IMG/VR virus record: IMGVR_UViG_3300032285_003957
Location: 1-64,000 of that record
Reading direction: 5' to 3' (one strand)
Length of the DNA: 64,000 nucleotides
Source of the DNA: a virus
Taxonomy: Duplodnaviria; Caudoviricetes
Of the stretch, positions 1-64,000 are shown piece by piece (the first letter of the stretch is position 1; each line of letters begins with the position of its first letter). A program made the translations under genes and the position numbers. The notes below the pieces were generated by a model that was not told where the DNA came from, ran no database searches, and was given only the letters and a program-made list of their open reading frames with translations.

Positions 1-41
1 AACTCATACAATCATTTTATGGAAATGAATAGAAATAATAT

Positions 42-49
42 TATATTTG
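42..49 (+). promoter_or_regulatory. Bacteroidota-type -7 promoter element TATATTTG upstream of the first cassette array
   Basis: Matches TAnnTTTG; no clear -33 TTTG. Confidence 0.45.
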
Positions 50-59
50 TTTATGAATT

Positions 60-68
60 TGTGGATAA
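60..68 (-). promoter_or_regulatory. DnaA box TTATCCACA
   Basis: Perfect 9-mer (TGTGGATAA on +), intergenic. Confidence 0.5.
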
Positions 69-84
69 CACAAACATAAGTAAT

Positions 85-177
85 ATGATAAATTACAACG
101 AAGATAATTTTGATGATATGCCAAAGGATAGACCACTAATATTCAGAGGAGTAATAAGAAACAATGAAACCATTTAA
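85..177 (+). CDS. 30-aa peptide ending VIRNNETI, overlapping the next start
   Basis: Manual translation MINYNEDNFDDMPKDRPLIFRGVIRNNETI*; same C-terminus as 164..514. Confidence 0.5.
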   Translation: MINYNEDNFDDMPKDRPLIFRGVIRNNETI

Positions 178-185
178 ATTTTTTA
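151..185 (+). repeat. 35-nt gene-junction repeat, copy 1 (GTAATAAGAAACAATGAAACCATTTAAATTTTTTA)
   Basis: Identical at 488-522; 32 nt identical at 815-846; degenerate near 1032-1066. Confidence 0.95.
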
Positions 186-514
186 CAGACAATAAAATCA
201 ATATTGAAGATGACTCACTCTATCATTTAGATGTATATGAGAATATGGCGTTGGGGTTAATAAGTTATTGTATGAGGGCGAGTAGATCACCAATTGAATG
301 GAAACATCATTTTAGAGAAGGGGTGAATAAATGTTTGGAAATTAAAGAAATTCTATTTCATAACAATTTTGAATCTCCACATGTTAAAATCGTATATAGT
401 ATTCATACAATAAACAATCCAGGTAATGCTGATATGACTAACACAAGAGAACATACATTTCATCTTGCTGAAGATGTTTACAATGAAGTAATAAGAAACA
501 ATGAAACCATTTAA
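164..514 (+). CDS. hypothetical protein, MKPFKFF leader
   Basis: ORF track; starts inside the junction repeat. Confidence 0.8.
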   Translation: MKPFKFFTDNKINIEDDSLYHLDVYENMALGLISYCMRASRSPIEWKHHFREGVNKCLEIKEILFHNNFESPHVKIVYSIHTINNPGNADMTNTREHTFHLAEDVYNEVIRNNETI

Positions 515-522
515 ATTTTTTA
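488..522 (+). repeat. 35-nt gene-junction repeat, copy 2
   Basis: Identical to 151-185. Confidence 0.95.
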
Positions 523-818
523 GCAATAATAACGATTACGTTCTTAGTTTTCCACTAATAAGAAGAAATCATGTGAGACCCATTGACGACCTTGTTTCAA
601 TGCAAGAAATGGCACAATCGGTTAGAATGAGATGGATTGATGTTAGCTTGTATAATTTACAATTAAGAATATACACACATCTACATGTGGGTGAGGTAAT
701 GAGAATTGTAAGAATAAGCATATTACCAGTTGTATTTGAACCGAACAATCAAGTTAACAGAGAAAGGTTGATAAGATTATTGGAAGCAAGATTTCACAGA
801 GCATATATACATTCATAA
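501..818 (+). CDS. hypothetical protein, MKPFKFF leader
   Basis: ORF track. Confidence 0.8.
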   Translation: MKPFKFFSNNNDYVLSFPLIRRNHVRPIDDLVSMQEMAQSVRMRWIDVSLYNLQLRIYTHLHVGEVMRIVRISILPVVFEPNNQVNRERLIRLLEARFHRAYIHS

Positions 819-846
819 GAAACAATGAAACCATTTAAATTTTTTA
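815..846 (+). repeat. gene-junction repeat, copy 3 (32 nt)
   Basis: Identical to the 3' 32 nt of copies 1 and 2. Confidence 0.9.
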
Positions 847-1058
847 ACGATAATCCCACAAGGGTTGAATGGAGATCAGCAAGTGGATTAAGACAACCGC
901 TCACATCCATTTCCTCTAATCATATCATGAACATAATGAATTGTTTATCTGGTATGGGTAACATGACAATACCTGACCCATATGAAGGAAGAACAAGGCG
1001 TGAATGGTTTACGATATTTCATAATGAATTGATAAGAAGAAGATATGTCAACTTTTAA
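825..1058 (+). CDS. hypothetical protein, MKPFKFF leader
   Basis: ORF track. Confidence 0.8.
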   Translation: MKPFKFFNDNPTRVEWRSASGLRQPLTSISSNHIMNIMNCLSGMGNMTIPDPYEGRTRREWFTIFHNELIRRRYVNF

Positions 1059-1368
1059 ATTTTTATCTGGTGCAAACACTACCGATTATACAATTCGGCT
1101 AAGAAGATATCATAAGCGTTTATTGAATAGATATTGTGAGGTGTTTAATTTAAACCCTGGCCAACCCAACTATCATGCGGGTTATTTAATATTCAATACA
1201 GTTAATCATTTCATCAATGAGGGACAATTAACTTCTTATGATGAGATTAGAAGATACTACGCCATAGCATATCGTCATTTATCTAATATGGATGATATTA
1301 TAGAGGATTTCGAACATAGCGCATTTATGTATCTTGTGAATTATCCTGAACAAACGGACAACATATAA
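1045..1368 (+). CDS. hypothetical protein, MSTFKFL leader variant
   Basis: ORF track; 14-nt overlap with the previous ORF, as for 164..514/501..818. Confidence 0.8.
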   Translation: MSTFKFLSGANTTDYTIRLRRYHKRLLNRYCEVFNLNPGQPNYHAGYLIFNTVNHFINEGQLTSYDEIRRYYAIAYRHLSNMDDIIEDFEHSAFMYLVNYPEQTDNI

Positions 1369-1386
1369 GCGAGGCGAAGCCGAGCG
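1367..1386 (+). repeat. AGCGA-hairpin-GAGCG element (GGC-GAA-GCC)
   Basis: AAGCGAGGCGAAGCCGAGCG. Confidence 0.8.
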
Positions 1387-1430
1387 GTAATAATTTGTTA
1401 ACATGGAGGTTTTGATATAAAAAACTATTT

Positions 1431-2123
1431 ATGAACATGAGGATACAGGCATTATTCATTTCGGACGTTCATCTTGGTTCCAAAGGCTCAAACGCTGAAC
1501 AAGTTCTACAAATTCTTAAGCATTACCAACCCGAATATCTATTCCTTGTGGGGGATATTGTGGATGGTTGGTTATTAAAGCGCAAATTCCGTTGGCCTCA
1601 GTCGCATACAAATGTATTAAGAAAGATATTATCTTATAGCAAGAACGGAACAAAGGTAATATACATACCAGGCAATCACGATGAGTTTATGCGTGATTAT
1701 GATGATTTTCATTTCGGGAATATTGAGATTCACAATGAGTATATTTGGAATAACACTTATATCACGCACGGAGATTTATACGATGGGGTCGTTAAATTGA
1801 AGTGGTTGGGGATTTTGGGTAGTGTTGGATACGATTTAGCCATCAGTATTGATCGCAGACTAAAATCTTGGGGATATAAGCGAAGTCTATCCAAATTCTT
1901 AAAGGATAAGGTAAAGGAAGCCGTTAAGTTTATAACATCATTTGAGGAGGAGATTGTTCGCCAGGGAATAAAACATAACTGCAGCACCGTTATTTGCGGT
2001 CACATTCATCATCCCGAGGACAAGTTAATTAACAATGTTAGATATTTAAATTCGGGGGATTGGATTGAAAATAACTCATATATCATATACGTAGATGGAG
2101 AATATACCGTTATTAAGGGATAA
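1431..2123 (+). CDS. PlcP/LpxH-like calcineurin-type metallophosphoesterase (UDP-2,3-diacylglucosamine diphosphatase-like)
   Basis: FISDVHLG, LVGDIVDGW, WPQSH, PGNHDEF, HGDLYD, CGHIH, NSGDWIE motifs. Confidence 0.85.
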   Translation: MNMRIQALFISDVHLGSKGSNAEQVLQILKHYQPEYLFLVGDIVDGWLLKRKFRWPQSHTNVLRKILSYSKNGTKVIYIPGNHDEFMRDYDDFHFGNIEIHNEYIWNNTYITHGDLYDGVVKLKWLGILGSVGYDLAISIDRRLKSWGYKRSLSKFLKDKVKEAVKFITSFEEEIVRQGIKHNCSTVICGHIHHPEDKLINNVRYLNSGDWIENNSYIIYVDGEYTVIKG

Positions 2124-2814
2124 TTTAACAATTGTCATTCCGTCGAAGAATGAGGGAATGAATTTATATCATTGTATAAGCAGCATTGCATCGCAGGTTA
2201 TGGGACAGGGGTTGAGGATTATTATTGCGGATTGCAGTGATGAGCGAAAGTCGTTTGATGTATTGGCGGAGATTAAGAGGGATTTTAAGTATTCGTTAAA
2301 TATTGAGATAATTGAGGGTGGATATCCCGCATATGGAAGAAAATCGGGGGCTGATTTGGTAAAGACGCCCTATGTTTTGTTTATGGATGCGGATATTATA
2401 TTATTGGATAGGAGGGTATTAGTGGATTGTTTGAATAAGACCTCGCATTTGACCACAGTTACCTTTTCGACCGATTACGGATACAATTGGATATATGGGG
2501 TTTTCACAAGCGCGCAGAGGGTAATGAAGTTTTTCGGGGATACATTTGCGATTGGTGGTTTTCAACTATTCAGAACGGAGATTTATAATTATACGGGCGG
2601 ATACAATCCAAATCATGTTTTTGCGGAGGATTATTATGTATCCAACAAGATTCATTCGCAGTTTTTTAATATACATAAGACCAAAGGGGTCTATACATCG
2701 GCCAGACGTTTTAAAAACAAGGGTTTATTCTATATGTTGGGCCTAATGATAAAATGTTGGTTCAATAGAAGAAACGAGTCATTTTACATAAAATCGCATA
2801 ACTACTGGAATTAA
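2095..2814 (+). CDS. glycosyltransferase family 2
   Basis: IVIPSKNE, IIIADCS, FMDAD (DxD), EDY, TSARRF. Confidence 0.85.
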   Translation: MENIPLLRDNLTIVIPSKNEGMNLYHCISSIASQVMGQGLRIIIADCSDERKSFDVLAEIKRDFKYSLNIEIIEGGYPAYGRKSGADLVKTPYVLFMDADIILLDRRVLVDCLNKTSHLTTVTFSTDYGYNWIYGVFTSAQRVMKFFGDTFAIGGFQLFRTEIYNYTGGYNPNHVFAEDYYVSNKIHSQFFNIHKTKGVYTSARRFKNKGLFYMLGLMIKCWFNRRNESFYIKSHNYWN

Positions 2815-2815
2815 T

Positions 2816-2911
2816 ATGGGAACAATATTTCCGTGGCTTTTATCATTTACAATGGTGATAGGATTAACTATTATTGTAATGATTGTTGACCACATCACAA
2901 AAAAAAGATAA
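2816..2911 (+). CDS. 31-aa single-TM peptide
   Basis: Manual translation MGTIFPWLLSFTMVIGLTIIVMIVDHITKKR*; fills the gap between genes. Confidence 0.5.
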   Translation: MGTIFPWLLSFTMVIGLTIIVMIVDHITKKR

Positions 2912-3211
2912 ATGTATAAAGAACTTATTGTATTAATATCGCAGACCTTGTATAATATATTCAAGGTATTGGAGATAAAGTATACCTATCAAAACAAGGT
3001 GGGTGCTTTATTATTAAACTCTGTATGGATAAATTTGGTTGCATTGGCTTCCACCTATTATGCCATTGATGATTTATTGAAGGGGAATTTCACCATTATT
3101 ATATTCTATATAACGGGTTCGGTTGTTGGGAAATATGTTGGAATGCAGTTTGGAAACCCAAGAAATCAGGTGTGGAGGAAACTATTTAAACAAAAAAAAT
3201 CACATGAATAA
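2912..3211 (+). CDS. small multi-pass membrane protein
   Basis: Hydrophobic helices, GSVVGKYVGM. Confidence 0.7.
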   Translation: MYKELIVLISQTLYNIFKVLEIKYTYQNKVGALLLNSVWINLVALASTYYAIDDLLKGNFTIIIFYITGSVVGKYVGMQFGNPRNQVWRKLFKQKKSHE

Positions 3212-3363
3212 ATTAATCGGGGAGATTATAACGGTATCAGCTATATGCGTATTATATTATTGGGCGGTTAAATCTTTTATGAAGATGCTTTCAAAAAAAG
3301 GATTATAGCTCATAATTTGGAATTATCGAAAATATTATCTATATTTTTATAAAACACCACAAT

Positions 3364-3552
3364 ATGTCACATTTTATTTATTTTGACGAGCCCGATGATT
3401 ATGAACCAGAGGATGATTCCAATGAAAATTCGGGAATGAGCAGCATGTATAAACAAATGTTAAGGGATGGAATTCCCACGGATGATATGGGTAGAATCTA
3501 TCTAAGCGATGGGATGGTATTATGTCCCGACGGCACGGTTAAGGAGCAATAA
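3364..3552 (+). CDS. small acidic hypothetical protein
   Basis: ORF track; TTTG and TATATTTT upstream. Confidence 0.65.
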   Translation: MSHFIYFDEPDDYEPEDDSNENSGMSSMYKQMLRDGIPTDDMGRIYLSDGMVLCPDGTVKEQ

Positions 3553-3573
3553 GTTGGTATTTAATGTAATGAA

Positions 3574-3834
3574 ATGAGCAAATTCCGATTTTTATCGTCA
3601 GTTCCCACCTATATGCACAGAATATCATTTGAAACCTGCAATCCCGAGATGAATTTCCAATATTTGGTTGAAACCTATGTGGAAGAGAGGGAAGATATCC
3701 AATTCACCTGCATGTTCTTGGGGAATATGTATGATACCGAATTTTCGGAGGATGTATTAAACTTAATTACCAATAATCTATTAGGTCACCCTGATATAGT
3801 AAGTGCTGAACTAATTGAAGTTGAATCGATATAA
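3574..3834 (+). CDS. hypothetical protein, MSKFRFL leader variant
   Basis: ORF track; N-terminus resembles the MKPFKFF family. Confidence 0.7.
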   Translation: MSKFRFLSSVPTYMHRISFETCNPEMNFQYLVETYVEEREDIQFTCMFLGNMYDTEFSEDVLNLITNNLLGHPDIVSAELIEVESI

Positions 3835-3837
3835 TAT

Positions 3838-4161
3838 ATGAAAAAGAAAAAACCCTTTGAGAAGATAATAAAGGAATGGAATGACGCTTCCCCTAAAGAA
3901 GTATGGGAAGGAGTTAGAGATAACTTTATATTCGGATTCTTGGGAGCCACCATTATTGTATTCATATCCACAAGAACGGATATAATGGTTCTTATGGTAT
4001 ATCTAACATATTATTTCTTTATGGGAAGAATTGTTAATCGTCCTAAGTATGTAACCGATTTGGGTAAGATGATTGTCTTTCCCATACCCTCAGCTTTGGG
4101 AGCTTTCACAGGATATAAATTGTCCTTTATTCTACAAGCACTTATAAACCATACAGTATAA
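3838..4161 (+). CDS. hypothetical membrane protein
   Basis: Two or three hydrophobic segments. Confidence 0.7.
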   Translation: MKKKKPFEKIIKEWNDASPKEVWEGVRDNFIFGFLGATIIVFISTRTDIMVLMVYLTYYFFMGRIVNRPKYVTDLGKMIVFPIPSALGAFTGYKLSFILQALINHTV

Positions 4162-4170
4162 TATATCGGT

Positions 4171-4990
4171 AAGCGAGGCGCTCCGACAGGAGTGGCGAGC
4201 CATACTATCTCCTGCTAATTCCCTGACTTCTACCTGACTATTCCCTGAAGCGAGACCCTCGACAGAGGGGCGAGCGTATAATATTCCCACCATACTACCC
4301 CATAAAATCACCCCTAAAAAAGTGCCGTTTTTGATACTAAAAACCCATATAAATTAGTCCTATTTTGCCAGCCATTCTGTCGTGATCTTTTTTTCCCACC
4401 GACATTGTGTCATATCTCGAAATTTTCGTCTTACATATATAATATCGCCATTTTGTGGAAAAAGTGGGGAAAAGTGGTAATCCGTGGGGATTGTCCCCTG
4501 TCCGAAGTAAAGAGCATATACAAAAAAAATTCCAGACTACCAAAAAAAGTTATCCACATTTTAAGTATTACGCTCGCCCCCTTGCGGTGGCTCGCTGCAT
4601 CCCGAGTAGCATGGCATATATAATTATATATTTTATAAGGCATATGTAATACGGCCCTAACCCCCTGAAGCGAGGCCGATAGGCCGAGCGTAATACTTGC
4701 TAACATTTTACTAACAATTGTAGTGCTCGCTCCACTGCGTTCCGCTCGCCCGCGGGGCCCGAATAAAGTTATCCACATTTTTATCACATACTTATCCCCA
4801 TGTAATACGGGATGAAGCGAGGCCGATAGGCCGAGCGCATAATTGTTAAAATTTTGTTGTTGTAGCAACGAATAGTTTTCTGGCAAGTATTACAGTCGCC
4901 GATGAGATATGGCGGATTATAAAAAACAAAGTTTGCTGGCAAGTAATACAAGCAAGTATGCTCGCTCGCCCTTTCGGTCGACCTCGCTGC
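4171..4990. repeat. cluster of seven AGCGA-hairpin-GAGCG elements (4171+, 4247+, 4571-, 4667+, 4725-, 4814+, 4960-)
   Basis: Conserved flanks around variable stems with GACA/GATA/GCAA/GAAA/GCA loops; 23-nt exact copies at 4667, 4814 and 17502. Confidence 0.85.
4454..4800. promoter_or_regulatory. DnaA-box cluster: 4550-4558 and 4769-4777 perfect; 4454-4462 TTTTCCACA on -; 4792-4800 one mismatch
   Basis: TTATCCACA / TTWTNCACA matches in non-coding DNA, with an AT-rich tract near 4613-4640. Confidence 0.65.
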
Positions 4991-5008
4991 GTGAAAATAA
5001 ATAATGTA

Positions 5009-5863
5009 TTACTTTACATGTGGGACTTCAGTCCAATACTCACTACCTACTTTAATGCCGTAGTTGTTCATGAACTTTGTGAATTCATAGAAGACCTGTT
5101 GTTCGAAATGGCTTCTGTCGCCGGGTTTTAATGCCAGTAAACTTTCACGGTCCTGATCTGTGATGGTAAAATGTAAATCTGTAATCTTTAACTTAAGCGT
5201 AGGAGTAATCTTATAGTTATGGGTTGCGTCCACAGTTGTAACCAACTCAGCATTATCTCCTACTTGGAAGTGGATAGTTACATTGGTCTCGGGTTGATTT
5301 TTCTCTAATGGAACAGTTAATTTACCCTTTCTAAGTTTTCTCATGTGGATGTTTGCGCGTGAGAACACGGCTTGTTGCATGTCGGCCGCATGGAAGAACT
5401 TCTTCAGCTGAGCTATTGCTTCAGGATGCAGCACGTAAATTTCATTGCTAATCTTGGAGGGGATGGATACAATTGGTGAGGATATCAGATACTGATGTCT
5501 TACATATGCGGCTAGAAGATTCAGATTTGGTTTCATAAGATCTACACCGTCGTATGACACGCCCTTTAATCCGCCGCTGAAGACAATATGTTGCACGCTG
5601 AATTTATCCGCTGCGGCATAATCATGCATCATTTCGTAATACGCGCTCATAGCATGCTGCAGCATGGACTCATGCACTTGGGGCTCCTTGATCAGGAGGA
5701 ACAATGCGAATTCTAATGGCGGCGGACCGTCAATTGGTTCTTTGGAGGTAGACTCTTGCACAACATAACTATGTAGTATTACACCGTTACCTTGGCCAAT
5801 CTCATGTCCCTTTAGCTCCTCATGGAGTTGTATAATAATGTCTCTTCTATCTTGCATTACCAT
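5009..5863 (-). CDS. hypothetical protein (GC-elevated orphan)
   Basis: ORF track 5009..5887, start moved to MVMQ; visibly higher GC than neighbours. Confidence 0.75.
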   Translation of the reverse strand: MVMQDRRDIIIQLHEELKGHEIGQGNGVILHSYVVQESTSKEPIDGPPPLEFALFLLIKEPQVHESMLQHAMSAYYEMMHDYAAADKFSVQHIVFSGGLKGVSYDGVDLMKPNLNLLAAYVRHQYLISSPIVSIPSKISNEIYVLHPEAIAQLKKFFHAADMQQAVFSRANIHMRKLRKGKLTVPLEKNQPETNVTIHFQVGDNAELVTTVDATHNYKITPTLKLKITDLHFTITDQDRESLLALKPGDRSHFEQQVFYEFTKFMNNYGIKVGSEYWTEVPHVK

Positions 5864-5929
5864 AAATATAATAAAAAAGGTCCCCATAAAATGGAAACCC
5901 TCTTTATTTTTTTTAGAATCCCGTATGTA

Positions 5930-6133
5930 TTACTTGGCAAGTAAAATGTTACGGTATGCAATCGCTTGACGCTTACTACTGAAGTTACGACTTACTTTAG
6001 TTCCGCCTACCACAGCTCTTACGCGATAAGATGTCCCATCGTGGTAAATGTTGTTTGAAACGCGGTTGTAAGTTGTTAGTGTTGTTGTCTTGCGGGTTGC
6101 AGTTTTTTTCATTCTGTTGGTTGTTGTTTTCAT
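5930..6133 (-). CDS. small basic AP2/integrase-type DNA-binding-domain-like protein
   Basis: NIYHDGTSYRVRAVVGGTKVSRNFSSKRQAIAYRN: three beta strands plus helix. Confidence 0.55.
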   Translation of the reverse strand: MKTTTNRMKKTATRKTTTLTTYNRVSNNIYHDGTSYRVRAVVGGTKVSRNFSSKRQAIAYRNILLAK

Positions 6134-6250
6134 GACATTTATTGTTTATAATAAAATATACACAAAAATGCCCGTAAAAAAAAATCAACAGCCAACTTTT
6201 TTCAATAAAGAGTTTTTGCCAGGAAACTATCGCATCCTGATCATCGCTGA

Positions 6251-6391
6251 TCATGCAGGTGGAATATACCAGTGTTCTCCATACTTGCTTTGCATGTAAT
6301 GGATATAACGACGGTGCTTCATTCCATTGTATAGGAATATGGTTAGATGGTAATCCACCCACCACTGCAATCTTTTGATTTGCTTTTTCAT
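6251..6391 (-). CDS. 46-aa hypothetical protein
   Basis: Manual translation MKKQIKRLQWWVDYHLTIFLYNGMKHRRYIHYMQSKYGEHWYIPPA*. Confidence 0.55.
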   Translation of the reverse strand: MKKQIKRLQWWVDYHLTIFLYNGMKHRRYIHYMQSKYGEHWYIPPA

Positions 6392-6451
6392 AATTGTGTT
6401 GGTTTAAGTATTTTTTGCCAGGAAACTATTGGGATGGTGATCAGGATCAGA

Positions 6452-6646
6452 TCAGATTTCCGTATGATAAGTTATCTCCTCATCAACTCTCTCCAAGTTG
6501 AATAGGTCTACTATCTCATTCAAAGCTTCGATTTTAGCTTTGGCAGCGGTTTCTAAAATTAATCCCATAGCCATCATGTGCTCATAGTGATTAATCTTGG
6601 ACATAATGTAGAGCTTCAGCGCAGCCCCGTTAATTGTGTTTGACAT
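6452..6646 (-). CDS. hypothetical protein
   Basis: ORF track; start moved to MSNT. Confidence 0.65.
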   Translation of the reverse strand: MSNTINGAALKLYIMSKINHYEHMMAMGLILETAAKAKIEALNEIVDLFNLERVDEEITYHTEI

Positions 6647-6657
6647 ATGTGTGTGTT

Positions 6658-6861
6658 TTATTTTTGCAAATCCCTCCACAAGCGGTAGTGGCCAGTAACT
6701 ATGGTCGTCTCCCTCAACGCATCTTTTTGAGATTTGATTCCCTCCTTATACAGGCGGAAAACCTTACCTCCATCAATTGAACACCATAATTCATAGGTGC
6801 CGTTGTCCGACGAGAACCGAATCTCGGTCTTAATCGGTGGTTTACTTTTCGTCTTTAACAT
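6658..6861 (-). CDS. hypothetical protein
   Basis: ORF track. Confidence 0.65.
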   Translation of the reverse strand: MLKTKSKPPIKTEIRFSSDNGTYELWCSIDGGKVFRLYKEGIKSQKDALRETTIVTGHYRLWRDLQK

Positions 6862-6887
6862 ATTATTGTTTTTTATAGTGTAACAAA

Positions 6888-7211
6888 CTAAGTCGTTAAA
6901 AGTTTATAATGACCATCAGTAATTAAATCCAACAGGTGTGCAGCCTCAAGCGCTTCCAACTGGTAGATGTTCTCTTCCCACTCATCTCCATTGTAATCCT
7001 TTCCAAGTAGAGTCATCCCGTTCTCGAGTTGCTCCACAATGAATCGCTCTTTCACATACTCGTGGTTGTAAACCTCCACTTCTTGGAAAACAATAAATGG
7101 ATTATTGAATTCAATAACAATACCATCTTCTTTGTGCTGCTCAAATGTATTTTCCACTTGATTGAGAAGTTTAATCCTAAGCTCCTCGACCTGCTGCTTA
7201 TATGTTTGCAT
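6888..7211 (-). CDS. hypothetical protein
   Basis: ORF track; start moved to MQTY. Confidence 0.7.
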   Translation of the reverse strand: MQTYKQQVEELRIKLLNQVENTFEQHKEDGIVIEFNNPFIVFQEVEVYNHEYVKERFIVEQLENGMTLLGKDYNGDEWEENIYQLEALEAAHLLDLITDGHYKLLTT

Positions 7212-7815
7212 TGTATTCTTTTTCGTTTTGACAAGACTCACAGATTTCATCACCCATATCCATTTCGGCTCCGCACTCGGGGCATTCGTCGTATTCTTCT
7301 TCTTCCAATAAGAAGTCAATTTTCATTGCCACAATATAACCACTTCTATCTCTCACAATGAATAAAGGGTAACCACCATCTCCAATACCTGACGAAGATA
7401 CAACACCATTGTCATACACTCCCCAAGAATCTTTGCTTAAGGTCATCTCACACATCTTCTCATACCATCTATCACCTTCTTCTTCTCTGTGAGGTAAAGT
7501 AAACGGAGGTTCTTCAGTTTGGATACCACTTGCTATTGCATCATTTCTGTAGCTGTCATACGAGAAGATACCAGCTTGACCTGAATCAACTCCTACTTGA
7601 CCTGGTGCTTCTTCCCAATCTAAAGCGCCGCTGTAATCGCTGTGTATTACCTGCAGTGAGTGAACGCGTTCGCCCCACCCGCTACAATCTCTTTTGTCTG
7701 CCTCGACATTGTATGTGCCGGGTAATACATTCTTTAATTTGACTTGGCACCAAGTAGGCTCAGTGTAACAAGGGTCGGATACCATAACTGTGTCTGTAAG
7801 TTGAATCTGTTTCAT
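7198..7815 (-). CDS. DUF4241-like protein with C-terminal zinc ribbon
   Basis: VSDPCY, GVDSGQAGIF, SGIGDGGYP; CPEC..CESC. Confidence 0.6.
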   Translation of the reverse strand: MKQIQLTDTVMVSDPCYTEPTWCQVKLKNVLPGTYNVEADKRDCSGWGERVHSLQVIHSDYSGALDWEEAPGQVGVDSGQAGIFSYDSYRNDAIASGIQTEEPPFTLPHREEEGDRWYEKMCEMTLSKDSWGVYDNGVVSSSGIGDGGYPLFIVRDRSGYIVAMKIDFLLEEEEYDECPECGAEMDMGDEICESCQNEKEYNANI

Positions 7816-7841
7816 TGTGTTTGAATTTTGGATTAAAATTA

Positions 7842-8363
7842 TTAAATGTTTTTGGTTCTACCAAATTTTTCTTTTAAAAGTTGTGTGACCTCTCTGCGTG
7901 TATTACTTATGGACTCCATCATTTTATCTTCCAAGCGAATTCGTCCCATACGAATAAGTTCGTCGCTCTCATAGAATTTTTCGATGTCAGTCCCAAGGTC
8001 TTCTACTTTACCAATAATATCCGAGATATCATTGCGGCTCATACCGTGTCTATAGAATAACGCGTAAGCATATACATACTCGTTACCTCGACCGCCGATA
8101 CGGAATTTAACATTGCTGTTAAGCTTAACATCTTCAAGTTGTCTTAACTGCATAATTATTTCTTCAAGCTTACACAACAATTGAATGTCGGACTTGTGCT
8201 CGTTGATTAAAGTTTTGTAGTGGTCCATAAAGATGTGAAGATCTTCCACACCATCATTTTTATAACGCTCACAATTTTTAATAAATGATTCGTATGCATC
8301 TTTCATTTTGTGAGAGCCGACGATTTTTGTGAACACGCCGTCGTTCTTTTGATATTTTACCAT
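7842..8363 (-). CDS. hypothetical protein
   Basis: ORF track. Confidence 0.75.
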   Translation of the reverse strand: MVKYQKNDGVFTKIVGSHKMKDAYESFIKNCERYKNDGVEDLHIFMDHYKTLINEHKSDIQLLCKLEEIIMQLRQLEDVKLNSNVKFRIGGRGNEYVYAYALFYRHGMSRNDISDIIGKVEDLGTDIEKFYESDELIRMGRIRLEDKMMESISNTRREVTQLLKEKFGRTKNI

Positions 8364-8599
8364 AATTGTTGTCCGTAGTTTAAAAGTATTCTAAAAGGAA
8401 GTAACAGATAGTCTTGCCAGGAAACATTTGACCCGGCGTATCCTGTTTTCAGGAAAATCTGTGTGTTGAATTCGTTACCTCCAAAATATGGGGTTGGCTT
8501 CACATATCCTGAGGATACACGAAATTCGCTTAGCCATTCTTCTTGAGTGAGTCTATCCTCTGGATAATACACACTCGCCACATTAAGCCTCTTGTCCAT
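8357..8599 (-). CDS. hypothetical protein
   Basis: ORF track; start moved to MDKR. Confidence 0.55.
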   Translation of the reverse strand: MDKRLNVASVYYPEDRLTQEEWLSEFRVSSGYVKPTPYFGGNEFNTQIFLKTGYAGSNVSWQDYLLLPFRILLNYGQQLW

Positions 8600-9227
8600 C
8601 TTTCTTTTGTGTTTTATAGTTATCAATAAAATCCTGCTTGATTTGTTCTTTTTCTTCTTTGGTGCAGAATGAAAATTCTTCTTCCAAATTTTTATCCAAA
8701 TCAAAATCTTCGTTGTCTATTTCATCATCACTCCAAGAATCCAAACGATACTCGACTTCATTCCAAAATTGGTCTCTATTGATGTTATATAATCCCTTCA
8801 TATAATCATCATATGTTTCTTCAGCTAATACACCTTCTTTATCAAATACAGAGAATCCAACAAAACCCATACCTGGTTCACTAAACTCTACACGAACTAC
8901 CACTTCAAATATCTGTGCAAGTTTTTCGCAGAATCTTTCTGGTGGTGACCAAGCCGTATCAAAACTTGCTGATATTTCGTCGTCATCATCCAAGTTCCAA
9001 CATCCGTTATCATCATAGAAGACATCCCACTTACATCCCCACCAAGCAATATGTGCATCATACCACTTCTGTTCATAATTCTCAGGGGTAATATCAGGAG
9101 GTAAACCTACAAGGGATACGAATACCCCTTGTTTGGTTTCAGCACAATTCTTTATGATATGTTTAATCATATCAAGTTTATCTTTATCACCTGTTATAGA
9201 GATAAAATTATCACACCAATTTGGCAT
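8583..9227 (-). CDS. DUF1281/YubB-type ferredoxin-like-fold protein
   Basis: MPNWCDN, WWGCKWD, FDTAWSPP, FSEPGMGFVG. Confidence 0.75.
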   Translation of the reverse strand: MPNWCDNFISITGDKDKLDMIKHIIKNCAETKQGVFVSLVGLPPDITPENYEQKWYDAHIAWWGCKWDVFYDDNGCWNLDDDDEISASFDTAWSPPERFCEKLAQIFEVVVRVEFSEPGMGFVGFSVFDKEGVLAEETYDDYMKGLYNINRDQFWNEVEYRLDSWSDDEIDNEDFDLDKNLEEEFSFCTKEEKEQIKQDFIDNYKTQKKDGQEA

Positions 9228-9270
9228 AACTATAATTTTTAAAATGTAAAATTAAATCGAATAAATTGTA

Positions 9271-9732
9271 TTACCAAGATGAATGATAGTAATAATCTCC
9301 ATCACCACCTTCTTCAGCCAATTCTTTTTCCAAGAATTTAATTGTGTTCTTTACATCCTCGTAATACCACTCATCATAGCGAGTGCTACCGAAGAAGAAA
9401 CCTTCAGCCACAGGTAATAACTCATCAGCCAATGAATGGTTCTCATCAATACGCTTAAGTAATACAAGTAATTCTTCAAGTGTTCCACTATCAACCCAAG
9501 CATCTCTACAATCATCTTCACCACCCTGACATCTATCAACAAACCATTTGTGAAGTGCATTGAACTTTCTCCAATACATCACTTCTTCGGTGATATAAGA
9601 AATACGCTTTGTTTGGATGGCTTCATATTTTTTACCACCTCGTTTAACTGATATACCCCACTCTTGAGATTTATCATTGTGCGACCAATTTTTAACATAG
9701 GTCTTTTTAGTAAGATACATATCTAATCCCAT
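9271..9732 (-). CDS. conserved phage hypothetical protein (MGLDMYL family)
   Basis: MGLDMYL, YWRKFNALHKWFV, GFFFGS, YYYHSSW. Confidence 0.8.
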   Translation of the reverse strand: MGLDMYLTKKTYVKNWSHNDKSQEWGISVKRGGKKYEAIQTKRISYITEEVMYWRKFNALHKWFVDRCQGGEDDCRDAWVDSGTLEELLVLLKRIDENHSLADELLPVAEGFFFGSTRYDEWYYEDVKNTIKFLEKELAEEGGDGDYYYHSSW

Positions 9733-9767
9733 AGTATTATGTTTTTTTTTGTAAAGGTAATTAAGAT

Positions 9768-10268
9768 TTATTGATTTACCAAATCGTAATCAAACTTTTT
9801 TGAAACAATTTTTTTCAAGTTATCGCTAATAGTTTGTTCAGGAAACATTGCAGCATAAAATTGAAATGCTGGTTGCCAATCTTCCCAATCACCATCACTT
9901 GAAAAATCAAATTGTGGTAAATGATTTGCAAGTGATATTAAACATACACATACAAAAAAGTCATAAGGCTTCCTTGCTGTCTTACAAAACTCGTTCTGTT
10001 CTTCTTCGTTGAAGTCAAAAACAAATGTTTCGTGGTCAAGCCATTTTGAAGCATCACCATTAAATCTAATACATTCAGCATTCAGTTCAGGGTGATACTT
10101 ACCAACGCCGTTGCGTAATGTAATTGGATGGTCATTAAAATGTCCTCCTGCTGTTGGCGAATGTTCAGGTAAGTTTTTCTTCATTGCTAATACTTCTTTT
10201 AAAACATCTTTGTAGCGAACCTTGTCGCCTGTTGTGGGTTTGTAACCCCAATAATGTGTGTAGCCCAT
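9768..10268 (-). CDS. conserved phage hypothetical protein (MGYTHYW family)
   Basis: MGYTHYW, FNG, HETF, FCKTARKPYD, SSDG. Confidence 0.8.
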   Translation of the reverse strand: MGYTHYWGYKPTTGDKVRYKDVLKEVLAMKKNLPEHSPTAGGHFNDHPITLRNGVGKYHPELNAECIRFNGDASKWLDHETFVFDFNEEEQNEFCKTARKPYDFFVCVCLISLANHLPQFDFSSDGDWEDWQPAFQFYAAMFPEQTISDNLKKIVSKKFDYDLVNQ

Positions 10269-10290
10269 ATGATTGTAATTTGTTTATATG

Positions 10291-10322
10291 CAAATGTAAA
10301 TCAAATAATCCATATACACAAA
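10291..10322 (-). promoter_or_regulatory. Bacteroidota sigma70 promoter TTTG-N20-TACATTTG
   Basis: Exact -33/-7 consensus; close variants at 16159-16190, 17367-17398, 18060-18090 and 18732-18763. Confidence 0.8.
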
Positions 10323-10366
10323 TTTTTTTTTAGAAATTTTTTTTGAACCTGATCACCTGTTAATTG

Positions 10367-10586
10367 TTTTCTGGCACAGCAGCCGTTCCAGGTGATCACT
10401 GGTTACAAGTTTTCTGGCACATAAAATGCCAGGAGAATGTTCGCTGCTGTTTAACGCTGCGGGAAAAACATTAAACAAAACCTTGCCAGAAAACTTGAAC
10501 CAGCTCGCCGTCTTCTGGATTTCTTGCCAGTAAACTTGTCCAGTACAGATCAGCTCAAGATGCAGGTGGAGGAAATTGCCAGGAAA
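10367..10586. repeat. CTGGCA..TGCCAG motif spacer (6 copies)
   Basis: CTGGCA at 10371, 10414; TGCCAG at 10427, 10484, 10525, 10577. Confidence 0.85.
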
Positions 10587-10625
10587 CATGTTACAGCTCA
10601 GGATGCGGGCTTCAGGTTTGGGCAT

Positions 10626-10655
10626 AAAAAAAGGGATGTCTTACGACACCCCTTA
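10626..10655 (-). terminator. intrinsic terminator
   Basis: Imperfect GGG..CCC hairpin followed by a T-run on the - strand. Confidence 0.55.
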
Positions 10656-10765
10656 TACTTACCAACACAAATTACTAACACATATAATCAAACACTGCAC
10701 AAATGTAGATAACTTTTATGAATTAAAAAAGTTTTCCACAAATTATTTTTTAACACAATATTTTA

Positions 10766-11023
10766 TTATTCATCAGCGTTGTTCCAAATTTCGTCAAAGT
10801 CATCGGTTTTTAATTCCTCCGTTGCTTGTCCGTCATTGTCTATAACTGACATAAATTCAATAACATCATCAACTTGTTCCCAACCAATGCTATCGTGTTT
10901 ACCTTCTTTAACAAACTTAATTGCTAATTCTTTTGCCTCCTCAAATGTTTCGGCTTCAATTTCAAAAGGTGTGCGATACCACGTCGTTACCTTTTGGTCT
11001 AACATAAAATCGTATGTTCCCAT
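10766..11023 (-). CDS. acidic hypothetical protein
   Basis: ORF track. Confidence 0.75.
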   Translation of the reverse strand: MGTYDFMLDQKVTTWYRTPFEIEAETFEEAKELAIKFVKEGKHDSIGWEQVDDVIEFMSVIDNDGQATEELKTDDFDEIWNNADE

Positions 11024-11221
11024 AATATTTTTTTTAGTTTAAAAAATAAAGTTGTTCTGGGACAACTTTAAAACCCCCTTTGCTTATCTTAACGAATGGG
11101 AAAAAAACCACACACATTTCATCGTAAGCAGATAAGCTATGTCTAAACCAACCGCAAGGCATCGGTGCAAGGTTTCAATAATAGAAATGGTGTGTGTGCT
11201 AAATCAAAACAGCCAAGAAAA

Positions 11222-11401
11222 TTAGTTTAAAAAATTAAAAGTAGGTTTGTCTTTAACAATCATCCATTCACAATTACTTAATGAATATTCCAAAGTAACT
11301 TCAATGAATTCTTCGTAATTATCATCAGGACAATTAACCAAATCCAATACATCAATGGATGAACTTTCAAAGTTTAGTATTACGGCGTATTTGTTATTCA
11401 T
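11222..11401 (-). CDS. 59-aa hypothetical protein
   Basis: Manual translation MNNKYAVILNFESSSIDVLD...PTFNFLN*. Confidence 0.6.
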   Translation of the reverse strand: MNNKYAVILNFESSSIDVLDLVNCPDDNYEEFIEVTLEYSLSNCEWMIVKDKPTFNFLN

Positions 11402-11714
11402 TTGAAATTCTTTTTTCGGTTTTCAATGTTTGTGCTTCATACTCTTGACACAAAAAATAAATTTCATCTAAAATGTCCTCACTTAAATTCTCATACAATT
11501 CTTCATAAGTTTCAATAGCGTCGCTACTGAATGAATTGGTGTGATACACATTAACCTCTACATAATCTTCGGTAAAGTATTCTATCAAACCAACTACACT
11601 TCCAATACTACCAACACAAGGGGAACTATCAAAGTTATCTAACTCCCCTAACGCAAAGCAACCATAAGTGCTTAGCAATTTTTTGATTTCGGATATTGTT
11701 TCTTCTTTTGTCAT
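11394..11714 (-). CDS. hypothetical protein
   Basis: ORF track; start moved to MTKEET. Confidence 0.7.
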   Translation of the reverse strand: MTKEETISEIKKLLSTYGCFALGELDNFDSSPCVGSIGSVVGLIEYFTEDYVEVNVYHTNSFSSDAIETYEELYENLSEDILDEIYFLCQEYEAQTLKTEKRISNE

Positions 11715-11719
11715 ACGAA

Positions 11720-11929
11720 TTAATTTAAAATGAATGGACAAGTTTTTGCTTTCTCTACTTTACCTTTGATACCATATTTCTTTTTGAAAAGGTGGATAGC
11801 TTCCTTCTGCGTGTAATCCCAATATTGTTGGTAGGTATTACCGAACCATATTACAATACAAATCCCACGCTGATATAATTGGATGTATCCAATTTCATCT
11901 TTTATCTTTTTCCATTGTTCTTTGGTCAT
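11720..11929 (-). CDS. hypothetical protein
   Basis: ORF track. Confidence 0.7.
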   Translation of the reverse strand: MTKEQWKKIKDEIGYIQLYQRGICIVIWFGNTYQQYWDYTQKEAIHLFKKKYGIKGKVEKAKTCPFILN

Positions 11930-11930
11930 A

Positions 11931-12128
11931 TTAATTTTTTTTAATCATCGTTTGTGAATACTCGGTTTCGTGTGTTGTATCAACGTGCTGACTTCCACGA
12001 AATCTATTTTGGTCGTGAACAACTACAACTTGGTGTGAACCCATTGGTTCCCAACCTTCCTTAATACTATTGCTTACTGCAACTGATAGTCCTTGTGGAC
12101 TACTTGATGATATTATTTTATATTCCAT
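11931..12128 (-). CDS. DUF1737-like protein
   Basis: YKII....GL...V...IKEGWEPMGS...YSQTMIK. Confidence 0.6.
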   Translation of the reverse strand: MEYKIISSSSPQGLSVAVSNSIKEGWEPMGSHQVVVVHDQNRFRGSQHVDTTHETEYSQTMIKKN

Positions 12129-12165
12129 AATGTAAAAGTAATTATGATTTTTTGATTTACCAAAT

Positions 12166-12384
12166 TTATCTATAAAGGGTTACATATTCTCCAAAGTATT
12201 CTTCGAATGTATTAACTGCGTTTTCGTAATCTCCGCTTGTCATACGACGAAAAAAGATTTCCGAATTAAGACCCAATTGTTTACATAGTCTTCCTCCAAT
12301 TCCTATTAGGTTGAAAACATTTCCGTCTGCACCCGTTAGGTCTATTTCAATTGTTTGCGGTTTTTCTTCTACTGACTTTATCAT
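12166..12384 (-). CDS. conserved phage hypothetical protein
   Basis: DLTGADGNVFNLIG...SGDY motif. Confidence 0.7.
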   Translation of the reverse strand: MIKSVEEKPQTIEIDLTGADGNVFNLIGIGGRLCKQLGLNSEIFFRRMTSGDYENAVNTFEEYFGEYVTLYR

Positions 12385-12394
12385 ATTTTTTTTT

Positions 12395-12610
12395 TTAGCT
12401 TAATAAATAATTTTTATCTTTTTTGAATTTTAAATGTCTGCACTCACCAATGGTTAAACCAATGAATTCTTTTGGTGTGAAACTAATTTCATCAGGGTAA
12501 TACTCAAACAAAAACTGCTCGGTGTTATCCTCCATTGTTACATACACTTGGGGCATTGGGTCAAAGAATGACTTTGGTTGGTCGGTAATACGACAAGAGA
12601 TTACTTTCAT
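12395..12610 (-). CDS. conserved phage hypothetical protein
   Basis: LFEYYPDEISFTPKEFIGLT. Confidence 0.7.
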   Translation of the reverse strand: MKVISCRITDQPKSFFDPMPQVYVTMEDNTEQFLFEYYPDEISFTPKEFIGLTIGECRHLKFKKDKNYLLS

Positions 12611-12621
12611 AATAATTGTTT

Positions 12622-12837
12622 TTAAATTTCGTTTTCAGCAAACATTTCGTTCCATTCTTCAGGTGTAATACCCGTCATTACAAACTCTCTTAACTCTTTG
12701 GGTAAGTGCGGAACAATGTTTTGAATTAATTCCCCGTTTTCACGACGACATTCAATTCTATCTAATTGTTCTTGTGTTACATCAACATCAAGGGTGTGGG
12801 ATAATCCACTTAATTGGCTAACTTTTGTTACTAACAT
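12622..12837 (-). CDS. conserved phage hypothetical protein
   Basis: LIQNIVPHL..ELREFVMTGITPEEW; start moved to MLVT. Confidence 0.7.
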   Translation of the reverse strand: MLVTKVSQLSGLSHTLDVDVTQEQLDRIECRRENGELIQNIVPHLPKELREFVMTGITPEEWNEMFAENEI

Positions 12838-12901
12838 AATTTGTGTTTTTTTTGTGAAGGTAAATAAGATATTTTGATTTACAAAATTTATTTTAAAAAA
12901 A

Positions 12902-13108
12902 TTATTGAATGGTTGTTGCGACAACTAATACTCTAATATGTTCTGCGTCGTTCGGTAATTCAAATCGTTCGCATAATTCATTCCATACAGAATCCTTAGC
13001 GAAATCATCACGATAGAATACAAAACTTGCACCATTGGGTTCAATGTTATCCCAATTGTGTTCGCCCAATTTTTTTACTTGGGGTTTAGTTAAGAATGCT
13101 TGTGTCAT
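12902..13108 (-). CDS. hypothetical protein
   Basis: ORF track. Confidence 0.65.
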   Translation of the reverse strand: MTQAFLTKPQVKKLGEHNWDNIEPNGASFVFYRDDFAKDSVWNELCERFELPNDAEHIRVLVVATTIQ

Positions 13109-13377
13109 TTTATTCTAATTTTTGAAATATAAACGTTTGTTAAATGAAACTTAAAACTTGACTTGGCGGAATTGAATAAAGGAACAAAACCTTCCAATGC
13201 TTCTTCAATGGTAAAGTCGTGTTCTTCTTCTATATGACATTCTTCATATAATTTATTAATAACACGCTCCTTGAAATCATCCGCATTAATTTCGTCAATA
13301 AATGAATTAACCTTTTCTTCCATTAACGCTTGGATTACATCTCTTGTGCATTGATAAGTTATTTCTTCTTTTGTCAT
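13105..13377 (-). CDS. hypothetical protein
   Basis: ORF track; start moved to MTKEEI. Confidence 0.65.
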   Translation of the reverse strand: MTKEEITYQCTRDVIQALMEEKVNSFIDEINADDFKERVINKLYEECHIEEEHDFTIEEALEGFVPLFNSAKSSFKFHLTNVYISKIRIK

Positions 13378-13479
13378 TGCTCTTTTATTTGAATGCAAGT
13401 TAAGTGTAATACTTTATATTACCAAATTTATTTTTATTTTTTTTCAAAATTTTTTGGGACGCCTGATCTGCTGCACAAG

Positions 13480-13592
13480 TTTTCTGGCACAGCAGCGGGA
13501 GCCCGGGATCCTGATATACTTTTCTGGCACTTGCCAGGAAACTCGTGGGATTATGATCACACTGCTGCAGGAGGTAATACATTTGCCAGCAG
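13480..13592. repeat. CTGGCA..TGCCAG motif spacer (4 copies)
   Basis: CTGGCA at 13484, 13524; TGCCAG at 13532, 13584. Confidence 0.8.
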
Positions 13593-13638
13593 ACTATCTT
13601 CCCGCCACGCGGCGGAAACACTTCAGCTTGTTCTAACA

Positions 13639-13670
13639 AAAAAAAAGCCCCGCATAAAAATGCAGGGCGA
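13639..13670 (-). terminator. intrinsic terminator
   Basis: GCCC..GGGC hairpin plus T-run on -. Confidence 0.55.
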
Positions 13671-13708
13671 ACTCAAAGTAATGTCCGTATTACTTCAGTT
13701 AACCTTCT

Positions 13709-14065
13709 TTAGTTTAGTATCGGCTCGTCAAGTGAATCTACTTCAGCTTTAATATCGATACCTTCTTTAATGTCTTTCTTATCTAATTTAAATAAACCCG
13801 TAACTATTGTTTTATCATAACTTGAATTTGTCAATTTACAATACACTTTAGTTAATTCATCGATAAGATAATCATACGCTTGGTCGCTTGGAGTATCGTC
13901 CTCCTCTGCCATCCATTTAGTAAAAAATTCTTCTTTAGAATAACCCCTTCTTTTTTCCAATTCAAGTTCGGCTATTCTATTAGTTAAGTCGTCAATCATT
14001 TTTAAATAATCAGGGACTTCGGCTAATGTTACCTCACCTTTGAATTTAAATTTTACTTTTGCCAT
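13709..14065 (-). CDS. hypothetical protein
   Basis: ORF track; start moved to MAKV. Confidence 0.7.
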   Translation of the reverse strand: MAKVKFKFKGEVTLAEVPDYLKMIDDLTNRIAELELEKRRGYSKEEFFTKWMAEEDDTPSDQAYDYLIDELTKVYCKLTNSSYDKTIVTGLFKLDKKDIKEGIDIKAEVDSLDEPILN

Positions 14066-14075
14066 TTTTTTAATT

Positions 14076-14654
14076 TTAATTGTTATGTAATTCGGCCAAT
14101 CGGCTTTCTTGAATCTTTTCATATTGTTCAACCATTGCTTTGGCTTCGCTTTCAGCTTCGGCTTCATCGTAATACCCACCACAACTTTCAATTACGTTTT
14201 TATGTTCGCAACCTAAATTACAAGTTTCGTTTTCATAAACTTCATATCTATAAACGTCACCCGTTAGATATTGGTCGTATGTTTTAACGTCGCTATCAAT
14301 AAGTTCGTTTAACTTGAAACTTTTATCTTCGCCAAACATTAACTTTAATTTTTCAAGTGTAATGAATACCCAACCAATTTGACCGCTATCCCATTGGCAA
14401 CCGAAAGGACTTGTGCTTATCGTAATACCGCTGTGGTCATACATATATAACGGCAGTATTGCTAAAACATTGTGGTCGCTTTCAATTTGTTCTTTTAATT
14501 CATCCCAACCATTAAAGTTATTGGACTTGTAGTCGTGCTTATCCCCAATGTTATACCTATTATGGAAACATACCATTGTGGTAACGTTGTCCCAATCCGT
14601 TCTTGGGTTCATTGAGTCGTCGTCGTTCGTAACTTGATAAGAATACTTTTTCAT
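14076..14654 (-). CDS. conserved phage hypothetical protein
   Basis: NPRTDWDN, LPLYMYDHSGITIST, WDSGQIGW, SCGGYY. Confidence 0.8.
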   Translation of the reverse strand: MKKYSYQVTNDDDSMNPRTDWDNVTTMVCFHNRYNIGDKHDYKSNNFNGWDELKEQIESDHNVLAILPLYMYDHSGITISTSPFGCQWDSGQIGWVFITLEKLKLMFGEDKSFKLNELIDSDVKTYDQYLTGDVYRYEVYENETCNLGCEHKNVIESCGGYYDEAEAESEAKAMVEQYEKIQESRLAELHNN

Positions 14655-14722
14655 TTGTGTTAAAATTTGTTGTTAAGTAATAAGCAAAGTAAATCAAATA
14701 TTTTGAAATAGAAAAATTTATT

Positions 14723-14929
14723 TTATAGGTCGCTATAAATAAATGTTTCAATCAAACGGACTAATTCGCCAATAGTCTTTTCTTCGTTTTCTTTGGTGTT
14801 ACCCCATTGCTTAAAGTCGCCACAATTATCAACATAAAAGTTAGTAATTGTTTTGTCAGGTAATAAAAAAGTTCCTACAATGCTATTATCGGCATTGAAT
14901 TTCATTTGTGCTTTGATTTTTTGTGTCAT
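14723..14929 (-). CDS. hypothetical protein
   Basis: ORF track; promoter-like sequence upstream. Confidence 0.65.
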   Translation of the reverse strand: MTQKIKAQMKFNADNSIVGTFLLPDKTITNFYVDNCGDFKQWGNTKENEEKTIGELVRLIETFIYSDL

Positions 14930-15033
14930 ATGTTTTTGTGTTTAGGGTATGAAGATAAATCAAATTTTTTAAAACACAAACTTTTTTCATATTTTTTTTC
15001 AAGATTTTTTGGCGTCATGTACCCAGTCGCAAG

Positions 15034-15117
15034 TTTTCTGGCAGGTGCCAGCAAAGTTACGGACGGGAAGATGCAGGTGGACAGCACAACAAAACTTGTA
15101 ATACTTTTGCCAGGAAA
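15034..15117. repeat. CTGGCA..TGCCAG motif spacer (3 copies)
   Basis: CTGGCA at 15038; TGCCAG at 15046, 15108. Confidence 0.8.
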
Positions 15118-15163
15118 GTTCCCGGATGGAAGATGCGTGGTTCGCGGGTATCCAAAATGTATG

Positions 15164-15199
15164 ACACAAAAAAAACCCCACTCTTGCGAGTGAGGTCTT
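15164..15199 (-). terminator. intrinsic terminator, near-identical copy at 16326-16361
   Basis: ACACA(n)CCCCACTCTT(G/T)CGAGTGAGGTCTT occurs twice. Confidence 0.7.
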
Positions 15200-15231
15200 G
15201 GGGGTTGGTTTGAGGAAAGCAAATGAAACCC

Positions 15232-15867
15232 TTATATCTTTACCTTTTGTTTTTTTGCTTTTCTTACGAACTTAACGGGTATTACCATATCCAACAAGCC
15301 ACTTTTCTTAGCTTGATAATATAATACTGAATTTTTTTCGTAAACCTCGTTGCGTGTCTTACAAGTTTTTAGAAACTCAATGATTTCTAAAGGTGCGTAT
15401 TTCACGTGTTCTTTAACTCCGAAAACTTGTGCCATTAACCCTCTGTTATATGCTCGTGCATATAATCTTGGATTGACTAACTTTAAGATACCCTTAGTTT
15501 CGTATTGACTCAACTCTGCAAGGATTTCTTCGTCAGTAAATTTTTGTTCGCCACCGAAACGCTTGGCAGGTAACAAAATGTCTAACCAACCTTTATCTTT
15601 TGCATACTCATACAATTTGTAGTTTGCTACGGATAATTTGCTTCTTGAGGGAACTTTGCTCTGCTCAATAATTAATTTAACTTGTTCGAAAGTTAAAGTT
15701 AATTCGGGTTTAACCTTTGCAGGTTTGATGTAAAGTTCATTTACAATTTTATGAAACTTTGCATACTCATACGCTAATTGATTAGCGTTTTTGAAATCGG
15801 TGAGGTTTTTATATTTTTTACTTTCCTCTTTGATTTCTTCAATAGACCACTTTTTAAATTGTGTCAT
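15232..15867 (-). CDS. basic helical-repeat protein (W(S/T)xE..LY..A repeats), putative DNA-binding
   Basis: Repeats such as WSIEEIKEESKKY..LAYEYAK and FTDEEILAELSQY..LYARA. Confidence 0.7.
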   Translation of the reverse strand: MTQFKKWSIEEIKEESKKYKNLTDFKNANQLAYEYAKFHKIVNELYIKPAKVKPELTLTFEQVKLIIEQSKVPSRSKLSVANYKLYEYAKDKGWLDILLPAKRFGGEQKFTDEEILAELSQYETKGILKLVNPRLYARAYNRGLMAQVFGVKEHVKYAPLEIIEFLKTCKTRNEVYEKNSVLYYQAKKSGLLDMVIPVKFVRKAKKQKVKI

Positions 15868-15956
15868 TTTTTGAAGTTTTAGTTAATAATTAAATTCTTG
15901 AACAAATATCGGTAGATGTTTTCATACTACCAAATTTTTTTTACTTTTTTTTTAAA

Positions 15957-16136
15957 TTATTTTTTAATCAGTTTTATTGTGCAGTATGTTGTAAAGAAAA
16001 TTGCTATTACAATTCCAACAATTATACTCATACTATAATGCTGAATATGTTTTACATATTCTCTATAAATCATAATGCGTAATGCTCCTAATGATAATAG
16101 TGAGCCGATTAATATTAATGTTGTTGTCTTACTCAT
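15957..16136 (-). CDS. small membrane protein
   Basis: Two TM segments; start moved to MSKT. Confidence 0.6.
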   Translation of the reverse strand: MSKTTTLILIGSLLSLGALRIMIYREYVKHIQHYSMSIIVGIVIAIFFTTYCTIKLIKK

Positions 16137-16243
16137 TGTATTACTTTTTAATGATGAGCAAAAATAAATCAAATATTCCATATACACAAATATTTTTTTA
16201 TAATAATTAAAATATTTTTTTCCCTGTGATCTGGATTAAATAC

Positions 16244-16285
16244 TTTTCTGGCAAAATATACCTGGTAAAAACACTTGCCAGAAAA
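16244..16285. repeat. CTGGCA..TGCCAG inverted pair
   Basis: TTTTCTGGCA at 16244 and TGCCAGAAAA at 16276. Confidence 0.8.
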
Positions 16286-16403
16286 CTTATGAGATGGATC
16301 AGGTCTGTGGACACAAGTCGTTGTAACACAAAAAAAACCCCACTCTTTCGAGTGAGGTCTTACCCTTTAAAACTAAAAACCATATAACCAAAAAACAAGT
16401 AGT

Positions 16404-16550
16404 CTACATATCGTATGCGAAGTTAGGGATAAAAAACCAAAACATAAACCAACTGAATAGAACAATTATACACAATGTTCCAATGCCACCCCAAAATTCT
16501 TTTGGGTTATCTTCGTAGGCTTCTTGTAATACTTTATATATCTCTTTCAT
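16404..16550 (-). CDS. small membrane protein
   Basis: ORF track; start moved to MKEI. Confidence 0.6.
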   Translation of the reverse strand: MKEIYKVLQEAYEDNPKEFWGGIGTLCIIVLFSWFMFWFFIPNFAYDM

Positions 16551-16551
16551 T

Positions 16552-16935
16552 TTAGTATGAATTATCGTTATATGAATTGTATGAATTGTAGTTAGGTTGA
16601 TTATTATAAACCCTTCTGCGTGGTGGTCTTTGTTGGTAGTGTGGCTGAGGTCTAAAGTTCGGGTGATTGTCATACGAAGTTTTGATTATTTCATCAAAAG
16701 TCGCACTTTCAAAATCCATATCGATAGGTTCGCCATTTTTAACACTCCACTCCATTTTCATAATTTCTTGGGGTGTTTCATCTACAAGGATATAATTATC
16801 TTTTGCAAATTGAATTTTCGTGCATTTTACTTGCGTGTTAGTATCTATCATTTCGTAGATACTCTCAATCTTATCAGTATTGATAATTGTAGGTCGGTTT
16901 TTACCAAAGTAGGTAACTTTAATTAAATTGCTCAT
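16552..16935 (-). CDS. FlbD-like N-terminal domain protein with low-complexity tail
   Basis: IKVT...IINTDKIESIYE...ILVDETPQEI. Confidence 0.5.
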   Translation of the reverse strand: MSNLIKVTYFGKNRPTIINTDKIESIYEMIDTNTQVKCTKIQFAKDNYILVDETPQEIMKMEWSVKNGEPIDMDFESATFDEIIKTSYDNHPNFRPQPHYQQRPPRRRVYNNQPNYNSYNSYNDNSY

Positions 16936-16937
16936 AA

Positions 16938-17117
16938 CTATAATTGATTGTTTAAATTTTTACTTTTTCTTTTTTTGAACATATAAAGGTTAATTTCCAA
17001 TGCAAAGAAAGGAATAATAATAGTTAATATTTCACTATCAATAATGAAACCTAACATAACACCTTGCCAATAAAAGTCAATGTGTAAATAATTGTTGCGA
17101 AAAATTTGCTTTGTCAT
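16938..17117 (-). CDS. 59-aa hypothetical membrane protein
   Basis: Manual translation MTKQIFRNNYLHIDFYWQGVMLGF... Confidence 0.5.
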   Translation of the reverse strand: MTKQIFRNNYLHIDFYWQGVMLGFIIDSEILTIIIPFFALEINLYMFKKRKSKNLNNQL

Positions 17118-17128
17118 TTGTTTAAAAA

Positions 17129-17332
17129 TTAATTGTTGTTAAAATTTTGAGGCTTAGACTTTCTCATATTACCGATATGGTATTGAGCAATAATAAATAA
17201 ACCATAAACATAAGAAACGAGGAACGCTAAAAAACACACTCCCCAAAAAATAAGGATAACTTTTTCAATAGTAGGTAATCCTTCAAAGATTGAATAAAAA
17301 ACATTTCCGAACTCTTTTAATACATTTTTCAT
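17129..17332 (-). CDS. small membrane protein
   Basis: ORF track; start moved to MKNV, downstream of a promoter. Confidence 0.6.
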   Translation of the reverse strand: MKNVLKEFGNVFYSIFEGLPTIEKVILIFWGVCFLAFLVSYVYGLFIIAQYHIGNMRKSKPQNFNNN

Positions 17333-17482
17333 TTTAATGAATTTTTGATTGTTTATTAATATGCAGTAAAGGTAAATCAAATAATTTATATACACAAATA
17401 TTTTTTTATTTTTTTTCGTTAAAATTTTGTTAATGAAATTTTGTTGTTGCAATTTTTTTTGGCGTCCCGTGAAATTTTTTAG

Positions 17483-17539
17483 TTTCCTGGCAAATTCGGT
17501 GGAAGCGAGGCCGATAGGCCGAGCATACTTGCCAGAAAA
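17483..17539. repeat. CTGGCA..TGCCAG pair enclosing an AGCGA-hairpin-GAGC element (17502-17524)
   Basis: Direct reading. Confidence 0.8.
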
Positions 17540-17636
17540 GTTACCGCCTACCAACGTAGTCTTCCTACAAACAATTTTGTTACAAAAAAAAATCCACCCT
17601 ATAAGAGTGGACTTTTAAATAAGCATCCTAAAAAAC

Positions 17637-18026
17637 CTAAATAAACTCTAAAAATTCTCTTGGCATATTACGAACTCCGTCTAATGTATAAAACTTCACT
17701 CGTGCTTTAACTTCATCAATAGTTAAGGTGCAATTAATTGTTTCACCCGTTTCAGCTTCAAAACCCATAACCACCCCGTTACCAACTAACGGCTGAGGAT
17801 AACCTTTAATTGTGAAAAACTTTGTGTCGTGTTGAATATTCAATAAACCCTCATCATCAATATAGACATCGTGACCATTGCCAATATGAGCAATATCAAA
17901 AGTTCTACATTCTAACTGAGTGTAATAATCTTCTAAACCTTTTGTAGTGTCAATAATACATTCAGTAATTGTTTCATTTTTTGAATCAATAAAAATTCCA
18001 TTTTTTAAGTGCATTGTTGAAATCAT
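17637..18026 (-). CDS. DUF3846-like protein
   Basis: DVYIDDEGLL, QPLVGNGVV. Confidence 0.65.
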   Translation of the reverse strand: MISTMHLKNGIFIDSKNETITECIIDTTKGLEDYYTQLECRTFDIAHIGNGHDVYIDDEGLLNIQHDTKFFTIKGYPQPLVGNGVVMGFEAETGETINCTLTIDEVKARVKFYTLDGVRNMPREFLEFI

Positions 18027-18167
18027 TTTGTTAAAAATTTAATTGTTAATAATATATAGCAAATGTAACTCAAATATTTTAATTCACAAACATTTATATA
18101 AAAACTTTTTATTTTTTTTTTAAAATTAATTTCACCCTATATCTTGACTACCTTACGAATTTGCAAC

Positions 18168-18212
18168 TTTTCTGGCACACTGATAATCAATGAGTTATGA
18201 TTTGCCAGCAAA
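18168..18212. repeat. CTGGCA..TGCCAG inverted pair
   Basis: 18172 and 18203. Confidence 0.75.
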
Positions 18213-18303
18213 CTTTCTTCGCGCGCTTGGCTGCAAAATTTCTCGACAAAAAAAATACCCTCACAAAATTGCAAGGGTATTATTATATAATAAGTGTTAA
18301 AGT

Positions 18304-26955: not shown

Positions 26956-27066
26956 ATGGGAACAGCAGCACCTAAGAAAAGAGCAATGAGAAGCAGACGT
27001 TCAGGCGTTAAAAAAATTAAATTAGTTAAAGCTAATTTGGAAATTCTTAAGAAATTATCCGCGTAG
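26956..27066 (+). CDS. 36-aa highly basic peptide
   Basis: Manual translation MGTAAPKKRAMRSRRSGVKKIKLVKANLEILKKLSA*. Confidence 0.55.
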   Translation: MGTAAPKKRAMRSRRSGVKKIKLVKANLEILKKLSA

Positions 27067-27079
27067 TTAGTTATTGACA

Positions 27080-27088
27080 TGTGGATAA
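27080..27088 (-). promoter_or_regulatory. DnaA box
   Basis: TGTGGATAA on +, intergenic. Confidence 0.45.
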
Positions 27089-27164
27089 CTAATTAGTTGT
27101 TTATTTTTTATTGTAAAAAAACGAGAGTATATTTTATTATTCTTTAATAATAAAATGTAATGCA

Positions 27165-27752
27165 ATGAAAAACAGCATATGGCTTGACAAAGCTATCGAA
27201 CGCAAAAAAACCAAAAACAAAGTAAGTAAAGAAGAGTTACAAATGAACATCAATGATTTCGTCTGTAAGCTTTATTGTGATTGCGACCCCGCATCTTATG
27301 GTAAATGGTTGGAAAAGAAATTCATCTTAGATTCAATGGGATATGTTTCAACCATTAACGCAAAACAAGACAAAGGTGAAATGTTAATTGGTGAACAAAT
27401 TAACGAAATGAAATCGTCTTATTTTAACCAAGCAAAGGTTTATCGTTTAGCTAATTTGAGAGTTTGGCAAAAAATAAACAATTACATATTGTTTTTGATT
27501 GATACTGAAGACAACTTTAAGTTAAGGGTTTTTATGGTTGATAAAAACGTCATTTATGAAAACTTAAATTTTGCACCGATGGATAATACGTTCAATGTGA
27601 ATGAAGGAAACGAGAAGGTTAATATGGGAACAACATTCAGAAAGGAATTTATTGAAGTATTGGAACAAAACAACAAATTAAGAAGTTCAAATTATGATGA
27701 CTTATTAATTTACGCCGCGATAAACGGTAATAAGAAATCTCAGGTTAGTTAA
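27165..27752 (+). CDS. hypothetical protein
   Basis: ORF track. Confidence 0.75.
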   Translation: MKNSIWLDKAIERKKTKNKVSKEELQMNINDFVCKLYCDCDPASYGKWLEKKFILDSMGYVSTINAKQDKGEMLIGEQINEMKSSYFNQAKVYRLANLRVWQKINNYILFLIDTEDNFKLRVFMVDKNVIYENLNFAPMDNTFNVNEGNEKVNMGTTFRKEFIEVLEQNNKLRSSNYDDLLIYAAINGNKKSQVS

Positions 27753-27776
27753 GTATATTATGGATATTTATAACTA

Positions 27777-29570
27777 ATGAAGTTATTTGATTTTATCGAT
27801 TGGGACCTTTTAGAGGAGTCAGTTCAAGATGTTGAAGCTATTCGTCAGAAATATTATTCTGAAATTGGTAATAGATTTCATACAATTGCTGTTGCTGATA
27901 AATTCACTAAATTAGATAATGACGGTAACATAGTAAAGCTTGGTAAATATGCAAGATTATTATTGAACCTTTACCAAATGGGAGGTTTACTGATTGAGGA
28001 TTTACCTTTAGCTAAAGATTATATTAATATCCTTTATGATAGAAATGTGAGTGTTCCTTGGCATCAAATCAGGGAACTCTCAGATTTGTATCCATATGTT
28101 CAAAAATACATCGCGAAAAACGATATGCCGTTTCAGGATGTGTTACCATATTTGGAAGCGGGTAAAGATTATATTAAACATGAACCCGCAGATAGTAACT
28201 ACGAAATTTATCAACCTTTAACTGAAAAGGGTGCGGCATATTTGGGTGTTGGTGCTGAATGGTGCACAACATGGGGACCGTATTCTTTAAACCCAAGAAA
28301 CAAATCCAAAAGCAACAGATTTGCGGCCTACAGTAAAGAAGGGCCATTATTTATTTTAGTCAATAAGACTGATAATAATGATAGAGCACAATTTCATTTC
28401 AAAGACGAAGAATTTAAAAATTTATCAAATAGAGACGCGGACACTAAAAAATATTTTGAAGATAATGGCGTATTCAATTTCTTTTTTCCATTTGAAAAAG
28501 ATGGGCAAGAAATTTCCGATGAACAACTTAAAGAATATAAAAAATTCATAAAACTTTTACCTAAGGATAAAGAACAAACCATAAAAGAAAAATACGCTGA
28601 GCGTTTTGGTTCTTTTGGTGCCACTTCATTGAATATAGATATCGACGAATTTGACGAGGAAGAATATTTTGCATTGGTTCCCGATAAAAGTGTTAGAAGT
28701 ATTGAAATTACACGTAGTGGGGATGTTAGTTTTCAAGTTGATTTACCATCTAATTATAACGTTGAAAGTCTTGATAGGTATCTTAGTAGTTTACATCACA
28801 GTAAAAACGATAGTTCACCATCAGAATGGATGGGTGAATTTGAAGATGATTTACATCAAATGTTTATGAGTTTTGCTGAAAATAACCAAGATTTTTTAAT
28901 CGGTATATACGGTAATTCAGCCAAAGATTATAAAGGATTATGGGATAGATTTGGTCAAATTTTTATTGAGAAATTTTATGATGATTACGCAAGTAAATTC
29001 GATGAAATTAATTACGCAAATGTTGATGCGGGTTATGACCGTTTACTTAGACAAGTTGAAGAAAGAATTACGGTTAATCGAGATAATGAAGTTGTATTTG
29101 AATTAAATTCATATAACGATTTTGTCGATGCAAATCAATTAAATGAAATCGATAATTTTAATAAATTTTTGGAAAGATATATCGACTTTTACGATTTAAA
29201 TTTAGAGGATTACGGTGCTGATATTGATTGGGAGTGGCCTCATTGGGGTGATTTTGAAAATGAGATTAAAGAATGGTTTGAGTCAGGCGTAACAGAAAAT
29301 ATGTCTCAAACAAGAAAACAATTGAATGACATCTTATCTAAATTCTTTAAAAAATACGGTCACACATATGAGGATAACGATAAACTATTACGTGTGGATG
29401 ACAGTAAAGTCGATTATGAAAATCAATCGGTTTACATCAACTATGTTGACAAGAATAGCAAAGAGAATTTTAATGGCTACGTTAAAATTGAAAATCTCCC
29501 GAAATACGTGTCAATGAACATGTTAGCCGAAACATATTTTAAATTCAAACGTCTTATTATATCAAAATAA
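27777..29570 (+). CDS. large phage protein with WCTT domain
   Basis: GAAYLGVGAEWCTTWG..Y..GPLFIL..RAQFHF; TATTTATA at 27765. Confidence 0.8.
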   Translation: MKLFDFIDWDLLEESVQDVEAIRQKYYSEIGNRFHTIAVADKFTKLDNDGNIVKLGKYARLLLNLYQMGGLLIEDLPLAKDYINILYDRNVSVPWHQIRELSDLYPYVQKYIAKNDMPFQDVLPYLEAGKDYIKHEPADSNYEIYQPLTEKGAAYLGVGAEWCTTWGPYSLNPRNKSKSNRFAAYSKEGPLFILVNKTDNNDRAQFHFKDEEFKNLSNRDADTKKYFEDNGVFNFFFPFEKDGQEISDEQLKEYKKFIKLLPKDKEQTIKEKYAERFGSFGATSLNIDIDEFDEEEYFALVPDKSVRSIEITRSGDVSFQVDLPSNYNVESLDRYLSSLHHSKNDSSPSEWMGEFEDDLHQMFMSFAENNQDFLIGIYGNSAKDYKGLWDRFGQIFIEKFYDDYASKFDEINYANVDAGYDRLLRQVEERITVNRDNEVVFELNSYNDFVDANQLNEIDNFNKFLERYIDFYDLNLEDYGADIDWEWPHWGDFENEIKEWFESGVTENMSQTRKQLNDILSKFFKKYGHTYEDNDKLLRVDDSKVDYENQSVYINYVDKNSKENFNGYVKIENLPKYVSMNMLAETYFKFKRLIISK

Positions 29571-29606
29571 ATGATATACTTACAATCGCATTTTTTCTTA
29601 ATATTT

Positions 29607-29638
29607 TTTGTTTCCCCCTTGAATTACGCTTACCTTTG
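29607..29638 (+). promoter_or_regulatory. Bacteroidota sigma70 promoter TTTG-N20-TACCTTTG
   Basis: Exact consensus. Confidence 0.75.
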
Positions 29639-29653
29639 TAAAAAATTTAACAT

Positions 29654-30433
29654 ATGGCGTATATCAAGAAAGAGTGGCCCGAATACACTTTGCAGGAATT
29701 GAAGAGCATAGCCAAGTCTTGTTCTTGTAAGGAGGAGTTCAGAGAGAAGTATCGATTACACTACAATTATTGTATCAGGCTTAAAATTTCAAAGGAGATT
29801 TTAAAATTGATACCTCACAAAAAGAAATGGACCAAAGAAATCTTATTGGAAAATGCAAGACAATATACTAAAAGGTCTGATTGGATGAAAGCCAACATAT
29901 CAGCATACAACACCGCATTAAAATCGGACTATTATGATGAATGTGTTGCACATATGGAAAAATTTGATTTTGGTAGAGAGAGGATTTGGACGTATGAATC
30001 AATTGCAGAAGTTTATAAGAAATATGATAACATCAAAGATTTACGAATAAACGATAACGCAGCTTATAATGCGGCTATCAGAATGGGTTATCATGATAAA
30101 CTTGGGGAGCATTTAGAAAGAGGTTGGTCATTGATGAAAAAATGGGATTTCACCAAAGTTGCTGAAGAAGCAAAAAAATATAACTCCATCAGTGAGCTTC
30201 AAAGAAACAACCCCTCAGCATACAATACCGCAATTAGAAATAAATGGTTAATGGATGTTATTGGACATATGAAAGGTGGTAACACAAAATGGACAATTGA
30301 AAAATTGGTCAATGTTTTATCGAAATATCCTAAGAATGAATGGTATAAAATAAAGGAGTGTCACGCGGCTTTTGTCTATATGAAACGACATCAACTTCAA
30401 AACAAGATTCTACAAGAAATCGATAAGAAATAG
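29654..30433 (+). CDS. basic helical-repeat protein (WTxE..AYNxA repeats)
   Basis: About six tandem repeats, e.g. WTKEILLENARQY..SAYNTAL and WTYESIAEVYKKY..AAYNAAI. Confidence 0.8.
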   Translation: MAYIKKEWPEYTLQELKSIAKSCSCKEEFREKYRLHYNYCIRLKISKEILKLIPHKKKWTKEILLENARQYTKRSDWMKANISAYNTALKSDYYDECVAHMEKFDFGRERIWTYESIAEVYKKYDNIKDLRINDNAAYNAAIRMGYHDKLGEHLERGWSLMKKWDFTKVAEEAKKYNSISELQRNNPSAYNTAIRNKWLMDVIGHMKGGNTKWTIEKLVNVLSKYPKNEWYKIKECHAAFVYMKRHQLQNKILQEIDKK

Positions 30434-30532
30434 TTTATTTTAATTTAATAATAGGATATATTACCCCTGGTACCACAAGTATCGGGGGTTTTTATTTTAT
30501 TTAGATATTTATATAGAAATAAGAACAAAAAA

Positions 30533-30685
30533 ATGGCTAAAATTAAAATTACTGAATCACAATTAGAGAGATTGGTGAAGGAAAACGCAAAAACTCAACC
30601 TGTTGTGTCAGAATCAACTAATAAAAAAAATAATATTAATGAAGCCGTGAAGAAAATAATGGCTGATTTTAAAAGATTTAAATAA
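30533..30685 (+). CDS. 50-aa protein, ITESQL leader
   Basis: Manual translation MAKIKITESQLERLVKENAK...; TATTTATA at 30506. Confidence 0.65.
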   Translation: MAKIKITESQLERLVKENAKTQPVVSESTNKKNNINEAVKKIMADFKRFK

Positions 30686-30686
30686 T

Positions 30687-31955
30687 ATGGCTAAAAGAAT
30701 TATCAAATTAACTGAGTCTCAATTAAGACAAATTGTTAGTAAAGTTATTAACGAACAAGCAGCACCATCACCTAATCCGGCCGCACCGGCAGCTCCTGCT
30801 ACAGGTGGCGCTATCGGTAGACCAACTCAAGAAGATACTCAAATCTCAGCTGCATTATACAAAGCAGTTTTTGGTGCGGGAACTGATGAAGAAGGATGGG
30901 TTGCAGCTACTACTCAAATAAAAGATGCTAATCAATTTTGGAGAATTAATAACAGATTAGAAGACATTACTCAAGAAGATTATGCCAAACTTCTCAACGG
31001 TGATTTTGGAACGGATGATGGTAAGTATGTTCAACAGTGCGTAAACCACCTTAAAAGTATAGGTATTCAAACTGAAGCAACAATAAGTGGCGATAATTAT
31101 ACTGAAAATTCTTTTAAAATTGTAACAAAAAATCCAGAGGATGCACCACAAGATGCTGCCAATAGACAAAAATTAATTAATTCTGTTTATTGTTCTGTTA
31201 AAATGTCTGGTGGAACAACAAGTAACATGGCGTCTATGACAGCTGGAACAATCTATCTTGACCCATCGTTTGCTGGTGCTATGTCAGGTTCAATGGCGTA
31301 TAATGGTCAACCTTGGGCGGCTTTCGTTACTGAACAAAAACCAACAGACGCAGAACTTGCAGCTGCAAAAGCAACTTGTCCTGAATCAGATTTAGCTAAA
31401 ATGCCAGAAGAAACACCAAGACAAAAAGCAATAAGTGCCGCTTATTGTTCTGTAAAAGGTGGTAAAATAGCTGTTCCAGGTCAATTGTATGATGGTATGG
31501 ATTGGACAGCGTTTTCAACAACATATAAACCAACAGATGCGGAACTTGCGGCAGCAAAAGCGAAATGTCCAGATTCTGAATTAGCAAAAGCACCTGCCGT
31601 TAAACCAAAAGCACAATTCACAAAAAGTGATGACAAATTCCCATTAAAGTATCTTCAATTCGGTCCAAAAATCGGTGAGATGCAAAAAGCTATGGGTATG
31701 TCTGGTGACACGTATTTTGGAAATACAACAGAAGCGGGTGTTAAATCAAAAGCTCCTGAGTATAAGAGAGAAACTGGAGTTACTGAAGACATCTTCAATA
31801 AAATTAAAGCAGCGGCTCCTACAACAGCTACAACTACACCTGCGGCAGCTCCCGCAGCTCCTACAACTGCAACACCTGCAGCAGCACCTGCTACACCACC
31901 TCCACCAACGGAGGCTGACTTACAAGCAAGTCCAAACACATTAAATCCATATTAA
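30687..31955 (+). CDS. multidomain protein: LTESQL leader, annexin-like GAGTDE module, two Cys repeats, PG-binding-like domain, P/A/T-rich tail
   Basis: Motifs read directly. Confidence 0.75.
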   Translation: MAKRIIKLTESQLRQIVSKVINEQAAPSPNPAAPAAPATGGAIGRPTQEDTQISAALYKAVFGAGTDEEGWVAATTQIKDANQFWRINNRLEDITQEDYAKLLNGDFGTDDGKYVQQCVNHLKSIGIQTEATISGDNYTENSFKIVTKNPEDAPQDAANRQKLINSVYCSVKMSGGTTSNMASMTAGTIYLDPSFAGAMSGSMAYNGQPWAAFVTEQKPTDAELAAAKATCPESDLAKMPEETPRQKAISAAYCSVKGGKIAVPGQLYDGMDWTAFSTTYKPTDAELAAAKAKCPDSELAKAPAVKPKAQFTKSDDKFPLKYLQFGPKIGEMQKAMGMSGDTYFGNTTEAGVKSKAPEYKRETGVTEDIFNKIKAAAPTTATTTPAAAPAAPTTATPAAAPATPPPPTEADLQASPNTLNPY

Positions 31956-31963
31956 TAAAAGAG

Positions 31964-31986
31964 CCCCTCTAAAAGAGGGGTTTTTT
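31964..31986 (+). terminator. intrinsic terminator
   Basis: CCCCTCT..AGAGGGG plus T6. Confidence 0.8.
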
Positions 31987-32000
31987 GTATATTTATTGTT

Positions 32001-32594
32001 ATGATTATATCAATAACTGAATCACAATTCAATAGAATTTTTGAACATAAAACTGTCACATGCGATAATTGTGGATGGGAATGGAAATTATCTGATGGTG
32101 GTAATGAACCATATAAATGTCATAAATGTGGACATACAAGTGAAGAACAAGATATGGACGAAAGAAGTCGTAGCTTTGCTTTTACCAGAAAAAAAAGAAA
32201 GTTTAGTCAACCTGAAAGAATGGCTAACCCTTTGAGATACAAAGAGGTAGATAGAATACCAAAAGAAGAAATAGATGAAACAAGTCGTTCACTTGCGTTA
32301 ACAAGAAAGATTAAAATATTTGATAAGACGGCGGTTGAATATGCGCACCCAAGATTCAGTCATCACGTTAAAAGACTAAAAGGTGTTGTTAAAACTAATT
32401 TAGACGAGAACGATGTGCCAATATCACCTGACCATATAAAATGGGTGGAGAAGTTTAACGAGGGCGGAAAGGTTATTAGTTGTCCTAATTGTAGAAAAAA
32501 ATTTATACAAACAACACATAAGAAAAAGAAATCATTACCGATATGTCCCACATGTGGGACACACGTTCAACAAGATAAAAAGGAGGGCGAATAA
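32001..32594 (+). CDS. zinc-ribbon protein, ITESQF leader
   Basis: CDNC..CHKC and CPNC..CPTC. Confidence 0.75.
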   Translation: MIISITESQFNRIFEHKTVTCDNCGWEWKLSDGGNEPYKCHKCGHTSEEQDMDERSRSFAFTRKKRKFSQPERMANPLRYKEVDRIPKEEIDETSRSLALTRKIKIFDKTAVEYAHPRFSHHVKRLKGVVKTNLDENDVPISPDHIKWVEKFNEGGKVISCPNCRKKFIQTTHKKKKSLPICPTCGTHVQQDKKEGE

Positions 32595-32630
32595 CCCTCC
32601 TTATTTATTTAGACCTTGTGATTAGTTTAT

Positions 32631-33452
32631 TTAGAATTTAGTTCCGCAATTTGGGCAGAACTTATGTGTGTCTTTTTTTCTCTTACTACCACACTCTGTG
32701 CAGTAAGTAACCAAATCTTCTCTCATAATTGGTTTAGTTGATTGTGGTTTGATTTTCCACCAATTTGTCATAAATGGATAACTATTAAATGATGTGTTAT
32801 CGTATGTGAAAGATTGGTTAGAATTTGAACCTTTTTCTACTCTACCGGTTTCTACTTTTCTCAATGGTGAAATTGGTGGTTCTTGTGAAACAAATGTTCT
32901 AATATTTGAAGTAGAGCTTGTTAAAGAAGAGTTATAAAACGCATTTGTGCTCGTTGTTGTAAAAGTCCCATGAGTTGGTATTGTCATACCACCCAAAGTA
33001 TTATGCGTTGTATAAGTAAACGGTGTGGTATTATTAACATTCCAAGATGGGCTGTTAATTGTTAACGTATTTGCACCATTATAATATGAAAGTGTTTCAT
33101 TATAGAACTTAACAACTACATCACCATTGTTGGCGATTGCTTGTTTAACCTCCTCGTTATTCCCATTTACAACGTATGTTTCAAACAAAAACTTCTTCGC
33201 CTCATCAAGATATCTTTCAAGAAAGATACGTTCACCAGGACGAAGTATAATACCATTACCAATGGAATTACCGTTCATCTCGATTTTTGCTAAAATTTTA
33301 TTTTGTGTGGGGTTGTAAAGTTCGATTTCGAACTCATCACCGTTATTAAGATAAACGGTGTCAATGTGCTGTTTTAATCTTTGTTTACTCTTAGTAATAA
33401 AAGATTGTGGCGCAGCAAAACCAGTTGTGTTAACTGAAATTCTTCTGTTCAT
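32631..33452 (-). CDS. hypothetical protein with C-terminal zinc ribbon
   Basis: CTECG..FCPNCG; start moved to MNRR. Confidence 0.8.
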   Translation of the reverse strand: MNRRISVNTTGFAAPQSFITKSKQRLKQHIDTVYLNNGDEFEIELYNPTQNKILAKIEMNGNSIGNGIILRPGERIFLERYLDEAKKFLFETYVVNGNNEEVKQAIANNGDVVVKFYNETLSYYNGANTLTINSPSWNVNNTTPFTYTTHNTLGGMTIPTHGTFTTTSTNAFYNSSLTSSTSNIRTFVSQEPPISPLRKVETGRVEKGSNSNQSFTYDNTSFNSYPFMTNWWKIKPQSTKPIMREDLVTYCTECGSKRKKDTHKFCPNCGTKF

Positions 33453-33618
33453 TTCCTTATATTTTTTTGTATTTGAACCCGAATTCGTTGGTATCAATTC
33501 CAACTCAAATGCCACAAGGACACTTCCGATTCAACCACAAGGTCTATTAATAAGTATGAAAAATTTTAAAAAAGGTAAAGAGTATTTATAATAATAAACT
33601 AATACAAACGAAAAACAT

Positions 33619-34470
33619 ATGTTATTAAAATTAGGATCTGAAGGAGAAGATGTAAAAAAACTCCAAACTAAATTGGGTGTGGACCCTATAGGTAAGTTCG
33701 GACCTAAAACCGAAGCAGCTGTTAAAGCTTGGCAATCTGAACACGGTTTATCTGCAGATGGAATTGTTGGTGACAAAACATGGGCGGTTATTATGGGTAT
33801 TTCAGAATCAACACCAGTAAGTGCACCAACAGTAATTACTGAACCCGCACCTGTTAAAAGTGTCGGCGGTTTAAAATTAGAAGCCTTAAGAGGTCATGTT
33901 CCTGATGCTGTTATTGCACAGATTCCTGATACCGCGGCTAAATTTGAAATCAATACACCTTTGCGTTTAGCTCACTTCTTGGCACAATGTGGTCACGAAT
34001 CAGGTGGATTTAGATTAACAAAAGAAAATTTAAATTATTCTGCAAAAGGTCTAAATGGAACGTTTAAAAAATATTTCCCAACATTAGATTCGGCTTTACC
34101 ATATGAAAGAAAACCTGAAAAAATTGCCAATAGAGTATATGGTGGTAGAATGGGTAACGGCCCTGAATCATCTGGAGATGGTGCAAAATATTGCGGTCGT
34201 GGTTATATCCAATTAACCGGTAAAGACAACTACACAGCATTTGGTAAATCAATCAATGAGGATATTTGTTCAGCACCTGAAAAAGTTGCATCATCATATG
34301 CATTATTATCAGCAGCTTGGTTCTTTAATAAGAATAAGTTACATATTATGGCAGACGGCGGCGCAAGCGATGCTGTTGTAACATCAATTACGAAAAGAGT
34401 GAATGGTGGAACAATTGGTCTTCCTGACCGTATCAAACACTTTAACGAATTTTATAATTTATTAAAATAA
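33619..34470 (+). CDS. endolysin: peptidoglycan-binding domain plus glycoside hydrolase family 19
   Basis: LKLGSEGEDVKKLQ..DGIVG..TW (PGBD); RLAHFLAQCGHESGGF, GRGYIQLTG, ITKRVNGG (GH19). Confidence 0.92.
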   Translation: MLLKLGSEGEDVKKLQTKLGVDPIGKFGPKTEAAVKAWQSEHGLSADGIVGDKTWAVIMGISESTPVSAPTVITEPAPVKSVGGLKLEALRGHVPDAVIAQIPDTAAKFEINTPLRLAHFLAQCGHESGGFRLTKENLNYSAKGLNGTFKKYFPTLDSALPYERKPEKIANRVYGGRMGNGPESSGDGAKYCGRGYIQLTGKDNYTAFGKSINEDICSAPEKVASSYALLSAAWFFNKNKLHIMADGGASDAVVTSITKRVNGGTIGLPDRIKHFNEFYNLLK

Positions 34471-34498
34471 AAAAAAGGGACTTTATAGTCCCTTTTTT
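34471..34498. terminator. bidirectional terminator
   Basis: A6-GGGAC..GTCCC-T6 between convergent genes. Confidence 0.8.
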
Positions 34499-36087
34499 AT
34501 TTCACCCAAATCAGCATATTCAGGTTTTACTTCGCTTGTTTCTTTAATTTTTTCTATTACCGATAAGAATTGTTTTTGACTTAAAATGTAAGCGTAACGC
34601 TCGTTACGATGTTCTGTTTCGGTTTCAAGTGTGTAAAATTTATGATTGTTGTTATCCACATTTACATATTCTGAAACAACATACATATCAACATCACCAT
34701 CAGGTAATTCATATGGGATGTCAATTGTGTTAACATGTTTATATCTATCGTCATAATAAACGCCATCATGTTTTAACCAATCACTATCATTTACATTGTA
34801 TATTCCATATAGATAGCTACTGTCTTGATAAACCCTAACGTTCTTATCTTTTTTACCATAGTATGCAACGCTACATGAATGTTCAATAAAATATTTAACC
34901 AAGTATGAAATACCACCAACACCAAGAACGTTCAATCTATTGTTTAAAGATGCTGCATCTTGTTTAATTGTTTTGATGTAATCAAATAATGGTTTACTAC
35001 CAAAACGCTCAAATATCGTATCATTTTCGGTCATGTTGATGTAGGCTTTTCTTAAATCCTCATCCATATATTCCCATGAAACTGGTTTGGTAATTAACTT
35101 ACCTCTATGTATGTATTGTCTTTGTAATGAACCTGAAAGACTCGCAAACTCATATTGTGAACCTTCTGTTTCAGAAATTCTATCAACAATATCGCTTGAA
35201 TCTTCAATTTCGGTTGATTCATCATATTTAACAGCGACAATTTTATCAAGATGTGCTTCTAATTTTGGATATGTTTGAAGTAATTTTTCACGAGAAAATT
35301 CAGGGTCAGAACCGTTATTTAAAATGCTTGTAACTCTAAAGCCTGAACGAGTATCTGCAGATGTTTGTAAAGCTGATAAATAATATTGTGCAACTTGCGG
35401 ATTAGTTTCGACTGCAGGACTTTTAGTTTCGTCAATAACAAAATAGAATGTTCTTGGATATGTTCTATTTCTATAACTCACATATAAGTTATCATTTCTA
35501 TTCCATCTTGTTGTGCACCATTGCATATGCGACTCTGGTTGATTTTTGAAAAAATCACTATTCGTTACATATTGTTCATAATAACCAAAATAAATTGAGC
35601 TTTTTCTATCAGGTATCGCATAAACTCTAAAATCACCTTCATCAATGATTAGGTATTCATTTTGACCATACCATAATTCTTTTGAAGCCTCAACCAATTT
35701 ATCATTTGGTTTTAAATCGTGACCTTTTAATGCTGCAGGAACTTTGGATTCAACTGGCTGTGGTGTGTTACCATCACTATTTGGTAAATCGGTAAAAAAT
35801 TCACCGATTAAAAATCTCATTTGTTGGTATGAAAATTTTTGAGGTATTGTTAAATCCTCATCTTTAAAATCGTTAAATTTACGTTTAAATCTTTTAATTT
35901 GAGGTAGTTGTGGACCAAGTCTCTTTGAATTTTTTAGTTCAACATATTTCATTATCAAATACTCACCTTCAGCTTTTTGAGCTTCAGTCGGTTCAGGACC
36001 ATACCAAACATTAATCAAGTTCAATAACTTCTTGTCTTTTATCTCTTCCAATACCAAATCAAAGACAATATCAGCAATTTTTATCAT
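34483..36087 (-). CDS. large phage protein with WCTT domain
   Basis: HMQWCTTRW..Y..RTFYFVID; MIKIADIVFDLVLEE leader. Confidence 0.8.
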   Translation of the reverse strand: MIKIADIVFDLVLEEIKDKKLLNLINVWYGPEPTEAQKAEGEYLIMKYVELKNSKRLGPQLPQIKRFKRKFNDFKDEDLTIPQKFSYQQMRFLIGEFFTDLPNSDGNTPQPVESKVPAALKGHDLKPNDKLVEASKELWYGQNEYLIIDEGDFRVYAIPDRKSSIYFGYYEQYVTNSDFFKNQPESHMQWCTTRWNRNDNLYVSYRNRTYPRTFYFVIDETKSPAVETNPQVAQYYLSALQTSADTRSGFRVTSILNNGSDPEFSREKLLQTYPKLEAHLDKIVAVKYDESTEIEDSSDIVDRISETEGSQYEFASLSGSLQRQYIHRGKLITKPVSWEYMDEDLRKAYINMTENDTIFERFGSKPLFDYIKTIKQDAASLNNRLNVLGVGGISYLVKYFIEHSCSVAYYGKKDKNVRVYQDSSYLYGIYNVNDSDWLKHDGVYYDDRYKHVNTIDIPYELPDGDVDMYVVSEYVNVDNNNHKFYTLETETEHRNERYAYILSQKQFLSVIEKIKETSEVKPEYADLGEIKKGL

Positions 36088-36143
36088 ATCCAAATAAATA
36101 TACTATAAATATCTAACAATAGGAATAATTATCGATAAGAGAT

Positions 36144-36713
36144 ATGCCAAACGAATTTTTAACTAAAGTAGGATATTACGATATCTACATCAACAAAACA
36201 TCTAAATCCACAAAATATATTGTGGATAGCGGTAAAACGATTTTTATAGCCAAATTAAGGAAGTATATTATCAATCCGTATAGAGATTGTAAGGAGTTTA
36301 CATCATTGGAAAAAGCTAAGGAATACGCTCAAAATACACTTAAAAAGAAAGCTAAAGTTAAACAAAAGAAAATTGATAAATTACCTAAGTCACTTTATTT
36401 AGTCTTAATTAAAGAAGAGAGTTCAGGTAAAACGTTTGTTAAGGTTGGTATTACTTCTAAGCGATTCATTATGCGACGTTTCAGTAAAGCTTATGGATAT
36501 GAGGGATATGTAGTTGATACAATCCTAAGAAGAATCGATGATGTTGATGCTGAGAAATTGGAATCACAAATTAAAGACAAACTAAATAAAAAAAGGTCTG
36601 TTAAAAAATACAGACCTCTTTTGGAATCGTTTTCGGGTTATTCCGAGTGTTTTGATTATATGTGTTTAAATGAGATAATTGAAATTTTTGATTCTTGTGT
36701 TAATAAATCTTAA
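36144..36713 (+). CDS. GIY-YIG/T5orf172-like nuclease-domain protein
   Basis: LYLVLI..FVKVGIT..RRF..EKLE..YSECF. Confidence 0.5.
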   Translation: MPNEFLTKVGYYDIYINKTSKSTKYIVDSGKTIFIAKLRKYIINPYRDCKEFTSLEKAKEYAQNTLKKKAKVKQKKIDKLPKSLYLVLIKEESSGKTFVKVGITSKRFIMRRFSKAYGYEGYVVDTILRRIDDVDAEKLESQIKDKLNKKRSVKKYRPLLESFSGYSECFDYMCLNEIIEIFDSCVNKS

Positions 36714-37066
36714 GCTCCTGCAACACTTACCATTAATTTACCATTTTGTGCATATACTGTTGCTTGTTTGATGCTTGGACTTTGAATCATAATTTCATCA
36801 CCGGGTTTAAATGTTAAACTATCTTTTGGTAATATAGTCATGTTTTGGGTTATCAATACACCGCCTTTTGCTGGTTTACCTTTTACAGGTCCAACAACTG
36901 TGCAAGTTTGATTTCTTAATTTGGTTACTAAACCATCGTAAAAAGATCTATCAGATACTGCTTGACTTATTGATGTTGTTAAACTACCTCCCATAGAGGA
37001 TTGTTGTTCATTTAATTGATTGTCAATAATTTTTTTGATTTGTGATTCTGTGAAAATATATTTCAT
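36710..37066 (-). CDS. hypothetical protein, FTESQI..LNEQ leader
   Basis: ORF track. Confidence 0.75.
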   Translation of the reverse strand: MKYIFTESQIKKIIDNQLNEQQSSMGGSLTTSISQAVSDRSFYDGLVTKLRNQTCTVVGPVKGKPAKGGVLITQNMTILPKDSLTFKPGDEIMIQSPSIKQATVYAQNGKLMVSVAGA

Positions 37067-37067
37067 A

Positions 37068-37406
37068 CTATTTTGTTTTTGGAGTTCTTGTTGCTTTTGG
37101 TTTTTTTACCAACGTCGTTTCTAATTTATCGTTTTCAACTCTAAGAAAATCAACAGTAACTTTAAGTTCGGCCACTTGACGGGTTAAATCTAACACCATT
37201 TTTCTTAATTCATCCTTTTCTTTTGCTGCAGATTCTAATAACGCTTCCAATTTAGAAATACGGTCTTTACAATCGTGTCTAATAAAGTCTTCGTCTTTTT
37301 CTTTATGCATTGCGCGTTTTTCATAGTAACGCCATGCGCTCGCTGATCCTAAAACAGTAATCATTGTTCCTAAAACCGCATATAATGTGTTCATGTCTTG
37401 TGCCAT
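37068..37406 (-). CDS. N-terminal TM plus coiled-coil protein
   Basis: ORF track; TATTTATA upstream on -. Confidence 0.75.
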   Translation of the reverse strand: MAQDMNTLYAVLGTMITVLGSASAWRYYEKRAMHKEKDEDFIRHDCKDRISKLEALLESAAKEKDELRKMVLDLTRQVAELKVTVDFLRVENDKLETTLVKKPKATRTPKTK

Positions 37407-37655
37407 CGTTTATATAAATAGTGTAATACAAAATAAAGTTTTAAACTTTTTTAAGCGTGTCGACCCAAAAACGCAAATTAATTTTTACCTGACAAATTGT
37501 CACCTTCAAAACCCACCCTTTTACCCACATATGCTTAATAGAAACCTTCATAGAAATGTGGGAGTTTTTTAATAATTTATTAATCTAATATAATTGTTAT
37601 CGCTTTTGTTTTTTATATTTATTAGTAATAAAATAAAACCAAAAACCAAAAAAAA

Positions 37656-38312
37656 ATGAGACTAGATCAATTAGCATCAAGAGTAGCGATACTCGAATCT
37701 AAAGTGAACTTTTTAATGACTGGTGAGTATGTTGCACCAGCATCATTAGACAATGTTACAGCAATGGACATTGACGCAAGATTAACATTAGTTGAAACTA
37801 CAGTTGACATGTTAGTAGCACAAAAAACTCAAGAAGTTATGACTACTATTGCTACTGCAGATTCTTCTGATGGCACAACGCCAAATGTTGACGCAATTGT
37901 TGCGTTATCACCAAGTGCCACCTTTCCAGAAGCATCAGACATCGTTAGTGCTGTGGTTCAATCACAAGTTGAATTACCTGCTATCGAATCTGAAACAGCT
38001 GCCGCAGCAGTTGCTACAGCAGTTGCAACAGTTGTTACAGCACAACCAGAAGTAGTTACTGATTCTGAAAAGATGATAGAAACTATTTTAGATGCGTTAA
38101 TCAACCAACCAGCGGTACCTGCAGGAACAGAAGCTGACCAAGCTGTTGATGCAGTAAGTGCAATTATTGCTAACGTTACAGGTGAGGATATTACAGAAGA
38201 AGTTAAAGCACAAATTATAGAAGCGATTACTTCTGATTCTGATCCTGTATTAGATGCTATTGAAGCACGTTTAGATGTGGTTGAAGCAAAATATAATACA
38301 TTGGTAAAATAA
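37656..38312 (+). CDS. acidic Ala/Val/Thr-rich protein with terminal coiled-coil motifs
   Basis: ORF track. Confidence 0.8.
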   Translation: MRLDQLASRVAILESKVNFLMTGEYVAPASLDNVTAMDIDARLTLVETTVDMLVAQKTQEVMTTIATADSSDGTTPNVDAIVALSPSATFPEASDIVSAVVQSQVELPAIESETAAAAVATAVATVVTAQPEVVTDSEKMIETILDALINQPAVPAGTEADQAVDAVSAIIANVTGEDITEEVKAQIIEAITSDSDPVLDAIEARLDVVEAKYNTLVK

Positions 38313-38390
38313 TTAATTTAGATTATTTTTCATAAACCCTCCATATTGGAGGGTTTTTTTTGTGAGTATTTTTTTGTATATTAAATTAAT

Positions 38391-38942
38391 ATGAGTAAGA
38401 TAATTAATTTTTTTGGTGGTCCTGGTATCGGTAAATCTACTCAAGCATCGGGGTTATTTACTGAGATGAAAAAACACCATATGAGTGTTGAATATACATA
38501 TGAATTTCCTAAAGAAGTTGCTTGGGAAGGGAATATCTCTCAATTGAAAGATCAATTCTTTATTACAGCAAATCAACATAGAAATATAAGTAGGCTTTAT
38601 GATAAAGTGGATTACATTATTGTGGATTCACCTATTATCCTTGGTTGTTTTTATGAACAGCGCTACGGTGAGGGGTATCCAGCATCACACTACGGTATGT
38701 CTGGATTAAGTAAATTTTTATGGAGCCTATTCAAACAATATGATAATATAAACATACTTTTAACTAGAAATAATGAAACATATGATACAAATGGTAGATT
38801 ACAGAATTTACTAGAGGCTCAAGAAATTGATGCGGATATTAAGCTTACATTGGACATTAACAATATATCTTATAGCGAATTTTCTGTTCATAATGATACT
38901 CCTTTGGAGATTTATAGGTATTTAATAGAAAACAAGTTATGA
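38391..38942 (+). CDS. P-loop NTPase (NadR/AAA_28-like kinase)
   Basis: GGPGIGKST, IIVDSP, GRLQ. Confidence 0.8.
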   Translation: MSKIINFFGGPGIGKSTQASGLFTEMKKHHMSVEYTYEFPKEVAWEGNISQLKDQFFITANQHRNISRLYDKVDYIIVDSPIILGCFYEQRYGEGYPASHYGMSGLSKFLWSLFKQYDNINILLTRNNETYDTNGRLQNLLEAQEIDADIKLTLDINNISYSEFSVHNDTPLEIYRYLIENKL

Positions 38943-39601
38943 AAAAAACATTAAAGAATTTTTGGTTACCAACATTAATAGGCTTCGGTCTTTTTATCTT
39001 ATCTTTTGTGGCTGCAAATGCTCAAGATTTAGTTACAATTAAACATACTAATTACACAACCATATTTAGTAAATCTAAAAAATACCCAGTAAAAGTGGAG
39101 TGGTGGATTACAAAAGCTAAGGTTGGTTGTCCAGCACCATTGGCTAGAAAGGATAAATTTGCCCCCGATCCATTATTACCAAATGAAACTGATTTAATGG
39201 ATGATTATAAAGGTAGTGGCACTGATAGAGGACATAACATGCCTGCCGCTGAAAACCAATGTCAAACACAAGATGTTCAAGATGAATGTTTTTATTTTTC
39301 TAATATGACCGCTCAATATCATTCTTTAAATGCGGGTGATTGGAAATCATTAGAAGTTTTAGAGAGACAATTTGCTATGGATCAAGATTCTGTTCACGTT
39401 TGGTGCGGTAGTGTTGGTGAAGCTAAAAGAATAGGTAAAGTTGCTGTTCCAAAAACATGTTGGAAAGTTGTTTACATTGTAAAATCAAAAGAATATTTTG
39501 CTTATATATTTGAAAACACGCCTGATAAACCAAGTGGTTTAAATTCACATAAAGTGGAAGTATCAGATGTGGAAAAATTAAGTGGATTTAAATTTAAATA
39601 A
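38939..39601 (+). CDS. DNA/RNA non-specific endonuclease (NucA/EndA type) with signal peptide
   Basis: DRGHNMPA, SNMTAQ..LNAGDWKSLE, VAVPKTCWKV. Confidence 0.9.
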   Translation: MKKTLKNFWLPTLIGFGLFILSFVAANAQDLVTIKHTNYTTIFSKSKKYPVKVEWWITKAKVGCPAPLARKDKFAPDPLLPNETDLMDDYKGSGTDRGHNMPAAENQCQTQDVQDECFYFSNMTAQYHSLNAGDWKSLEVLERQFAMDQDSVHVWCGSVGEAKRIGKVAVPKTCWKVVYIVKSKEYFAYIFENTPDKPSGLNSHKVEVSDVEKLSGFKFK

Positions 39602-39810
39602 TGTTACCAAGGGAGTTCATCAATTATCAAGACAAGTTATACTGGGTTTATAGAAAAATAAAACAATCACAAATTAAAGAAGGTTCAATTTCTGAATTAA
39701 AGGAATTTTGGATGTGTGATATGGTTGTCAAAAGTAGAAATCAAACTGATGAACTCCTTTTATTTATGAGAGAGATTGAGGAGGCTAAAATTGCGAAGGA
39801 TTTTATCTAA
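39601..39810 (+). CDS. hypothetical protein
   Basis: ORF track. Confidence 0.7.
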   Translation: MLPREFINYQDKLYWVYRKIKQSQIKEGSISELKEFWMCDMVVKSRNQTDELLLFMREIEEAKIAKDFI

Positions 39811-40201
39811 TATTTTTTCTAATTTCGTTTAGACAAATTTTAGCATATTTCAATTCGTTTCTTTTGGCCTCTTTTTCATATGGGTTGGTAGAATAATAAT
39901 ATTCCTTTTCATATTTGCGGTATTGAGGGCCAGATTGTAAATAATGAGTATATTCGTGGATGACTGTTGCAACAATTTCATAAGAACTTTCACAATTTGG
40001 TGCATAAATAACCATTCTATTTCGATAAAAACAATAATTACCCATAAATTCAAATCGACCCTTTTTTCTTGACCAATTCATTACAACAAAATCCAATTTT
40101 TTTCTTTTCCTTTCGTTAATACCAAGGTTTTTCCTACACCACTTTATGGCTTCATTAGCATATAGCTTTTTTAAATCTATATTTTGCTGTTTTTTAGCCA
40201 T
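39803..40201 (-). CDS. HExxH metallopeptidase-like protein
   Basis: TVIHEYTHYLQ..NPYEKEA. Confidence 0.7.
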   Translation of the reverse strand: MAKKQQNIDLKKLYANEAIKWCRKNLGINERKRKKLDFVVMNWSRKKGRFEFMGNYCFYRNRMVIYAPNCESSYEIVATVIHEYTHYLQSGPQYRKYEKEYYYSTNPYEKEAKRNELKYAKICLNEIRKNIR

Positions 40202-40553
40202 TTTTGGTTTTATCGGTTTTAATAACCCTGTTTTGACGTTTAGTTGTTTTAGTGAATTCGTTTACCGAATCGTAATTGTTTGAGATATCTTTTAAAATCG
40301 CAGCAAATTCATAATTTTCTAATTCTTCGTTCTTTTTCCATAAAACTATAACAAAAGCTTTCATTTCCAAATCGCTAACTTGTGCTCTCATTTTGATGGC
40401 ACCTTTCATTAATTTAAAAACCATGTATAAAACCCCCATTTTGCTTTCTTGAGGTAGACTAAAGTAGTTGTTAACGCTAACATTTGTTAGTATGTTATTC
40501 GTAACATTATCCAAAAATTGAATAAAAGATGGGTGGTTTACGTTAAGTTTCAT
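40194..40553 (-). CDS. hypothetical protein
   Basis: ORF track. Confidence 0.7.
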   Translation of the reverse strand: MKLNVNHPSFIQFLDNVTNNILTNVSVNNYFSLPQESKMGVLYMVFKLMKGAIKMRAQVSDLEMKAFVIVLWKKNEELENYEFAAILKDISNNYDSVNEFTKTTKRQNRVIKTDKTKNG

Positions 40554-40651
40554 GTTTTCGTTTTTTTATAAATAGTGGCTAAAAAATCATTAAATTAAAA
40601 AAGGGATAAATTTATTTTTACCCCCTTTTTGTCATTTTTTCTACTTTTTGG

Positions 40652-41011
40652 TTATTTTCCCCATTTACCGTTTTTAACCAATTGTGCGATAATTGAATAA
40701 ACCGATAAATCTTGATAAGTGTCATCTACAGCTTCACCAACGTTATCCTGAGCTCCTAAAACAACAAGTTGTTTGATTCTTTGAATCTTATCATTCATTC
40801 TAAACCATAGCCCCATTTGGGATAATTTGCGGTCATCCTCCTTAGATAGGTCTTTACCTAAAGCGATGTTGTCAGGACCATAATTTGATTGCTTTTTACA
40901 AAACGTCTCATATTGCTCCCTCATTATTCTTTTAAATTCTTTGGTCATTTCAGGATACATTTCCTCAATTTCCTTGATTACTGGGTTGATTTGTTGTTTA
41001 TCTTCTGCCAT
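40652..41011 (-). CDS. DUF1599 / nucleotide-modification-associated domain 1 protein
   Basis: KKQSNYG..RMNDKIQRI..DTYQDLSVYSII. Confidence 0.75.
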   Translation of the reverse strand: MAEDKQQINPVIKEIEEMYPEMTKEFKRIMREQYETFCKKQSNYGPDNIALGKDLSKEDDRKLSQMGLWFRMNDKIQRIKQLVVLGAQDNVGEAVDDTYQDLSVYSIIAQLVKNGKWGK

Positions 41012-41082
41012 AATTTTGTTATTTGTTATAATATAACGATTTTTAATTGTAATACAAAATATTTATATAAAAACATTAACAA

Positions 41083-41331
41083 ATGGCTTCTAACGCATAC
41101 AAACAATCTTTAGAAAAGGGTATAGGCACAACGTCCGACCAACCAAAACACAAGAGATTAATTAAAATGTTAACTTTTAGAGTGGTTCCCGCTTATTATA
41201 AGGAAATCGAGAAGGTTGCAAACGAAAAGGGTATCACAACCTCTAAATTAATCAGAACATACATTAAGGAAGGTATGAAAAGAGACGGTGAATTATCGTC
41301 AAAAGAAGAAAAGGACTTCGGTTTATCTTAA
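41083..41331 (+). CDS. ribbon-helix-helix-like DNA-binding protein
   Basis: MLTFRV..YKEIEKVANEKGITTSKLIRTYI. Confidence 0.65.
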   Translation: MASNAYKQSLEKGIGTTSDQPKHKRLIKMLTFRVVPAYYKEIEKVANEKGITTSKLIRTYIKEGMKRDGELSSKEEKDFGLS

Positions 41332-41335
41332 TCAT

Positions 41336-41665
41336 ATGGAAAAACTAATAATCAGCGAAAATATCGTTAAAAACGTCTTAGAATCGATTTTAAACGAGGA
41401 AACTTCAAAGGTTCGACGCGAAGAATATAACAAAGTTCAGTTTAGAATTGAAGAACTTGAAAATTCACTAAGCGAAACCCTAAAAGAATTTAGAAAACTA
41501 CAAGATTCTTTACCTGACGGCCTAAAAACCGTTGCAAACGGTAGAATTTCTTCAATTTCGTCTAATTTAAATGATGCAAACAAATTAATTGACGAATTGA
41601 AAGTTAAAATAAGAAAACACAAGAAAAGTTCATACATCCAACAGGTGGATGAGAAGAAAAAATGA
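41336..41665 (+). CDS. coiled-coil protein, IISEN..LNEE leader
   Basis: Start moved to MEKL. Confidence 0.7.
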   Translation: MEKLIISENIVKNVLESILNEETSKVRREEYNKVQFRIEELENSLSETLKEFRKLQDSLPDGLKTVANGRISSISSNLNDANKLIDELKVKIRKHKKSSYIQQVDEKKK

Positions 41666-41994
41666 TAAAATTCACAGATTTACTTAACGAATCGGAAGAA
41701 AAGGGTTTTGAAGAATTTTCTTCAAAACGTTTAAAAGGTGCAACCAAAATTGCGGACCAAGCTAAAGAAAAAGGTGGTCCATCTATGTTAACTTATCACC
41801 ATTTCCACGTTAAATTACCATATTATAATGACGCATCAGAAGGTAAATTTAATTTTGCGGCGGCAGTAAAGGAATTTGATAATTGTGTAAATAAATTAGC
41901 TGAAAAAATGGACAATATGGGACAAATCGAGTTCCAAAAGTTAATGGGTCGTATCGAGGTCCTTGGCGAATTGATAATTAAACATAAAGCTTAG
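41662..41994 (+). CDS. hypothetical protein, MIKFTDLLNE leader
   Basis: ORF track. Confidence 0.75.
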   Translation: MIKFTDLLNESEEKGFEEFSSKRLKGATKIADQAKEKGGPSMLTYHHFHVKLPYYNDASEGKFNFAAAVKEFDNCVNKLAEKMDNMGQIEFQKLMGRIEVLGELIIKHKA

Positions 41995-42353
41995 TTATTT
42001 TCATCATCCTCCAATTTTTTTAAATAGGCTTTTCCTTCTTTAGTTAAAAAAAACATTTCTTCGGTATTATCATCCGAATACGAATCAAGCATACCCTTAT
42101 CTTTTAACTCATTTAATACATTACCGGCAATAATGTGTTTTAAAAGTTGCTCAAACTCGTCCTCAGTATACATTTCTTCAAAATCATCATCAAGTCTACC
42201 GTTTATGAATTTTTCAGTTAAATCATCTAAAATATATTCACGAACAAAATCAAAATTGGTGATTCCATATTCAATAAAGAAGTTAGATTCGGATAAACCT
42301 TCAATTAGCTCATCGGTTTTTTCAATTACAATAGGCTGATATACTTTTGGCAT
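41991..42353 (-). CDS. acidic hypothetical protein
   Basis: ORF track. Confidence 0.7.
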   Translation of the reverse strand: MPKVYQPIVIEKTDELIEGLSESNFFIEYGITNFDFVREYILDDLTEKFINGRLDDDFEEMYTEDEFEQLLKHIIAGNVLNELKDKGMLDSYSDDNTEEMFFLTKEGKAYLKKLEDDENN

Positions 42354-42460
42354 TGCATTACATATTTTAATAAAAAATAAACAAAAAATACTATAGAAAA
42401 AAATTGTAAGGGTTTTAAATCCAATGTTTTTTTGTTATATTCTAATATAAAATTTTAATA

Positions 42461-43711
42461 ATGGGAAACGGAAAGATTTTTATTCAAATTGCGTCATATA
42501 GAGACCCGCAATTATTACTTACAATTAAGGATTGTATTGAAAAAGCAAAGAATCCAAAAAAATTAGTGTTTTCAATAGCTTGGCAACATTCTACTGAAGA
42601 CGCTTGGGATAATTTGGAAGAATATAAGGACGATAAACGATTTAAAATTGTTGATATTGACTATAGAGACTCTCAAGGTGCTTGTTGGGCTCGTAATCAA
42701 TTGCAACAAAATTACGATGGTGAAGAATACACATTACAATTAGACTCACATCACCGATTTATAAAAAATTGGGATGAGGAGTTAATTAATATGATAAAAC
42801 AATTACAAGATAAAGGTCATGAAAAGCCATTATTAACAGGTTATGTTTCATCATTTGATCCTGATAATGATCCTGAAGCAAGAATAATGCAACCTTGGAA
42901 AATGAATTTCGATAGATTCATACCTGAAGGTGCGGTGTTCTTTTTACCTGCAACAATTGATGATTATTTGGAAAGAACTGAACCACTACCTGCAAGATTT
43001 TATTCTGCGCATTTTTGCTTTACATTAGGTCAATTTTGTGTTGAAGTTCCTCATGACCCTCAGTATTATTTCCATGGCGAAGAAATATCAATTGCAGTTA
43101 GAGCTTATACTTGGGGTTATGATTTATTTCATCCACATAAAGTAGTTGTTTGGCATGAATACACACGTAAAGGTAGAAAAAAACAATGGGACGATGACCC
43201 AATTTGGGTATCACGTAATGCCGCTTGTCACAAAAGAAATCGTAAGTTGTTTGAAATGGATGGTGAAATAAAAGATGTTGATTTTGGTGTGTATGATTTT
43301 GGTAAAGTAAGGTCGTTAGAAGATTATGAAAGGTATGCGGGGTTATCATTTAAGAAAAGAGCAATTCAACAATATACTAAAGATAATAAATTAGCACCTA
43401 ATCCACCGTTATATGGTGAAGAATTTGATAAATCATTCATGACGATATTCAAGCATTGTATTGATGTAGCGTATGATAAAGTTCCTGAAAAAGACTATGA
43501 TTTTTGGGTTGTAGCTTTTCATGATAATAACGATGAGACAGTTTATCGAGATGATATAAATGAGCAACAAATTAAAATGTTATATAATGACCCTGACGGT
43601 TATTGTAAAATTTGGAAAGAATTTCAAATATCAAAAAAACCAGCTTATTGGGTTGTTTGGCCACATAGTGTGTCAAAAGGTTGGTGCGAAAGATTAACAG
43701 GTGGCTTATAA
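42461..43711 (+). CDS. GT60-like GlcNAc transferase (Skp1-hydroxyproline GlcNAcT family)
   Basis: IFIQIASYRDP, SQGACWAR, LQLDSHHRF..WDE, YFHGEEI..RAYTWGYD, VWHEY. Confidence 0.8.
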   Translation: MGNGKIFIQIASYRDPQLLLTIKDCIEKAKNPKKLVFSIAWQHSTEDAWDNLEEYKDDKRFKIVDIDYRDSQGACWARNQLQQNYDGEEYTLQLDSHHRFIKNWDEELINMIKQLQDKGHEKPLLTGYVSSFDPDNDPEARIMQPWKMNFDRFIPEGAVFFLPATIDDYLERTEPLPARFYSAHFCFTLGQFCVEVPHDPQYYFHGEEISIAVRAYTWGYDLFHPHKVVVWHEYTRKGRKKQWDDDPIWVSRNAACHKRNRKLFEMDGEIKDVDFGVYDFGKVRSLEDYERYAGLSFKKRAIQQYTKDNKLAPNPPLYGEEFDKSFMTIFKHCIDVAYDKVPEKDYDFWVVAFHDNNDETVYRDDINEQQIKMLYNDPDGYCKIWKEFQISKKPAYWVVWPHSVSKGWCERLTGGL

Positions 43712-43720
43712 TTATAATAT

Positions 43721-44617
43721 ATGTTAGAGATTACATTAACAGATTCTAATTTTCCTCATCAGGAATATTTGACTCCCTATTTAAAATCCAAACACATAGT
43801 TTGGAAAAGAGATGATATTAGAAGAAAAATAAATGTTTATACCGATAATTTCATTAAACAATCGGTAATTGATATTCCGCAAGATGGTAATATCAATGTG
43901 TGTATTCTATTAGAACCATACACCAATCCACCTTGGACAGACATCTATGATTATATTAGAACCGATTTTGAAAAATTTGATTTAATTATCACGCATAATC
44001 TAATGAAATTAGGTGACTTAATTGAATCAAGACCTGATAAATTTTATTATTCAACTAAATGTATCACAACCACTTGGTTAGAAGAAAAATTCATAGGTTT
44101 AAACAATAAAACAAAAATGATTTCAATGCCGTTCTCATTTAAAAATTTTTCAGAAGGCCATAGAATTAGACACATAATTTATGACAAATATAAAGATAGT
44201 GGGGTTATTGATTTTTATGGTTCGGGAATCGAAGGATATAATGGCGAATTTAGGGAATCATTGGTTGATTACAAATATTCAATTTGTTGTGAGAACTGTT
44301 TACAAAAAGGATTTAATTCTGAAAAATTAAACGATTGTTTTTTAACATATACAATACCAATTTATTGGGGTTCAGAAATTTATGATGAGAATTATGACAA
44401 ATCATCCGTTTTTATGTTTTCACCAAATAAAGAAAAAGTAGATTTTAATTTTGAAGAATCATTTGAAAATTTGGACAAAACAATACAAACAATATTAGCA
44501 ACTGACCCTTATGATGAATTAAAAAAAGCTGTAGAACATAATTTTAGTTACACCTTTAATAATTTACAAACAGAGGATAACATATATAACGTATTACTAA
44601 AAAGGAATTATATATGA
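43721..44617 (+). CDS. GT10-like (fucosyltransferase-type) glycosyltransferase
   Basis: DYKYSICCEN..YNSEKLNDCF..IPIYWG-type signature. Confidence 0.7.
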   Translation: MLEITLTDSNFPHQEYLTPYLKSKHIVWKRDDIRRKINVYTDNFIKQSVIDIPQDGNINVCILLEPYTNPPWTDIYDYIRTDFEKFDLIITHNLMKLGDLIESRPDKFYYSTKCITTTWLEEKFIGLNNKTKMISMPFSFKNFSEGHRIRHIIYDKYKDSGVIDFYGSGIEGYNGEFRESLVDYKYSICCENCLQKGFNSEKLNDCFLTYTIPIYWGSEIYDENYDKSSVFMFSPNKEKVDFNFEESFENLDKTIQTILATDPYDELKKAVEHNFSYTFNNLQTEDNIYNVLLKRNYI

Positions 44618-45387
44618 TATTTTGGTTTGGTGAAAAATTATGTGACGCGGGATTTGCTATCAACCTTAAACATAGAACAGACCGTTTAGAATCTTGTTTT
44701 AAAGAATTAGATATTTCGGGTATTGAAGGGGTTGAAAGATTTGAAGCCGTTTCAATGGAAGGAACAGCATTTCCGAGATTTGGATGCACGCAAAGCCATA
44801 TTGATATTGCAAAAAAACAAATCGAAAACAATTGGGAATACGTTTTATATTTGGAAGATGATATCCAAGCTGATTTTTATTATTGTGAAAAAATAAAACA
44901 AGAAGCGGTAAACAAACAATTAGTCGCTAAACAAATCATCAAAGAATTAAATCAACACAAACCCGATATATTATGGTTAGGCGTAAGACCCGAGAGTTTT
45001 ACTGAACCATTTAATGACATTTTAGTTAAAGCAAGAAAAACGTTAATGTCACATGCATATATTGGTTCATTAAAATATGCAAATTTTTTAGTTGATAATT
45101 TAAGATATATGGAAGAGAATCATTTTTCCAAAAGATTTGCAATAGACTTTTTTATGTCACAAATTGCTGAAAAAGACGATTGGCAATTAGATAAGTATAA
45201 AGAGGGAGATAAAATTAAAACGAATGATTTGGTGTCTTTGATAGCTATGCCAATGATTTTTAATCAAGGGCCGTCACACTCTAATTTAACTGAAGTATGG
45301 GTGGATTATAGAGTTTGGGTTAGAGGGTCTATTGATTATTATATAAATTTAGAAAAACTTAATATAAAACCATTATTACATGAATAA
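44614..45387 (+). CDS. GT25-like glycosyltransferase
   Basis: INLKHRTDR, GCTQSH, LYLEDD, HAY. Confidence 0.75.
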   Translation: MIFWFGEKLCDAGFAINLKHRTDRLESCFKELDISGIEGVERFEAVSMEGTAFPRFGCTQSHIDIAKKQIENNWEYVLYLEDDIQADFYYCEKIKQEAVNKQLVAKQIIKELNQHKPDILWLGVRPESFTEPFNDILVKARKTLMSHAYIGSLKYANFLVDNLRYMEENHFSKRFAIDFFMSQIAEKDDWQLDKYKEGDKIKTNDLVSLIAMPMIFNQGPSHSNLTEVWVDYRVWVRGSIDYYINLEKLNIKPLLHE

Positions 45388-46063
45388 CTCGATTAAATAT
45401 TGGGACGAAAAAATTGTCTCGAGACATATTGGAATGGAAATCAAATGGTTAATTGATTATCTAACCGAAAAAAATATAAGTGAAATATCGTATATCGATA
45501 TTGGAGGTAATGTTGGTAAATTTTACGATGAACTTTCGGAAAAATATCATATTAAAAAATGTGTTATCGTTGAAGCATCAAAAAGATTAAGTGAATATAT
45601 GGTTGAAAAATTCAAAAATATTGATTCAATTACCGTGTATAATTTTGGTATATCGGATAGCGAAGGTGAATATCATTTTGATGATTCGGGTATTGATTTT
45701 TGGGCTGACAGAGAACTAAATGAAGACATTAATTTGGGTGTCTCAAAAATGTCAAATAGACCGGGTGAAACGCCATTCATAAAAATGGACAAATTTCTAA
45801 CCGAGTTTAATACGATACCATCAAATGAAATAACATTTATTAAAATTGATACAGAAAACAGGGATATTCCAATTGTGGGTGACATGATGGAATACTTAAA
45901 AATAAACAACATAAGACCATTCATACTATTTGAAAATAATTTTCATAATGATATGTCAATGGAAGATGCTCAAAAAATTGTTGATAATTTTTGTGAGGTC
46001 CTAAATTATGAAAAAGTTGACTTAAACATAAACGGCGATAAATTTATAAAACCAATAATTTAA
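45380..46063 (+). CDS. FkbM-family methyltransferase
   Basis: YIDIGGNVG, VEA, IKIDTE. Confidence 0.75.
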   Translation: MNNSIKYWDEKIVSRHIGMEIKWLIDYLTEKNISEISYIDIGGNVGKFYDELSEKYHIKKCVIVEASKRLSEYMVEKFKNIDSITVYNFGISDSEGEYHFDDSGIDFWADRELNEDINLGVSKMSNRPGETPFIKMDKFLTEFNTIPSNEITFIKIDTENRDIPIVGDMMEYLKINNIRPFILFENNFHNDMSMEDAQKIVDNFCEVLNYEKVDLNINGDKFIKPII

Positions 46064-46066
46064 AAT

Positions 46067-47218
46067 ATGAAAACATCGATTGGGGATATTGTTGATAGAT
46101 ATTCAATATGCAAATTAAAATCTGAAAGATTACAGATTGAGAATTTGAAGGAAATGAACGAATTACAAAATGAAATGAATCAATACGAAGGGATTGATGA
46201 GTATGTTACCAAATTATATGAAGTAAATGGCGATATTTGGGACTTAGAAGCTGACATTAGACAAGAAAACGAAGACATACTTGGTTTAGAGGAAGTGGGT
46301 AGACGTGCAATTAAAATTAGGGGGTTTAATAACATTAGAGTCGCTTATAAAAATGAAATAAATTCAAAATATAATGAGGGTTTCCTTGAAGTTAAAATGA
46401 ATCACGGTAGTGCAAAAGAACCATCTGTTATTATTTCATTAACCACTGTTCCTGAAAGATTGGCTTTACCTAATGAAGACGGTGTGAAATTAGTTATCAC
46501 AAGTTTATGTGAGCAAAATGATGATGATTATGAAGTTCATTTTAATGTTCCAAATAAAAACGTCATAACTGGTAAAGAATATATTATTCCTGAATGGGCT
46601 AATGAGTTTTTATTAAAATATAAACATTTTAAAATTTTTAGAACGGAAGATTTTGGCCCACCGACAAAATTTGTCCCAACAATACAAAGGATAACAAATC
46701 CTGAGACAATATTGGTTGTTGTTGATGATGATATGATTTATCATGAGGATATGGTGACCGAACATAGAAAAAATCACCAACAGTTTCCCGATAGTGCATT
46801 TTGTTATGATGGAAGAGGTGCGATAAAATCATTATATGGCGGTGAATTACCTGATTTTTGGATTGTTTGTGTAACAGAACCAAGAGAAGTTCATGTCATT
46901 CAACATTACAAATCTTGTTCATATAAGAAAAAATATTTCACCGATGATTTTTTTAATTATTACATTGGTAAAACATTTTCTGATGATGTTTTAGTTTCTA
47001 AATATTTTAGGGATAATAATATTAAAATGTATGTAATGCCGTATGAGCCTGATTTACATTTATATAATACTTTAGAAAAATGGCAAGCTAATCAAGGCGT
47101 TGTAGCATTTCCAATTACAAAATATGCTCACAGTCTGAATGAAACGGGTTGTAATCATCCTGAAATGATTAAAATACAACCAAGATTTTATGAACCAAAT
47201 GATTTAGGAAAAAAATAA
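46067..47218 (+). CDS. fusion: N-terminal coiled domain plus GT-A glycosyltransferase
   Basis: MKTSIGDIVD..LW..E..R N-domain; IISLTTVPERL, GPPTK, VVDDD, DDV. Confidence 0.7.
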   Translation: MKTSIGDIVDRYSICKLKSERLQIENLKEMNELQNEMNQYEGIDEYVTKLYEVNGDIWDLEADIRQENEDILGLEEVGRRAIKIRGFNNIRVAYKNEINSKYNEGFLEVKMNHGSAKEPSVIISLTTVPERLALPNEDGVKLVITSLCEQNDDDYEVHFNVPNKNVITGKEYIIPEWANEFLLKYKHFKIFRTEDFGPPTKFVPTIQRITNPETILVVVDDDMIYHEDMVTEHRKNHQQFPDSAFCYDGRGAIKSLYGGELPDFWIVCVTEPREVHVIQHYKSCSYKKKYFTDDFFNYYIGKTFSDDVLVSKYFRDNNIKMYVMPYEPDLHLYNTLEKWQANQGVVAFPITKYAHSLNETGCNHPEMIKIQPRFYEPNDLGKK

Positions 47219-47224
47219 ATTAAA

Positions 47225-49579
47225 ATGAACGGAAAAATTGATAATATTTTAAACTTTAATAATAAAAAAATTGACCCGTCAATCATAAATGATGACCAAA
47301 TTAAAAATTTGGTTCTTTATTTATCTGACGCTATTGATAGAAATATTGATGGCGATGTTGTGGAATTTGGTTGTTATGTTGGTGAGTCGAGCAAATACTT
47401 AACAAAAACATTACTTGAAAATGAATCAAATAAAAAGCTTTATGTTTACGATTCATTTGAGGGTTTACCGCCATTATCTAAATGGGAAGAAGGAACAGGT
47501 TGGAGAGCAGGAACGCTTAAAAGCACTGAGGAGATATTGATATCTAATTTTAACCAAAATAATTTACCAATACCAATCATACATAAAGATTGGTTTAAAG
47601 ATGTTCCCGAAAATAAATTACCTGAAAAAATTTCATTTGCTTTTTTGGATGGTGATTTTTATGATTCAATTTATGATAGTTTAAATAAAGTTTTTGATAG
47701 GATAAGTGATGGCGGATACATATGCTTCCACGACTATCAAAGAAACGATTTACCGGGCGTTAGAGCTGCAATAGAAGATACATTTAGAGAAAGAGGTGTT
47801 GATTATACTGTTATTGAGGTTTGTGAACAATTGGGGGTCTTTAAAAAGAATGGTATCGTTGATTTATTGGATAACACCATAACACAAAATGATAACATAA
47901 AATATGGTGGGACAACAATTGTTACTGGTATTTGGGATATAAAAAGAAATGAATTATCAGATGGTTGGAGTCGTAATTTTGACCATTATTTAACACACTT
48001 ATCTAAATTACTTAAAACCAAAGATAATGTTATAATATACATTGAGGATCAGTATAAATCATTTGTTGAAAATATAAGGGATAAAAGTAACACACTTATT
48101 ATTGTAAGGGAATTAGATTGGTTTAAATCAAATGAACTTTTATATAATAAGACACAAGAAATTAGAAACAATCCTGATTGGTATAATCAAGCAGGTTGGT
48201 TAAAAGATAGCACACAAGCAAAATTGGAGATGTATAATCCAATTGTGATGTCTAAGATGTTTTTATTAAATGATGCCGCCATTTTGGATCCATTTGATTC
48301 ATCACACATGGTATGGGTTGATGGTGCAATAACTAATACAGTTCATGAAGGTTATTTTTGGAAAGACAATGTTATTGAAAACATTAGTAAAACATTTAAT
48401 AAATTTTCTTTTGTTTGTTTTCCATACAACGGGACGGTTGAAATACATGGTTTCAAATACGATGAGATTTGTAAATACTCGGGTAAATTAGTGGATAGAG
48501 TTGCGAGAGGCGGTATTTTTGGTGGACCAAAACATCTAATATCTAAATTAAATCAAATTTATTATGGGTTGATGCAAGATACCTTAATAAAAAATTTGAT
48601 GGGGACTGAAGAGAGTATTTTTACAATTATAACTTACAAATATCCTGAATTTGTTCAATATTTTGATATTGAGTATAATGGATTACTTGGCCCATTTTTT
48701 GAAAATTTAAAAAACAACACATTAAAAGCAAAACAAGAGAATAATGGTGATGCGTCAATTAATGGTCATGATAAAAACAATACCGCACTTTATGTTTTAA
48801 CATATAATTCACCAAAACAATTTGAAACATTGTGTAAATCCTTTGAAATGTATGACCGTAATTTTTTGAATTTACCGAAAAAATATCTTTTAAATAATTC
48901 ATTGGATAGGTCAACAGATATCGCTTATGCTGAACTTTGTGACAAATACGGATTTGAAGAATTAAAAAAAGATAATATCGGTATTTGTGGTGGAAGACAA
49001 TTCATAGCTGAACATGCAGATGAAAATAATTTTGATTATCATTTCTTCTTTGAGGATGATATGTTTTTTTATGTAGGTGAAGATGAATTTTGTAGAAATG
49101 GTTTTAGAAGAAAAATAAAAGATTTTTACAATATTATGATGGATATTGCTTGGAAGGAAAATTTTGATTATTTAAAATGGAATTTCAGTGAATTTTTTGG
49201 TGATAATACACAACAATGGGCTTGGCACAATGTTCCCGCGTCTGTTAGACAAGAATATTTTCCTGAAACACCAATAAAATTAAGTAATGATGTTAGTTTA
49301 GCACCATATTTAAACTTCAAAAATATTAAATCTTTTAGAGGATTACCATATGCCACAGGTGAAATATATTATTGTAATTGGCCACAAGTAGTGTCAAAAC
49401 AAGGTAATAAAAAAATGTTTTTAGATACAACTTGGGAGCATCCGTATGAACAAACATGGATGTCATATATGTATCAAGAGACTGTTAAAGGTAATTTGAA
49501 TATGGGTATTTTATTGGCTACACCAACGGAACACAATAGATTTGAGCATTATGATGGTAAAGATAGAAGAGAAAATTAA
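47225..49579 (+). CDS. fusion: TylF/MycF O-methyltransferase, HtrL/WlaTC-like glycosyltransferase, GT-A domain
   Basis: GDVVEFGCYVG, YDSFEGLP, LDGDFYDS; TIVTGIWDI, WVDG, GGIFGG, GTEE; GICGGRQF, FFEDD. Confidence 0.8.
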   Translation: MNGKIDNILNFNNKKIDPSIINDDQIKNLVLYLSDAIDRNIDGDVVEFGCYVGESSKYLTKTLLENESNKKLYVYDSFEGLPPLSKWEEGTGWRAGTLKSTEEILISNFNQNNLPIPIIHKDWFKDVPENKLPEKISFAFLDGDFYDSIYDSLNKVFDRISDGGYICFHDYQRNDLPGVRAAIEDTFRERGVDYTVIEVCEQLGVFKKNGIVDLLDNTITQNDNIKYGGTTIVTGIWDIKRNELSDGWSRNFDHYLTHLSKLLKTKDNVIIYIEDQYKSFVENIRDKSNTLIIVRELDWFKSNELLYNKTQEIRNNPDWYNQAGWLKDSTQAKLEMYNPIVMSKMFLLNDAAILDPFDSSHMVWVDGAITNTVHEGYFWKDNVIENISKTFNKFSFVCFPYNGTVEIHGFKYDEICKYSGKLVDRVARGGIFGGPKHLISKLNQIYYGLMQDTLIKNLMGTEESIFTIITYKYPEFVQYFDIEYNGLLGPFFENLKNNTLKAKQENNGDASINGHDKNNTALYVLTYNSPKQFETLCKSFEMYDRNFLNLPKKYLLNNSLDRSTDIAYAELCDKYGFEELKKDNIGICGGRQFIAEHADENNFDYHFFFEDDMFFYVGEDEFCRNGFRRKIKDFYNIMMDIAWKENFDYLKWNFSEFFGDNTQQWAWHNVPASVRQEYFPETPIKLSNDVSLAPYLNFKNIKSFRGLPYATGEIYYCNWPQVVSKQGNKKMFLDTTWEHPYEQTWMSYMYQETVKGNLNMGILLATPTEHNRFEHYDGKDRREN

Positions 49580-50541
49580 ACCATAGTTTTTATCCATTCA
49601 TATGTTTTAATCAAACCATCGTATAATGGTTGTGATGGTTTCCAATTTAATTTTTCTTTGATTAATTTATTATCACTATTTCTACCCCTAACACCTTGCG
49701 GGCCGTCAATATGATTAAGATATATTTCTTTACCACTTATATCAATAATATAGTTAGCTAAAGTATTAATTGAAACAATTTCTTCACTTCCAATATTAAG
49801 TGGATTGTTAAAATTAGAATCCATAAGTTTTAATATCGCTTCAACACATTCATCAATATACAAAAAACTTCTTGTTTGTAAACCATCACCCCATATATCG
49901 ATTTGACCACCATCTAAACATTCCGCAACTTTTCTACATAAAGCCGCGGGAGCCTTTTCTTTACCACCTTTAAATGTGCCATAGGGACCAAATATGTTGT
50001 GAAATCTACCAATTCTAACATTTAACCCGTAGTTTCTTTGATATGCTTCGTATAATTTTTCACCGTATAATTTTTCCCAACCATAATTTGAATCTGGTTG
50101 TGCGGGATATACTGTGTGTTCTTCACAATTGGGATTGTTTGCGTTTTCTTGATTAAATTCAGGATATACACAAGCTGATGAAGAATAAAATACTTTTTTA
50201 ACGTTAGTTCTAATACATTCATTTAGCACGTTTAAATTAATCAATGTTGAATTATGCATAACATTCGCATCATTTTCACCAGTATTAATATAACCTGCTC
50301 CACCCATATCGGCAGCTAATTGATATACTTCATCAAATATTTCGTCGTTTCTATTGTAGAATGCTCTACCACAAGATAATGGCCTTCTTAAATCGTAATT
50401 ATAAAATTCGCTACAATAGTTTGTAAGATATTCATGTTCTTTGATATCAACTACACGAACATAATTTCCTTCATTGTATAATTTTTTAGCTAAATGACCA
50501 CCTATAAAACCGCCACCACCTAAAACCAATATTCTTTTCAT
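49576..50541 (-). CDS. NAD-dependent sugar epimerase, GDP-mannose 3,5-epimerase-like
   Basis: GGGGFIG, QLAADMGGAG, SSSACVYP, YGWEK, KEKAPAALCRK, GVRGRNSDN. Confidence 0.9.
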   Translation of the reverse strand: MKRILVLGGGGFIGGHLAKKLYNEGNYVRVVDIKEHEYLTNYCSEFYNYDLRRPLSCGRAFYNRNDEIFDEVYQLAADMGGAGYINTGENDANVMHNSTLINLNVLNECIRTNVKKVFYSSSACVYPEFNQENANNPNCEEHTVYPAQPDSNYGWEKLYGEKLYEAYQRNYGLNVRIGRFHNIFGPYGTFKGGKEKAPAALCRKVAECLDGGQIDIWGDGLQTRSFLYIDECVEAILKLMDSNFNNPLNIGSEEIVSINTLANYIIDISGKEIYLNHIDGPQGVRGRNSDNKLIKEKLNWKPSQPLYDGLIKTYEWIKTMV

Positions 50542-50552
50542 GAAATTAAAAG

Positions 50553-50693
50553 TTACTTCTTTTCTTGTTTTTTTTGTGGTAACTGTAAACCCTTCTTAAA
50601 TTCTTCTTTTTTTTCTTTAGCTTGTTTTTCAAGCATTTTGTGTTGTTCAGATATTTTCTTTCTCTCAGCTTCAGACATTCCAAAAATTGACAT
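50553..50693 (-). CDS. 46-aa basic peptide, SEAERKKISEQH leader
   Basis: Manual translation. Confidence 0.55.
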   Translation of the reverse strand: MSIFGMSEAERKKISEQHKMLEKQAKEKKEEFKKGLQLPQKKQEKK

Positions 50694-50697
50694 AATA

Positions 50698-51012
50698 TTA
50701 AATTGTTTTTTTATTCATTATTTGTAAAGACTCGTCTTTTTTATCTTTTAACAAAGAACACATTTCGTATTCTTCTCTGTTTTCATAGATTTCAATTAGT
50801 GCATCGATAATTTCAACATATAATTCTAAATCCGTATCATATGTCAATATACTTGATGTGCAGTTGTAATCATTTAAAATTTCTTCGTCAATTGCAATCA
50901 TGAAATTAGTCACCATAGCTAACTCATCTTCATCGTAATTACCATGTTGTAATACCCTTGTTGCTTGTAATAAAAAGTTTGCTGTCATTGATATATTATA
51001 AATACCTTCCAT
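50698..51012 (-). CDS. hypothetical protein
   Basis: ORF track. Confidence 0.7.
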   Translation of the reverse strand: MEGIYNISMTANFLLQATRVLQHGNYDEDELAMVTNFMIAIDEEILNDYNCTSSILTYDTDLELYVEIIDALIEIYENREEYEMCSLLKDKKDESLQIMNKKTI

Positions 51013-51335
51013 TATTTCTCTTTTAATTTTTTATCTAATATTCTAAAGCATTCTAAAAAACCCTCATATTCAACATCTTCACGAGTTTTTTTAGATTCTT
51101 GCGTTGGACCGATTATTACACCCGTTTCAAGAGCTATAGAAAAAACCCATTGGTTTGGATTATACATTTCAACCGTTAAATAAATCCCTTCTTTATCAAA
51201 AAACTGATAAAGCTTTTTTATGTCATAGATATGTAACGTAGACAGGCTTATAACACCTGTATTTGGAAACATAACATCAGTAAACCTTTTTAGGGCATTT
51301 GGATGCAAAAAATCAATAACATACCAATCTATCAT
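51012..51335 (-). CDS. hypothetical protein
   Basis: ORF track. Confidence 0.7.
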   Translation of the reverse strand: MIDWYVIDFLHPNALKRFTDVMFPNTGVISLSTLHIYDIKKLYQFFDKEGIYLTVEMYNPNQWVFSIALETGVIIGPTQESKKTREDVEYEGFLECFRILDKKLKEK

Positions 51336-51417
51336 ACAATTAATTATACGAAAATCTTCTAATAATGTATAGTTTTTAAACTTTTGATTTTTTTTATCAT
51401 AATTATCATTATTTGCA

Positions 51418-51651
51418 ATGCTCTTACACGAATTTTACTACAACAATCGAAGGCTTTATGTTGAATTCTCAACTAAGGAGGATGGGGATGATTTTTATAG
51501 AACATTGGAATTAGATTATAACGATGTTGTTTACTATTCTGTTGATATAATCGATGAAACTGATTTACGTGATTTGGATGAGAGCTTAGTGATTGAAATT
51601 ATCGAACAATATCTTAAAGAGAACGACTTACCAGAACGAGAGTATTTATAG
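51418..51651 (+). CDS. acidic hypothetical protein
   Basis: ORF track. Confidence 0.65.
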   Translation: MLLHEFYYNNRRLYVEFSTKEDGDDFYRTLELDYNDVVYYSVDIIDETDLRDLDESLVIEIIEQYLKENDLPEREYL

Positions 51652-51653
51652 TT

Positions 51654-52025
51654 ATGAGTTTTTTGTCAGAAGAAGCAAAAGAAAAATTGCAAAAATTTAC
51701 AAAATTTGTTAAGGATCAGTTAGAATTAGAAACTGTTCCCACTATATCAATTCAAAACGGTCGCGGTAAATTGAAGACTACCGCTAATTATGACCATTCT
51801 AAACCTAACAAGGTTATTAAAATTAATGCACATAAACGAGCTTTAGTTGATGTTATGAGGAGTTTAGCTCATGAAATGGTTCACCATAAACAATGGGAAC
51901 GAGGTGATTTAGAAGTTAAACCACCAGATATCGGAGGACCGATTGAGGATGAAGCTAACGCAAAAGCAGGTCAATACATAAAAATGTATTCAAAAATTGA
52001 TCCCGATATATACAATATCGATTAA
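51654..52025 (+). CDS. HExxH metallopeptidase-like protein
   Basis: RSLAHEMVHHKQ..IEDEANA. Confidence 0.7.
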   Translation: MSFLSEEAKEKLQKFTKFVKDQLELETVPTISIQNGRGKLKTTANYDHSKPNKVIKINAHKRALVDVMRSLAHEMVHHKQWERGDLEVKPPDIGGPIEDEANAKAGQYIKMYSKIDPDIYNID

Positions 52026-52043
52026 TTTTCATATTTATATCAT

Positions 52044-52304
52044 ATGAAACTTGTAATATCTGAAAAACAATTTAAACTAATATTATCTCACGAGAATCTA
52101 TTAGACGAAGAAGATGCGGCTCCATCAACACCAAGTGGTAATTCAGGTGGGAGTGCACCATCAGGTGGTGGCTCAGGTTATCCATCGGTTACAAAATGGG
52201 AAAGTGGTGTCACAAGAGGCCCTGCTAATCAAATAGGCGTAACCAAATGGTCAGATATTGTGGGTAACTCATTAAAAAGAGGAAACGCAAACCCATTAAC
52301 TTAA
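52044..52304 (+). CDS. small Gly/Ser-rich protein, ISEKQF leader
   Basis: KWESGVTRGPANQ; TATTTATA at 52032. Confidence 0.75.
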   Translation: MKLVISEKQFKLILSHENLLDEEDAAPSTPSGNSGGSAPSGGGSGYPSVTKWESGVTRGPANQIGVTKWSDIVGNSLKRGNANPLT

Positions 52305-52329
52305 CAATTTTCTTGATATTTATATTGTA

Positions 52330-53655
52330 ATGGAAAGTATTTTTATTTCAACCAATGGTAATTATTTTGTCACAAACGAGGTAATGTATTCAGTATACGA
52401 GGATAAGTCATACAAATTAGACGAGATTTCTCTTGAGAAATTCATTGATATTTTCAGTGAAAACACGCATTTTTCTTTAAAACATAAAATTCACGAAATC
52501 AAAGAATTAGCCGCTTACCAAAGAAGAATTACATACCAATTAATGGAAGGTTTATCAAATGTAATGAAAACCGAATTAATGATGGAGTATGAATATAAAT
52601 TTGGTGGTTTACTATTGACAGAAAATTACGCTCTACTTGAAAACTGGTTTGGTGATGCATGGAATTGGACCAAAGATAAAGTTGTTGGTGCAGGTAAAGC
52701 TATTGCAAATGGAGTTAGTTGGGTTGGTGGTAAAATTGTTGATGGAATTAAATGGGGTTGGGATAAATTAAAAGCATTTGGTGCATTCGCTATTAAAACA
52801 GGTAAGGATTTAGTTGCTTGTATTAGTGGTGGTGGGTGTTCACCCTTTTTTGAGGATTTTCGTGAAATGTTATTTAATCCTGCAAGTATTGCAGTTGAGA
52901 CTTTCTTAAGTATAACAGGCGTGGGTGCAGCAATTCCTGCAGTTTTGTGGGGAATTATGCTTGCTTGGGATTTATACCTTATGGTAAGTGATTACAAAAA
53001 TTTTAGTTGGTTAAATTTAATATTGGATATACTGGGCGTTGGGCTTGGCACTATTGCTAAGGGTTTTAGAACCCTATTAGGTGGTGAAGCAGCAATCGCT
53101 AAAACTGCAGGTAAAGAATTACCTGCTATTATTCAATGGGGTGAAAAAATACCTGGTGTTAAACAAGTTTTTGAAAAAGTAGGTGGTGTATTGAAAGATA
53201 GTTTAGGAACAATTTCAAGTGGTTTGAAATCTGCGGGAACTTTTCTTTCTGAAAAATTAGGTTTAAAATGGGTCGGTAAAATTGTCGATTCGTTTTCATC
53301 TAAAGCTGCTGAATTATTGGATAAATTAGGCGTTAAAGGAGGTAAAGAAAAATTAGGTCAGCAAGTTGATGCTATGTATGGTAAAACTGCAACAGGTAGA
53401 ACTTTCAAAGCTGCGGGAAAAGTTCAATCAGCTAACAAAGCTCTTTTACAAAAAGGAATTAGTGGTGGTGTAAAACATGGTGCAATAGCTCAAGGAGTTA
53501 TGACAGGTGCGGAATCTGAAACAGGACAAAAAATATTATCAAAAGCAGGTAACACTGTTGGAGCAATATTAGGAACTAATAAGGGTGCGGCAGCCGGAGA
53601 TGTGTCAAAATCTTTAGCAACAAGCTCAGGTTTTGTTGATGGTATTGACTATTAA
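52330..53655 (+). CDS. large amphipathic/membrane-associated protein (virion candidate)
   Basis: W-spaced repeats and hydrophobic helices; TATTTATA at 52317. Confidence 0.8.
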   Translation: MESIFISTNGNYFVTNEVMYSVYEDKSYKLDEISLEKFIDIFSENTHFSLKHKIHEIKELAAYQRRITYQLMEGLSNVMKTELMMEYEYKFGGLLLTENYALLENWFGDAWNWTKDKVVGAGKAIANGVSWVGGKIVDGIKWGWDKLKAFGAFAIKTGKDLVACISGGGCSPFFEDFREMLFNPASIAVETFLSITGVGAAIPAVLWGIMLAWDLYLMVSDYKNFSWLNLILDILGVGLGTIAKGFRTLLGGEAAIAKTAGKELPAIIQWGEKIPGVKQVFEKVGGVLKDSLGTISSGLKSAGTFLSEKLGLKWVGKIVDSFSSKAAELLDKLGVKGGKEKLGQQVDAMYGKTATGRTFKAAGKVQSANKALLQKGISGGVKHGAIAQGVMTGAESETGQKILSKAGNTVGAILGTNKGAAAGDVSKSLATSSGFVDGIDY

Positions 53656-53673
53656 AAAAAGAAAACAAAGAAA

Positions 53674-55764
53674 ATGGAAAGTATAAAAAGAATCAAATTA
53701 ATCATGGGGTATGATATGACAAAAACCCTAAATGAAAATAAGGTAGCATTATCTATTATTGAAGAAAACGATAATGAATATGATATCAATGAAGGTGAAT
53801 ATGACGCAATGGCTAGGTCATTTGAAACTGCATTAAAAGGTGCAGGTGAAGAATTACCTGTATTAAAATCGGCTATTGAAGATGCTGCAAATGCGGGTAA
53901 ACCTTTTAAAACTACAGGAAAATTACCAATTAAAAACATTGAGGAGTTTGAAGCAGCTTTAGCAAAAGGTGAGATTCCTGCTGTGGATTTAGGTAGAATG
54001 AGAAAAACTATTATTAATGACGCATCAACTGCTGCGGAAGCAAAAGCTGCGTTTAGAAATAGTATGACAAGTGATGCTGGTTTTATCAAAAAATATAACA
54101 CAGTTGCATATAAAGATGCAAAATCAATAGAAGCTGAATTAACAAGAAAAGGTTATAGTCCTGAACAAGCTAAAGCAATGTCTGAAGAGTTTTGGACAAA
54201 AAAGAAAGCGGGTAAATTAGGTGCACCTGGACCTGCAGCTGCGGGAACGACGGTGGCTAAAGATGCTGATGCAGCAACTGCCGCAGGTAAAGACAGCAAA
54301 GGTAAAACACAAACACAAACACAAAGTGGTCAAGGTAATGTGCAAGCCGGTCGTGATGCAAACATTAATAACACCACTAACATAACTAACAACTATATGA
54401 GTAAGGGTGTTGGCGATGTTCGTGACATTAAAAAAGTTGGTGGAACAGTTGCTGAAGATGCTGCTGCGGTAGATAAAAATATTGAAACAGCGATGAAGGA
54501 TGAAAAAGTTCCAACAGAAACTAAAGAAAAATTAGAAAATAATAGATCAAAAACTAAAAAAATTAGTAATTGGGATAAATTCAAAAATACTGCTAAAAAA
54601 GTATTAAGTAAAAAATGGCTTTATGCTTTAGGTATTATTGGCGGTGGTTATCTTGTATTAAAATGGTTATTTGGTGGTAATACTCATCCTGATATTCCAG
54701 AATGGCCAGATTGTTTAAGTGATGTTTACAACAATGGTGCCGATAATGTTGAATTATTAGGAACCAAGGGTGGTAACCCAATTTTACATGTTAAAGTTAC
54801 AGGAAGATATCCTGAAGTAGATAAAGTAGGTGGTGTATGGTTATACACATCAGGAACTGTAATGAGTGCTGATGGTGGTAAAACTAAAAAAGGTAAATGG
54901 AGTTGTCCTGCAGAAGCAGAAGAAACAGCTGCCACATCAGAAATACCTGATGAAACACCATTAGCAGAGCAAACTGCGCCTGCTGAAGATAATTTAGGTC
55001 AATTGGTAATTACATGGGATGGTGAGGAAGCACCTAAACCAATTACAGGTGGAACAACAGGTGACACAACAACATTGACTGGTAGCACAACAACTTACAA
55101 ACAATGTTCAGATTTACCATTTGCATTTGGTTGTAAAAATGATAAAATCAAAGAAATTCAAACATGTCTTGGTTTAGAAAGTAGATACCAAACAGGTAAT
55201 TTTGGGCCAATAACTCAAGATGCTATTTCAAAGAAAATTGCTGACGGAACATATAAATCAATGACCGCAGAAGCATTCAAAAATAATGGTATCCTTAAAG
55301 AGTTGTATGACGATATAATGCAACAATGTAAAGGTGGTGCAACATCAGGCTCAACTTCAGGTGATACATCAACAACTTCAGGAACTACTTCAGGTGCAAC
55401 AGCTACAACAACAGGTGCGACATCGGGTAATACCGCAACAACTTCAGGAGCTACATCGGGTAATACCGCAACAACTTCAGGAGCAACAGCAACTGATACA
55501 GTAGCAGAAGGTAAAACATTATATAATAGCTTAAGAGAAAATAAGAAAAACGATACTTGGCCAAGAATTGAGGTAAAAGGTGATGGAAGAATTAGATTTA
55601 AGGGTCCTCAACCATCAGATGCTGATTTGAGTAAATTAGATGCTTATATTAAAACATTAGGTTATAATATGATACCTCAAAGAGATACTCAATTAGATAA
55701 AACATACGGCGGTCAACCAGGTGTTAAGTATGTATGGGAAAAACCACAAGAACCAACAGCGTAA
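53674..55764 (+). CDS. large multidomain protein with TM, PG-binding-like module and Thr/Ser/Gly repeats
   Basis: ESIKRIKLIMGY..LNE leader; PFAFGCKNDKIKEIQTCLG..GNFGPIT; GATSGNTATTS x2. Confidence 0.8.
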   Translation: MESIKRIKLIMGYDMTKTLNENKVALSIIEENDNEYDINEGEYDAMARSFETALKGAGEELPVLKSAIEDAANAGKPFKTTGKLPIKNIEEFEAALAKGEIPAVDLGRMRKTIINDASTAAEAKAAFRNSMTSDAGFIKKYNTVAYKDAKSIEAELTRKGYSPEQAKAMSEEFWTKKKAGKLGAPGPAAAGTTVAKDADAATAAGKDSKGKTQTQTQSGQGNVQAGRDANINNTTNITNNYMSKGVGDVRDIKKVGGTVAEDAAAVDKNIETAMKDEKVPTETKEKLENNRSKTKKISNWDKFKNTAKKVLSKKWLYALGIIGGGYLVLKWLFGGNTHPDIPEWPDCLSDVYNNGADNVELLGTKGGNPILHVKVTGRYPEVDKVGGVWLYTSGTVMSADGGKTKKGKWSCPAEAEETAATSEIPDETPLAEQTAPAEDNLGQLVITWDGEEAPKPITGGTTGDTTTLTGSTTTYKQCSDLPFAFGCKNDKIKEIQTCLGLESRYQTGNFGPITQDAISKKIADGTYKSMTAEAFKNNGILKELYDDIMQQCKGGATSGSTSGDTSTTSGTTSGATATTTGATSGNTATTSGATSGNTATTSGATATDTVAEGKTLYNSLRENKKNDTWPRIEVKGDGRIRFKGPQPSDADLSKLDAYIKTLGYNMIPQRDTQLDKTYGGQPGVKYVWEKPQEPTA
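55420..55484 (+). repeat. 33-nt tandem coding repeat (TSGNTATTSGA x2)
   Basis: ACATCGGGTAATACCGCAACAACTTCAGGAGC twice. Confidence 0.85.
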
Positions 55765-55765
55765 T

Positions 55766-56533
55766 ATGAAAAATATTAAATTAGTAGTTAAAGAAAACCT
55801 CATTAAAAGATTTCAATTGCAAGAATCTGTTAATGCAATATTATTAGAAGAAAACGACAATAGAAAATTTAACATGACTATTCATCATTTGGGTAAACTT
55901 ATTGATGAGGGTTATGATGAGGGACAATTACATCAACATTTGGATGAACAATTTGATTGGTTAAGAAATTTGTTTGGTGGAGGCGGTTCTAATTCAAAAG
56001 ATATTGCTAATCATAATTCTGTTTTACAAACTGGTGAAACTTCGGCGTTTAATCAATTAAAACAATGGGGTATCAGAAAATTTTTAGGCGCGTTAGGTAT
56101 AGATTCTGAGGGACCTATGGCATATGCTATTTCAACTGCATTTACCGATATGAGTTTAATGGACATTATTTCTGTGTTTAGAGATAGACAAGGTTGTATT
56201 AGTCATTCGGATAATGTAGCAAGAGGTGTGATTGATGGTGCTGTAGCGGCAATGAGAGCTGAAGCGGGACCAAACTCAATGATTGGTAATTTTTTACAAA
56301 ATGCAATATCACAAACTCTTTATGATAAGGGTATGTTTAGAAAAATTGGTTCAGCAGTTTGTAACATGGTCTACGGAAAAGCATCAAAAAGTCTTTTACC
56401 TAAAGCGGCACAGAAAGCAATTGATGAACCAAAACCTACAGTAGCGGCGCCAACTAAAACAGTAAAAGCACCTACTGATGACGATTATCAATTTAAATCA
56501 GATTTTAGCAAAGATACGTCACCGTTATCTTAA
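55766..56533 (+). CDS. hypothetical protein, P/T/A-rich tail
   Basis: Start moved to MKNI. Confidence 0.75.
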   Translation: MKNIKLVVKENLIKRFQLQESVNAILLEENDNRKFNMTIHHLGKLIDEGYDEGQLHQHLDEQFDWLRNLFGGGGSNSKDIANHNSVLQTGETSAFNQLKQWGIRKFLGALGIDSEGPMAYAISTAFTDMSLMDIISVFRDRQGCISHSDNVARGVIDGAVAAMRAEAGPNSMIGNFLQNAISQTLYDKGMFRKIGSAVCNMVYGKASKSLLPKAAQKAIDEPKPTVAAPTKTVKAPTDDDYQFKSDFSKDTSPLS

Positions 56534-56550
56534 TTATATGATATTTATTA

Positions 56551-56659
56551 GTAGAGTTTGGCGGTTTGGTCGCCGTTGAATGATAACTCTATTAAACGAA
56601 AAGGAGGTATTCTAAATCTCGACAAAGGGTCTTCGGACCTTTTGTTCGTTTATAGAGTT
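56551..56659 (+). ncRNA. candidate structured ncRNA
   Basis: TATTTAT box at 56542; 10-bp stem with UUCG loop; AACTCTA can pair with either of two TAGAGTT. Confidence 0.45.
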
Positions 56660-56668
56660 ACCACAAAC

Positions 56669-56695
56669 AAAAAACCCCTCGTAGAAACGAAGGGT
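56669..56695 (-). terminator. terminator downstream of tmRNA
   Basis: Hairpin plus T6 on -. Confidence 0.6.
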
Positions 56696-56722
56696 GATGT
56701 TTTAGCGGTGGCTAAAACAAAA

Positions 56723-57119
56723 TGGTGGAGATGACGAGACTCGAACTCGTGTCTTTCCTGCTCAACAATAAATGACTACACGTTTATTACAACATTGTTT
56801 CTCAATGTTCCGAAATATCAGGTTTGATATATGTGAGAACCCTACCTGCAAACAACTTGGTCTTAGAATTATTTTAAACGAGCTCTAACCTGTCACCCGT
56901 ATATTGGACTTCTGTTCCTAGGTTAATGTCCTAATCGACCCGTGCATAGGAGGCTAACTTAGTTAGGCTGCTACTTTAGAAGTTGCAAGAATACCTGCAA
57001 TTTCCATGTTGTTGTAAACGTTGCCGTTTGAATTTTTCCACCGTAGATTTAAGTCATAGATGAAGTCTGACTACGTGCCATCTATCCCTGATACCTGAAA
57101 TCAATTCCAAAGCATCCCC
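56723..57119 (-). ncRNA. ssrA: tmRNA; tag (A)GNVYNNMEIAGILATSKVAA*
   Basis: 5' GGGGATG..GAATTGA; 3' T-arm GTTCGAGTC and CTCCACCA; tag ORF 57025-56963. Confidence 0.92.
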
Positions 57120-57124
57120 ATATT

Positions 57125-57172
57125 TTAAAGAACTATAATGCAAATATAGATAAAAAAGGGGTTAAAAACAAA
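57125..57172 (-). promoter_or_regulatory. sigma70 promoter (TTTG-N20-TATATTTG) plus boxA-like GTTCTTTAA
   Basis: Direct reading. Confidence 0.7.
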
Positions 57173-57206
57173 TTTAACCCCGAAATATTCTATATACGTA
57201 AATTAA

Positions 57207-57413
57207 TTACTTAGTTTTTTTTGCTGCTTTTTTAGCTGCAGGTTTTTTAACTGTTTTTTTAACCTTTTCTTTAACTTCTACTTCAGCAACTTTAGCTTTT
57301 ACTTCTTTTACCTCTTCAACTACAGCAGTTTCAAGTTGGGTTAATTCAGCCGCTTTTTCAGCGATAGAACCACCGCCTAATAAACTTTTAATTAATTCGA
57401 TAATTTTTTTCAT
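57207..57413 (-). CDS. small Lys/Ala-rich protein
   Basis: KKPAAKKAAKKTK tail; TATTTATA upstream. Confidence 0.7.
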   Translation of the reverse strand: MKKIIELIKSLLGGGSIAEKAAELTQLETAVVEEVKEVKAKVAEVEVKEKVKKTVKKPAAKKAAKKTK

Positions 57414-57436
57414 AAGATTCTTTTTATATAAATATA

Positions 57437-58135
57437 TTATTTTTGGACAAAATCGACAGTTCGTAAAGGAAGCGTTTTATCATATAAAGCCTCAAAAAAC
57501 AACTTATTTTTTTCCCATTGTTTATTTGTCACCCCAATCGATAAATGAGTTAACTCAATTTTGGTTGTTACCCCAATTTTAACACCCTCTAAGAAATTGG
57601 ATACACAAAATGAAATATCATAAAAATGGAACCCACTAAATTGTTCGTCAAATTGTTTTTTAATTTGCGATTTACGAACTGCAAAAAATAAACCATCAAC
57701 AATTACAACAGGCTTCAAATTATCATTATATGTCTTTTTGTTGAAAACAGATAAATGTCTTTTACCTTCATGAACGTGCCCAACTTTACCATACATATCA
57801 GGTCTATTATCCCACCAACAACCACTAGTTAAGTTATCAGTTCCGGCCACACCAATAATACCGTAATCAGAATGCTTTTCAAAAAGCTTAACTATCTTTG
57901 GTGTGATATTAGGTGTTTCCAAAACAATATCATCGTGCATAAAAACGACAATATCATTATCGGCTGCGTTTAATCCTTTATTATAAATTTGAGTTAAGGA
58001 TTCTTCACCATTATTCTCATATATTAAAATCTGAGTTTTCGGATGAGAAAACTTTTTTTCAATGTGTTTTAAAAAATCATCATTTATTTCTCGTGTTGAT
58101 ATTACAACACTGATTACTTCATTAGTCTTTGACAT
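57437..58135 (-). CDS. glycosyltransferase-like family protein (GT-A)
   Basis: YNKGL, VFMHDD, GIIGVAG, VDGLF, FHFYD. Confidence 0.8.
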   Translation of the reverse strand: MSKTNEVISVVISTREINDDFLKHIEKKFSHPKTQILIYENNGEESLTQIYNKGLNAADNDIVVFMHDDIVLETPNITPKIVKLFEKHSDYGIIGVAGTDNLTSGCWWDNRPDMYGKVGHVHEGKRHLSVFNKKTYNDNLKPVVIVDGLFFAVRKSQIKKQFDEQFSGFHFYDISFCVSNFLEGVKIGVTTKIELTHLSIGVTNKQWEKNKLFFEALYDKTLPLRTVDFVQK

Positions 58136-58871
58136 ATATTGCTTGTATTTTACCGTCGATTTCAACTAAGTCAACAACGATTGGTTTATTTATTGGTTTA
58201 TATTGTGCGTCACATGTTGATGCGTTTACAAACATTGTATCTCCATCATGTTGAACGCCATAACCTTCATGTATATGTCCAAAAACATTTACCAAAGGGT
58301 TGATAGTTTTAATTCTGTTTATTAAACATTCACAACCAACATGTATATTTGGTTGTCTCCAATTGTTAACTAAATCACCATATCCGTTTGGTGGTCCATG
58401 TGTAATTAATACATCTGTATCTTCAGGTATGAAACTCCACTTTGCTTGTAATTCAGTTCCTAATCTTGGTAAGTTAAAAGCCCAATTATAAAATTCAGGT
58501 TGCCAAGGACTACCATAAAATTTAATAGGTCTTGAGAACTCAGGACTTTCAATCATGATAAAATCATCTTGCAAATATGTTACATTTGATTGTGATAAAT
58601 TTTCCGATGCCATTAAATTATGTAACCAATCATAATCACCTTTATGATGAGGCTGATTGACTTTTTCAAAACAAAAATCATGATTACCTGCGATAAAAAT
58701 TTTAGTGTCAAACCCCTCAATGTTTTGAAACCAATAAACAAAATTAGTTACATCAACTTCACCACCTTTATTGGAAATATCACCGGCATGGATTAACACA
58801 TCACCTTTAGGTAACTCATGTTCCATTAGTTTATGTAAACTATGTGTATCAGATATACAAACTATTCTCAT
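58122..58871 (-). CDS. calcineurin-like metallophosphoesterase
   Basis: ISDTH, HAGD, IAGNHD, ITHGPP, VFGHIHE. Confidence 0.9.
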   Translation of the reverse strand: MRIVCISDTHSLHKLMEHELPKGDVLIHAGDISNKGGEVDVTNFVYWFQNIEGFDTKIFIAGNHDFCFEKVNQPHHKGDYDWLHNLMASENLSQSNVTYLQDDFIMIESPEFSRPIKFYGSPWQPEFYNWAFNLPRLGTELQAKWSFIPEDTDVLITHGPPNGYGDLVNNWRQPNIHVGCECLINRIKTINPLVNVFGHIHEGYGVQHDGDTMFVNASTCDAQYKPINKPIVVDLVEIDGKIQAIYVKD

Positions 58872-58903
58872 GATTAAAATATACAAAAAATTATTGTAAA
58901 GAC

Positions 58904-58931
58904 AAAAAAAAAGTCAGAATTTCTTCTGACT
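58904..58931 (-). terminator. terminator downstream of the large ncRNA
   Basis: AGTCAGAA..TTCTGACT plus T-run. Confidence 0.7.
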
Positions 58932-59003
58932 AAATTTTTTAGGATCGTATGGTTTTACATACAAACTTCCACCATTCAATTTTACTAAATTGAAAAAATA
59001 AAA

Positions 59004-59810
59004 CACTGAGAATACATGTCTTAACGAAACTCTTTAAAAGGATTATTTGATTCCCTTCGTTTCCACTAACTTTTGATTAGTAAGTTTCAGTCACGGCCAA
59101 TTAGATTAACCAATCCTTTCGCAATATCCTACTCTTTTAATACTCATTACTCATCAAATCTGCCGACCTGATTCAACCTTGCGGGTTTAGAGAACTTTCT
59201 CAAAAATCATATTGGGCTTGAGACCCTTTATGGCTGCGAACCCCTCGCAACTAAGTAGTGACCTATCGGACACTGCGGACGAACACTTTTTCTTGTTATA
59301 ATTTTAGTTGTTAAACCGCTATTAACAAAATTTAGTTTCCGAATTTGGGAAAGTAGTGGTTCGTCACCTAGCCAAGCCACCTTTTGAGCGACTCGATACT
59401 AAACTACTCTCTGTAACATCCCTGCTACCATATTTTTGGACTCCTTCAAAACTAAACCCTTGGTAGAGTTTAATAAAGGATGATAACAGCACCACCTGTT
59501 TTTCACCATACCTTTCGGTTTTAAGATTCCCATTATATTGAATCACGCAATGATATAGTCGGATAACTATACTTCTTACAATAACTCTATGGATTATTCT
59601 TATTGATGTTCCCATCTCAACCGAACAACTCGGATTGCTCGGTCATCAAACCACTTTCGCTACAGTGTTACCCTCACTACTTAAGGTTCAATGATATTCC
59701 ACTTGCCTACTCGAGCTCCATTACTGAAGCCGCAACTTACCCCAACCAAGGGTTTGTCACTTTATCCCACTTTCGTGGTTTATTTTAATCGACCATAGGC
59801 GGCCAATATT
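59004..59810 (-). ncRNA. large structured ncRNA, GOLLD-like (~800 nt)
   Basis: No credible ORF; many GNRA hairpins (CCAC-GAAA-GTGG, ACC-GAAA-GGT, CC-GCAA-GG); own -7 promoter and boxA; next to a tRNA array. Family assignment is from size and context only. Confidence 0.6.
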
Positions 59811-59905
59811 TTTAAATCAAAGAACTATTCTTGTTTCTTTTACAAAGATATAAAAAATATTTCAAAAAAAGAAATGTTTTTTAAACTTTTTCTATTTTAT
59901 TTTTT

Positions 59906-60103
59906 TTAAGTTGTTTTTTTTGACGCAACTTTCTCACTTGTTTGTGATTTATAATTTGGATTCTTATAAAGTTTATATTCAGTTTTTGGTGCGAAAGCCC
60001 AATTACCTCCTTTAACTCTTAATTCCGCTTCATTATCGTCAGTTCTTAACATTTCACCGATTTCGTGTCCTTTACTTGCTTTGATTAATTTAATACATTT
60101 CAT
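59906..60103 (-). CDS. small basic hypothetical protein
   Basis: ORF track. Confidence 0.6.
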   Translation of the reverse strand: MKCIKLIKASKGHEIGEMLRTDDNEAELRVKGGNWAFAPKTEYKLYKNPNYKSQTSEKVASKKTT

Positions 60104-60162
60104 AGTTTACCTCCATGTTTTAGTTATAATCAAAGATACAAAATAAATTTCAAAAAACAAAA

Positions 60163-60624
60163 TTAAATCCTTACTAAATGATTTGCTGCGTATGTCATCA
60201 ACGCACCTAAATGTTTGTATCTAACTTTATAACCCATCCCTTCAACCATACCAACTGCTTGTCTTAAAACAGAATTAGATTTGAACTTAGGATCAGGATT
60301 TAAATCGATATCAATCCATTGAGGTTTTGGTAATCCATTTTCTTTTAGATATTCCGCAATTTCAATTGACTTCCAAACTTCCGCAAGCAATCTGTTCGGT
60401 GTATTTCTTTCCATAGGTTCGGTTTCACGCGTGCATAACACGTGAGCACCTTTACCTTTTACATAAAGAGCAATAACAACACCATAGATTGTTTTTTTAT
60501 TTCCATAACATTGGGAATCAGAGCCAATGAGAATTTCCACATTCTCTCTTGTTGCGACATACTCTCTTATGTAATCTATTACATTTGGAATTGGAGTTCC
60601 ATAGAGAGTTCTAAATTTTTTCAT
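60163..60624 (-). CDS. RNase H-like YkuK/DUF458 family protein
   Basis: ILIGSDSQ, RLLAEVWKS, IDIDLN, AANHL. Confidence 0.8.
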   Translation of the reverse strand: MKKFRTLYGTPIPNVIDYIREYVATRENVEILIGSDSQCYGNKKTIYGVVIALYVKGKGAHVLCTRETEPMERNTPNRLLAEVWKSIEIAEYLKENGLPKPQWIDIDLNPDPKFKSNSVLRQAVGMVEGMGYKVRYKHLGALMTYAANHLVRI

Positions 60625-60653
60625 TACCTTTTCATTTTATTATAATTAGTTTG

Positions 60654-60825
60654 CTGTGGTAGCAGGAGTCGAACCATGCAGGTGGAGATTCGATTAGTAA
60701 CAAAGCGCTTGCAAGCCGGTGGTCTACCCCGATATTACTAATCTATTTCTTTGTCCACGCCCGGGAGACAACCGGGTGCGTTTGCCGAGGCCATAACAGA
60801 GACAGCCAATTTTCGCCATACCACA
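60654..60825 (-). tRNA. enlarged tRNA-like RNA (172 nt), anticodon GTC (Asp-like), D-loop insertion and very long variable arm
   Basis: TGTGGTA/TACCACA acceptor; CCCGG-TTGTCTC-CCGGG arm; GGTTCGACTCC. Confidence 0.55.
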
Positions 60826-60886
60826 ATATAAGGACCCAGTACCTCTTATGCTTTCACTCACCTGAGTCCAACGTGAGATAAGGTTG

Positions 60887-60976
60887 CAGAGAGTGAGGGG
60901 TTCGAACCCTCGCGCCGATTTAACTCGACCTAACAGTTTAGCAAACTGCCCCCTTCACCAACTTGGGTAACTCTCT
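60887..60976 (-). tRNA. tRNA-Ser(GCT)
   Basis: Cloverleaf with long variable arm. Confidence 0.9.
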
Positions 60977-60977
60977 A

Positions 60978-61250
60978 TTAGTAGATGCTGTGTCTATCTT
61001 CTTCGTTTAATAACCCTTTACCAATATCAAACTTTTCAGCTCTTCTTTTTGCTTCTTCAGCTTCTTTAACCCAACGAATCCAAGTTAATGAAATATCAAT
61101 AGGTGCTAACACCCAAGCCATAACAATAACCATTATCGTGTCCAATTCTGCTGAATTTGAGGTTACACTTCCATCGTAGCGTTGTTTGTATTTACTAAAC
61201 AATTGATAAAAACAATACACAACGCAAATCAAATAATACGTAATTAACAT
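60978..61250 (-). CDS. small membrane protein inside the tRNA array
   Basis: Two TM segments, WVLAPID; start moved to MLIT. Confidence 0.7.
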   Translation of the reverse strand: MLITYYLICVVYCFYQLFSKYKQRYDGSVTSNSAELDTIMVIVMAWVLAPIDISLTWIRWVKEAEEAKRRAEKFDIGKGLLNEEDRHSIY

Positions 61251-61265
61251 AAATAAAAATTTAAG

Positions 61266-61337
61266 TTGTCCCCCAGGGAATCGAACCCCACTTATCCGGA
61301 CCAAAACCGGATGTAATAACCGATATACGAGAGGACA
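61266..61337 (-). tRNA. tRNA-Gln(TTG)
   Basis: TCCGG-TTTTGGT-CCGGA. Confidence 0.9.
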
Positions 61338-61416
61338 ATAATCTCAGGCATTCTACTTCCCGCAGCACGAAATTGTATCTTACTTAGCCCACCGTTAGCG
61401 GTATGGGAACCTGAGT

Positions 61417-61491
61417 TGGAGCAGATGAGAGGAATCGAACCTCCGTCTCCTACTTGGAAGGAAGGAGTAATGACCATTATACGACATCTGC
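61417..61491 (-). tRNA. tRNA-Gly(TCC)
   Basis: Cloverleaf, encoded CCA. Confidence 0.9.
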
Positions 61492-61590
61492 ATTCATAGC
61501 AGTTATGTGAGCGCCCAACTCACAATACCACTACGTTTTAATGGATGAAAAACATCTGCTTTTCTTTCGGACTTCCATTGGAGTCCCATG

Positions 61591-61662
61591 AGCTCAGTAA
61601 CAGACTCGAACTGTTGTCTAATGATTACAAATCACTTGTTCTACCGACTGAACTAACCGAGC
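61591..61662 (-). tRNA. tRNA-Thr(TGT)
   Basis: AGTGA-TTTGTAA-TCATT. Confidence 0.85.
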
Positions 61663-61785
61663 AATTATTGGAACTTTAGAAGGTATTCCAACTGATGGTT
61701 TATGACTTTACCACACCACGATTCGCGAGCTGTAAGACCCCAATCATTGATACTCTTCTAACGCTTACACTTCAAGTATCTAGTG

Positions 61786-61858
61786 AGCGGAAGACCAGGC
61801 TCGAACTGGCCACCCCGACCTTGGCAAGGTCGTGCTCTACCGAATGAGCTACTTCCGC
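61786..61858 (-). tRNA. tRNA-Gly(GCC)
   Basis: Canonical cloverleaf. Confidence 0.95.
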
Positions 61859-61864
61859 TTGTTG

Positions 61865-61936
61865 TAGTCTCTGAGAATTTTGAAATCCCGACCCTCTCCA
61901 TGTAAGGGAGATGCTCTTCCTCTGAGCTAAGAGACT
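61865..61936 (-). tRNA. tRNA-Val(TAC), atypical T-arm
   Basis: TCTCC-CTTACAT-GGAGA; T-arm GGGAT-TTCAAAA-TTCTC. Confidence 0.8.
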
Positions 61937-61937
61937 A

Positions 61938-62014
61938 TGGTGGACCAAACAGGGCTCGAACCTGTGACCTTGGCATTATGAGTGCCCTGCTCTAACCATC
62001 TGAGCTATAAGTCC
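61938..62014 (-). tRNA. tRNA with CAT anticodon (elongator Met or Ile2)
   Basis: GGCA-CTCATAA-TGCC; encoded CCA. Confidence 0.85.
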
Positions 62015-62021
62015 AATAAGG

Positions 62022-62127
62022 TGCCGAAGGAGGGATTTATACCCACACGCAGGTCATTTCGAACTCTGCTCCTTCTAGAATACAGCGCGTCTAACAGGTG
62101 GCCACCCGTCTATTCCGCCACTTCGGC
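62022..62127 (-). tRNA. enlarged Leu-like tRNA-like RNA (106 nt), D-loop hairpin insertion, anticodon ambiguous (CTA or TAG)
   Basis: GCCGAAG/CTTCGGC acceptor; weak anticodon stem; T-loop TATAAAT. Confidence 0.5.
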
Positions 62128-62132
62128 ATGTG

Positions 62133-62215
62133 TGAGAGTGGACGGATTCGAACCGCCGAAGTCTAAGACTCCTGATTTACAGTCAGGTGCCAATTACCGC
62201 ATTGACAACACTCCC
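62133..62215 (-). tRNA. tRNA-Tyr(GTA)
   Basis: CCTGA-CTGTAAA-TCAGG. Confidence 0.9.
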
Positions 62216-62220
62216 ATTTG

Positions 62221-62301
62221 TGACCAAGGAGAGATTCGAACTCTCACGACTTACGTCATTGGTTCCTAAGACCAACGTGTCTACCGTTCCACCACTCGGC
62301 C
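62221..62301 (-). tRNA. tRNA-Leu(TAG)
   Basis: TTGGT-CTTAGGA-ACCAA. Confidence 0.92.
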
Positions 62302-62308
62302 ATTGTTG

Positions 62309-62380
62309 CGCTGATGGAGAATTACGATATCTCAACCTATTGATTAACAGTCAATTGCTCTGCCGTTGAGCTACATCAGC
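62309..62380 (-). tRNA. tRNA-Asn(GTT), atypical T-arm
   Basis: ATTGA-CTGTTAA-TCAAT; T-arm GAGAT-ATCGTAA-TTCTC. Confidence 0.8.
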
Positions 62381-62385
62381 TTTTG

Positions 62386-62459
62386 TTGGGAATGCAGGAT
62401 TCGAACCTACGGCCTCTTGGTCCCAAACCAAGCGCGATACCGGACTACGCTAATTCCCA
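62386..62459 (-). tRNA. tRNA-Pro(TGG)
   Basis: CTTGG-TTTGGGA-CCAAG. Confidence 0.92.
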
Positions 62460-62465
62460 TTTTAG

Positions 62466-62539
62466 TGATTCCGTTTGGATTCGAACCAAAGACCCACATC
62501 TTAGAAGGATGTTGCTCTATCCAACTGAGCTACGGAACC
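62466..62539 (-). tRNA. tRNA-Arg(TCT)
   Basis: ACATC-CTTCTAA-GATGT. Confidence 0.92.
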
Positions 62540-62540
62540 A

Positions 62541-62975
62541 TTATTTAATATTTTTTGCTCGATATGTTTCCGTTTGTGAATGACAATTAGGACATAACAT
62601 TCTTAAATTTTCTAATTTATGATTTGTTCGATTCCCATCGATATGGTCTAATTCCATATTTAATTTTTTACCATTCCATTCTTCAATGTCACATATAAAA
62701 CATTTGTTTTCGATTATTTTTTCTTTTAATAATCTATTTTTTAATTTGAATGTTTGGAAATGTGGATGTTTACCTTCCAATATTTCCTGTAAATCTACTT
62801 TAGGTGGGACAATCTTATTTGTTCCTTTTCCTGATTGATTCGTTACGTAACAACCAAATTTAATTGCATACTTTTTAAAAGTATTAAAATGTAAATCTAA
62901 TTTACTTGCTGCTTCAGCCATTGATTTAGATTCTTGACAGATTTTTATAAAATCGTTTTGATTAAAATGTTTCAT
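62541..62975 (-). CDS. HNH endonuclease with N-terminal HTH, inside the tRNA array
   Basis: CFIC..ELDHIDG..NH..ENLRMLCPNCHSQT. Confidence 0.9.
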   Translation of the reverse strand: MKHFNQNDFIKICQESKSMAEAASKLDLHFNTFKKYAIKFGCYVTNQSGKGTNKIVPPKVDLQEILEGKHPHFQTFKLKNRLLKEKIIENKCFICDIEEWNGKKLNMELDHIDGNRTNHKLENLRMLCPNCHSQTETYRAKNIK

Positions 62976-63031
62976 ATTAATAAATATCATACACTTTAGA
63001 AAAAACCATTTTAGTGTCTATCTTTTTCATG

Positions 63032-63116
63032 TACTTCCGACCAGAATCGAACTGGTACGAACTTTCAGTTCATAGCATTTTAAGTGCTACGTGTCTACCA
63101 GTTCCACCACGGAAGC
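63032..63116 (-). tRNA. tRNA-Leu(TAA)
   Basis: TAGCA-CTTAAAA-TGCTA, long variable arm. Confidence 0.92.
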
Positions 63117-63125
63117 GTTTTTTCC

Positions 63126-63141
63126 CAATATGTCAAAGAAC
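63126..63141 (-). promoter_or_regulatory. boxA-like GTTCTTTGACATATTG in the tRNA-array leader
   Basis: Related motifs upstream of the tmRNA and the large ncRNA. Confidence 0.55.
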
Positions 63142-63172
63142 AATACTAATATAAAAAATAAAATTCACTAAA

Positions 63173-63208
63173 ACAAAAAACCCGAACTTTTTTAATTTGT
63201 TCGGGTTT
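63173..63208 (-). terminator. terminator after the 35-aa leader ORF
   Basis: AAACCCGAAC..GTTCGGGTTTTTT on -. Confidence 0.8.
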
Positions 63209-63230
63209 CAATATTCTAATTTAAATTATT

Positions 63231-63338
63231 TTAAATAAGTGTGTCCGAACTTAAAGCGCATGTAGGTTGCACAAGATAGCCATTACCATTTGTTAACGGT
63301 CTACTCGTAATCCCCAATATGTTATTTAAGTTCTTCAT
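63231..63338 (-). CDS. 35-aa leader-like peptide
   Basis: Manual translation MKNLNNILGITSRPLTNGNGYLVQPTCALSSDTLI*; TATATTTG promoter at 63357-63364. Confidence 0.45.
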   Translation of the reverse strand: MKNLNNILGITSRPLTNGNGYLVQPTCALSSDTLI

Positions 63339-63405
63339 CGTTTTTATAAGTATAAGCAAATATACAAAAAGTTTCAATAATAAAAAAATAATCATAAAAA
63401 TATTT

Positions 63406-63564
63406 TTACCAACGTTTCATTGGCGGTGGTGAAAATCGTGGTTGATAGTATCTGTGCACATGATACATTCCGTTCCATGGATGACGATGTGTATAAATTG
63501 CACGTTCGTAATAACATCCACTGAATGTCACTGCGATTAACAATAAGAATAATAACTTTTTCAT
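63406..63564 (-). CDS. 52-aa lipoprotein
   Basis: Manual translation MKKLLFLLLIAVTFSG|CYYERAIYTHRHPW...; lipobox; TATTTAT upstream. Confidence 0.65.
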   Translation of the reverse strand: MKKLLFLLLIAVTFSGCYYERAIYTHRHPWNGMYHVHRYYQPRFSPPPMKRW

Positions 63565-63578
63565 ATTAATAAATATTT

Positions 63579-63980
63579 TTAGTTTTTAACTAATTTAGTT
63601 CTTGATATAAAATTATAACTCTCTTCAAATGTTACAGGCTTTTCAATCGCACGTCTTTTTATATTAAGGACATATAACGCATATGAAAGTGCAGCACCTT
63701 CGCCATGACCATATATTGTTCTTCGATATAAATTCTTATCATATAATGATGCATATTCAAACACTGGTTTTATTTTTTCCAACTCATATTGAATTTTATC
63801 GTAATCTAATCCAACAGGGAAATAAAACAATTGTTCAAACATTGTTTCTAATTTTGATGGTTCGGTTCCTTCCAATGTGAGAAACTCAATTATTGGACGA
63901 GCCCATTTATCAACGTTTATGTCAGGTAGATATTTCCATGATTTCCATTCACCGTTAACATTAACGGGCCAAAAAGTCAA
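63579..63980 (-). CDS. hypothetical protein (5' part probably beyond the window)
   Basis: ORF track; YGHGEGAALSYAL. Confidence 0.65.
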   Translation of the reverse strand: MTFWPVNVNGEWKSWKYLPDINVDKWARPIIEFLTLEGTEPSKLETMFEQLFYFPVGLDYDKIQYELEKIKPVFEYASLYDKNLYRRTIYGHGEGAALSYALYVLNIKRRAIEKPVTFEESYNFISRTKLVKN

Positions 63981-64000
63981 ATATAAAACCTCATCAAAAC

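Follow-up and report, generated by a model that had tools for sequence, protein, structure and literature searches.

Unrelated cargo proteins of encapsulins carry a short terminal peptide, usually at the C-terminus, that binds the inside of the HK97-fold shell, and the sequence of these cargo-loading peptides is unlike that of the FKF tag described here. The internal proteins of bacteriophage T4 are a diverse set having in common only an N-terminal targeting sequence of about 10 residues (PMC3012670), namely MKTYQEFIAE (PMC8442874), in which residues 4 and 7 are the targeting determinants (PMC9026906). Exchange of gene modules is known from promoter-early stem-loop (PeSL) cassettes, which mediate modular shuffling in the hyperplastic regions of T4-type genomes (Arbiol et al., 2010, PMC2839356; PMC4122927), and from polymorphic toxins, in which shared sequence allows one constant N-terminal trafficking region to be recombined onto many different payloads (Zhang, Aravind et al., 2012, PMC3482391).

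Features of these systems recur in a hypervariable cassette array that is found in one clade of T4-like jumbo phages, which are probably phages of Bacteroidota. As in the polymorphic internal proteins of T4-type phages (IPI, IPII, IPIII and relatives), a short N-terminal peptide is common to otherwise unrelated small proteins that turn over rapidly between relatives. However, the T4 internal proteins are few and scattered, whereas the arrays comprise 10–18 tandem overlapping genes, and the two peptides differ in sequence, coinciding only in the initial Met-Lys and in the aromatic residues at positions 4 and 7. As with PeSL elements, short repeats flank small non-essential genes and mark the breakpoints at which related T4-like phages have gained, lost or replaced genes, as recombination joints would. 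PeSL elements are non-coding promoter and terminator units between genes, whereas the repeat here is coding and under peptide selection; its junctions are gene overlaps of 1–17 nt that leave no intergenic space, and hence no promoter/stem-loop unit, and no imperfect inverted repeats were detected at them in a search for repeats. Compared with integron gene cassettes, which have attC recombination sites and an integrase, the junction here is coding and exchange looks homologous rather than site-specific. Polymorphic toxins have large head domains with C-terminal toxin payloads and immunity genes, whereas the constant head here is 4–8 residues long, and no toxin/immunity pairs were seen in the arrays.

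The window, the whole stretch of 64,000 nt that was analyzed, comes from the 5′ end, itself cut, of a T4-like jumbo phage contig of 234 kb, and the array in it is truncated by the contig end (Table 1). The repeats listed in the first-pass annotation were all recovered: ATAAGAAACAATGAAACCATTTAAATTTTTTA occurs exactly at 154–185, 491–522 and 815–846 (0 matches expected, from 100 shuffles), the copies at 151 and 488 extend to 35 nt, and a 75% copy lies at 1033. Every copy is a junction that contains the stop of one gene and the start of its successor. Its reading of the first two junctions as dual coding agrees with the ORFs, because the upstream gene, ending in VIRNNETI, stops at the TAA inside the TTT-AAA of the next gene and overlaps its MKPFKFF start by 14 nt in a different frame. 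The further relative that it placed at 3574 is likewise present, with a TATTTAAT motif 16 nt upstream. Full-length orthologues of the truncated gene 0, of 121–122 aa and starting with MKPFKFFQNNIKRKW, are found in loci L004/L036, L013, L015 and L016; the orthologue of o1 in L124 starts with MKAFKFFTENKINIEDD and ends in EVMQRYENI; o2 is weakly similar to a tagged gene of L124; and the orthologues of o3 occupy other array positions in the relatives.

Table 1. Tagged genes and junctions in the window.
Feature	Position	Strand	Description
Truncated tagged gene (gene 0)	1..177	+	3′ part, 58 codons; body family cluster 10; ends ...FRGVIRNNETI-stop
Junction copy 1	151..185	+	35 nt; 3′ terminus of gene 0 with its stop, sharing 14 nt with the start and tag codons of gene 1
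Tagged gene o1	164..514	+	116 aa; MKPFKFF... to ...EVIRNNETI-stop; no Pfam/PHROG family
Junction copy 2	488..522	+	35 nt, identical to copy 1
Tagged gene o2	501..818	+	105 aa; MKPFKFF...
Junction copy 3	815..846	+	32 nt identical; TAA stop (816–818) ahead of the ATG, in its frame
Tagged gene o3	825..1058	+	77 aa; MKPFKFF; body family cluster 6
Junction 4	1033..1064	+	Degenerate copy, 75%; 14-nt overlap; tag MSTFKFL
Tagged gene o4	1045..1368	+	107 aa; MSTFKFL; body family cluster 7
Isolated tagged gene o5	3574..3834	+	86 aa; MSKFRFL, Arg replacing Lys

A search of the genome and of related phages for tagged starts yielded 175 tagged ORFs, which form 102 clusters at 80% identity from about 24 related loci and fall into approximately 33–40 body families. 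The proteins have 52–189 aa, and the largest arrays contain 18 (L036), 15 (L124), 12 (L099) and 11 (L108) genes. All tagged ORFs have the common start M-x(0-4)-F-K-F-[F/L], and the consensus of 99 family representatives is M-(I)-[K/R]-[P/E/D]-F-K-F-[F/L]-polar-[G/K]. The only credible tagged ORFs of the 234-kb record are those of the window, and shuffled genomes yield 0–3 weak matches. In the complete relative G001 (335,630 bp), eight of eight DNA-pattern matches lie inside the array, with 0 control matches, and the array-less relative G002 has none. Because small genes without the tag are interspersed within the arrays, the tag is not required for residence in the locus. The nearest capsid proteins from cultured phages are at most 40% identical, and no match was obtained by megablast of the locus against phage records or by tblastn of one tagged protein.

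Conservation of the tag follows the amino acids rather than the DNA. The core Phe, Lys and Phe are present in 99, 97 and 93 of the 99 representatives, respectively, counts that reflect only the choice among the residues permitted at each position, since the ORFs were gathered with a pattern that demands the motif. The tag codons are TTT and TTC in 78% and 22% and AAA and AAG in 78% and 22% of cases (the bodies have 73/27 and 63/37), the position-4 Leu is encoded by TTA, CTT, CTA or CTC, and changes from Lys to Arg and from Phe to Leu keep the chemistry via different bases. Conserved positions recur every 3 nt in step with the reading frame, and homologues with less than 30% body identity retain the tag. 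Remote homologues of the o4 body begin with the tag in 29 of 33 cases, the remaining 4 being without the N-terminal region; for a body resembling ribosome modulation factor (RMF), the tag is present in 25 of 25 sampled homologues, a search biased toward tagged proteins because its profile and word index contained the tag. Judged by these codon and residue patterns, selection acts at the peptide level. In AlphaFold2 models, the tag is predicted to be a free N-terminal tail on two different folds, a β-hairpin with two helices in o3 and an all-α bundle in o4 (mean pLDDT 72.7 and 72.1); residues 1–10 have mean pLDDT values of 43 and 46, respectively, against 70–88 in the bodies, although low values are commonplace at N-termini and are weak evidence for a free tail.

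The most satisfactory explanation, to which we assign a probability of roughly 0.6, is that the window holds a truncated hypervariable array in which an exposed tag on mostly unrelated bodies acts as a shared address or docking signal and recombination takes place at the tag. Each cassette would be a small accessory gene whose product opens with a short exposed peptide, and the tag would most likely be a common address by which the various payloads reach a single partner. A shared docking or localization peptide fits the selection at the peptide level, the deep conservation and the predicted free tail; as the tag core comprises only four residues, it is conservation and exposure that suggest such a role. 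As a first guess, the candidate partner is the assembling phage head.

In its specific form, this guess holds that the FKF tag is a capsid-targeting sequence (CTS) as in the T4 internal proteins; the tagged proteins would enter the prohead core, be packaged together with the DNA and be injected into the next host as ready-made host-takeover or anti-defense factors. We consider this a tentative possibility. The phage encodes a prohead protease of the T4 type (PF03420, 81.5 bits) and a major capsid protein (PF07068, 210.6 bits), 62 of the 99 tags have their first Phe at residue 4 and the Phe/Leu at residue 7, the small size and rapid turnover of the tagged proteins resemble those of internal proteins, and at least three tagged body types contain a segment like the N-arm of the capsid protein. 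However, the tagged proteins depart from the T4 internal proteins in protease site, charge and late-gene motif. No conserved (L/I)-x-E protease site follows the tag, the first such motif being scattered from residue 12 to beyond residue 80 and absent in 27 of the 99 representatives, whereas the capsid protein itself retains a site of the type LINE/A (cleavage before Ala). The tagged proteins are not basic, with a median pI of 6.41 and 37% above 8, compared with 6.23 and 39% for other small ORFs. Upstream of genes there is a 23-fold enrichment of TATTTATA, which is the T4 late promoter motif in reverse complement; it precedes approximately 40 genes, those of the head among them, but seldom occurs in the arrays, where the weaker TATTTAAT stands ahead of some array-leading genes; a scan for the Bacteroidetes-type TAnnTTTG was uninformative. 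Furthermore, the tag is found on no head gene.

It is rather doubtful, but conceivable, that payloads are docked through the tag onto host machinery instead of the phage head; candidates would be the inner membrane, the translation apparatus, a sliding clamp, or a chaperone or protease. One body family resembles RMF, with a best Pfam E-value of 2.3e-4 and such matches in 3 members; a listed member scores 15.4 bits against the PF04957 cut-off of 27.9, which makes this a resemblance and not membership. In a profile search of the PDB, the top match of this body is RMF itself (2jrm_A, E 0.32), and JGI labels some members RMF. The aromatic-basic h-x-h-h pattern of the tag presumably resembles clamp-binding and membrane-anchoring peptides. 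Another body family contains the capsid-protein segment corresponding to the T4 region VMGMVRRAIPNLIAFDICGVQPMNSPTG; the Gol peptide, which binds EF-Tu, likewise maps to the first quarter of gp23 (PMC3014915). Against a host target, the domain matches of the tagged bodies all lie below curated cut-offs; neither of the gp45 clamp families, PF09116 and PF02916, was detected in G000 or the complete G001.

Whatever its partner, the tag coincides with the places at which cassettes are exchanged. The first-pass annotation had proposed that genes are shuffled at the junction, and this is borne out by gene order, which varies between phages, and by breakpoints located within the tag codons. The gene that follows body family 10 invariably begins with ATGAAACCATTTAA (MKPFKF), with any of four bodies, and orthologues of those four bodies elsewhere carry other heads; the residues ahead of FKF thus stay with the upstream gene when the body is exchanged. 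Among pairs that share the upstream gene but not the body, 43% have identical heads, compared with 15% of pairs that share the body but not the upstream gene and 4% of background pairs; these pair counts are not phylogenetically independent. Fusions of two cassettes are also present. Taken together, the mosaic breakpoints mark the tag DNA as the apparent recombination joint. The 12–30 nt encoding the tag are the only sequence common to all cassettes, so that homologous recombination between tags could swap, delete, insert or fuse cassettes, and such recombination would always preserve the downstream frame.

The geometry of the junctions is equally regular. Overlaps of 1–17 nt are found at 72% of 148 junctions (14 nt in 32, 4 nt in 29 and 1 nt in 20), compared with 21% of other same-strand neighbors in this genome. 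Each of the two alternative frames of the tag DNA contains a stop, the TGA of ATGA and the TAA of TTTAAA or ATGATAA, and any upstream cassette therefore ends at most 17 nt from the next start. This packing, together with the stops built into the tag, accounts for the dual coding upstream, which is not a separate function. Such tight overlaps are typical of translational coupling, which may operate here in a genome without Shine-Dalgarno sites. A ribosome site of the Shine-Dalgarno type in the junction itself is ruled out, because such motifs are rare there, and the A-rich region at −14 to −10 is like that of other genes. Frameshift-like strings (TTTAAAT and TTTTTTA) were also rejected, being in the wrong phase when the sequence was read by eye and conserved at the peptide level. 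An Rfam scan of positions 1–8000 gave nothing relevant.

It might be argued from these features that the junction is mainly a DNA or RNA element for recombination or translational re-initiation and the peptide a by-product. The three window junctions are exactly identical, wobble and upstream positions included, stops occur in both other frames, overlaps predominate, and coupling could matter in a genome without Shine-Dalgarno sites. Such an element is nevertheless very unlikely, because across the family third codon positions drift at rates like those of the bodies while the amino acids stay fixed, and the bases upstream of the ATG have merely the general A-richness of all genes. The earlier interpretation of the wobble and non-coding identity as a conserved DNA module is contradicted by the other junctions, which have synonymous codons and different upstream bases. 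The L124 junction orthologous to copy 2 also differs upstream of the ATG, which indicates that copy 2 was homogenized in the window. The exact identity over 32–35 nt of the three junctions is therefore a recent, local by-product of crossovers or gene conversion between neighbors.

The bodies themselves are mostly unrelated, as had been claimed for those of the window, whose pairwise local alignments, with termini trimmed, have z-scores of at most 2.7 and no similarity. Pfam and PHROG scans of the window proteins and the 99 representatives gave nothing above cut-offs, Foldseek comparison of both AlphaFold2 models with the PDB gave no match at E ≤ 0.001, and o1 had no usable match in the ESM Atlas. 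A 1938-aa ankyrin-repeat match in the representative search was spurious, being a sum of weak repeat matches. Least probable of all is an ordinary fast-evolving paralogue family that arose by tandem duplication, with the tag as an N-terminal strand and slowest-evolving structural piece: the genes are tandem and similar in size, and profile-profile comparison relates 3 of 528 body pairs at more than 70% probability (cluster 4 with 27, and cluster 3 with 11 and with 25), but most pairs have no profile similarity, the tag lies outside both predicted folds, which are unlike each other, some bodies are similar to known segments that are themselves unrelated (RMF and the capsid N-arm), and heads are exchanged between bodies.

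If the shared address is taken to its furthest consequence, the FKF tag would be a head-loading signal for a rapidly reshuffled library of dozens of unrelated effectors destined for injection, in which recombination inside the signal swaps payloads in frame, and the cargo would include the RMF-like protein and mimics of the capsid N-arm, possibly decoys for capsid-sensing defenses. This proposal is speculative and, on present evidence, rather improbable; if true, it would represent a natural plug-and-play delivery system in jumbo phages of the Bacteroidota type that is independent in sequence of the T4 CTS and lacks its cleavage site. Capsid N-arm or RMF mimics with the tag are concrete candidates for anti-defense or host-takeover factors. 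If the tag turns out to direct head loading or host docking, it might serve for addressing foreign proteins in Bacteroidota phages. Huge phages have hundreds of small genes of unknown function, and a short tag that marks one class of them provides a handle on dozens. The locus illustrates an evolvable gene library, in which a functional peptide tag may supply both the homology for in-frame exchange and the stops for incoming frames.

Adjoining tagged genes, whose proteins share the N-terminal peptide M-x(0-4)-F-K-F-[F/L] (the tag) ahead of their bodies, are connected in the window by a short junction holding the stop of one gene and the start and tag codons of the next. The 32-nt sequence ATAAGAAACAATGAAACCATTTAAATTTTTTA is exact at window positions 154, 491 and 815, where none is expected by chance; the first two copies are identical over 35 nt (from 151 and 488), and a further one at 1033 matches at 75%, so that the repeat with a degenerate fourth copy reported in the first-pass annotation was found again. 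Its reading as a gene junction encoding both an upstream C-terminus and the next N-terminus agrees with the ORFs found; the ...NETI* ending of the upstream gene is the MKPFK codons read out of frame. At junctions 1, 2 and 4 the upstream stop is the TAA within TTT-AAA of the next gene, with an overlap of 14 nt, and at junction 3 it precedes the ATG. The array is cut by the contig start, where ORF 1..177 is incomplete on its 5′ side. As also noted earlier, unrelated bodies stand behind the common start, no similarity being detected in pairwise comparison of the window's tagged bodies, and the MSKFRFL relative at 3574 is present. The window's tagged proteins matched no family in Pfam or PHROG. 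Within this genome the tag is limited to the gene of the first ORF and to o1-o5, and shuffled genomes give 0-3 weak matches.

Positions of the features discussed (L-numbers, related loci; G000, the whole record; other positions, the window)
Feature	Position	Start	End or remark
First ORF	1..177		...GVIRNNETI*; final 58 codons of a tagged gene that is intact (121 aa) in relatives
o1	164..514	MKPFKFF	...EVIRNNETI*
o2	501..818	MKPFKFF	
o3	825..1058	MKPFKFF	
o4	1045..1368	MSTFKFL	
o5	3574..3834	MSKFRFL	isolated sixth member
Calcineurin-like metallophosphatase and family-2 glycosyltransferase	1431-2814		29-nt overlap
TATTTATA, examples in G000	upstream of 22693, 90194, 92030, 95368, 136517		
RMF-like tagged family, 75-80 aa	L036:7040-7270, L036:6485-6718, L009:12885-13109		279 database homologues
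N-arm-like tagged proteins	L036:5441-5911, L012:9056-9520, L131:2920-3405, L133:13172-13444		

Viral contigs scanned with a 24-mer for further tagged genes yielded a contig of 335,630 bp on which 18 or more genes follow one another in tandem, every one starting M-x(0-3)-F-K-F-[F/L]. In this complete relative (G001), all eight matches to the DNA pattern for M-x-x-FKF[F/L] lie in the array and control matches are zero; an array-less 310-kb relative gave no match to the DNA pattern for the tag. Relatives were gathered via the conserved metallophosphatase adjoining the array (window 1431-2123; its true start is probably 1437, not 1431, judging from its relatives); together with the glycosyltransferase it is conserved on the downstream side of the variable array, as an anchor shared by 80 related contigs. 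Upstream of the phosphatase, closer relatives carry 1-18 tagged genes, and more distant ones, with a few close ones, carry ordinary genes without the tag. Searching related phages for tag starts revealed further copies, and the 175 tagged ORFs collected fall into 102 clusters when grouped at 80% identity and into about 33-40 body families. Two untagged genes recur within arrays, one of 59-60 aa (MKFRKTLTDKRLEELSDKVRRG...; L036:3414-3593, L010:8562-8741, L012:6293-6475, L133:13754-13936) and one of 87 aa (MAKARKILSNTISELLKETSLE...; L036 and L010).

The tag consensus is M-(I)-[K/R]-[P/E/D]-F-K-F-[F/L]-[Q/R/K/S/N]-[G/K], in which F occurs in 99/99, K in 97/99 (otherwise R), the next F in 93/99 (otherwise L) and only F or L last, these counts reflecting choice among residues permitted by the search pattern. 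Tag codons are TTT 78% / TTC 22% and AAA 78% / AAG 22%, compared with 73/27 and 63/37 in bodies; Leu is encoded by TTA, CTT, CTA and CTC. Ahead of tagged ATGs, the one feature is an A-rich stretch from -14 to -10, which all genes of this genome have. Because the codons vary near body rates and no special bases precede the start, selection targets the peptide and not a nucleotide element. The tag also outlives the bodies in evolution. When the o4 body profile was searched against 1.84 billion representatives, 29 of the 33 real homologues, many below 30% body identity, had the tag at the N-terminus, and the remaining four lacked the N-terminal region entirely. In a second body family, resembling ribosome modulation factor (RMF), the tag was present in 25/25 sampled homologues, in a search that favoured tagged proteins, the tag being part of the query profile.

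Gene order differs between phages, body families running 1-8-0-2-3-4-6, 2-0-5-9-3-12-4-10, 5-9-3-4-10-7-1 and, in the window, 10-18-19-6-7. The gene after family 10 (...GVIRNNETI) always starts ATGAAACCATTTAA (MKPFKF), and the body behind it is of family 1, 7 or 14 or that of o1; orthologues of the same bodies behind other neighbours start MIKDFKFL, MIRQFKFL, MKEFKFL and the like. Because the head after family 10 is constant and other heads occur elsewhere, the crossover position lies within the FKF codons. Residues preceding FKF match exactly in 43% of pairs with the same upstream gene and different bodies, 15% of pairs with the same body and different upstream genes and 4% of unrelated pairs, percentages that are descriptive since pairs are non-independent. 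Two-cassette in-frame fusions and mosaic N-terminal segments were also found. Because the o1 orthologue in locus L124 ends ...EVMQRYENI with different junction bases, the three identical window junctions reflect recent crossovers or gene conversion. The earlier proposal of the junction as a shuffling module therefore stands as to varying gene order and breakpoints, but not as to a conserved 35-mer.

Neighbours overlap by 1-17 nt in 72% of 148 distinct junctions, most frequently by 14 (n=32), 4 (n=29) or 1 nt (n=20), compared with only 21% of the remaining same-strand gene pairs of this genome. Read in its two alternative frames, tag DNA gives a TGA (within ATGA) in one and a TAA (within TTTAAA or ATGATAA) in the other, so that an upstream cassette of any frame terminates inside the tag. 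This geometry is consistent with termination-reinitiation coupling, which may operate at the overlaps.

Among 33 body clusters compared profile to profile, only 3/528 pairs scored above 70% probability. AlphaFold2 predicts a helical bundle for o4 (pLDDT 72) and a hairpin with two helices for o3 (pLDDT 73), folds that differ from each other and matched no solved fold; residues 1-10 of both are without regular structure (mean pLDDT 43-46). The RMF-like body carries the pattern G-[YW]-x-A...G...N-P-[YF]...W..G-W, a weak but recurrent resemblance (best Pfam E 2.3e-4, three members; top PDB match RMF 2jrm, E 0.32); several homologues are named RMF by JGI, and longer forms have the motif doubled or joined to another cassette body. 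A segment of about 30 residues in at least three tagged body types resembles, weakly but recurrently, the capsid N-arm: RR.AGRTIAQDLVPVQPLG against IRRVFSKLLANDLVSVQAMNLPIG in the capsid protein that this phage itself encodes (hhalign E 2.7e-4) and VRRAIPNLIAFDICGVQPMNSPTG in gp23, the T4 major capsid protein, where the corresponding region lies around VMGMVRRAIPNLIAFDICGVQPMNSPTG. These proteins could be decoys or capsid-binding proteins. This region may coincide with the Gol peptide stretch of gp23. The Gol peptide, 29 residues in the first quarter of gp23, binds EF-Tu (PMC3014915). Separately, an ORF of 98 aa in G001, well away from its array (C1:302958-303128, minus strand, locus L130), is 51% identical to major capsid protein residues 344-400, a second type of capsid-protein fragment gene.

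Family searches of the IMG/VR virus record (234,116 bp, estimated 70% complete, the window being its first 64 kb) identified a prohead protease (81.5 bits to PF03420) and a major capsid protein (210.6 bits to PF07068), both of T4 type, in keeping with a T4-like myovirus. The capsid protein is at most 40% identical to those of cultured phages, among which Flavobacterium phage immuto, Rhodothermus RM378 and a Microcystis phage come closest. The G+C content of 33% and the absence of Shine-Dalgarno sites from this genome suggest a Bacteroidota host. TATTTATA, which is the T4 late promoter TATAAATA in reverse complement, lies within 60 nt upstream of 40 gene starts in G000 (1.7 expected, ~23-fold enriched), mostly starting just 11-14 nt ahead of the ATG, and precedes genes adjoining the prohead protease and large genes in the tail/baseplate part; it is either a late promoter, whose mRNAs would be almost leaderless, or a signal for translation. 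Between convergent gene blocks of this AT-rich phage, a stretch of about 850 bp without genes (window 4162-5008) contains repeats rich in G+C. TGAAGCGAGGCCGATAGGCCGAGCG occurs there at 4666 and again at 4813, and AAGTATTACGCTCGCCC at 4563 with GGCCGAGCGTAATACTT at 4682 forms an inverted pair; the similar GCGAGGCGAAGCCGAGCGG directly follows the array (1369-1390). Rfam gave no family match for these G+C-rich repeats.

Head loading is the leading specific guess for the role of the tag, possible if tentative. T4 internal proteins are highly diverse defence proteins that have only a capsid targeting sequence (CTS) in common and are encapsidated into the scaffolding core (PMC3012670); in this sequence, MKTYQEFIAE (PMC8442874), residues 4 and 7 are the main determinants (PMC9026906), and these positions are Phe and Phe/Leu in 62/99 tags. 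However, a protease site after the tag is absent, tagged proteins are not basic, and TATTTATA is mostly missing from the arrays. Docking of the tagged proteins on a host machine is an alternative of nearly the same, modest probability. Classification as a T4-type CTS was rejected on the three failed defining features.

The shuffling works like the PeSL-mediated modular exchange of T4-type hyperplastic regions (PMC2839356); however, PeSL is a promoter-terminator unit, whereas the present repeat is coding and is kept by peptide selection. A literature search found no paper on this tag or these arrays, and what is new here is the breakpoint map, which shows the tag to be the recombination joint.

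Follow-up and report, generated by a model that had tools for sequence, protein, structure and literature searches.

A conserved gene-free hub as a candidate replication origin in large T4-like lake phages

The window analyzed here (64,000 nucleotides) is the start of a 234-kb record of a T4-like phage with a Gp23-type capsid. Early operons transcribe into a gene-free interval, here called the hub, which spans positions 4162–5008. Its left neighbor is the last plus-strand gene, which ends at 4161, and on its right the minus-strand early block finishes with a gene for 292 aa (5009–5887, ending at 5009). An earlier inspection of the letters alone, referred to below as the sequence-only reading, had described about 840 bp without genes at a point of strand convergence, and this description holds. 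The hub is a GC-rich island, with 43.7% GC compared to 33.5% for the genome.

Six ORFs of 40–151 aa are found inside 4162–5008. The longest (4431–4886, minus strand, 151 aa) has no match in Pfam or PHROG, and the relatives inspected did not show it in intact form. The similarity of the hub to its relatives is spread over several frames, as expected for conservation at the DNA level, and inspection by eye revealed no excess of third-position substitutions in the conserved stretch. The sole variable base of a 23-nt core falls on a first codon position, the invariance of this core being partly due to the way in which the loci were found. A coding gene in the hub was rejected based on the missing family match, the multi-frame similarity and the missing third-position bias.

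Gene-free hubs orthologous to 4162–5008 could be identified in more than 30 related contigs, one of which is a 335.6-kb circularly assembling genome. Three genomes are referred to as G000 (the record under study), G001 (IMGVR_UViG_3300042391_000634, complete, 335.6 kb) and G002 (a near-complete relative). A 47-nt core shares 44 of 47 positions with the related locus L012. All 22 viral loci that were recovered independently via the neighboring gene have a gene-free stretch of 260–830 nt, which in 20 of them starts at most 1.6 kb downstream of that gene; a search via the 292-aa right-hand gene found no relatives. In the relatives compared, the hub is always located at the distal end of the minus-strand early block, and the phages that share its order of elements have syntenic proteins with 30–65% sequence identity. 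The sequence left of the core differs among relatives, and near-identical strains have exchanged hairpins and flipped them. The core has no match in 185,579 bacterial and archaeal genomes and was therefore not copied from a sampled host, and the sole match among cultured phages, to Flavobacterium ‘immuto’ phages, was short and coding. Judged by this comparison, the hub is a real, single-copy, cis-acting DNA control module of a clade of ∼320–335-kb T4-like lake phages.

Two perfect and two near-perfect DnaA boxes had been reported for the hub, and all four could be found again. The perfect boxes (TTATCCACA, plus strand) are located at 4550–4558, inside a 23-nt repeat (CCAAAAAAAGTTATCCACATTTT), and at 4769–4777, in the second copy of the AAAGTTATCCACATTTT repeat. 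Boxes matching at 8 of 9 positions are located at 4792–4800 (TTATCCCCA) and, on the minus strand, at 4454–4462 (TTTTCCACA). One-mismatch boxes are not enriched in the window as a whole (33 vs. 25.7 in shuffled sequences); perfect boxes are locally enriched, as the 847-bp hub holds two of the eight in the 234-kb record (0.03 expected), and all eight lie within the first 35 kb of that record. All 13 core-anchored loci have a perfect TTATCCACA at most 360 nt away from the core, and 14 of the 22 protein-anchored loci have one downstream of the anchor gene; elsewhere in these loci such boxes are rare. The hub of G002 has a degenerate box and no perfect one. A second cluster of boxes (18896, 18916, and 19649; equivalents in G001 at 40255/40270) is found at the divergent end of the early block, which thus has DnaA boxes at both ends, here and in G001.

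The minus-strand box at 4454–4462 is the first unit of a phased repeat array (4452–4486), where GTGG or GTGGGG recurs at 4455, 4464, 4474, and 4484 with a period of 9–10 bp. The array follows a C-rich left arm (4284–4399, plus strand) with TTCCCAC at 4284 and 4393, several ACCCC words and the conserved words GCCGTTTTTGATA (4324–4336) and CTGTCGTGATC (4377–4387), so the switch from C-rich to G-rich sequence noted earlier is real. Read on the minus strand, the array consists of CCAC-ending 9–10-mers starting with TTTTCCACA. Relatives have three or four such 9–10-mers in 10-bp phase to the left of the invariant block described below, with CCAC at −42/−32/−22 or GTGG at −32/−23/−13 relative to that block. 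The array is conserved in syntenic position with collinear flanking genes in 24 related loci, and its orientation splits these loci 12 vs. 12 (reverse-complement alignment scores of 16–19 vs. 6–9). The phage studied here belongs to the inverted half, and in the 12 non-inverted loci the first unit is a perfect TTATCCACA. The weaker sites of the array match the DnaA box at 5–6 of 9 positions only and may belong to a phage protein. The 10-bp phasing together with the use of both orientations points to an array that is bound by protein as double-stranded DNA, rather than to an RNA.

The invariant block GGGATTGTCCC and its conserved tail, a small weak hairpin (..CGAA.., ..GACCAT-like), are located at 4487–4520. 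G000, G001, and G002 each have a single GGGATTGWCCC sequence, and the region is kept in 20 distinct sequences without any covarying structure. Further to the right, between the minus-strand hairpin H3 and the plus-strand hairpin H4, lies a 23-nt AT-only tract (4616–4638). The sequence-only reading had singled out this tract, which is present but compositionally ordinary, since the genome has 24 such runs and 47% of its 60-nt windows are at least as AT-rich. Most aligned relatives have an A+T-rich spacer at this position.

The direct repeat ATGTAATACGG that had been proposed is present on the plus strand at 4644–4654 and 4800–4810, while the hairpin unit said to accompany it is 25 nt rather than 23 nt long and identical in its two copies (4666–4690 and 4813–4837). 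Further GTAWTAC words start at 4565, 4690, 4802, 4887, 4943, and 5006, and the hub has seven such sites against 0.24 expected. Two TGCCAG(A/C)AAACT sites on the minus strand (4874–4894 and 4930–4950) read as GTA(A/T)TACTTGCCAG.. and belong to a motif family of the early-gene spacers. The word CTGGCAAGTA(T/A)TAC, correctly seen twice before (4880 and 4936), is a member of the TGCCAGNAAA family of these spacers, and the hubs of relatives hold the equivalent TTGCCAGACAATAT of TGCCAG sites.

The hub also contains hairpins of a GCGAG-stem/loop-CGAGC family, for which 11 pattern matches at 10 sites were found in the window against 0.06 expected. Seven of the 10 family hairpins of the record are in the hub, four on the plus strand and three on the minus strand. 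H1 (4173–4200, plus; GCGA..GAGC base with tandem G⋅A, loop GACA) is found 12 nt past the stop codon of the plus-strand block and aligns with the first hairpin of L012, and H2 (4250–4275, plus) has the form CCCTGAA-GCGAG..CGAGC-GTATAAT with a GACA loop. H3 (4572–4595, minus, loop GCAA) is the orthologous minus-strand hairpin right of the core. H4 (4670–4689, plus, loop GATA) is identical to H6 (4817–4836, plus; GGGATGAA-GCGAG..CGAGC-GCATAAT, with ATGTAATACGG ahead of it at 4800–4810) and to a dispersed copy at 17505–17524, and the exact H4 hairpin had no match in viral contigs. H5 (4725–4749, minus) is the weakest member with poor pairing, while H7 (4960–4987, minus, loop GAAA) is located 21 nt past the stop codon of the minus-strand gene 5009–5887. 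The dispersed hairpins are found at 1369–1385 (plus, apex GCGAAGC), abutting the stop codon of ORF 1045–1368; at 17505–17524 (plus), within an inverted CTGGCA/TGCCAG pair of an early-gene spacer and antisense to local transcription; and at 23422–23438 (minus, apex GCGCAGC), antisense to the local plus-strand genes.

Many of the hairpins have tandem G⋅A pairs, in two sequence contexts, together with G..A mini-loops. The loops in sense orientation are mostly GAA, GCA, GTA, GTTA, GATA, GACA, GCAA, or GAAA, and the flanks are of the TGAAG/GTAAT type. TGAAG-hairpin-GTAAT units are nearly confined to the hub, where they occur on both strands (3 of 3 in G001 and 7 of 10 in this record). When folded with DNA parameters, all 10 copies were more stable in the sense than in the antisense orientation. 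At the H3 position, 16 loci share the hairpin but have at least 10 different stems among them, with wholly different stems between clades; this covariation was obtained from per-sequence folds, as the sequence-based alignment was too irregular for RNAalifold. In the relatives inspected, the minus-strand copy right of the core is kept and plus-strand copies lie past the A+T spacer, so that hairpins on opposite strands at conserved positions have their 5′ sides toward the A+T-rich spacer; hairpin number and position vary among relatives. A search with a looser hairpin pattern gave mostly chance matches in GC-rich contigs.

A conserved gene for a basic protein of 67 aa (5930–6133, minus strand) adjoins the hub in all syntenic relatives, and its product is a candidate hub-binding protein. 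The predicted structure has four strands and a C-terminal helix (pLDDT ∼90 over residues 21–67). Its best matches were AP2, the ERF GCC-box domain and the N-domains of the HPI, Tn916 and lambda integrases, all of them weak (Z ≤ 4.9, Foldseek E ≥ 0.39), and atlas leads were Integrase_DNA/Arm-DNA-bind_4 (score ∼0.8). The protein has no Pfam match, and a sequence search against the PDB gave chance-level matches only. The model thus hints weakly at an AP2/integrase-arm-like fold. Neither Rep_3 nor DnaA domain IV was found in the phage genomes. Tyrosine integrase (PF00589) is absent from G000, G001, and G002 in a search that detected its positive controls, and an attP-type site was rejected for lack of a cognate enzyme of this family in the three genomes.

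The sequence-only reading had suggested a replication origin, and this is also our best reading of the hub, which we hold tentatively and at somewhat less than an even chance. The conserved single-copy hub, the phased array with its DnaA boxes and the mini-hairpins, which belong to the class associated with initiation on single-stranded DNA, strengthen this reading without proving it, while the arguments from the AT-only tract and from skew fail. Cumulative GC skew follows the coding strand (r = 0.85 in the complete relative G001), and the hub is at a local maximum of the cumulative skew, which is the polarity of a convergence or terminus and not the minimum of an origin, in a test that has low power in T4-like phages. 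The other DnaA-box cluster, at the divergent end, coincides with the global skew minimum and may be where replication actually starts; alternatively, the two clusters may both be regulatory.

Origin choice in T4-type phages is poorly understood. The T4 origins have no common motif, and the role of the oriE iterons is undefined (PMC3016281). In T4 oriE (repEA/repEB) the iterons are evenly spaced and conserved in syntenic relatives, and active T4 origins are found at transcription switches (PMC3016281). The hub likewise belongs to a T4-type phage and has evenly spaced short direct repeats, of unproven function, that are conserved in synteny near a transcription-strand switch (PMC3016281). Its units are, however, 9–10-mers with a 10-bp period and a DnaA-box unit instead of 12-nt repeats, and the hub contains mini-hairpins and no early promoter that could be found. 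What speaks against an origin is its position at a convergence, since descriptions of T4 origins place them at divergences. T4 oriF and oriG have a middle-mode promoter followed by a DUE, and scans of the hub for host-type promoters (TTTG-N18-22-TAnnTTT(G/A)) and late promoters found none.

The layout of oriC comprises DnaA boxes, weaker sites, repeats, and an A+T-rich spacer. With such DnaA-box origins (oriC, as well as P1 oriR and iteron plasmids) the hub shares a perfect TTATCCACA beside phased weaker sites, repeats and an A+T-rich spacer, but its A+T tract is ordinary, it has no replication-type skew and no plasmid-type initiator was found in the phage genomes.

Mini-hairpins of this class mark the primase sites of G4, St-1, and alpha3, the ssiA site of RSF1010 (CCGAAGG) and the promoters of N4 (PMC13037366). 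As in ori(c) of G4/St-1/alpha3 and in ssiA/ssiB of the RSF1010 oriV, the hairpins of the hub are strand-specific, GNA/GNNA-capped, flanked by conserved sequence and placed on opposite strands (PMC13037366). As in RSF1010, iterons adjoin the hairpins, and the apexes CCGAAGG and CCGTTAGG are found literally in relatives of this phage (PMC13037366). Unlike in these systems, there are 3–7 copies per hub, many with an internal tandem G⋅A motif, in a 335-kb dsDNA phage. A link of the hub to a RepB′-type primase would be hypothetical. The short GC stem, 3-nt purine-rich loop, restriction to one strand and conserved flanks are also seen for the virion-RNAP hairpin promoters of N4, but a T7/N4-like RNA polymerase (PF00940) was not found in G000, G001, or G002, in a search that had no positive control and with the N4 vRNAP being very divergent.

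If the hub is an origin, an initiator that binds double-stranded DNA would line one helical face of the phased array and open the neighboring spacer. Host DnaA, the putative AP2/integrase-arm-like product of the adjoining small gene or the two together might be this initiator. Strand separation would let the G⋅A-zipped, GNA/GNNA-capped hairpins fold on each strand, where they could provide single-strand initiation signals in the manner of G4 ori(c) and RSF1010 ssiA/ssiB, either for priming or for helicase loading. A more specific and rather unlikely version is that giant T4-like phages of Bacteroidota-type hosts have a hybrid origin, in which a DnaA-box-seeded phased array, read by DnaA and/or the 67-aa protein independently of orientation, would be combined with G⋅A-zipped ssi hairpins on opposite strands. 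Such a hybrid origin would, if true, be new and not described for any T4 relative. To our knowledge, no origin has been mapped in the uncultured lake relatives of more than 300 kb.

It is also possible, if somewhat unlikely, that the hub is a regulatory boundary of the early region and has no role in replication. The array and the GTAATAC and TGCCAG words would then be operators for a phage regulator, such as the 67-aa protein, or for DnaA as a transcription factor, and the hairpins would act as insulators of the hub or stabilize the 3′ ends of both operons. The constant place of the hub at the distal end of the minus-strand early block would fit this, as would H1 and H7 directly past the last stop codons, the 1369 copy abutting another, the DnaA boxes marking both ends of the early block in two genomes, and the TGCCAG motifs common to the hub and the early-gene spacers. 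Yet convergence is not universal, as the left neighbor of the hub in locus L142 is a divergent gene, and conventional terminators already bracket the hubs of L006 and L012 on both sides. Local transcription runs antisense to two of the three dispersed hairpins, the host-type and late scans revealed no promoter in the hub to regulate, and terminator or operator families are not usually limited to a single copy per genome.

None of the seven hub hairpins is followed by a T-run, which also counts against the boundary, as the actual terminators of this phage carry T-runs. The single hub match in a terminator scan (4971–4950, minus strand) only clips the edge of H7 and has a tail with five T in eight positions. 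T4-type phages are known to have PeSLs, promoter-terminator stem-loop cassettes found in hyperplastic early regions (PMC4122927), which is a point in favor of the boundary. Like PeSLs, the hub belongs to a hyperplastic early region and has repeated non-coding stem-loop units that are homogenized and exchanged between strains (PMC4122927). Its hairpins nevertheless lack both a T-run and an adjoining early promoter and are confined to one locus, and we therefore rejected them as ordinary terminators or PeSLs. Genuine PeSL-like units do exist in this phage, in the form of the early-gene spacers at 10–19 kb.

We consider it improbable that the hub is transcribed as one or several non-coding RNA genes, with the hairpins and the core as RNA structure. 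Tandem G⋅A pairs in a CGAG context are stable in RNA as well, an RNA could likewise form strand-specific hairpins with compensatory changes, and several relatives have a small terminator-like hairpin with a T-rich tail after the invariant block. On the other hand, there was no Rfam match of note even at E ≤ 10, Polynucleobacter-1 (RF01718) is absent from the three genomes, and RNAalifold on the conserved 130 nt of 20 sequences found three invariant pairs without covariation. Half of the clade has the most conserved array in inverted form, the hairpins are on both strands in variable number and position, no host-type or late promoter is seen in the hub, and the loops (GNA triloops and GTTA/GATA/GACA) are of a type usual for DNA mini-hairpins.

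Quite improbable is a sink for host DnaA, where, during amplification of the phage genome, DnaA would be titrated or inactivated by the hub and the box cluster at ∼18.9 kb, and host initiation would thereby be halted as with E. coli datA, without the hub being an origin. This could account for the conserved perfect DnaA boxes with phased weaker CCAC sites and for the concentration of boxes in the early region of two genomes, in a phage without a DnaA-type DNA-binding domain of its own. It is a purely inferential proposal, however, that leaves the hairpins, the GGGATTGWCCC block and the GTAATAC words unexplained, and the hub of G002 has no perfect box.

A packaging site or physical genome end is very improbable, and the edge of a long terminal repeat, which the sequence-only reading had offered as its other option, is not supported. 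The hub is single-copy, repeat-rich and non-coding, and three related metagenome contigs stop less than 100 nt from the core. However, they do so at three different positions (−14, −22, and −96), and assembly breaks might be the cause, as relatives differ in the sequence to the left of the core. None of the three genomes has the hub or its core a second time, G001 closes on itself with a 136-nt overlap of its ends and has the hub 25 kb inside from the contig break, and the hub of G002 is at 174 kb. The phage also has a Gp23-type capsid, and the T4 genome is circularly permuted without defined ends (PMC3016281). Finally, functionless debris of recombination cassettes (decayed PeSL-like spacers) is scarcely credible, since the exchange and flipping of hairpins between near-identical strains and the variable left flank would agree with it, but the order of elements and a near-invariant block in every locus recovered are kept despite the 30–65% identity of the syntenic proteins.

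As a candidate origin, the hub is sharply defined, single-copy and deeply conserved, and has three parts: the array, the small protein and the mini-hairpins. Its confirmation would provide a case of host DnaA recruitment by a lytic T4-like phage. Stable DNA hairpins with GNA/GNNA loops and tandem G⋅A pairs, known as initiation signals from small ssDNA phages and from plasmids, would then be found in this role in jumbo dsDNA phages as well. The hub could moreover be used as a sequence landmark for genome comparison in this clade.

The hub occupies 4162–5008, between the end of a plus-strand gene at 4161 and the end of a minus-strand gene at 5009. It contains six ORFs of 40–151 aa, the longest of which (151 aa) gave no match in a family search, and no intact counterpart was seen among the relatives inspected. 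All items listed in the sequence-only reading were found in the hub. The window covers bases 1–64,000 of its source record, a linear IMG/VR virus of 234,116 bp (estimated to be ~70% complete) whose major capsid protein is of the T4 type (Pfam Gp23, E = 2e-63). With a GC content of 43.7% vs. 33.5% for the record, the hub is a GC-rich island. Its AT-only tract is present (4616–4638, 23 nt) but ordinary for this genome, which has 24 comparable runs.

Related loci were searched for with a 23-nt core pattern, which matched 13 contigs, 12 from lake metagenomes and one viral. The genes to the right of the core in these contigs are orthologous to window 5930–6133, 6251–6391, 6452–6679, 6888–7319, 7198–7815, 7842–8363, and 9271–9732 (30–65% identity), and one contig retains the left-hand phosphoesterase/GT2 pair. 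In the window, a Metallophos metallophosphoesterase and a GT2 glycosyltransferase are encoded at 1431–2814 (plus strand), with 88% and 53% identity in the relative L140. The hub is collinear with that of the related locus L012 (hairpin, C-rich arm, core, minus-strand hairpin, A+T spacer, GTAATAC, hairpins), with a core identity of 44/47. To avoid ascertainment by the core, 22 further viral loci were collected via the neighboring 67-aa early protein gene (5930–6133, minus strand). All 22 have a gene-free stretch of 260–830 nt, which in 20 starts no more than 1.6 kb downstream of this gene. Every syntenic locus keeps the 67-aa gene beside the hub. The slot separating the two varies in gene content: in the window it holds a 292-aa gene (5009–5887, minus strand; no match in a family search, no relative found), in relatives other genes or none. 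In the L012 (1400–1720) and L143 clades, the right-hand half of the hub carries 5–8 copies of an extra repeat, (A/T)GTTGACCGGAT, which is absent from the hub of the window.

Near-identical early promoters, TTTGTGTATATAAATTATTTGATTTACnTTT(G/A), are found on the minus strand at 10291–10322, 16159–16190, 17367–17398, 18060–18090, and 18732–18763. As they fit TTTG-N20-TAnnTTTG and match the Bacteroidota pattern TTTG-N20-TAnnTTT(G/A), their sequence points to a Bacteroidota-type host. Upstream of late genes, in window 19000–64000 and throughout the rest of the record, stands (A/G)TATTTATA. The T4 late-promoter word is TATAAATA; the late word here is its reverse complement, but reads this way on the coding strand. 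Ordinary terminators consist of a hairpin and a T-run. A 13-mer, TGCCAG(A/G/C)AAA(C/G)T(T/A), is present in ~27 copies in early-gene spacers (window 4880–19694 and a second cluster at 215–225 kb of the record), after each terminator and before the next promoter, frequently as inverted pairs spaced by 2–40 nt; the version in relatives is TTGCCAGACAATAT. A GOLLD RNA (59003–59411, 302 bits), a tmRNA (56723–57119) and a 13-gene tRNA array (60886–63116) cluster on the minus strand. The hub could itself be a regulatory or boundary element, which we consider somewhat unlikely.

To the left of the invariant core block GGGATTGWCCC lies a phased array of three to four 9–10-mers ending in CCAC. Its sequence in 12 loci is TTATCCACA-ATTCCCCAC-TTTCTCCCAC, with CCAC at −42/−32/−22, a spacing of exactly one helical turn, and unit 1 is a perfect DnaA box. 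In the other 12 loci, including the window phage, the entire ~45-nt array is reverse-complemented (GTGG at −32/−23/−13), and arrays of opposite orientation align with scores of 16–19 as reverse complements vs. 6–9 in the same orientation. The DnaA unit of the inverted arrays is degenerate (GTGG-TAA), and separate perfect boxes lie 80–350 nt rightward. Since the array is kept in sequence but not in orientation to its fixed neighbors, it is best explained by protein binding on duplex DNA. The alternative of a large RNA was tested and is not supported by the data at the hub: besides the inversion in 12 loci, RNAalifold on the conserved 130 nt of 20 distinct sequences found no covarying pairs and just three invariant ones, and an Rfam search of the hub gave no match. 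That the hub is an RNA is improbable.

The two perfect DnaA boxes (TTATCCACA) named in the sequence-only reading lie at 4550 and 4769, and the two near-perfect ones (8/9) at 4454–4462 (minus strand) and 4792–4800. Boxes with one mismatch are at chance level in the whole window (33 vs. 25.7 expected), while the 847-bp hub holds two of the eight perfect boxes of the record (0.03 expected). All eight are within the first 35 kb, and seven share the longer form GTTATCCACA. A role of the hub as a DnaA sink is quite improbable. A second cluster of perfect boxes, at 18896–18924 (two boxes 20 bp apart, at 18896 and 18916) and 19649–19657, is found where the early block ends in a divergent junction, which coincides with the global GC-skew minimum. 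Its counterpart is kept in the complete relative G001 (40255–40278, boxes at 40255 and 40270). This second site is an alternative origin candidate and may be the true one, or the DnaA boxes may be regulatory.

The cumulative GC skew of the record is lowest at 18–20 kb and peaks locally at the hub; in G001 the hub, at convergence, is likewise a local peak. Because skew per 5-kb window follows the coding strand in G001 (r = 0.85), it mirrors transcription and lends no support to an origin at the hub; this test also has little power in T4-like phages. The edge of a long terminal repeat, proposed earlier, is not supported either: the last 136 nt of G001 equal its first 136 nt, so that this record, given as linear in IMG/VR, assembles as a circle whose hub lies 25 kb inside the contig; in the near-complete relative G002 the hub lies at 174 kb; GGGATTGWCCC occurs once each in the record of the window, G001 (335,630 bp), and G002 (323,865 bp); and where related contigs end near the core, they do so at three distinct positions. 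Relatives differ in the sequence left of the core, so these ends are possibly assembly breaks. A packaging site or genome end is very improbable, and that the hub is debris is hardly credible.

The hairpin with direct repeat was also present, but belongs to a larger set of seven copies of GCGAG-stem/loop-CGAGC in the hub, four on the plus and three on the minus strand. The pattern has 11 matches (10 sites) in the window vs. 0.06 expected. Only three real copies lie outside the hub in 234 kb, giving a hub share of 7/10 in this record and 3/3 in G001. A role in mRNA is disfavored, as two of the three outside copies run antisense to the surrounding transcription. Across clades, the units consist of (CC)CTGAAG or GGATGAAG, a GC-rich stem and loop, and CG(T/C)ATAAT or CGTAATAC, with wholly unlike stems (GCGAGGCC.., GGGGTCC.., GGGAGGACTC..). 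Pairs are swapped between close relatives (GGGGTCC/GGACCCC vs. GGGGACC/GGTCCCC), and the orthologous hairpin right of the core has at least 10 different stems in 16 loci, all folding at −11 to −19 kcal/mol. Tandem G.A is present in many units, within GCGA..GAGC or GGGA..GACC. The sense-strand loops are mainly GAA, GTA, GCA, GTTA, GATA, GACA, GCAA, and GAAA (exceptions: AAC twice, ATA once, a flipped TTC once), and with DNA parameters the sense strand is more stable in 10/10 copies. Between L012 (1248–1264, 1504–1530) and the near-identical L139, one palindromic hairpin is flipped (loop TTC vs. GAA) and another is swapped for a copy of a different hairpin with unchanged flanks, suggesting that hub hairpins exchange with one another by gene conversion or template switching. 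Hairpins of this class (GCGNAGC/GCGNNAGC, with GTTA accepted) are documented in a review for phages G4, St-1, and alpha3, where they mark primase sites, for RSF1010 ssiA (as CCGAAGG) and for N4 virion-RNAP promoters (PMC13037366). The CCGAAGG of ssiA is found literally in the relatives.

The 67-aa protein has a basic, threonine-rich N-terminus, no Pfam match, and 11 close homologs, none of them named. Its confident predicted model has a β-sheet packed against a C-terminal helix. Among fold matches, AP2/ERF domains and the arm-type DNA-binding domains found in the integrases of HPI, Tn916, and lambda rank best, at weak scores (Z ≤ 4.9; Foldseek E ≥ 0.39), and language-model neighbors agree with this direction at the level of a lead. 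The protein is at most a candidate for recognizing the hub repeats. An attP site was ruled out, because no integrase was found in the phage genomes.

The hub is a single-copy, deeply conserved, non-coding, and non-RNA-like DNA module with a phased array of predicted binding sites, DnaA boxes, and strand-specific DNA-type hairpins. Its layout combines features of DnaA-box origins and ssi signals with those of T4 oriE, which lies at a transcription switch and whose evenly spaced iterons are kept in syntenic relatives (PMC3016281). Several points count against an origin here: the hub lies at convergence, not divergence, its AT tract is ordinary, no known initiator family was found in the phage (Rep_3 was searched for and is absent), and the second conserved DnaA-box cluster competes for the role. 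We tentatively propose that the hub may serve as a replication origin in these phages.

Follow-up and report, generated by a model that had tools for sequence, protein, structure and literature searches.

A tRNA-shaped RNA of phage tRNA arrays and Bacteroidota chromosomes with candidate identity elements for AspRS and GatCAB

Introduction

What is a 172-nt, tRNA-shaped RNA doing at the end of a phage tRNA array? The element lies in the first 64 kb of a 234-kb record of a virus of the Caudoviricetes (IMGVR_UViG_3300032285_003957) that is ~70% complete; this stretch of 64,000 nucleotides is referred to here as the window. A first-pass annotation had read the element as an expanded tRNA, a decoy for anticodon nucleases or a tRNA-shaped scaffold. 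Every feature that it listed is present on the minus strand (Table 1), several of them in a form that differs from its description. It overlooked the identity elements for AspRS and GatCAB, and also that the tip of the variable arm is palindromic.

Results

A conserved RNA family missed by standard searches

The earlier expectation that tRNA scanners would miss an expanded tRNA or tRNA-shaped scaffold was borne out. Neither ARAGORN nor Rfam reports the element, Rfam even at E-values up to 10, and ARAGORN run with introns and a lowered threshold returned only noise. At 172 nt, the element exceeds the ~95-nt length of canonical elongator tRNAs and is not recognised by tRNA models (RF00005/ARAGORN), and no Rfam 15 family (tmRNA, Y RNA, GOLLD or others) matches it. 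No match was found by blastn against GenBank phages or by an exact search with the anticodon arm of the window copy. The first homologs, in ~20 phage loci, were reached through relatives of a neighbouring gene. Two pattern scans of viral contigs gave at least 154 distinct full-length phage copies of 130–176 nt, and a model of the family (R1) finds a single copy in the 234-kb record.

On its own, the minus strand of the window folds no better than shuffled sequence (z −0.9). It is covariation in 71 homologs, not single-sequence folding, that proves the structure. For these 71 copies, with a mean column identity of 58%, both the cloverleaf and the long arm emerge from RNAalifold without guidance. 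In the 45-pair structure, 94.7% of cells pair and 36 of the 45 pairs show compensatory changes; slid controls were 41–49% paired, and none of 500 shuffles reached the observed covariation. Decay without compensatory change, which the first-pass annotation had named as the finding that would count against it, was not seen in relatives. Selection maintains the element as a structured RNA. It is not a member of tRNA-Asp, tRNA-Asn, the class II tRNAs, the allo-tRNAs or any Rfam family, and we found no paper on the family in the open literature, that is, outside subscription journals.

Anatomy of the element

The cloverleaf is complete, with acceptor, D, anticodon and T arms. The acceptor stem is intact, as first described, with 7 bp that begin at U1-A72 and are followed by G73 in the window copy. 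Its acceptor branch is 7/5, as in all aligned copies, and not the 8/4, 9/3 or 8/5 of allo-tRNAs and tRNA-Sec. The D region is indeed of the Leu/Ser-like (class II) kind; the interruption put at about 19 nt is a hairpin of that length within a net insertion of 22 nt, and is optional, being absent from 66 of the 154 listed phage copies. The loop closed by the anticodon stem, CCCGG/CCGGG, has 7 nt and contains GUC; the pyrimidine noted at position 37 is U37.

The variable arm, estimated at ~80 nt, is exactly 80 nt long (60759-60680); across the family, arms range from ~45 to 125 nt and D-loop insertions from 9 to 27 nt. From its base, the arm consists of a 4-bp stem, a 4-nt bulge, a 3-bp stem, an AAUA/GAA internal loop, an 11-bp stem and a three-way junction. 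The basal GTGGA/TCCAC stem had been drawn with 5 bp; it has 4 bp and the bulge, and its U pairs with a later, covarying base (alignment columns 82/174). The AAUA/GAA internal loop is conserved and probably loop E-like. The GGGGUAGACCACC hairpin at the junction is present in 150 of 154 phage copies, a count partly fixed by the search pattern, and in 97 of 178 host copies. No group I/II intron core or splice motif matched the insertions in Rfam at E-values up to 10.

Two further points of the first-pass annotation hold for the window copy but say little about the family. The T-stem is bulged there, but in only 34 of the 154 listed phage copies. The element encodes no CCA, but this is the rule in these phages: CCA is encoded by one of the 13 tRNAs in the window and by 99 of 1016 tRNAs of related loci. 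The CCA end would have to be added post-transcriptionally.

Table 1. Positions of the element, its parts and its neighbours in the window
Feature	Position	Strand	Remarks
tRNA-shaped RNA gene, whole, U1 to G73	60654..60825	-	172 nt; 145 bits with the family's own model R1
Acceptor stem, 5ʹ strand, with U1 and G2	60819..60825	-	All 7 pairs covary
Acceptor stem, 3ʹ strand, and discriminator	60654..60661	-	G73 at 60654
Class II-type D arm	60778..60816	-	3-bp stem, G18G19, one extra base 20a, 22-nt insertion 5ʹ of G18
Hairpin within D-loop insertion	60789..60807	-	19 nt; non-palindromic in the window's subtype
Anticodon arm	60760..60776	-	GUC 60769-60767, U37 60766, C38 60765
Variable arm	60680..60759	-	80 nt; stems predicted unaided by RNAalifold; helices 4-6 compensatory
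Conserved GGGGUAGACCACC hairpin at the arm's junction	60718..60730	-	Bulged A
GCUUGCAAGC at the arm tip	60707..60716	-	Perfect 10-nt palindrome; candidate dimerisation element
T arm	60662..60679	-	Canonical T loop; bulged U at 60676
RNase H-like (PF04308) gene	60163..60624	-	Just downstream of the element
tRNA array, part in the window	60886..63116	-	13 tRNAs

Genomic context in the phage

The array comprises 25 tRNAs across the record, an ordinary tRNA-Asp(GUC) among them. The element, 60 nt beyond tRNA-Ser(GCT), closes its series of tRNA-shaped genes; then come the RNase H-like gene, GOLLD RNA and a tmRNA. An obligate link of the element to either of two neighbours was considered and rejected: some relatives have the RNase H-like gene without the element there and others the reverse, and element and GOLLD are each found without the other.

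The neighbourhood holds several other RNAs. The 3ʹ domain of GOLLD matches at 59003-59411 (minus strand; Rfam, 302.7 bits), and the 400 nt upstream of it (~59412-59800, minus) are probably the 5ʹ half. The tmRNA (56723-57119, minus), which has a terminal CCA, is matched by Rfam and missed by ARAGORN. Within the array are an ORF with a weak Pfam match to HNH endonucleases (62541-62990, minus) and structured-looking spacers at 60826-60885, 61340-61415, 61492-61589 and 61663-61784; the second of these recurs in related phages (loci L004, L006 and L008-L010). A second unannotated tRNA-shaped RNA, of ~108 nt, lies between tRNA-Tyr and tRNA-Met (62020-62127, minus) and has homologs in at least 12 phage loci. 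It has a 7-bp acceptor stem, a D-loop hairpin and a degenerate T loop, often with ACC next. A role as amber suppressor is unlikely, since the loop at the anticodon position is itself palindromic (UCUAGA, UUCGAA, CUAG). Two further oversized, unannotated tRNA-shaped elements of 141 and 130 nt occur in the same array beyond the window (G000:C1 65469-65609 and 65332-65461, both minus); they show compensatory changes and are conserved in a few related phages.

Identity elements for AspRS and GatCAB

The window copy has the whole AspRS set of G34, U35, C36, C38, G73 and G2-C71. Five of these (G73, G34, U35, C36 and C38) are the strong determinants of Asp identity (PMC9976931). It also has U1-A72, the determinant for bacterial GatCAB, which ignores the anticodon (PMC1635274). 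Among the 154 listed phage copies, U1-A72 is present in 152 and G2-C71 and G73 in 153 each, at positions that the search patterns did not fix, and C38 in 147. GUC occurs in 92 of the 93 copies from the pattern that left the loop free, the remaining one being a parser slip. The bacterial scan fixed GUCY and a 3ʹ CAG, and the conservation of those bases was counted in phage copies only.

The element departs from ordinary tRNAs at defined places. It lacks the G1-C72 of bacterial tRNA-Asp, and has GUC in place of the GUU of tRNA-Asn. Its D loop is not of the short kind without base 20a: throughout the family, G19 and the D stem are separated by one base more, and the window copy has the 22-nt insertion besides. 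Base 20a is a GatCAB antideterminant, causing a ~10-fold loss on tRNA-Asn, and tRNA-Asp with U1-A72 and U20a is ~100-fold less efficient (PMC1635274). The U33 and purine 37 of canonical elongator tRNAs are not kept either: at position 37, every one of the 92 unbiased phage copies has a pyrimidine (U or C), and at position 33 phages have U, C or A and hosts additionally G. Together with the 80-nt arm, these two positions indicate that the element is probably non-decoding. We propose that it unites addresses for AspRS and GatCAB and no longer has the loop bases of a decoder. Pairing of the GUC loop with GAC in the arm hairpin was rejected as the reason for GUC; no covariation was seen, and copies without the hairpin keep GUC.

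The ordinary tRNA-Asn genes of these phages keep U1-A72 in only 6 of 24 cases, and that in the window (62308-62380, minus) has G1-C72, like the majority in related phages. A tRNA-Asn with G1-C72 cannot use GatCAB well; hence, most phage tRNA-Asn would depend on AsnRS and free asparagine. This dependence and the U1-A72 that the element has kept fit a supply role in phages too.

Palindromes and D-loop hairpins of phage copies

Palindromes of at least 6 nt are found at 76 of 90 distinct phage arm tips, compared to 21% in shuffles and 11 of 88 host tips. The phage tips use eight central tetramers (UGCA, GGCC, CCGG, AGCU, CAUG, CGCG, CUAG and GUAC). For the 10-mer GCUUGCAAGC, the hairpin is worth −0.1 kcal/mol and the self-duplex −16.3 kcal/mol. 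The D-loop insertion is likewise a phage trait, with 88 of the 154 listed phage copies against ~2 of 178 host copies, and most of the 14–18-nt insertions of other phage copies are also palindromic. Self-complementarity that is kept while the sequence changes points to the pairing of two molecules rather than to a protein site. Together, the palindromic tips and D-loop hairpins suggest dimerisation.

In a rough tree (FastTree, 138 columns, midpoint root), 54 of 59 phage copies form a clade of their own; the tree shows no direction of transfer between phage and host. At least 95 of the 154 phage copies lie within 1 kb of tRNAs, in loci that are cut. No asnC was found near phage copies in the phage loci, and no gatB in three phage records. 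Asparagine makes up 6.9% of residues in phage ORFs and 5.4% in host loci, a weak difference that tracks A+T content.

Chromosomal copies in Bacteroidota

A pattern scan of bacterial genomes identified at least 120 chromosomal loci. The 80 that are named are essentially all from Bacteroidota, including Pedobacter, Chitinophaga, Spirosoma, Algoriphagus and Marivirga, and some loci have two or three tandem copies. ARAGORN and Rfam annotate none of the host copies. These genes stand alone, each with its own Bacteroidota TAnnTTTG promoter and a terminator behind. In ~80 of the 120 listed host loci, the upstream gene is divergent and encodes an AsnC-like regulator of the Lrp family, whose best PDB match is E. 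coli AsnC (7.5e-32, with 7e-20 for the next) and which scores below the NCBIfam equivalog cut-off. In E. coli, asnC is divergent from asnA, which encodes asparagine synthetase, and activates it when asparagine is low. In one Bacteroidia genome (G111), it is asnB that lies divergent from a related asnC, at the position that the RNA holds elsewhere. The family is real, conserved and uncatalogued, and its tie to asnC is solid even if the mechanism discussed below is wrong.

Two host copies have AUC in place of GUC. At one locus (L372; G139:C1 3852069-3852399), both tandem copies have UUC, the Glu type; the GatB of this genome is among the most diverged.

Gene content of genomes with and without the RNA

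The R1 model identified the RNA in 27 of 150 Bacteroidia genomes; this class-level sample was used since a sample of the phylum was too GatB-rich to inform. A 76-nt match in genome G238 was taken as an ordinary tRNA and left out. The unpublished genome G232 enters the tallies solely as a single genome without the RNA, and none of the conclusions depends on it.

All 27 RNA-positive genomes have an ortholog of AsnC, adjacent and divergent in 24; only six RNA-negative genomes have one, and four of those six have AsnA/AsnB. GatB is present in 27 of 27, against a background of 110 of 150. None of the 27 has an AsnA or AsnB equivalog, which 23 other genomes do. GlnRS and GatB occur together in 18 of the 150 genomes. 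All 18 also have AsnRS, so that GatCAB is not needed there for charging. Of these, 13 have the RNA, four have instead a GatB-AspRS fusion and one has neither; among GatB genomes without GlnRS, 14 of 92 carry the RNA. Fisher p-values of 3e-6 to 1e-2 (3e-24 for asnC) overstate these associations, because the genomes are phylogenetically non-independent.

In the fusions (G223:C47, G255:C8, G187:C19 and G283:C57; ~1110–1120 aa), GatB is joined to a second AspRS that bears the non-discriminating His motif, and the RNA is absent from all four genomes. From gene content, the fusion may be a protein solution to the same problem as the RNA. The His motif, which we take to mark a non-discriminating AspRS, is not decisive: housekeeping AspRS lacks it in genomes with and without the RNA alike. 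The motif does not separate the two groups, and we could not show that RNA-positive genomes are set apart by a discriminating AspRS. The idea that tRNA-Asn of RNA-positive hosts has lost U1-A72 proved false, as at least four of five keep it.

Discussion

What could be the function of a tRNA-shaped RNA that has kept a synthetase address and probably lost the means to decode? Based on sequence and gene content, we consider the RNA to be, probably, a non-decoding carrier for tRNA-dependent asparagine synthesis in Bacteroidota that has been taken up by large phages. The RNA would be processed like a tRNA and receive CCA. Host AspRS would charge it with aspartate through GUC, C38, G73 and G2:C71, and host GatCAB would amidate the aspartate to asparagine by virtue of U1-A72; these elements, and the genomic link to GatB, are seen directly. 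The pyrimidine at 37, the free position 33 and the giant arm would bar decoding, and we propose that asparagine is then freed, or handed on for AsnRS. In hosts, the gene arrangement suggests that AsnC turns the RNA on when asparagine runs low, in the way that asnA is activated by AsnC in E. coli. In the phage, expression from the tRNA array without asnC would raise the asparagine supply, and the palindromic tip, given its conserved self-complementarity, probably links copies into dimers or larger assemblies. The absence of AsnA/AsnB, the co-occurrence with AsnC and GatB and the split among genomes with GlnRS and GatB are the pattern that an asparagine carrier predicts.

Several observations weigh against an asparagine carrier. 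Base 20a is present, and the D-loop insertion of phage copies could be a further obstacle to GatCAB. The element also lacks G1-C72, the usual pair of bacterial tRNA-Asp and one that helps AspRS. Since host tRNA-Asn keeps U1-A72, a relaxed AspRS could serve without the RNA, and the AspRS His motif does not separate the groups. No copy is found in 79 GatB-positive genomes without AsnA/AsnB, and AsnRS was not found in 4 of the 27 RNA-positive genomes, which are drafts. Lastly, there are the UUC copies of one host and the two host copies with AUC.

Many of the same data would be expected of a regulatory or scaffold RNA of asparagine homeostasis, one that binds AspRS and GatCAB, to titrate them or to hold them together for tRNA-Asn, or whose charging state is the signal, with no net asparagine made on the RNA. 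Such an RNA, which we think unlikely, would have the same identity elements and genomic links; the conserved internal loop at the base of the arm, not obviously needed for catalysis at the 3ʹ end, and the RNA-positive genomes without detected AsnRS would also be explained. However, the full 7-bp acceptor stem, G73 and C74 are kept, as for a charged substrate, and that the RNA and AsnA/AsnB exclude each other, as do the RNA and the GatB-AspRS fusion, fits a role in supply.

The decoy for anticodon nucleases first suggested for this locus is not supported as the function of the family: a stand-alone chromosomal gene of Bacteroidota, tied to asnC and gatB, is not explained by a phage decoy. A secondary use of this kind in phages is possible. 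Phages might have turned the RNA into a multimerising mimic, either to soak up anticodon nucleases or other defences aimed at tRNAs or to sequester host AspRS or GatCAB. The mostly separate phage clade (54 of 59), with a different arm motif and with D-loop insertions and palindromes that hosts lack, is consistent with such a change of use, as are phage loci without asnC and the three records without gatB. Nonetheless, we consider it improbable as the main explanation, since U1-A72 and the full Asp set, needless for a nuclease decoy, are kept, U37 and the variable base 33 differ from the tRNA-Asp to be mimicked, and no link to defence was found.

It is considerably harder to see the element as an oversized working decoder, whether a tRNA-Asp for GAU/GAC or a mistranslator that brings Asn, Ser or Leu to Asp codons. 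The complete cloverleaf, 7-nt loop, canonical T loop and position in a tRNA array are those of a working tRNA, the long arm and G73 would suit SerRS, and engineered tRNAs with large inserts in the variable arm can translate. However, a pyrimidine at 37 in all 92 unbiased phage copies and a variable 33 contrast with near-universal U33 and R37, an ordinary tRNA-Asp(GUC) is encoded in the same genome, and the tie to asnC and gatB is left unexplained. That the element is a precursor whose insertions are spliced or cut out to leave a normal tRNA is very unlikely, for although the insertions sit in loops of an otherwise normal scaffold and an RNase H-like gene adjoins the element in this phage, the arm of ~45–125 nt has conserved internal motifs and no group I/II match, U37 would remain after removal, and host copies have no RNase H-like neighbour.

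If the RNA is an asparagine carrier, it represents a hitherto unrecognised class of tRNA-shaped RNA whose work lies in amino acid biosynthesis and not in decoding. The many Bacteroidota that have GatCAB, AsnRS and GlnRS but no asparagine synthetase would then be explained; the reason for GatCAB in such genomes was left open previously (PMC4206432). For phages, the RNA would count as an auxiliary metabolic gene that is noncoding. We tentatively suggest a bolder version, in which the RNA gene replaces asparagine synthetase in many Bacteroidota and has become, in their jumbo phages, an RNA-only auxiliary metabolic gene, the palindromic arms joining copies into dimers or larger multimers in which several acceptor ends are offered to AspRS and GatCAB. 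The family goes unseen by standard tRNA finders and Rfam in hundreds of genomes, and the phage-only palindromes are a small, easily tested natural candidate for RNA-only multimerisation.

How does the element compare to known RNAs? Plant virus tRNA-like structures and the staphylococcal non-proteinogenic tRNA-Gly have, like the element, kept synthetase identity and lost decoding features. These non-decoding aminoacylated RNAs serve replication or give an amino acid to the cell wall, whereas the link of the element is to amino acid biosynthesis. Bacterial tRNA-Asp(GUC) has G34, U35, C36, C38, G73 and G2-C71 in common with it, and differs in having G1-C72 rather than U1-A72, no pyrimidine 37 or variable 33 and no giant arm; the ordinary tRNA-Asp is encoded alongside. 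Class II tRNAs (Leu, Ser, Tyr and Sec) and allo-tRNAs (PMC5389517) share the 3-bp D stem, an A15:U48-type core, a helical variable arm and two unpaired bases before the T stem. In contrast to these, the arm of the element is four to six times longer and branched, the acceptor branch is 7/5 rather than 8/4 or 9/3, and the anticodon is that of Asp. The multimerising phage-associated RNAs GOLLD and ROOL are also found in tRNA arrays, GOLLD 1.2 kb from the element, and natural RNA oligomers are known to use palindromic pairing between molecules (PMC12990946). The element has no sequence or model match to these, is much smaller and is tRNA-shaped, and its multimerisation is a prediction.

By analogy, the element would work most like the tRNA-Asn of the indirect pathway, in which a non-discriminating AspRS and GatCAB act in succession in Thermus, Deinococcus and Bdellovibrio (PMC4206432, PMC1635274). 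Both have U1-A72 and G73, and both occur in genomes with GatCAB, AsnRS and often GlnRS and without AsnA/AsnB. The element differs in having GUC rather than GUU, a D arm of the class II type that is one base longer, a variable arm of 45–125 nt and a non-decoding loop. Furthermore, it is a separate gene, predicted to be under AsnC, and would let a discriminating AspRS feed GatCAB.
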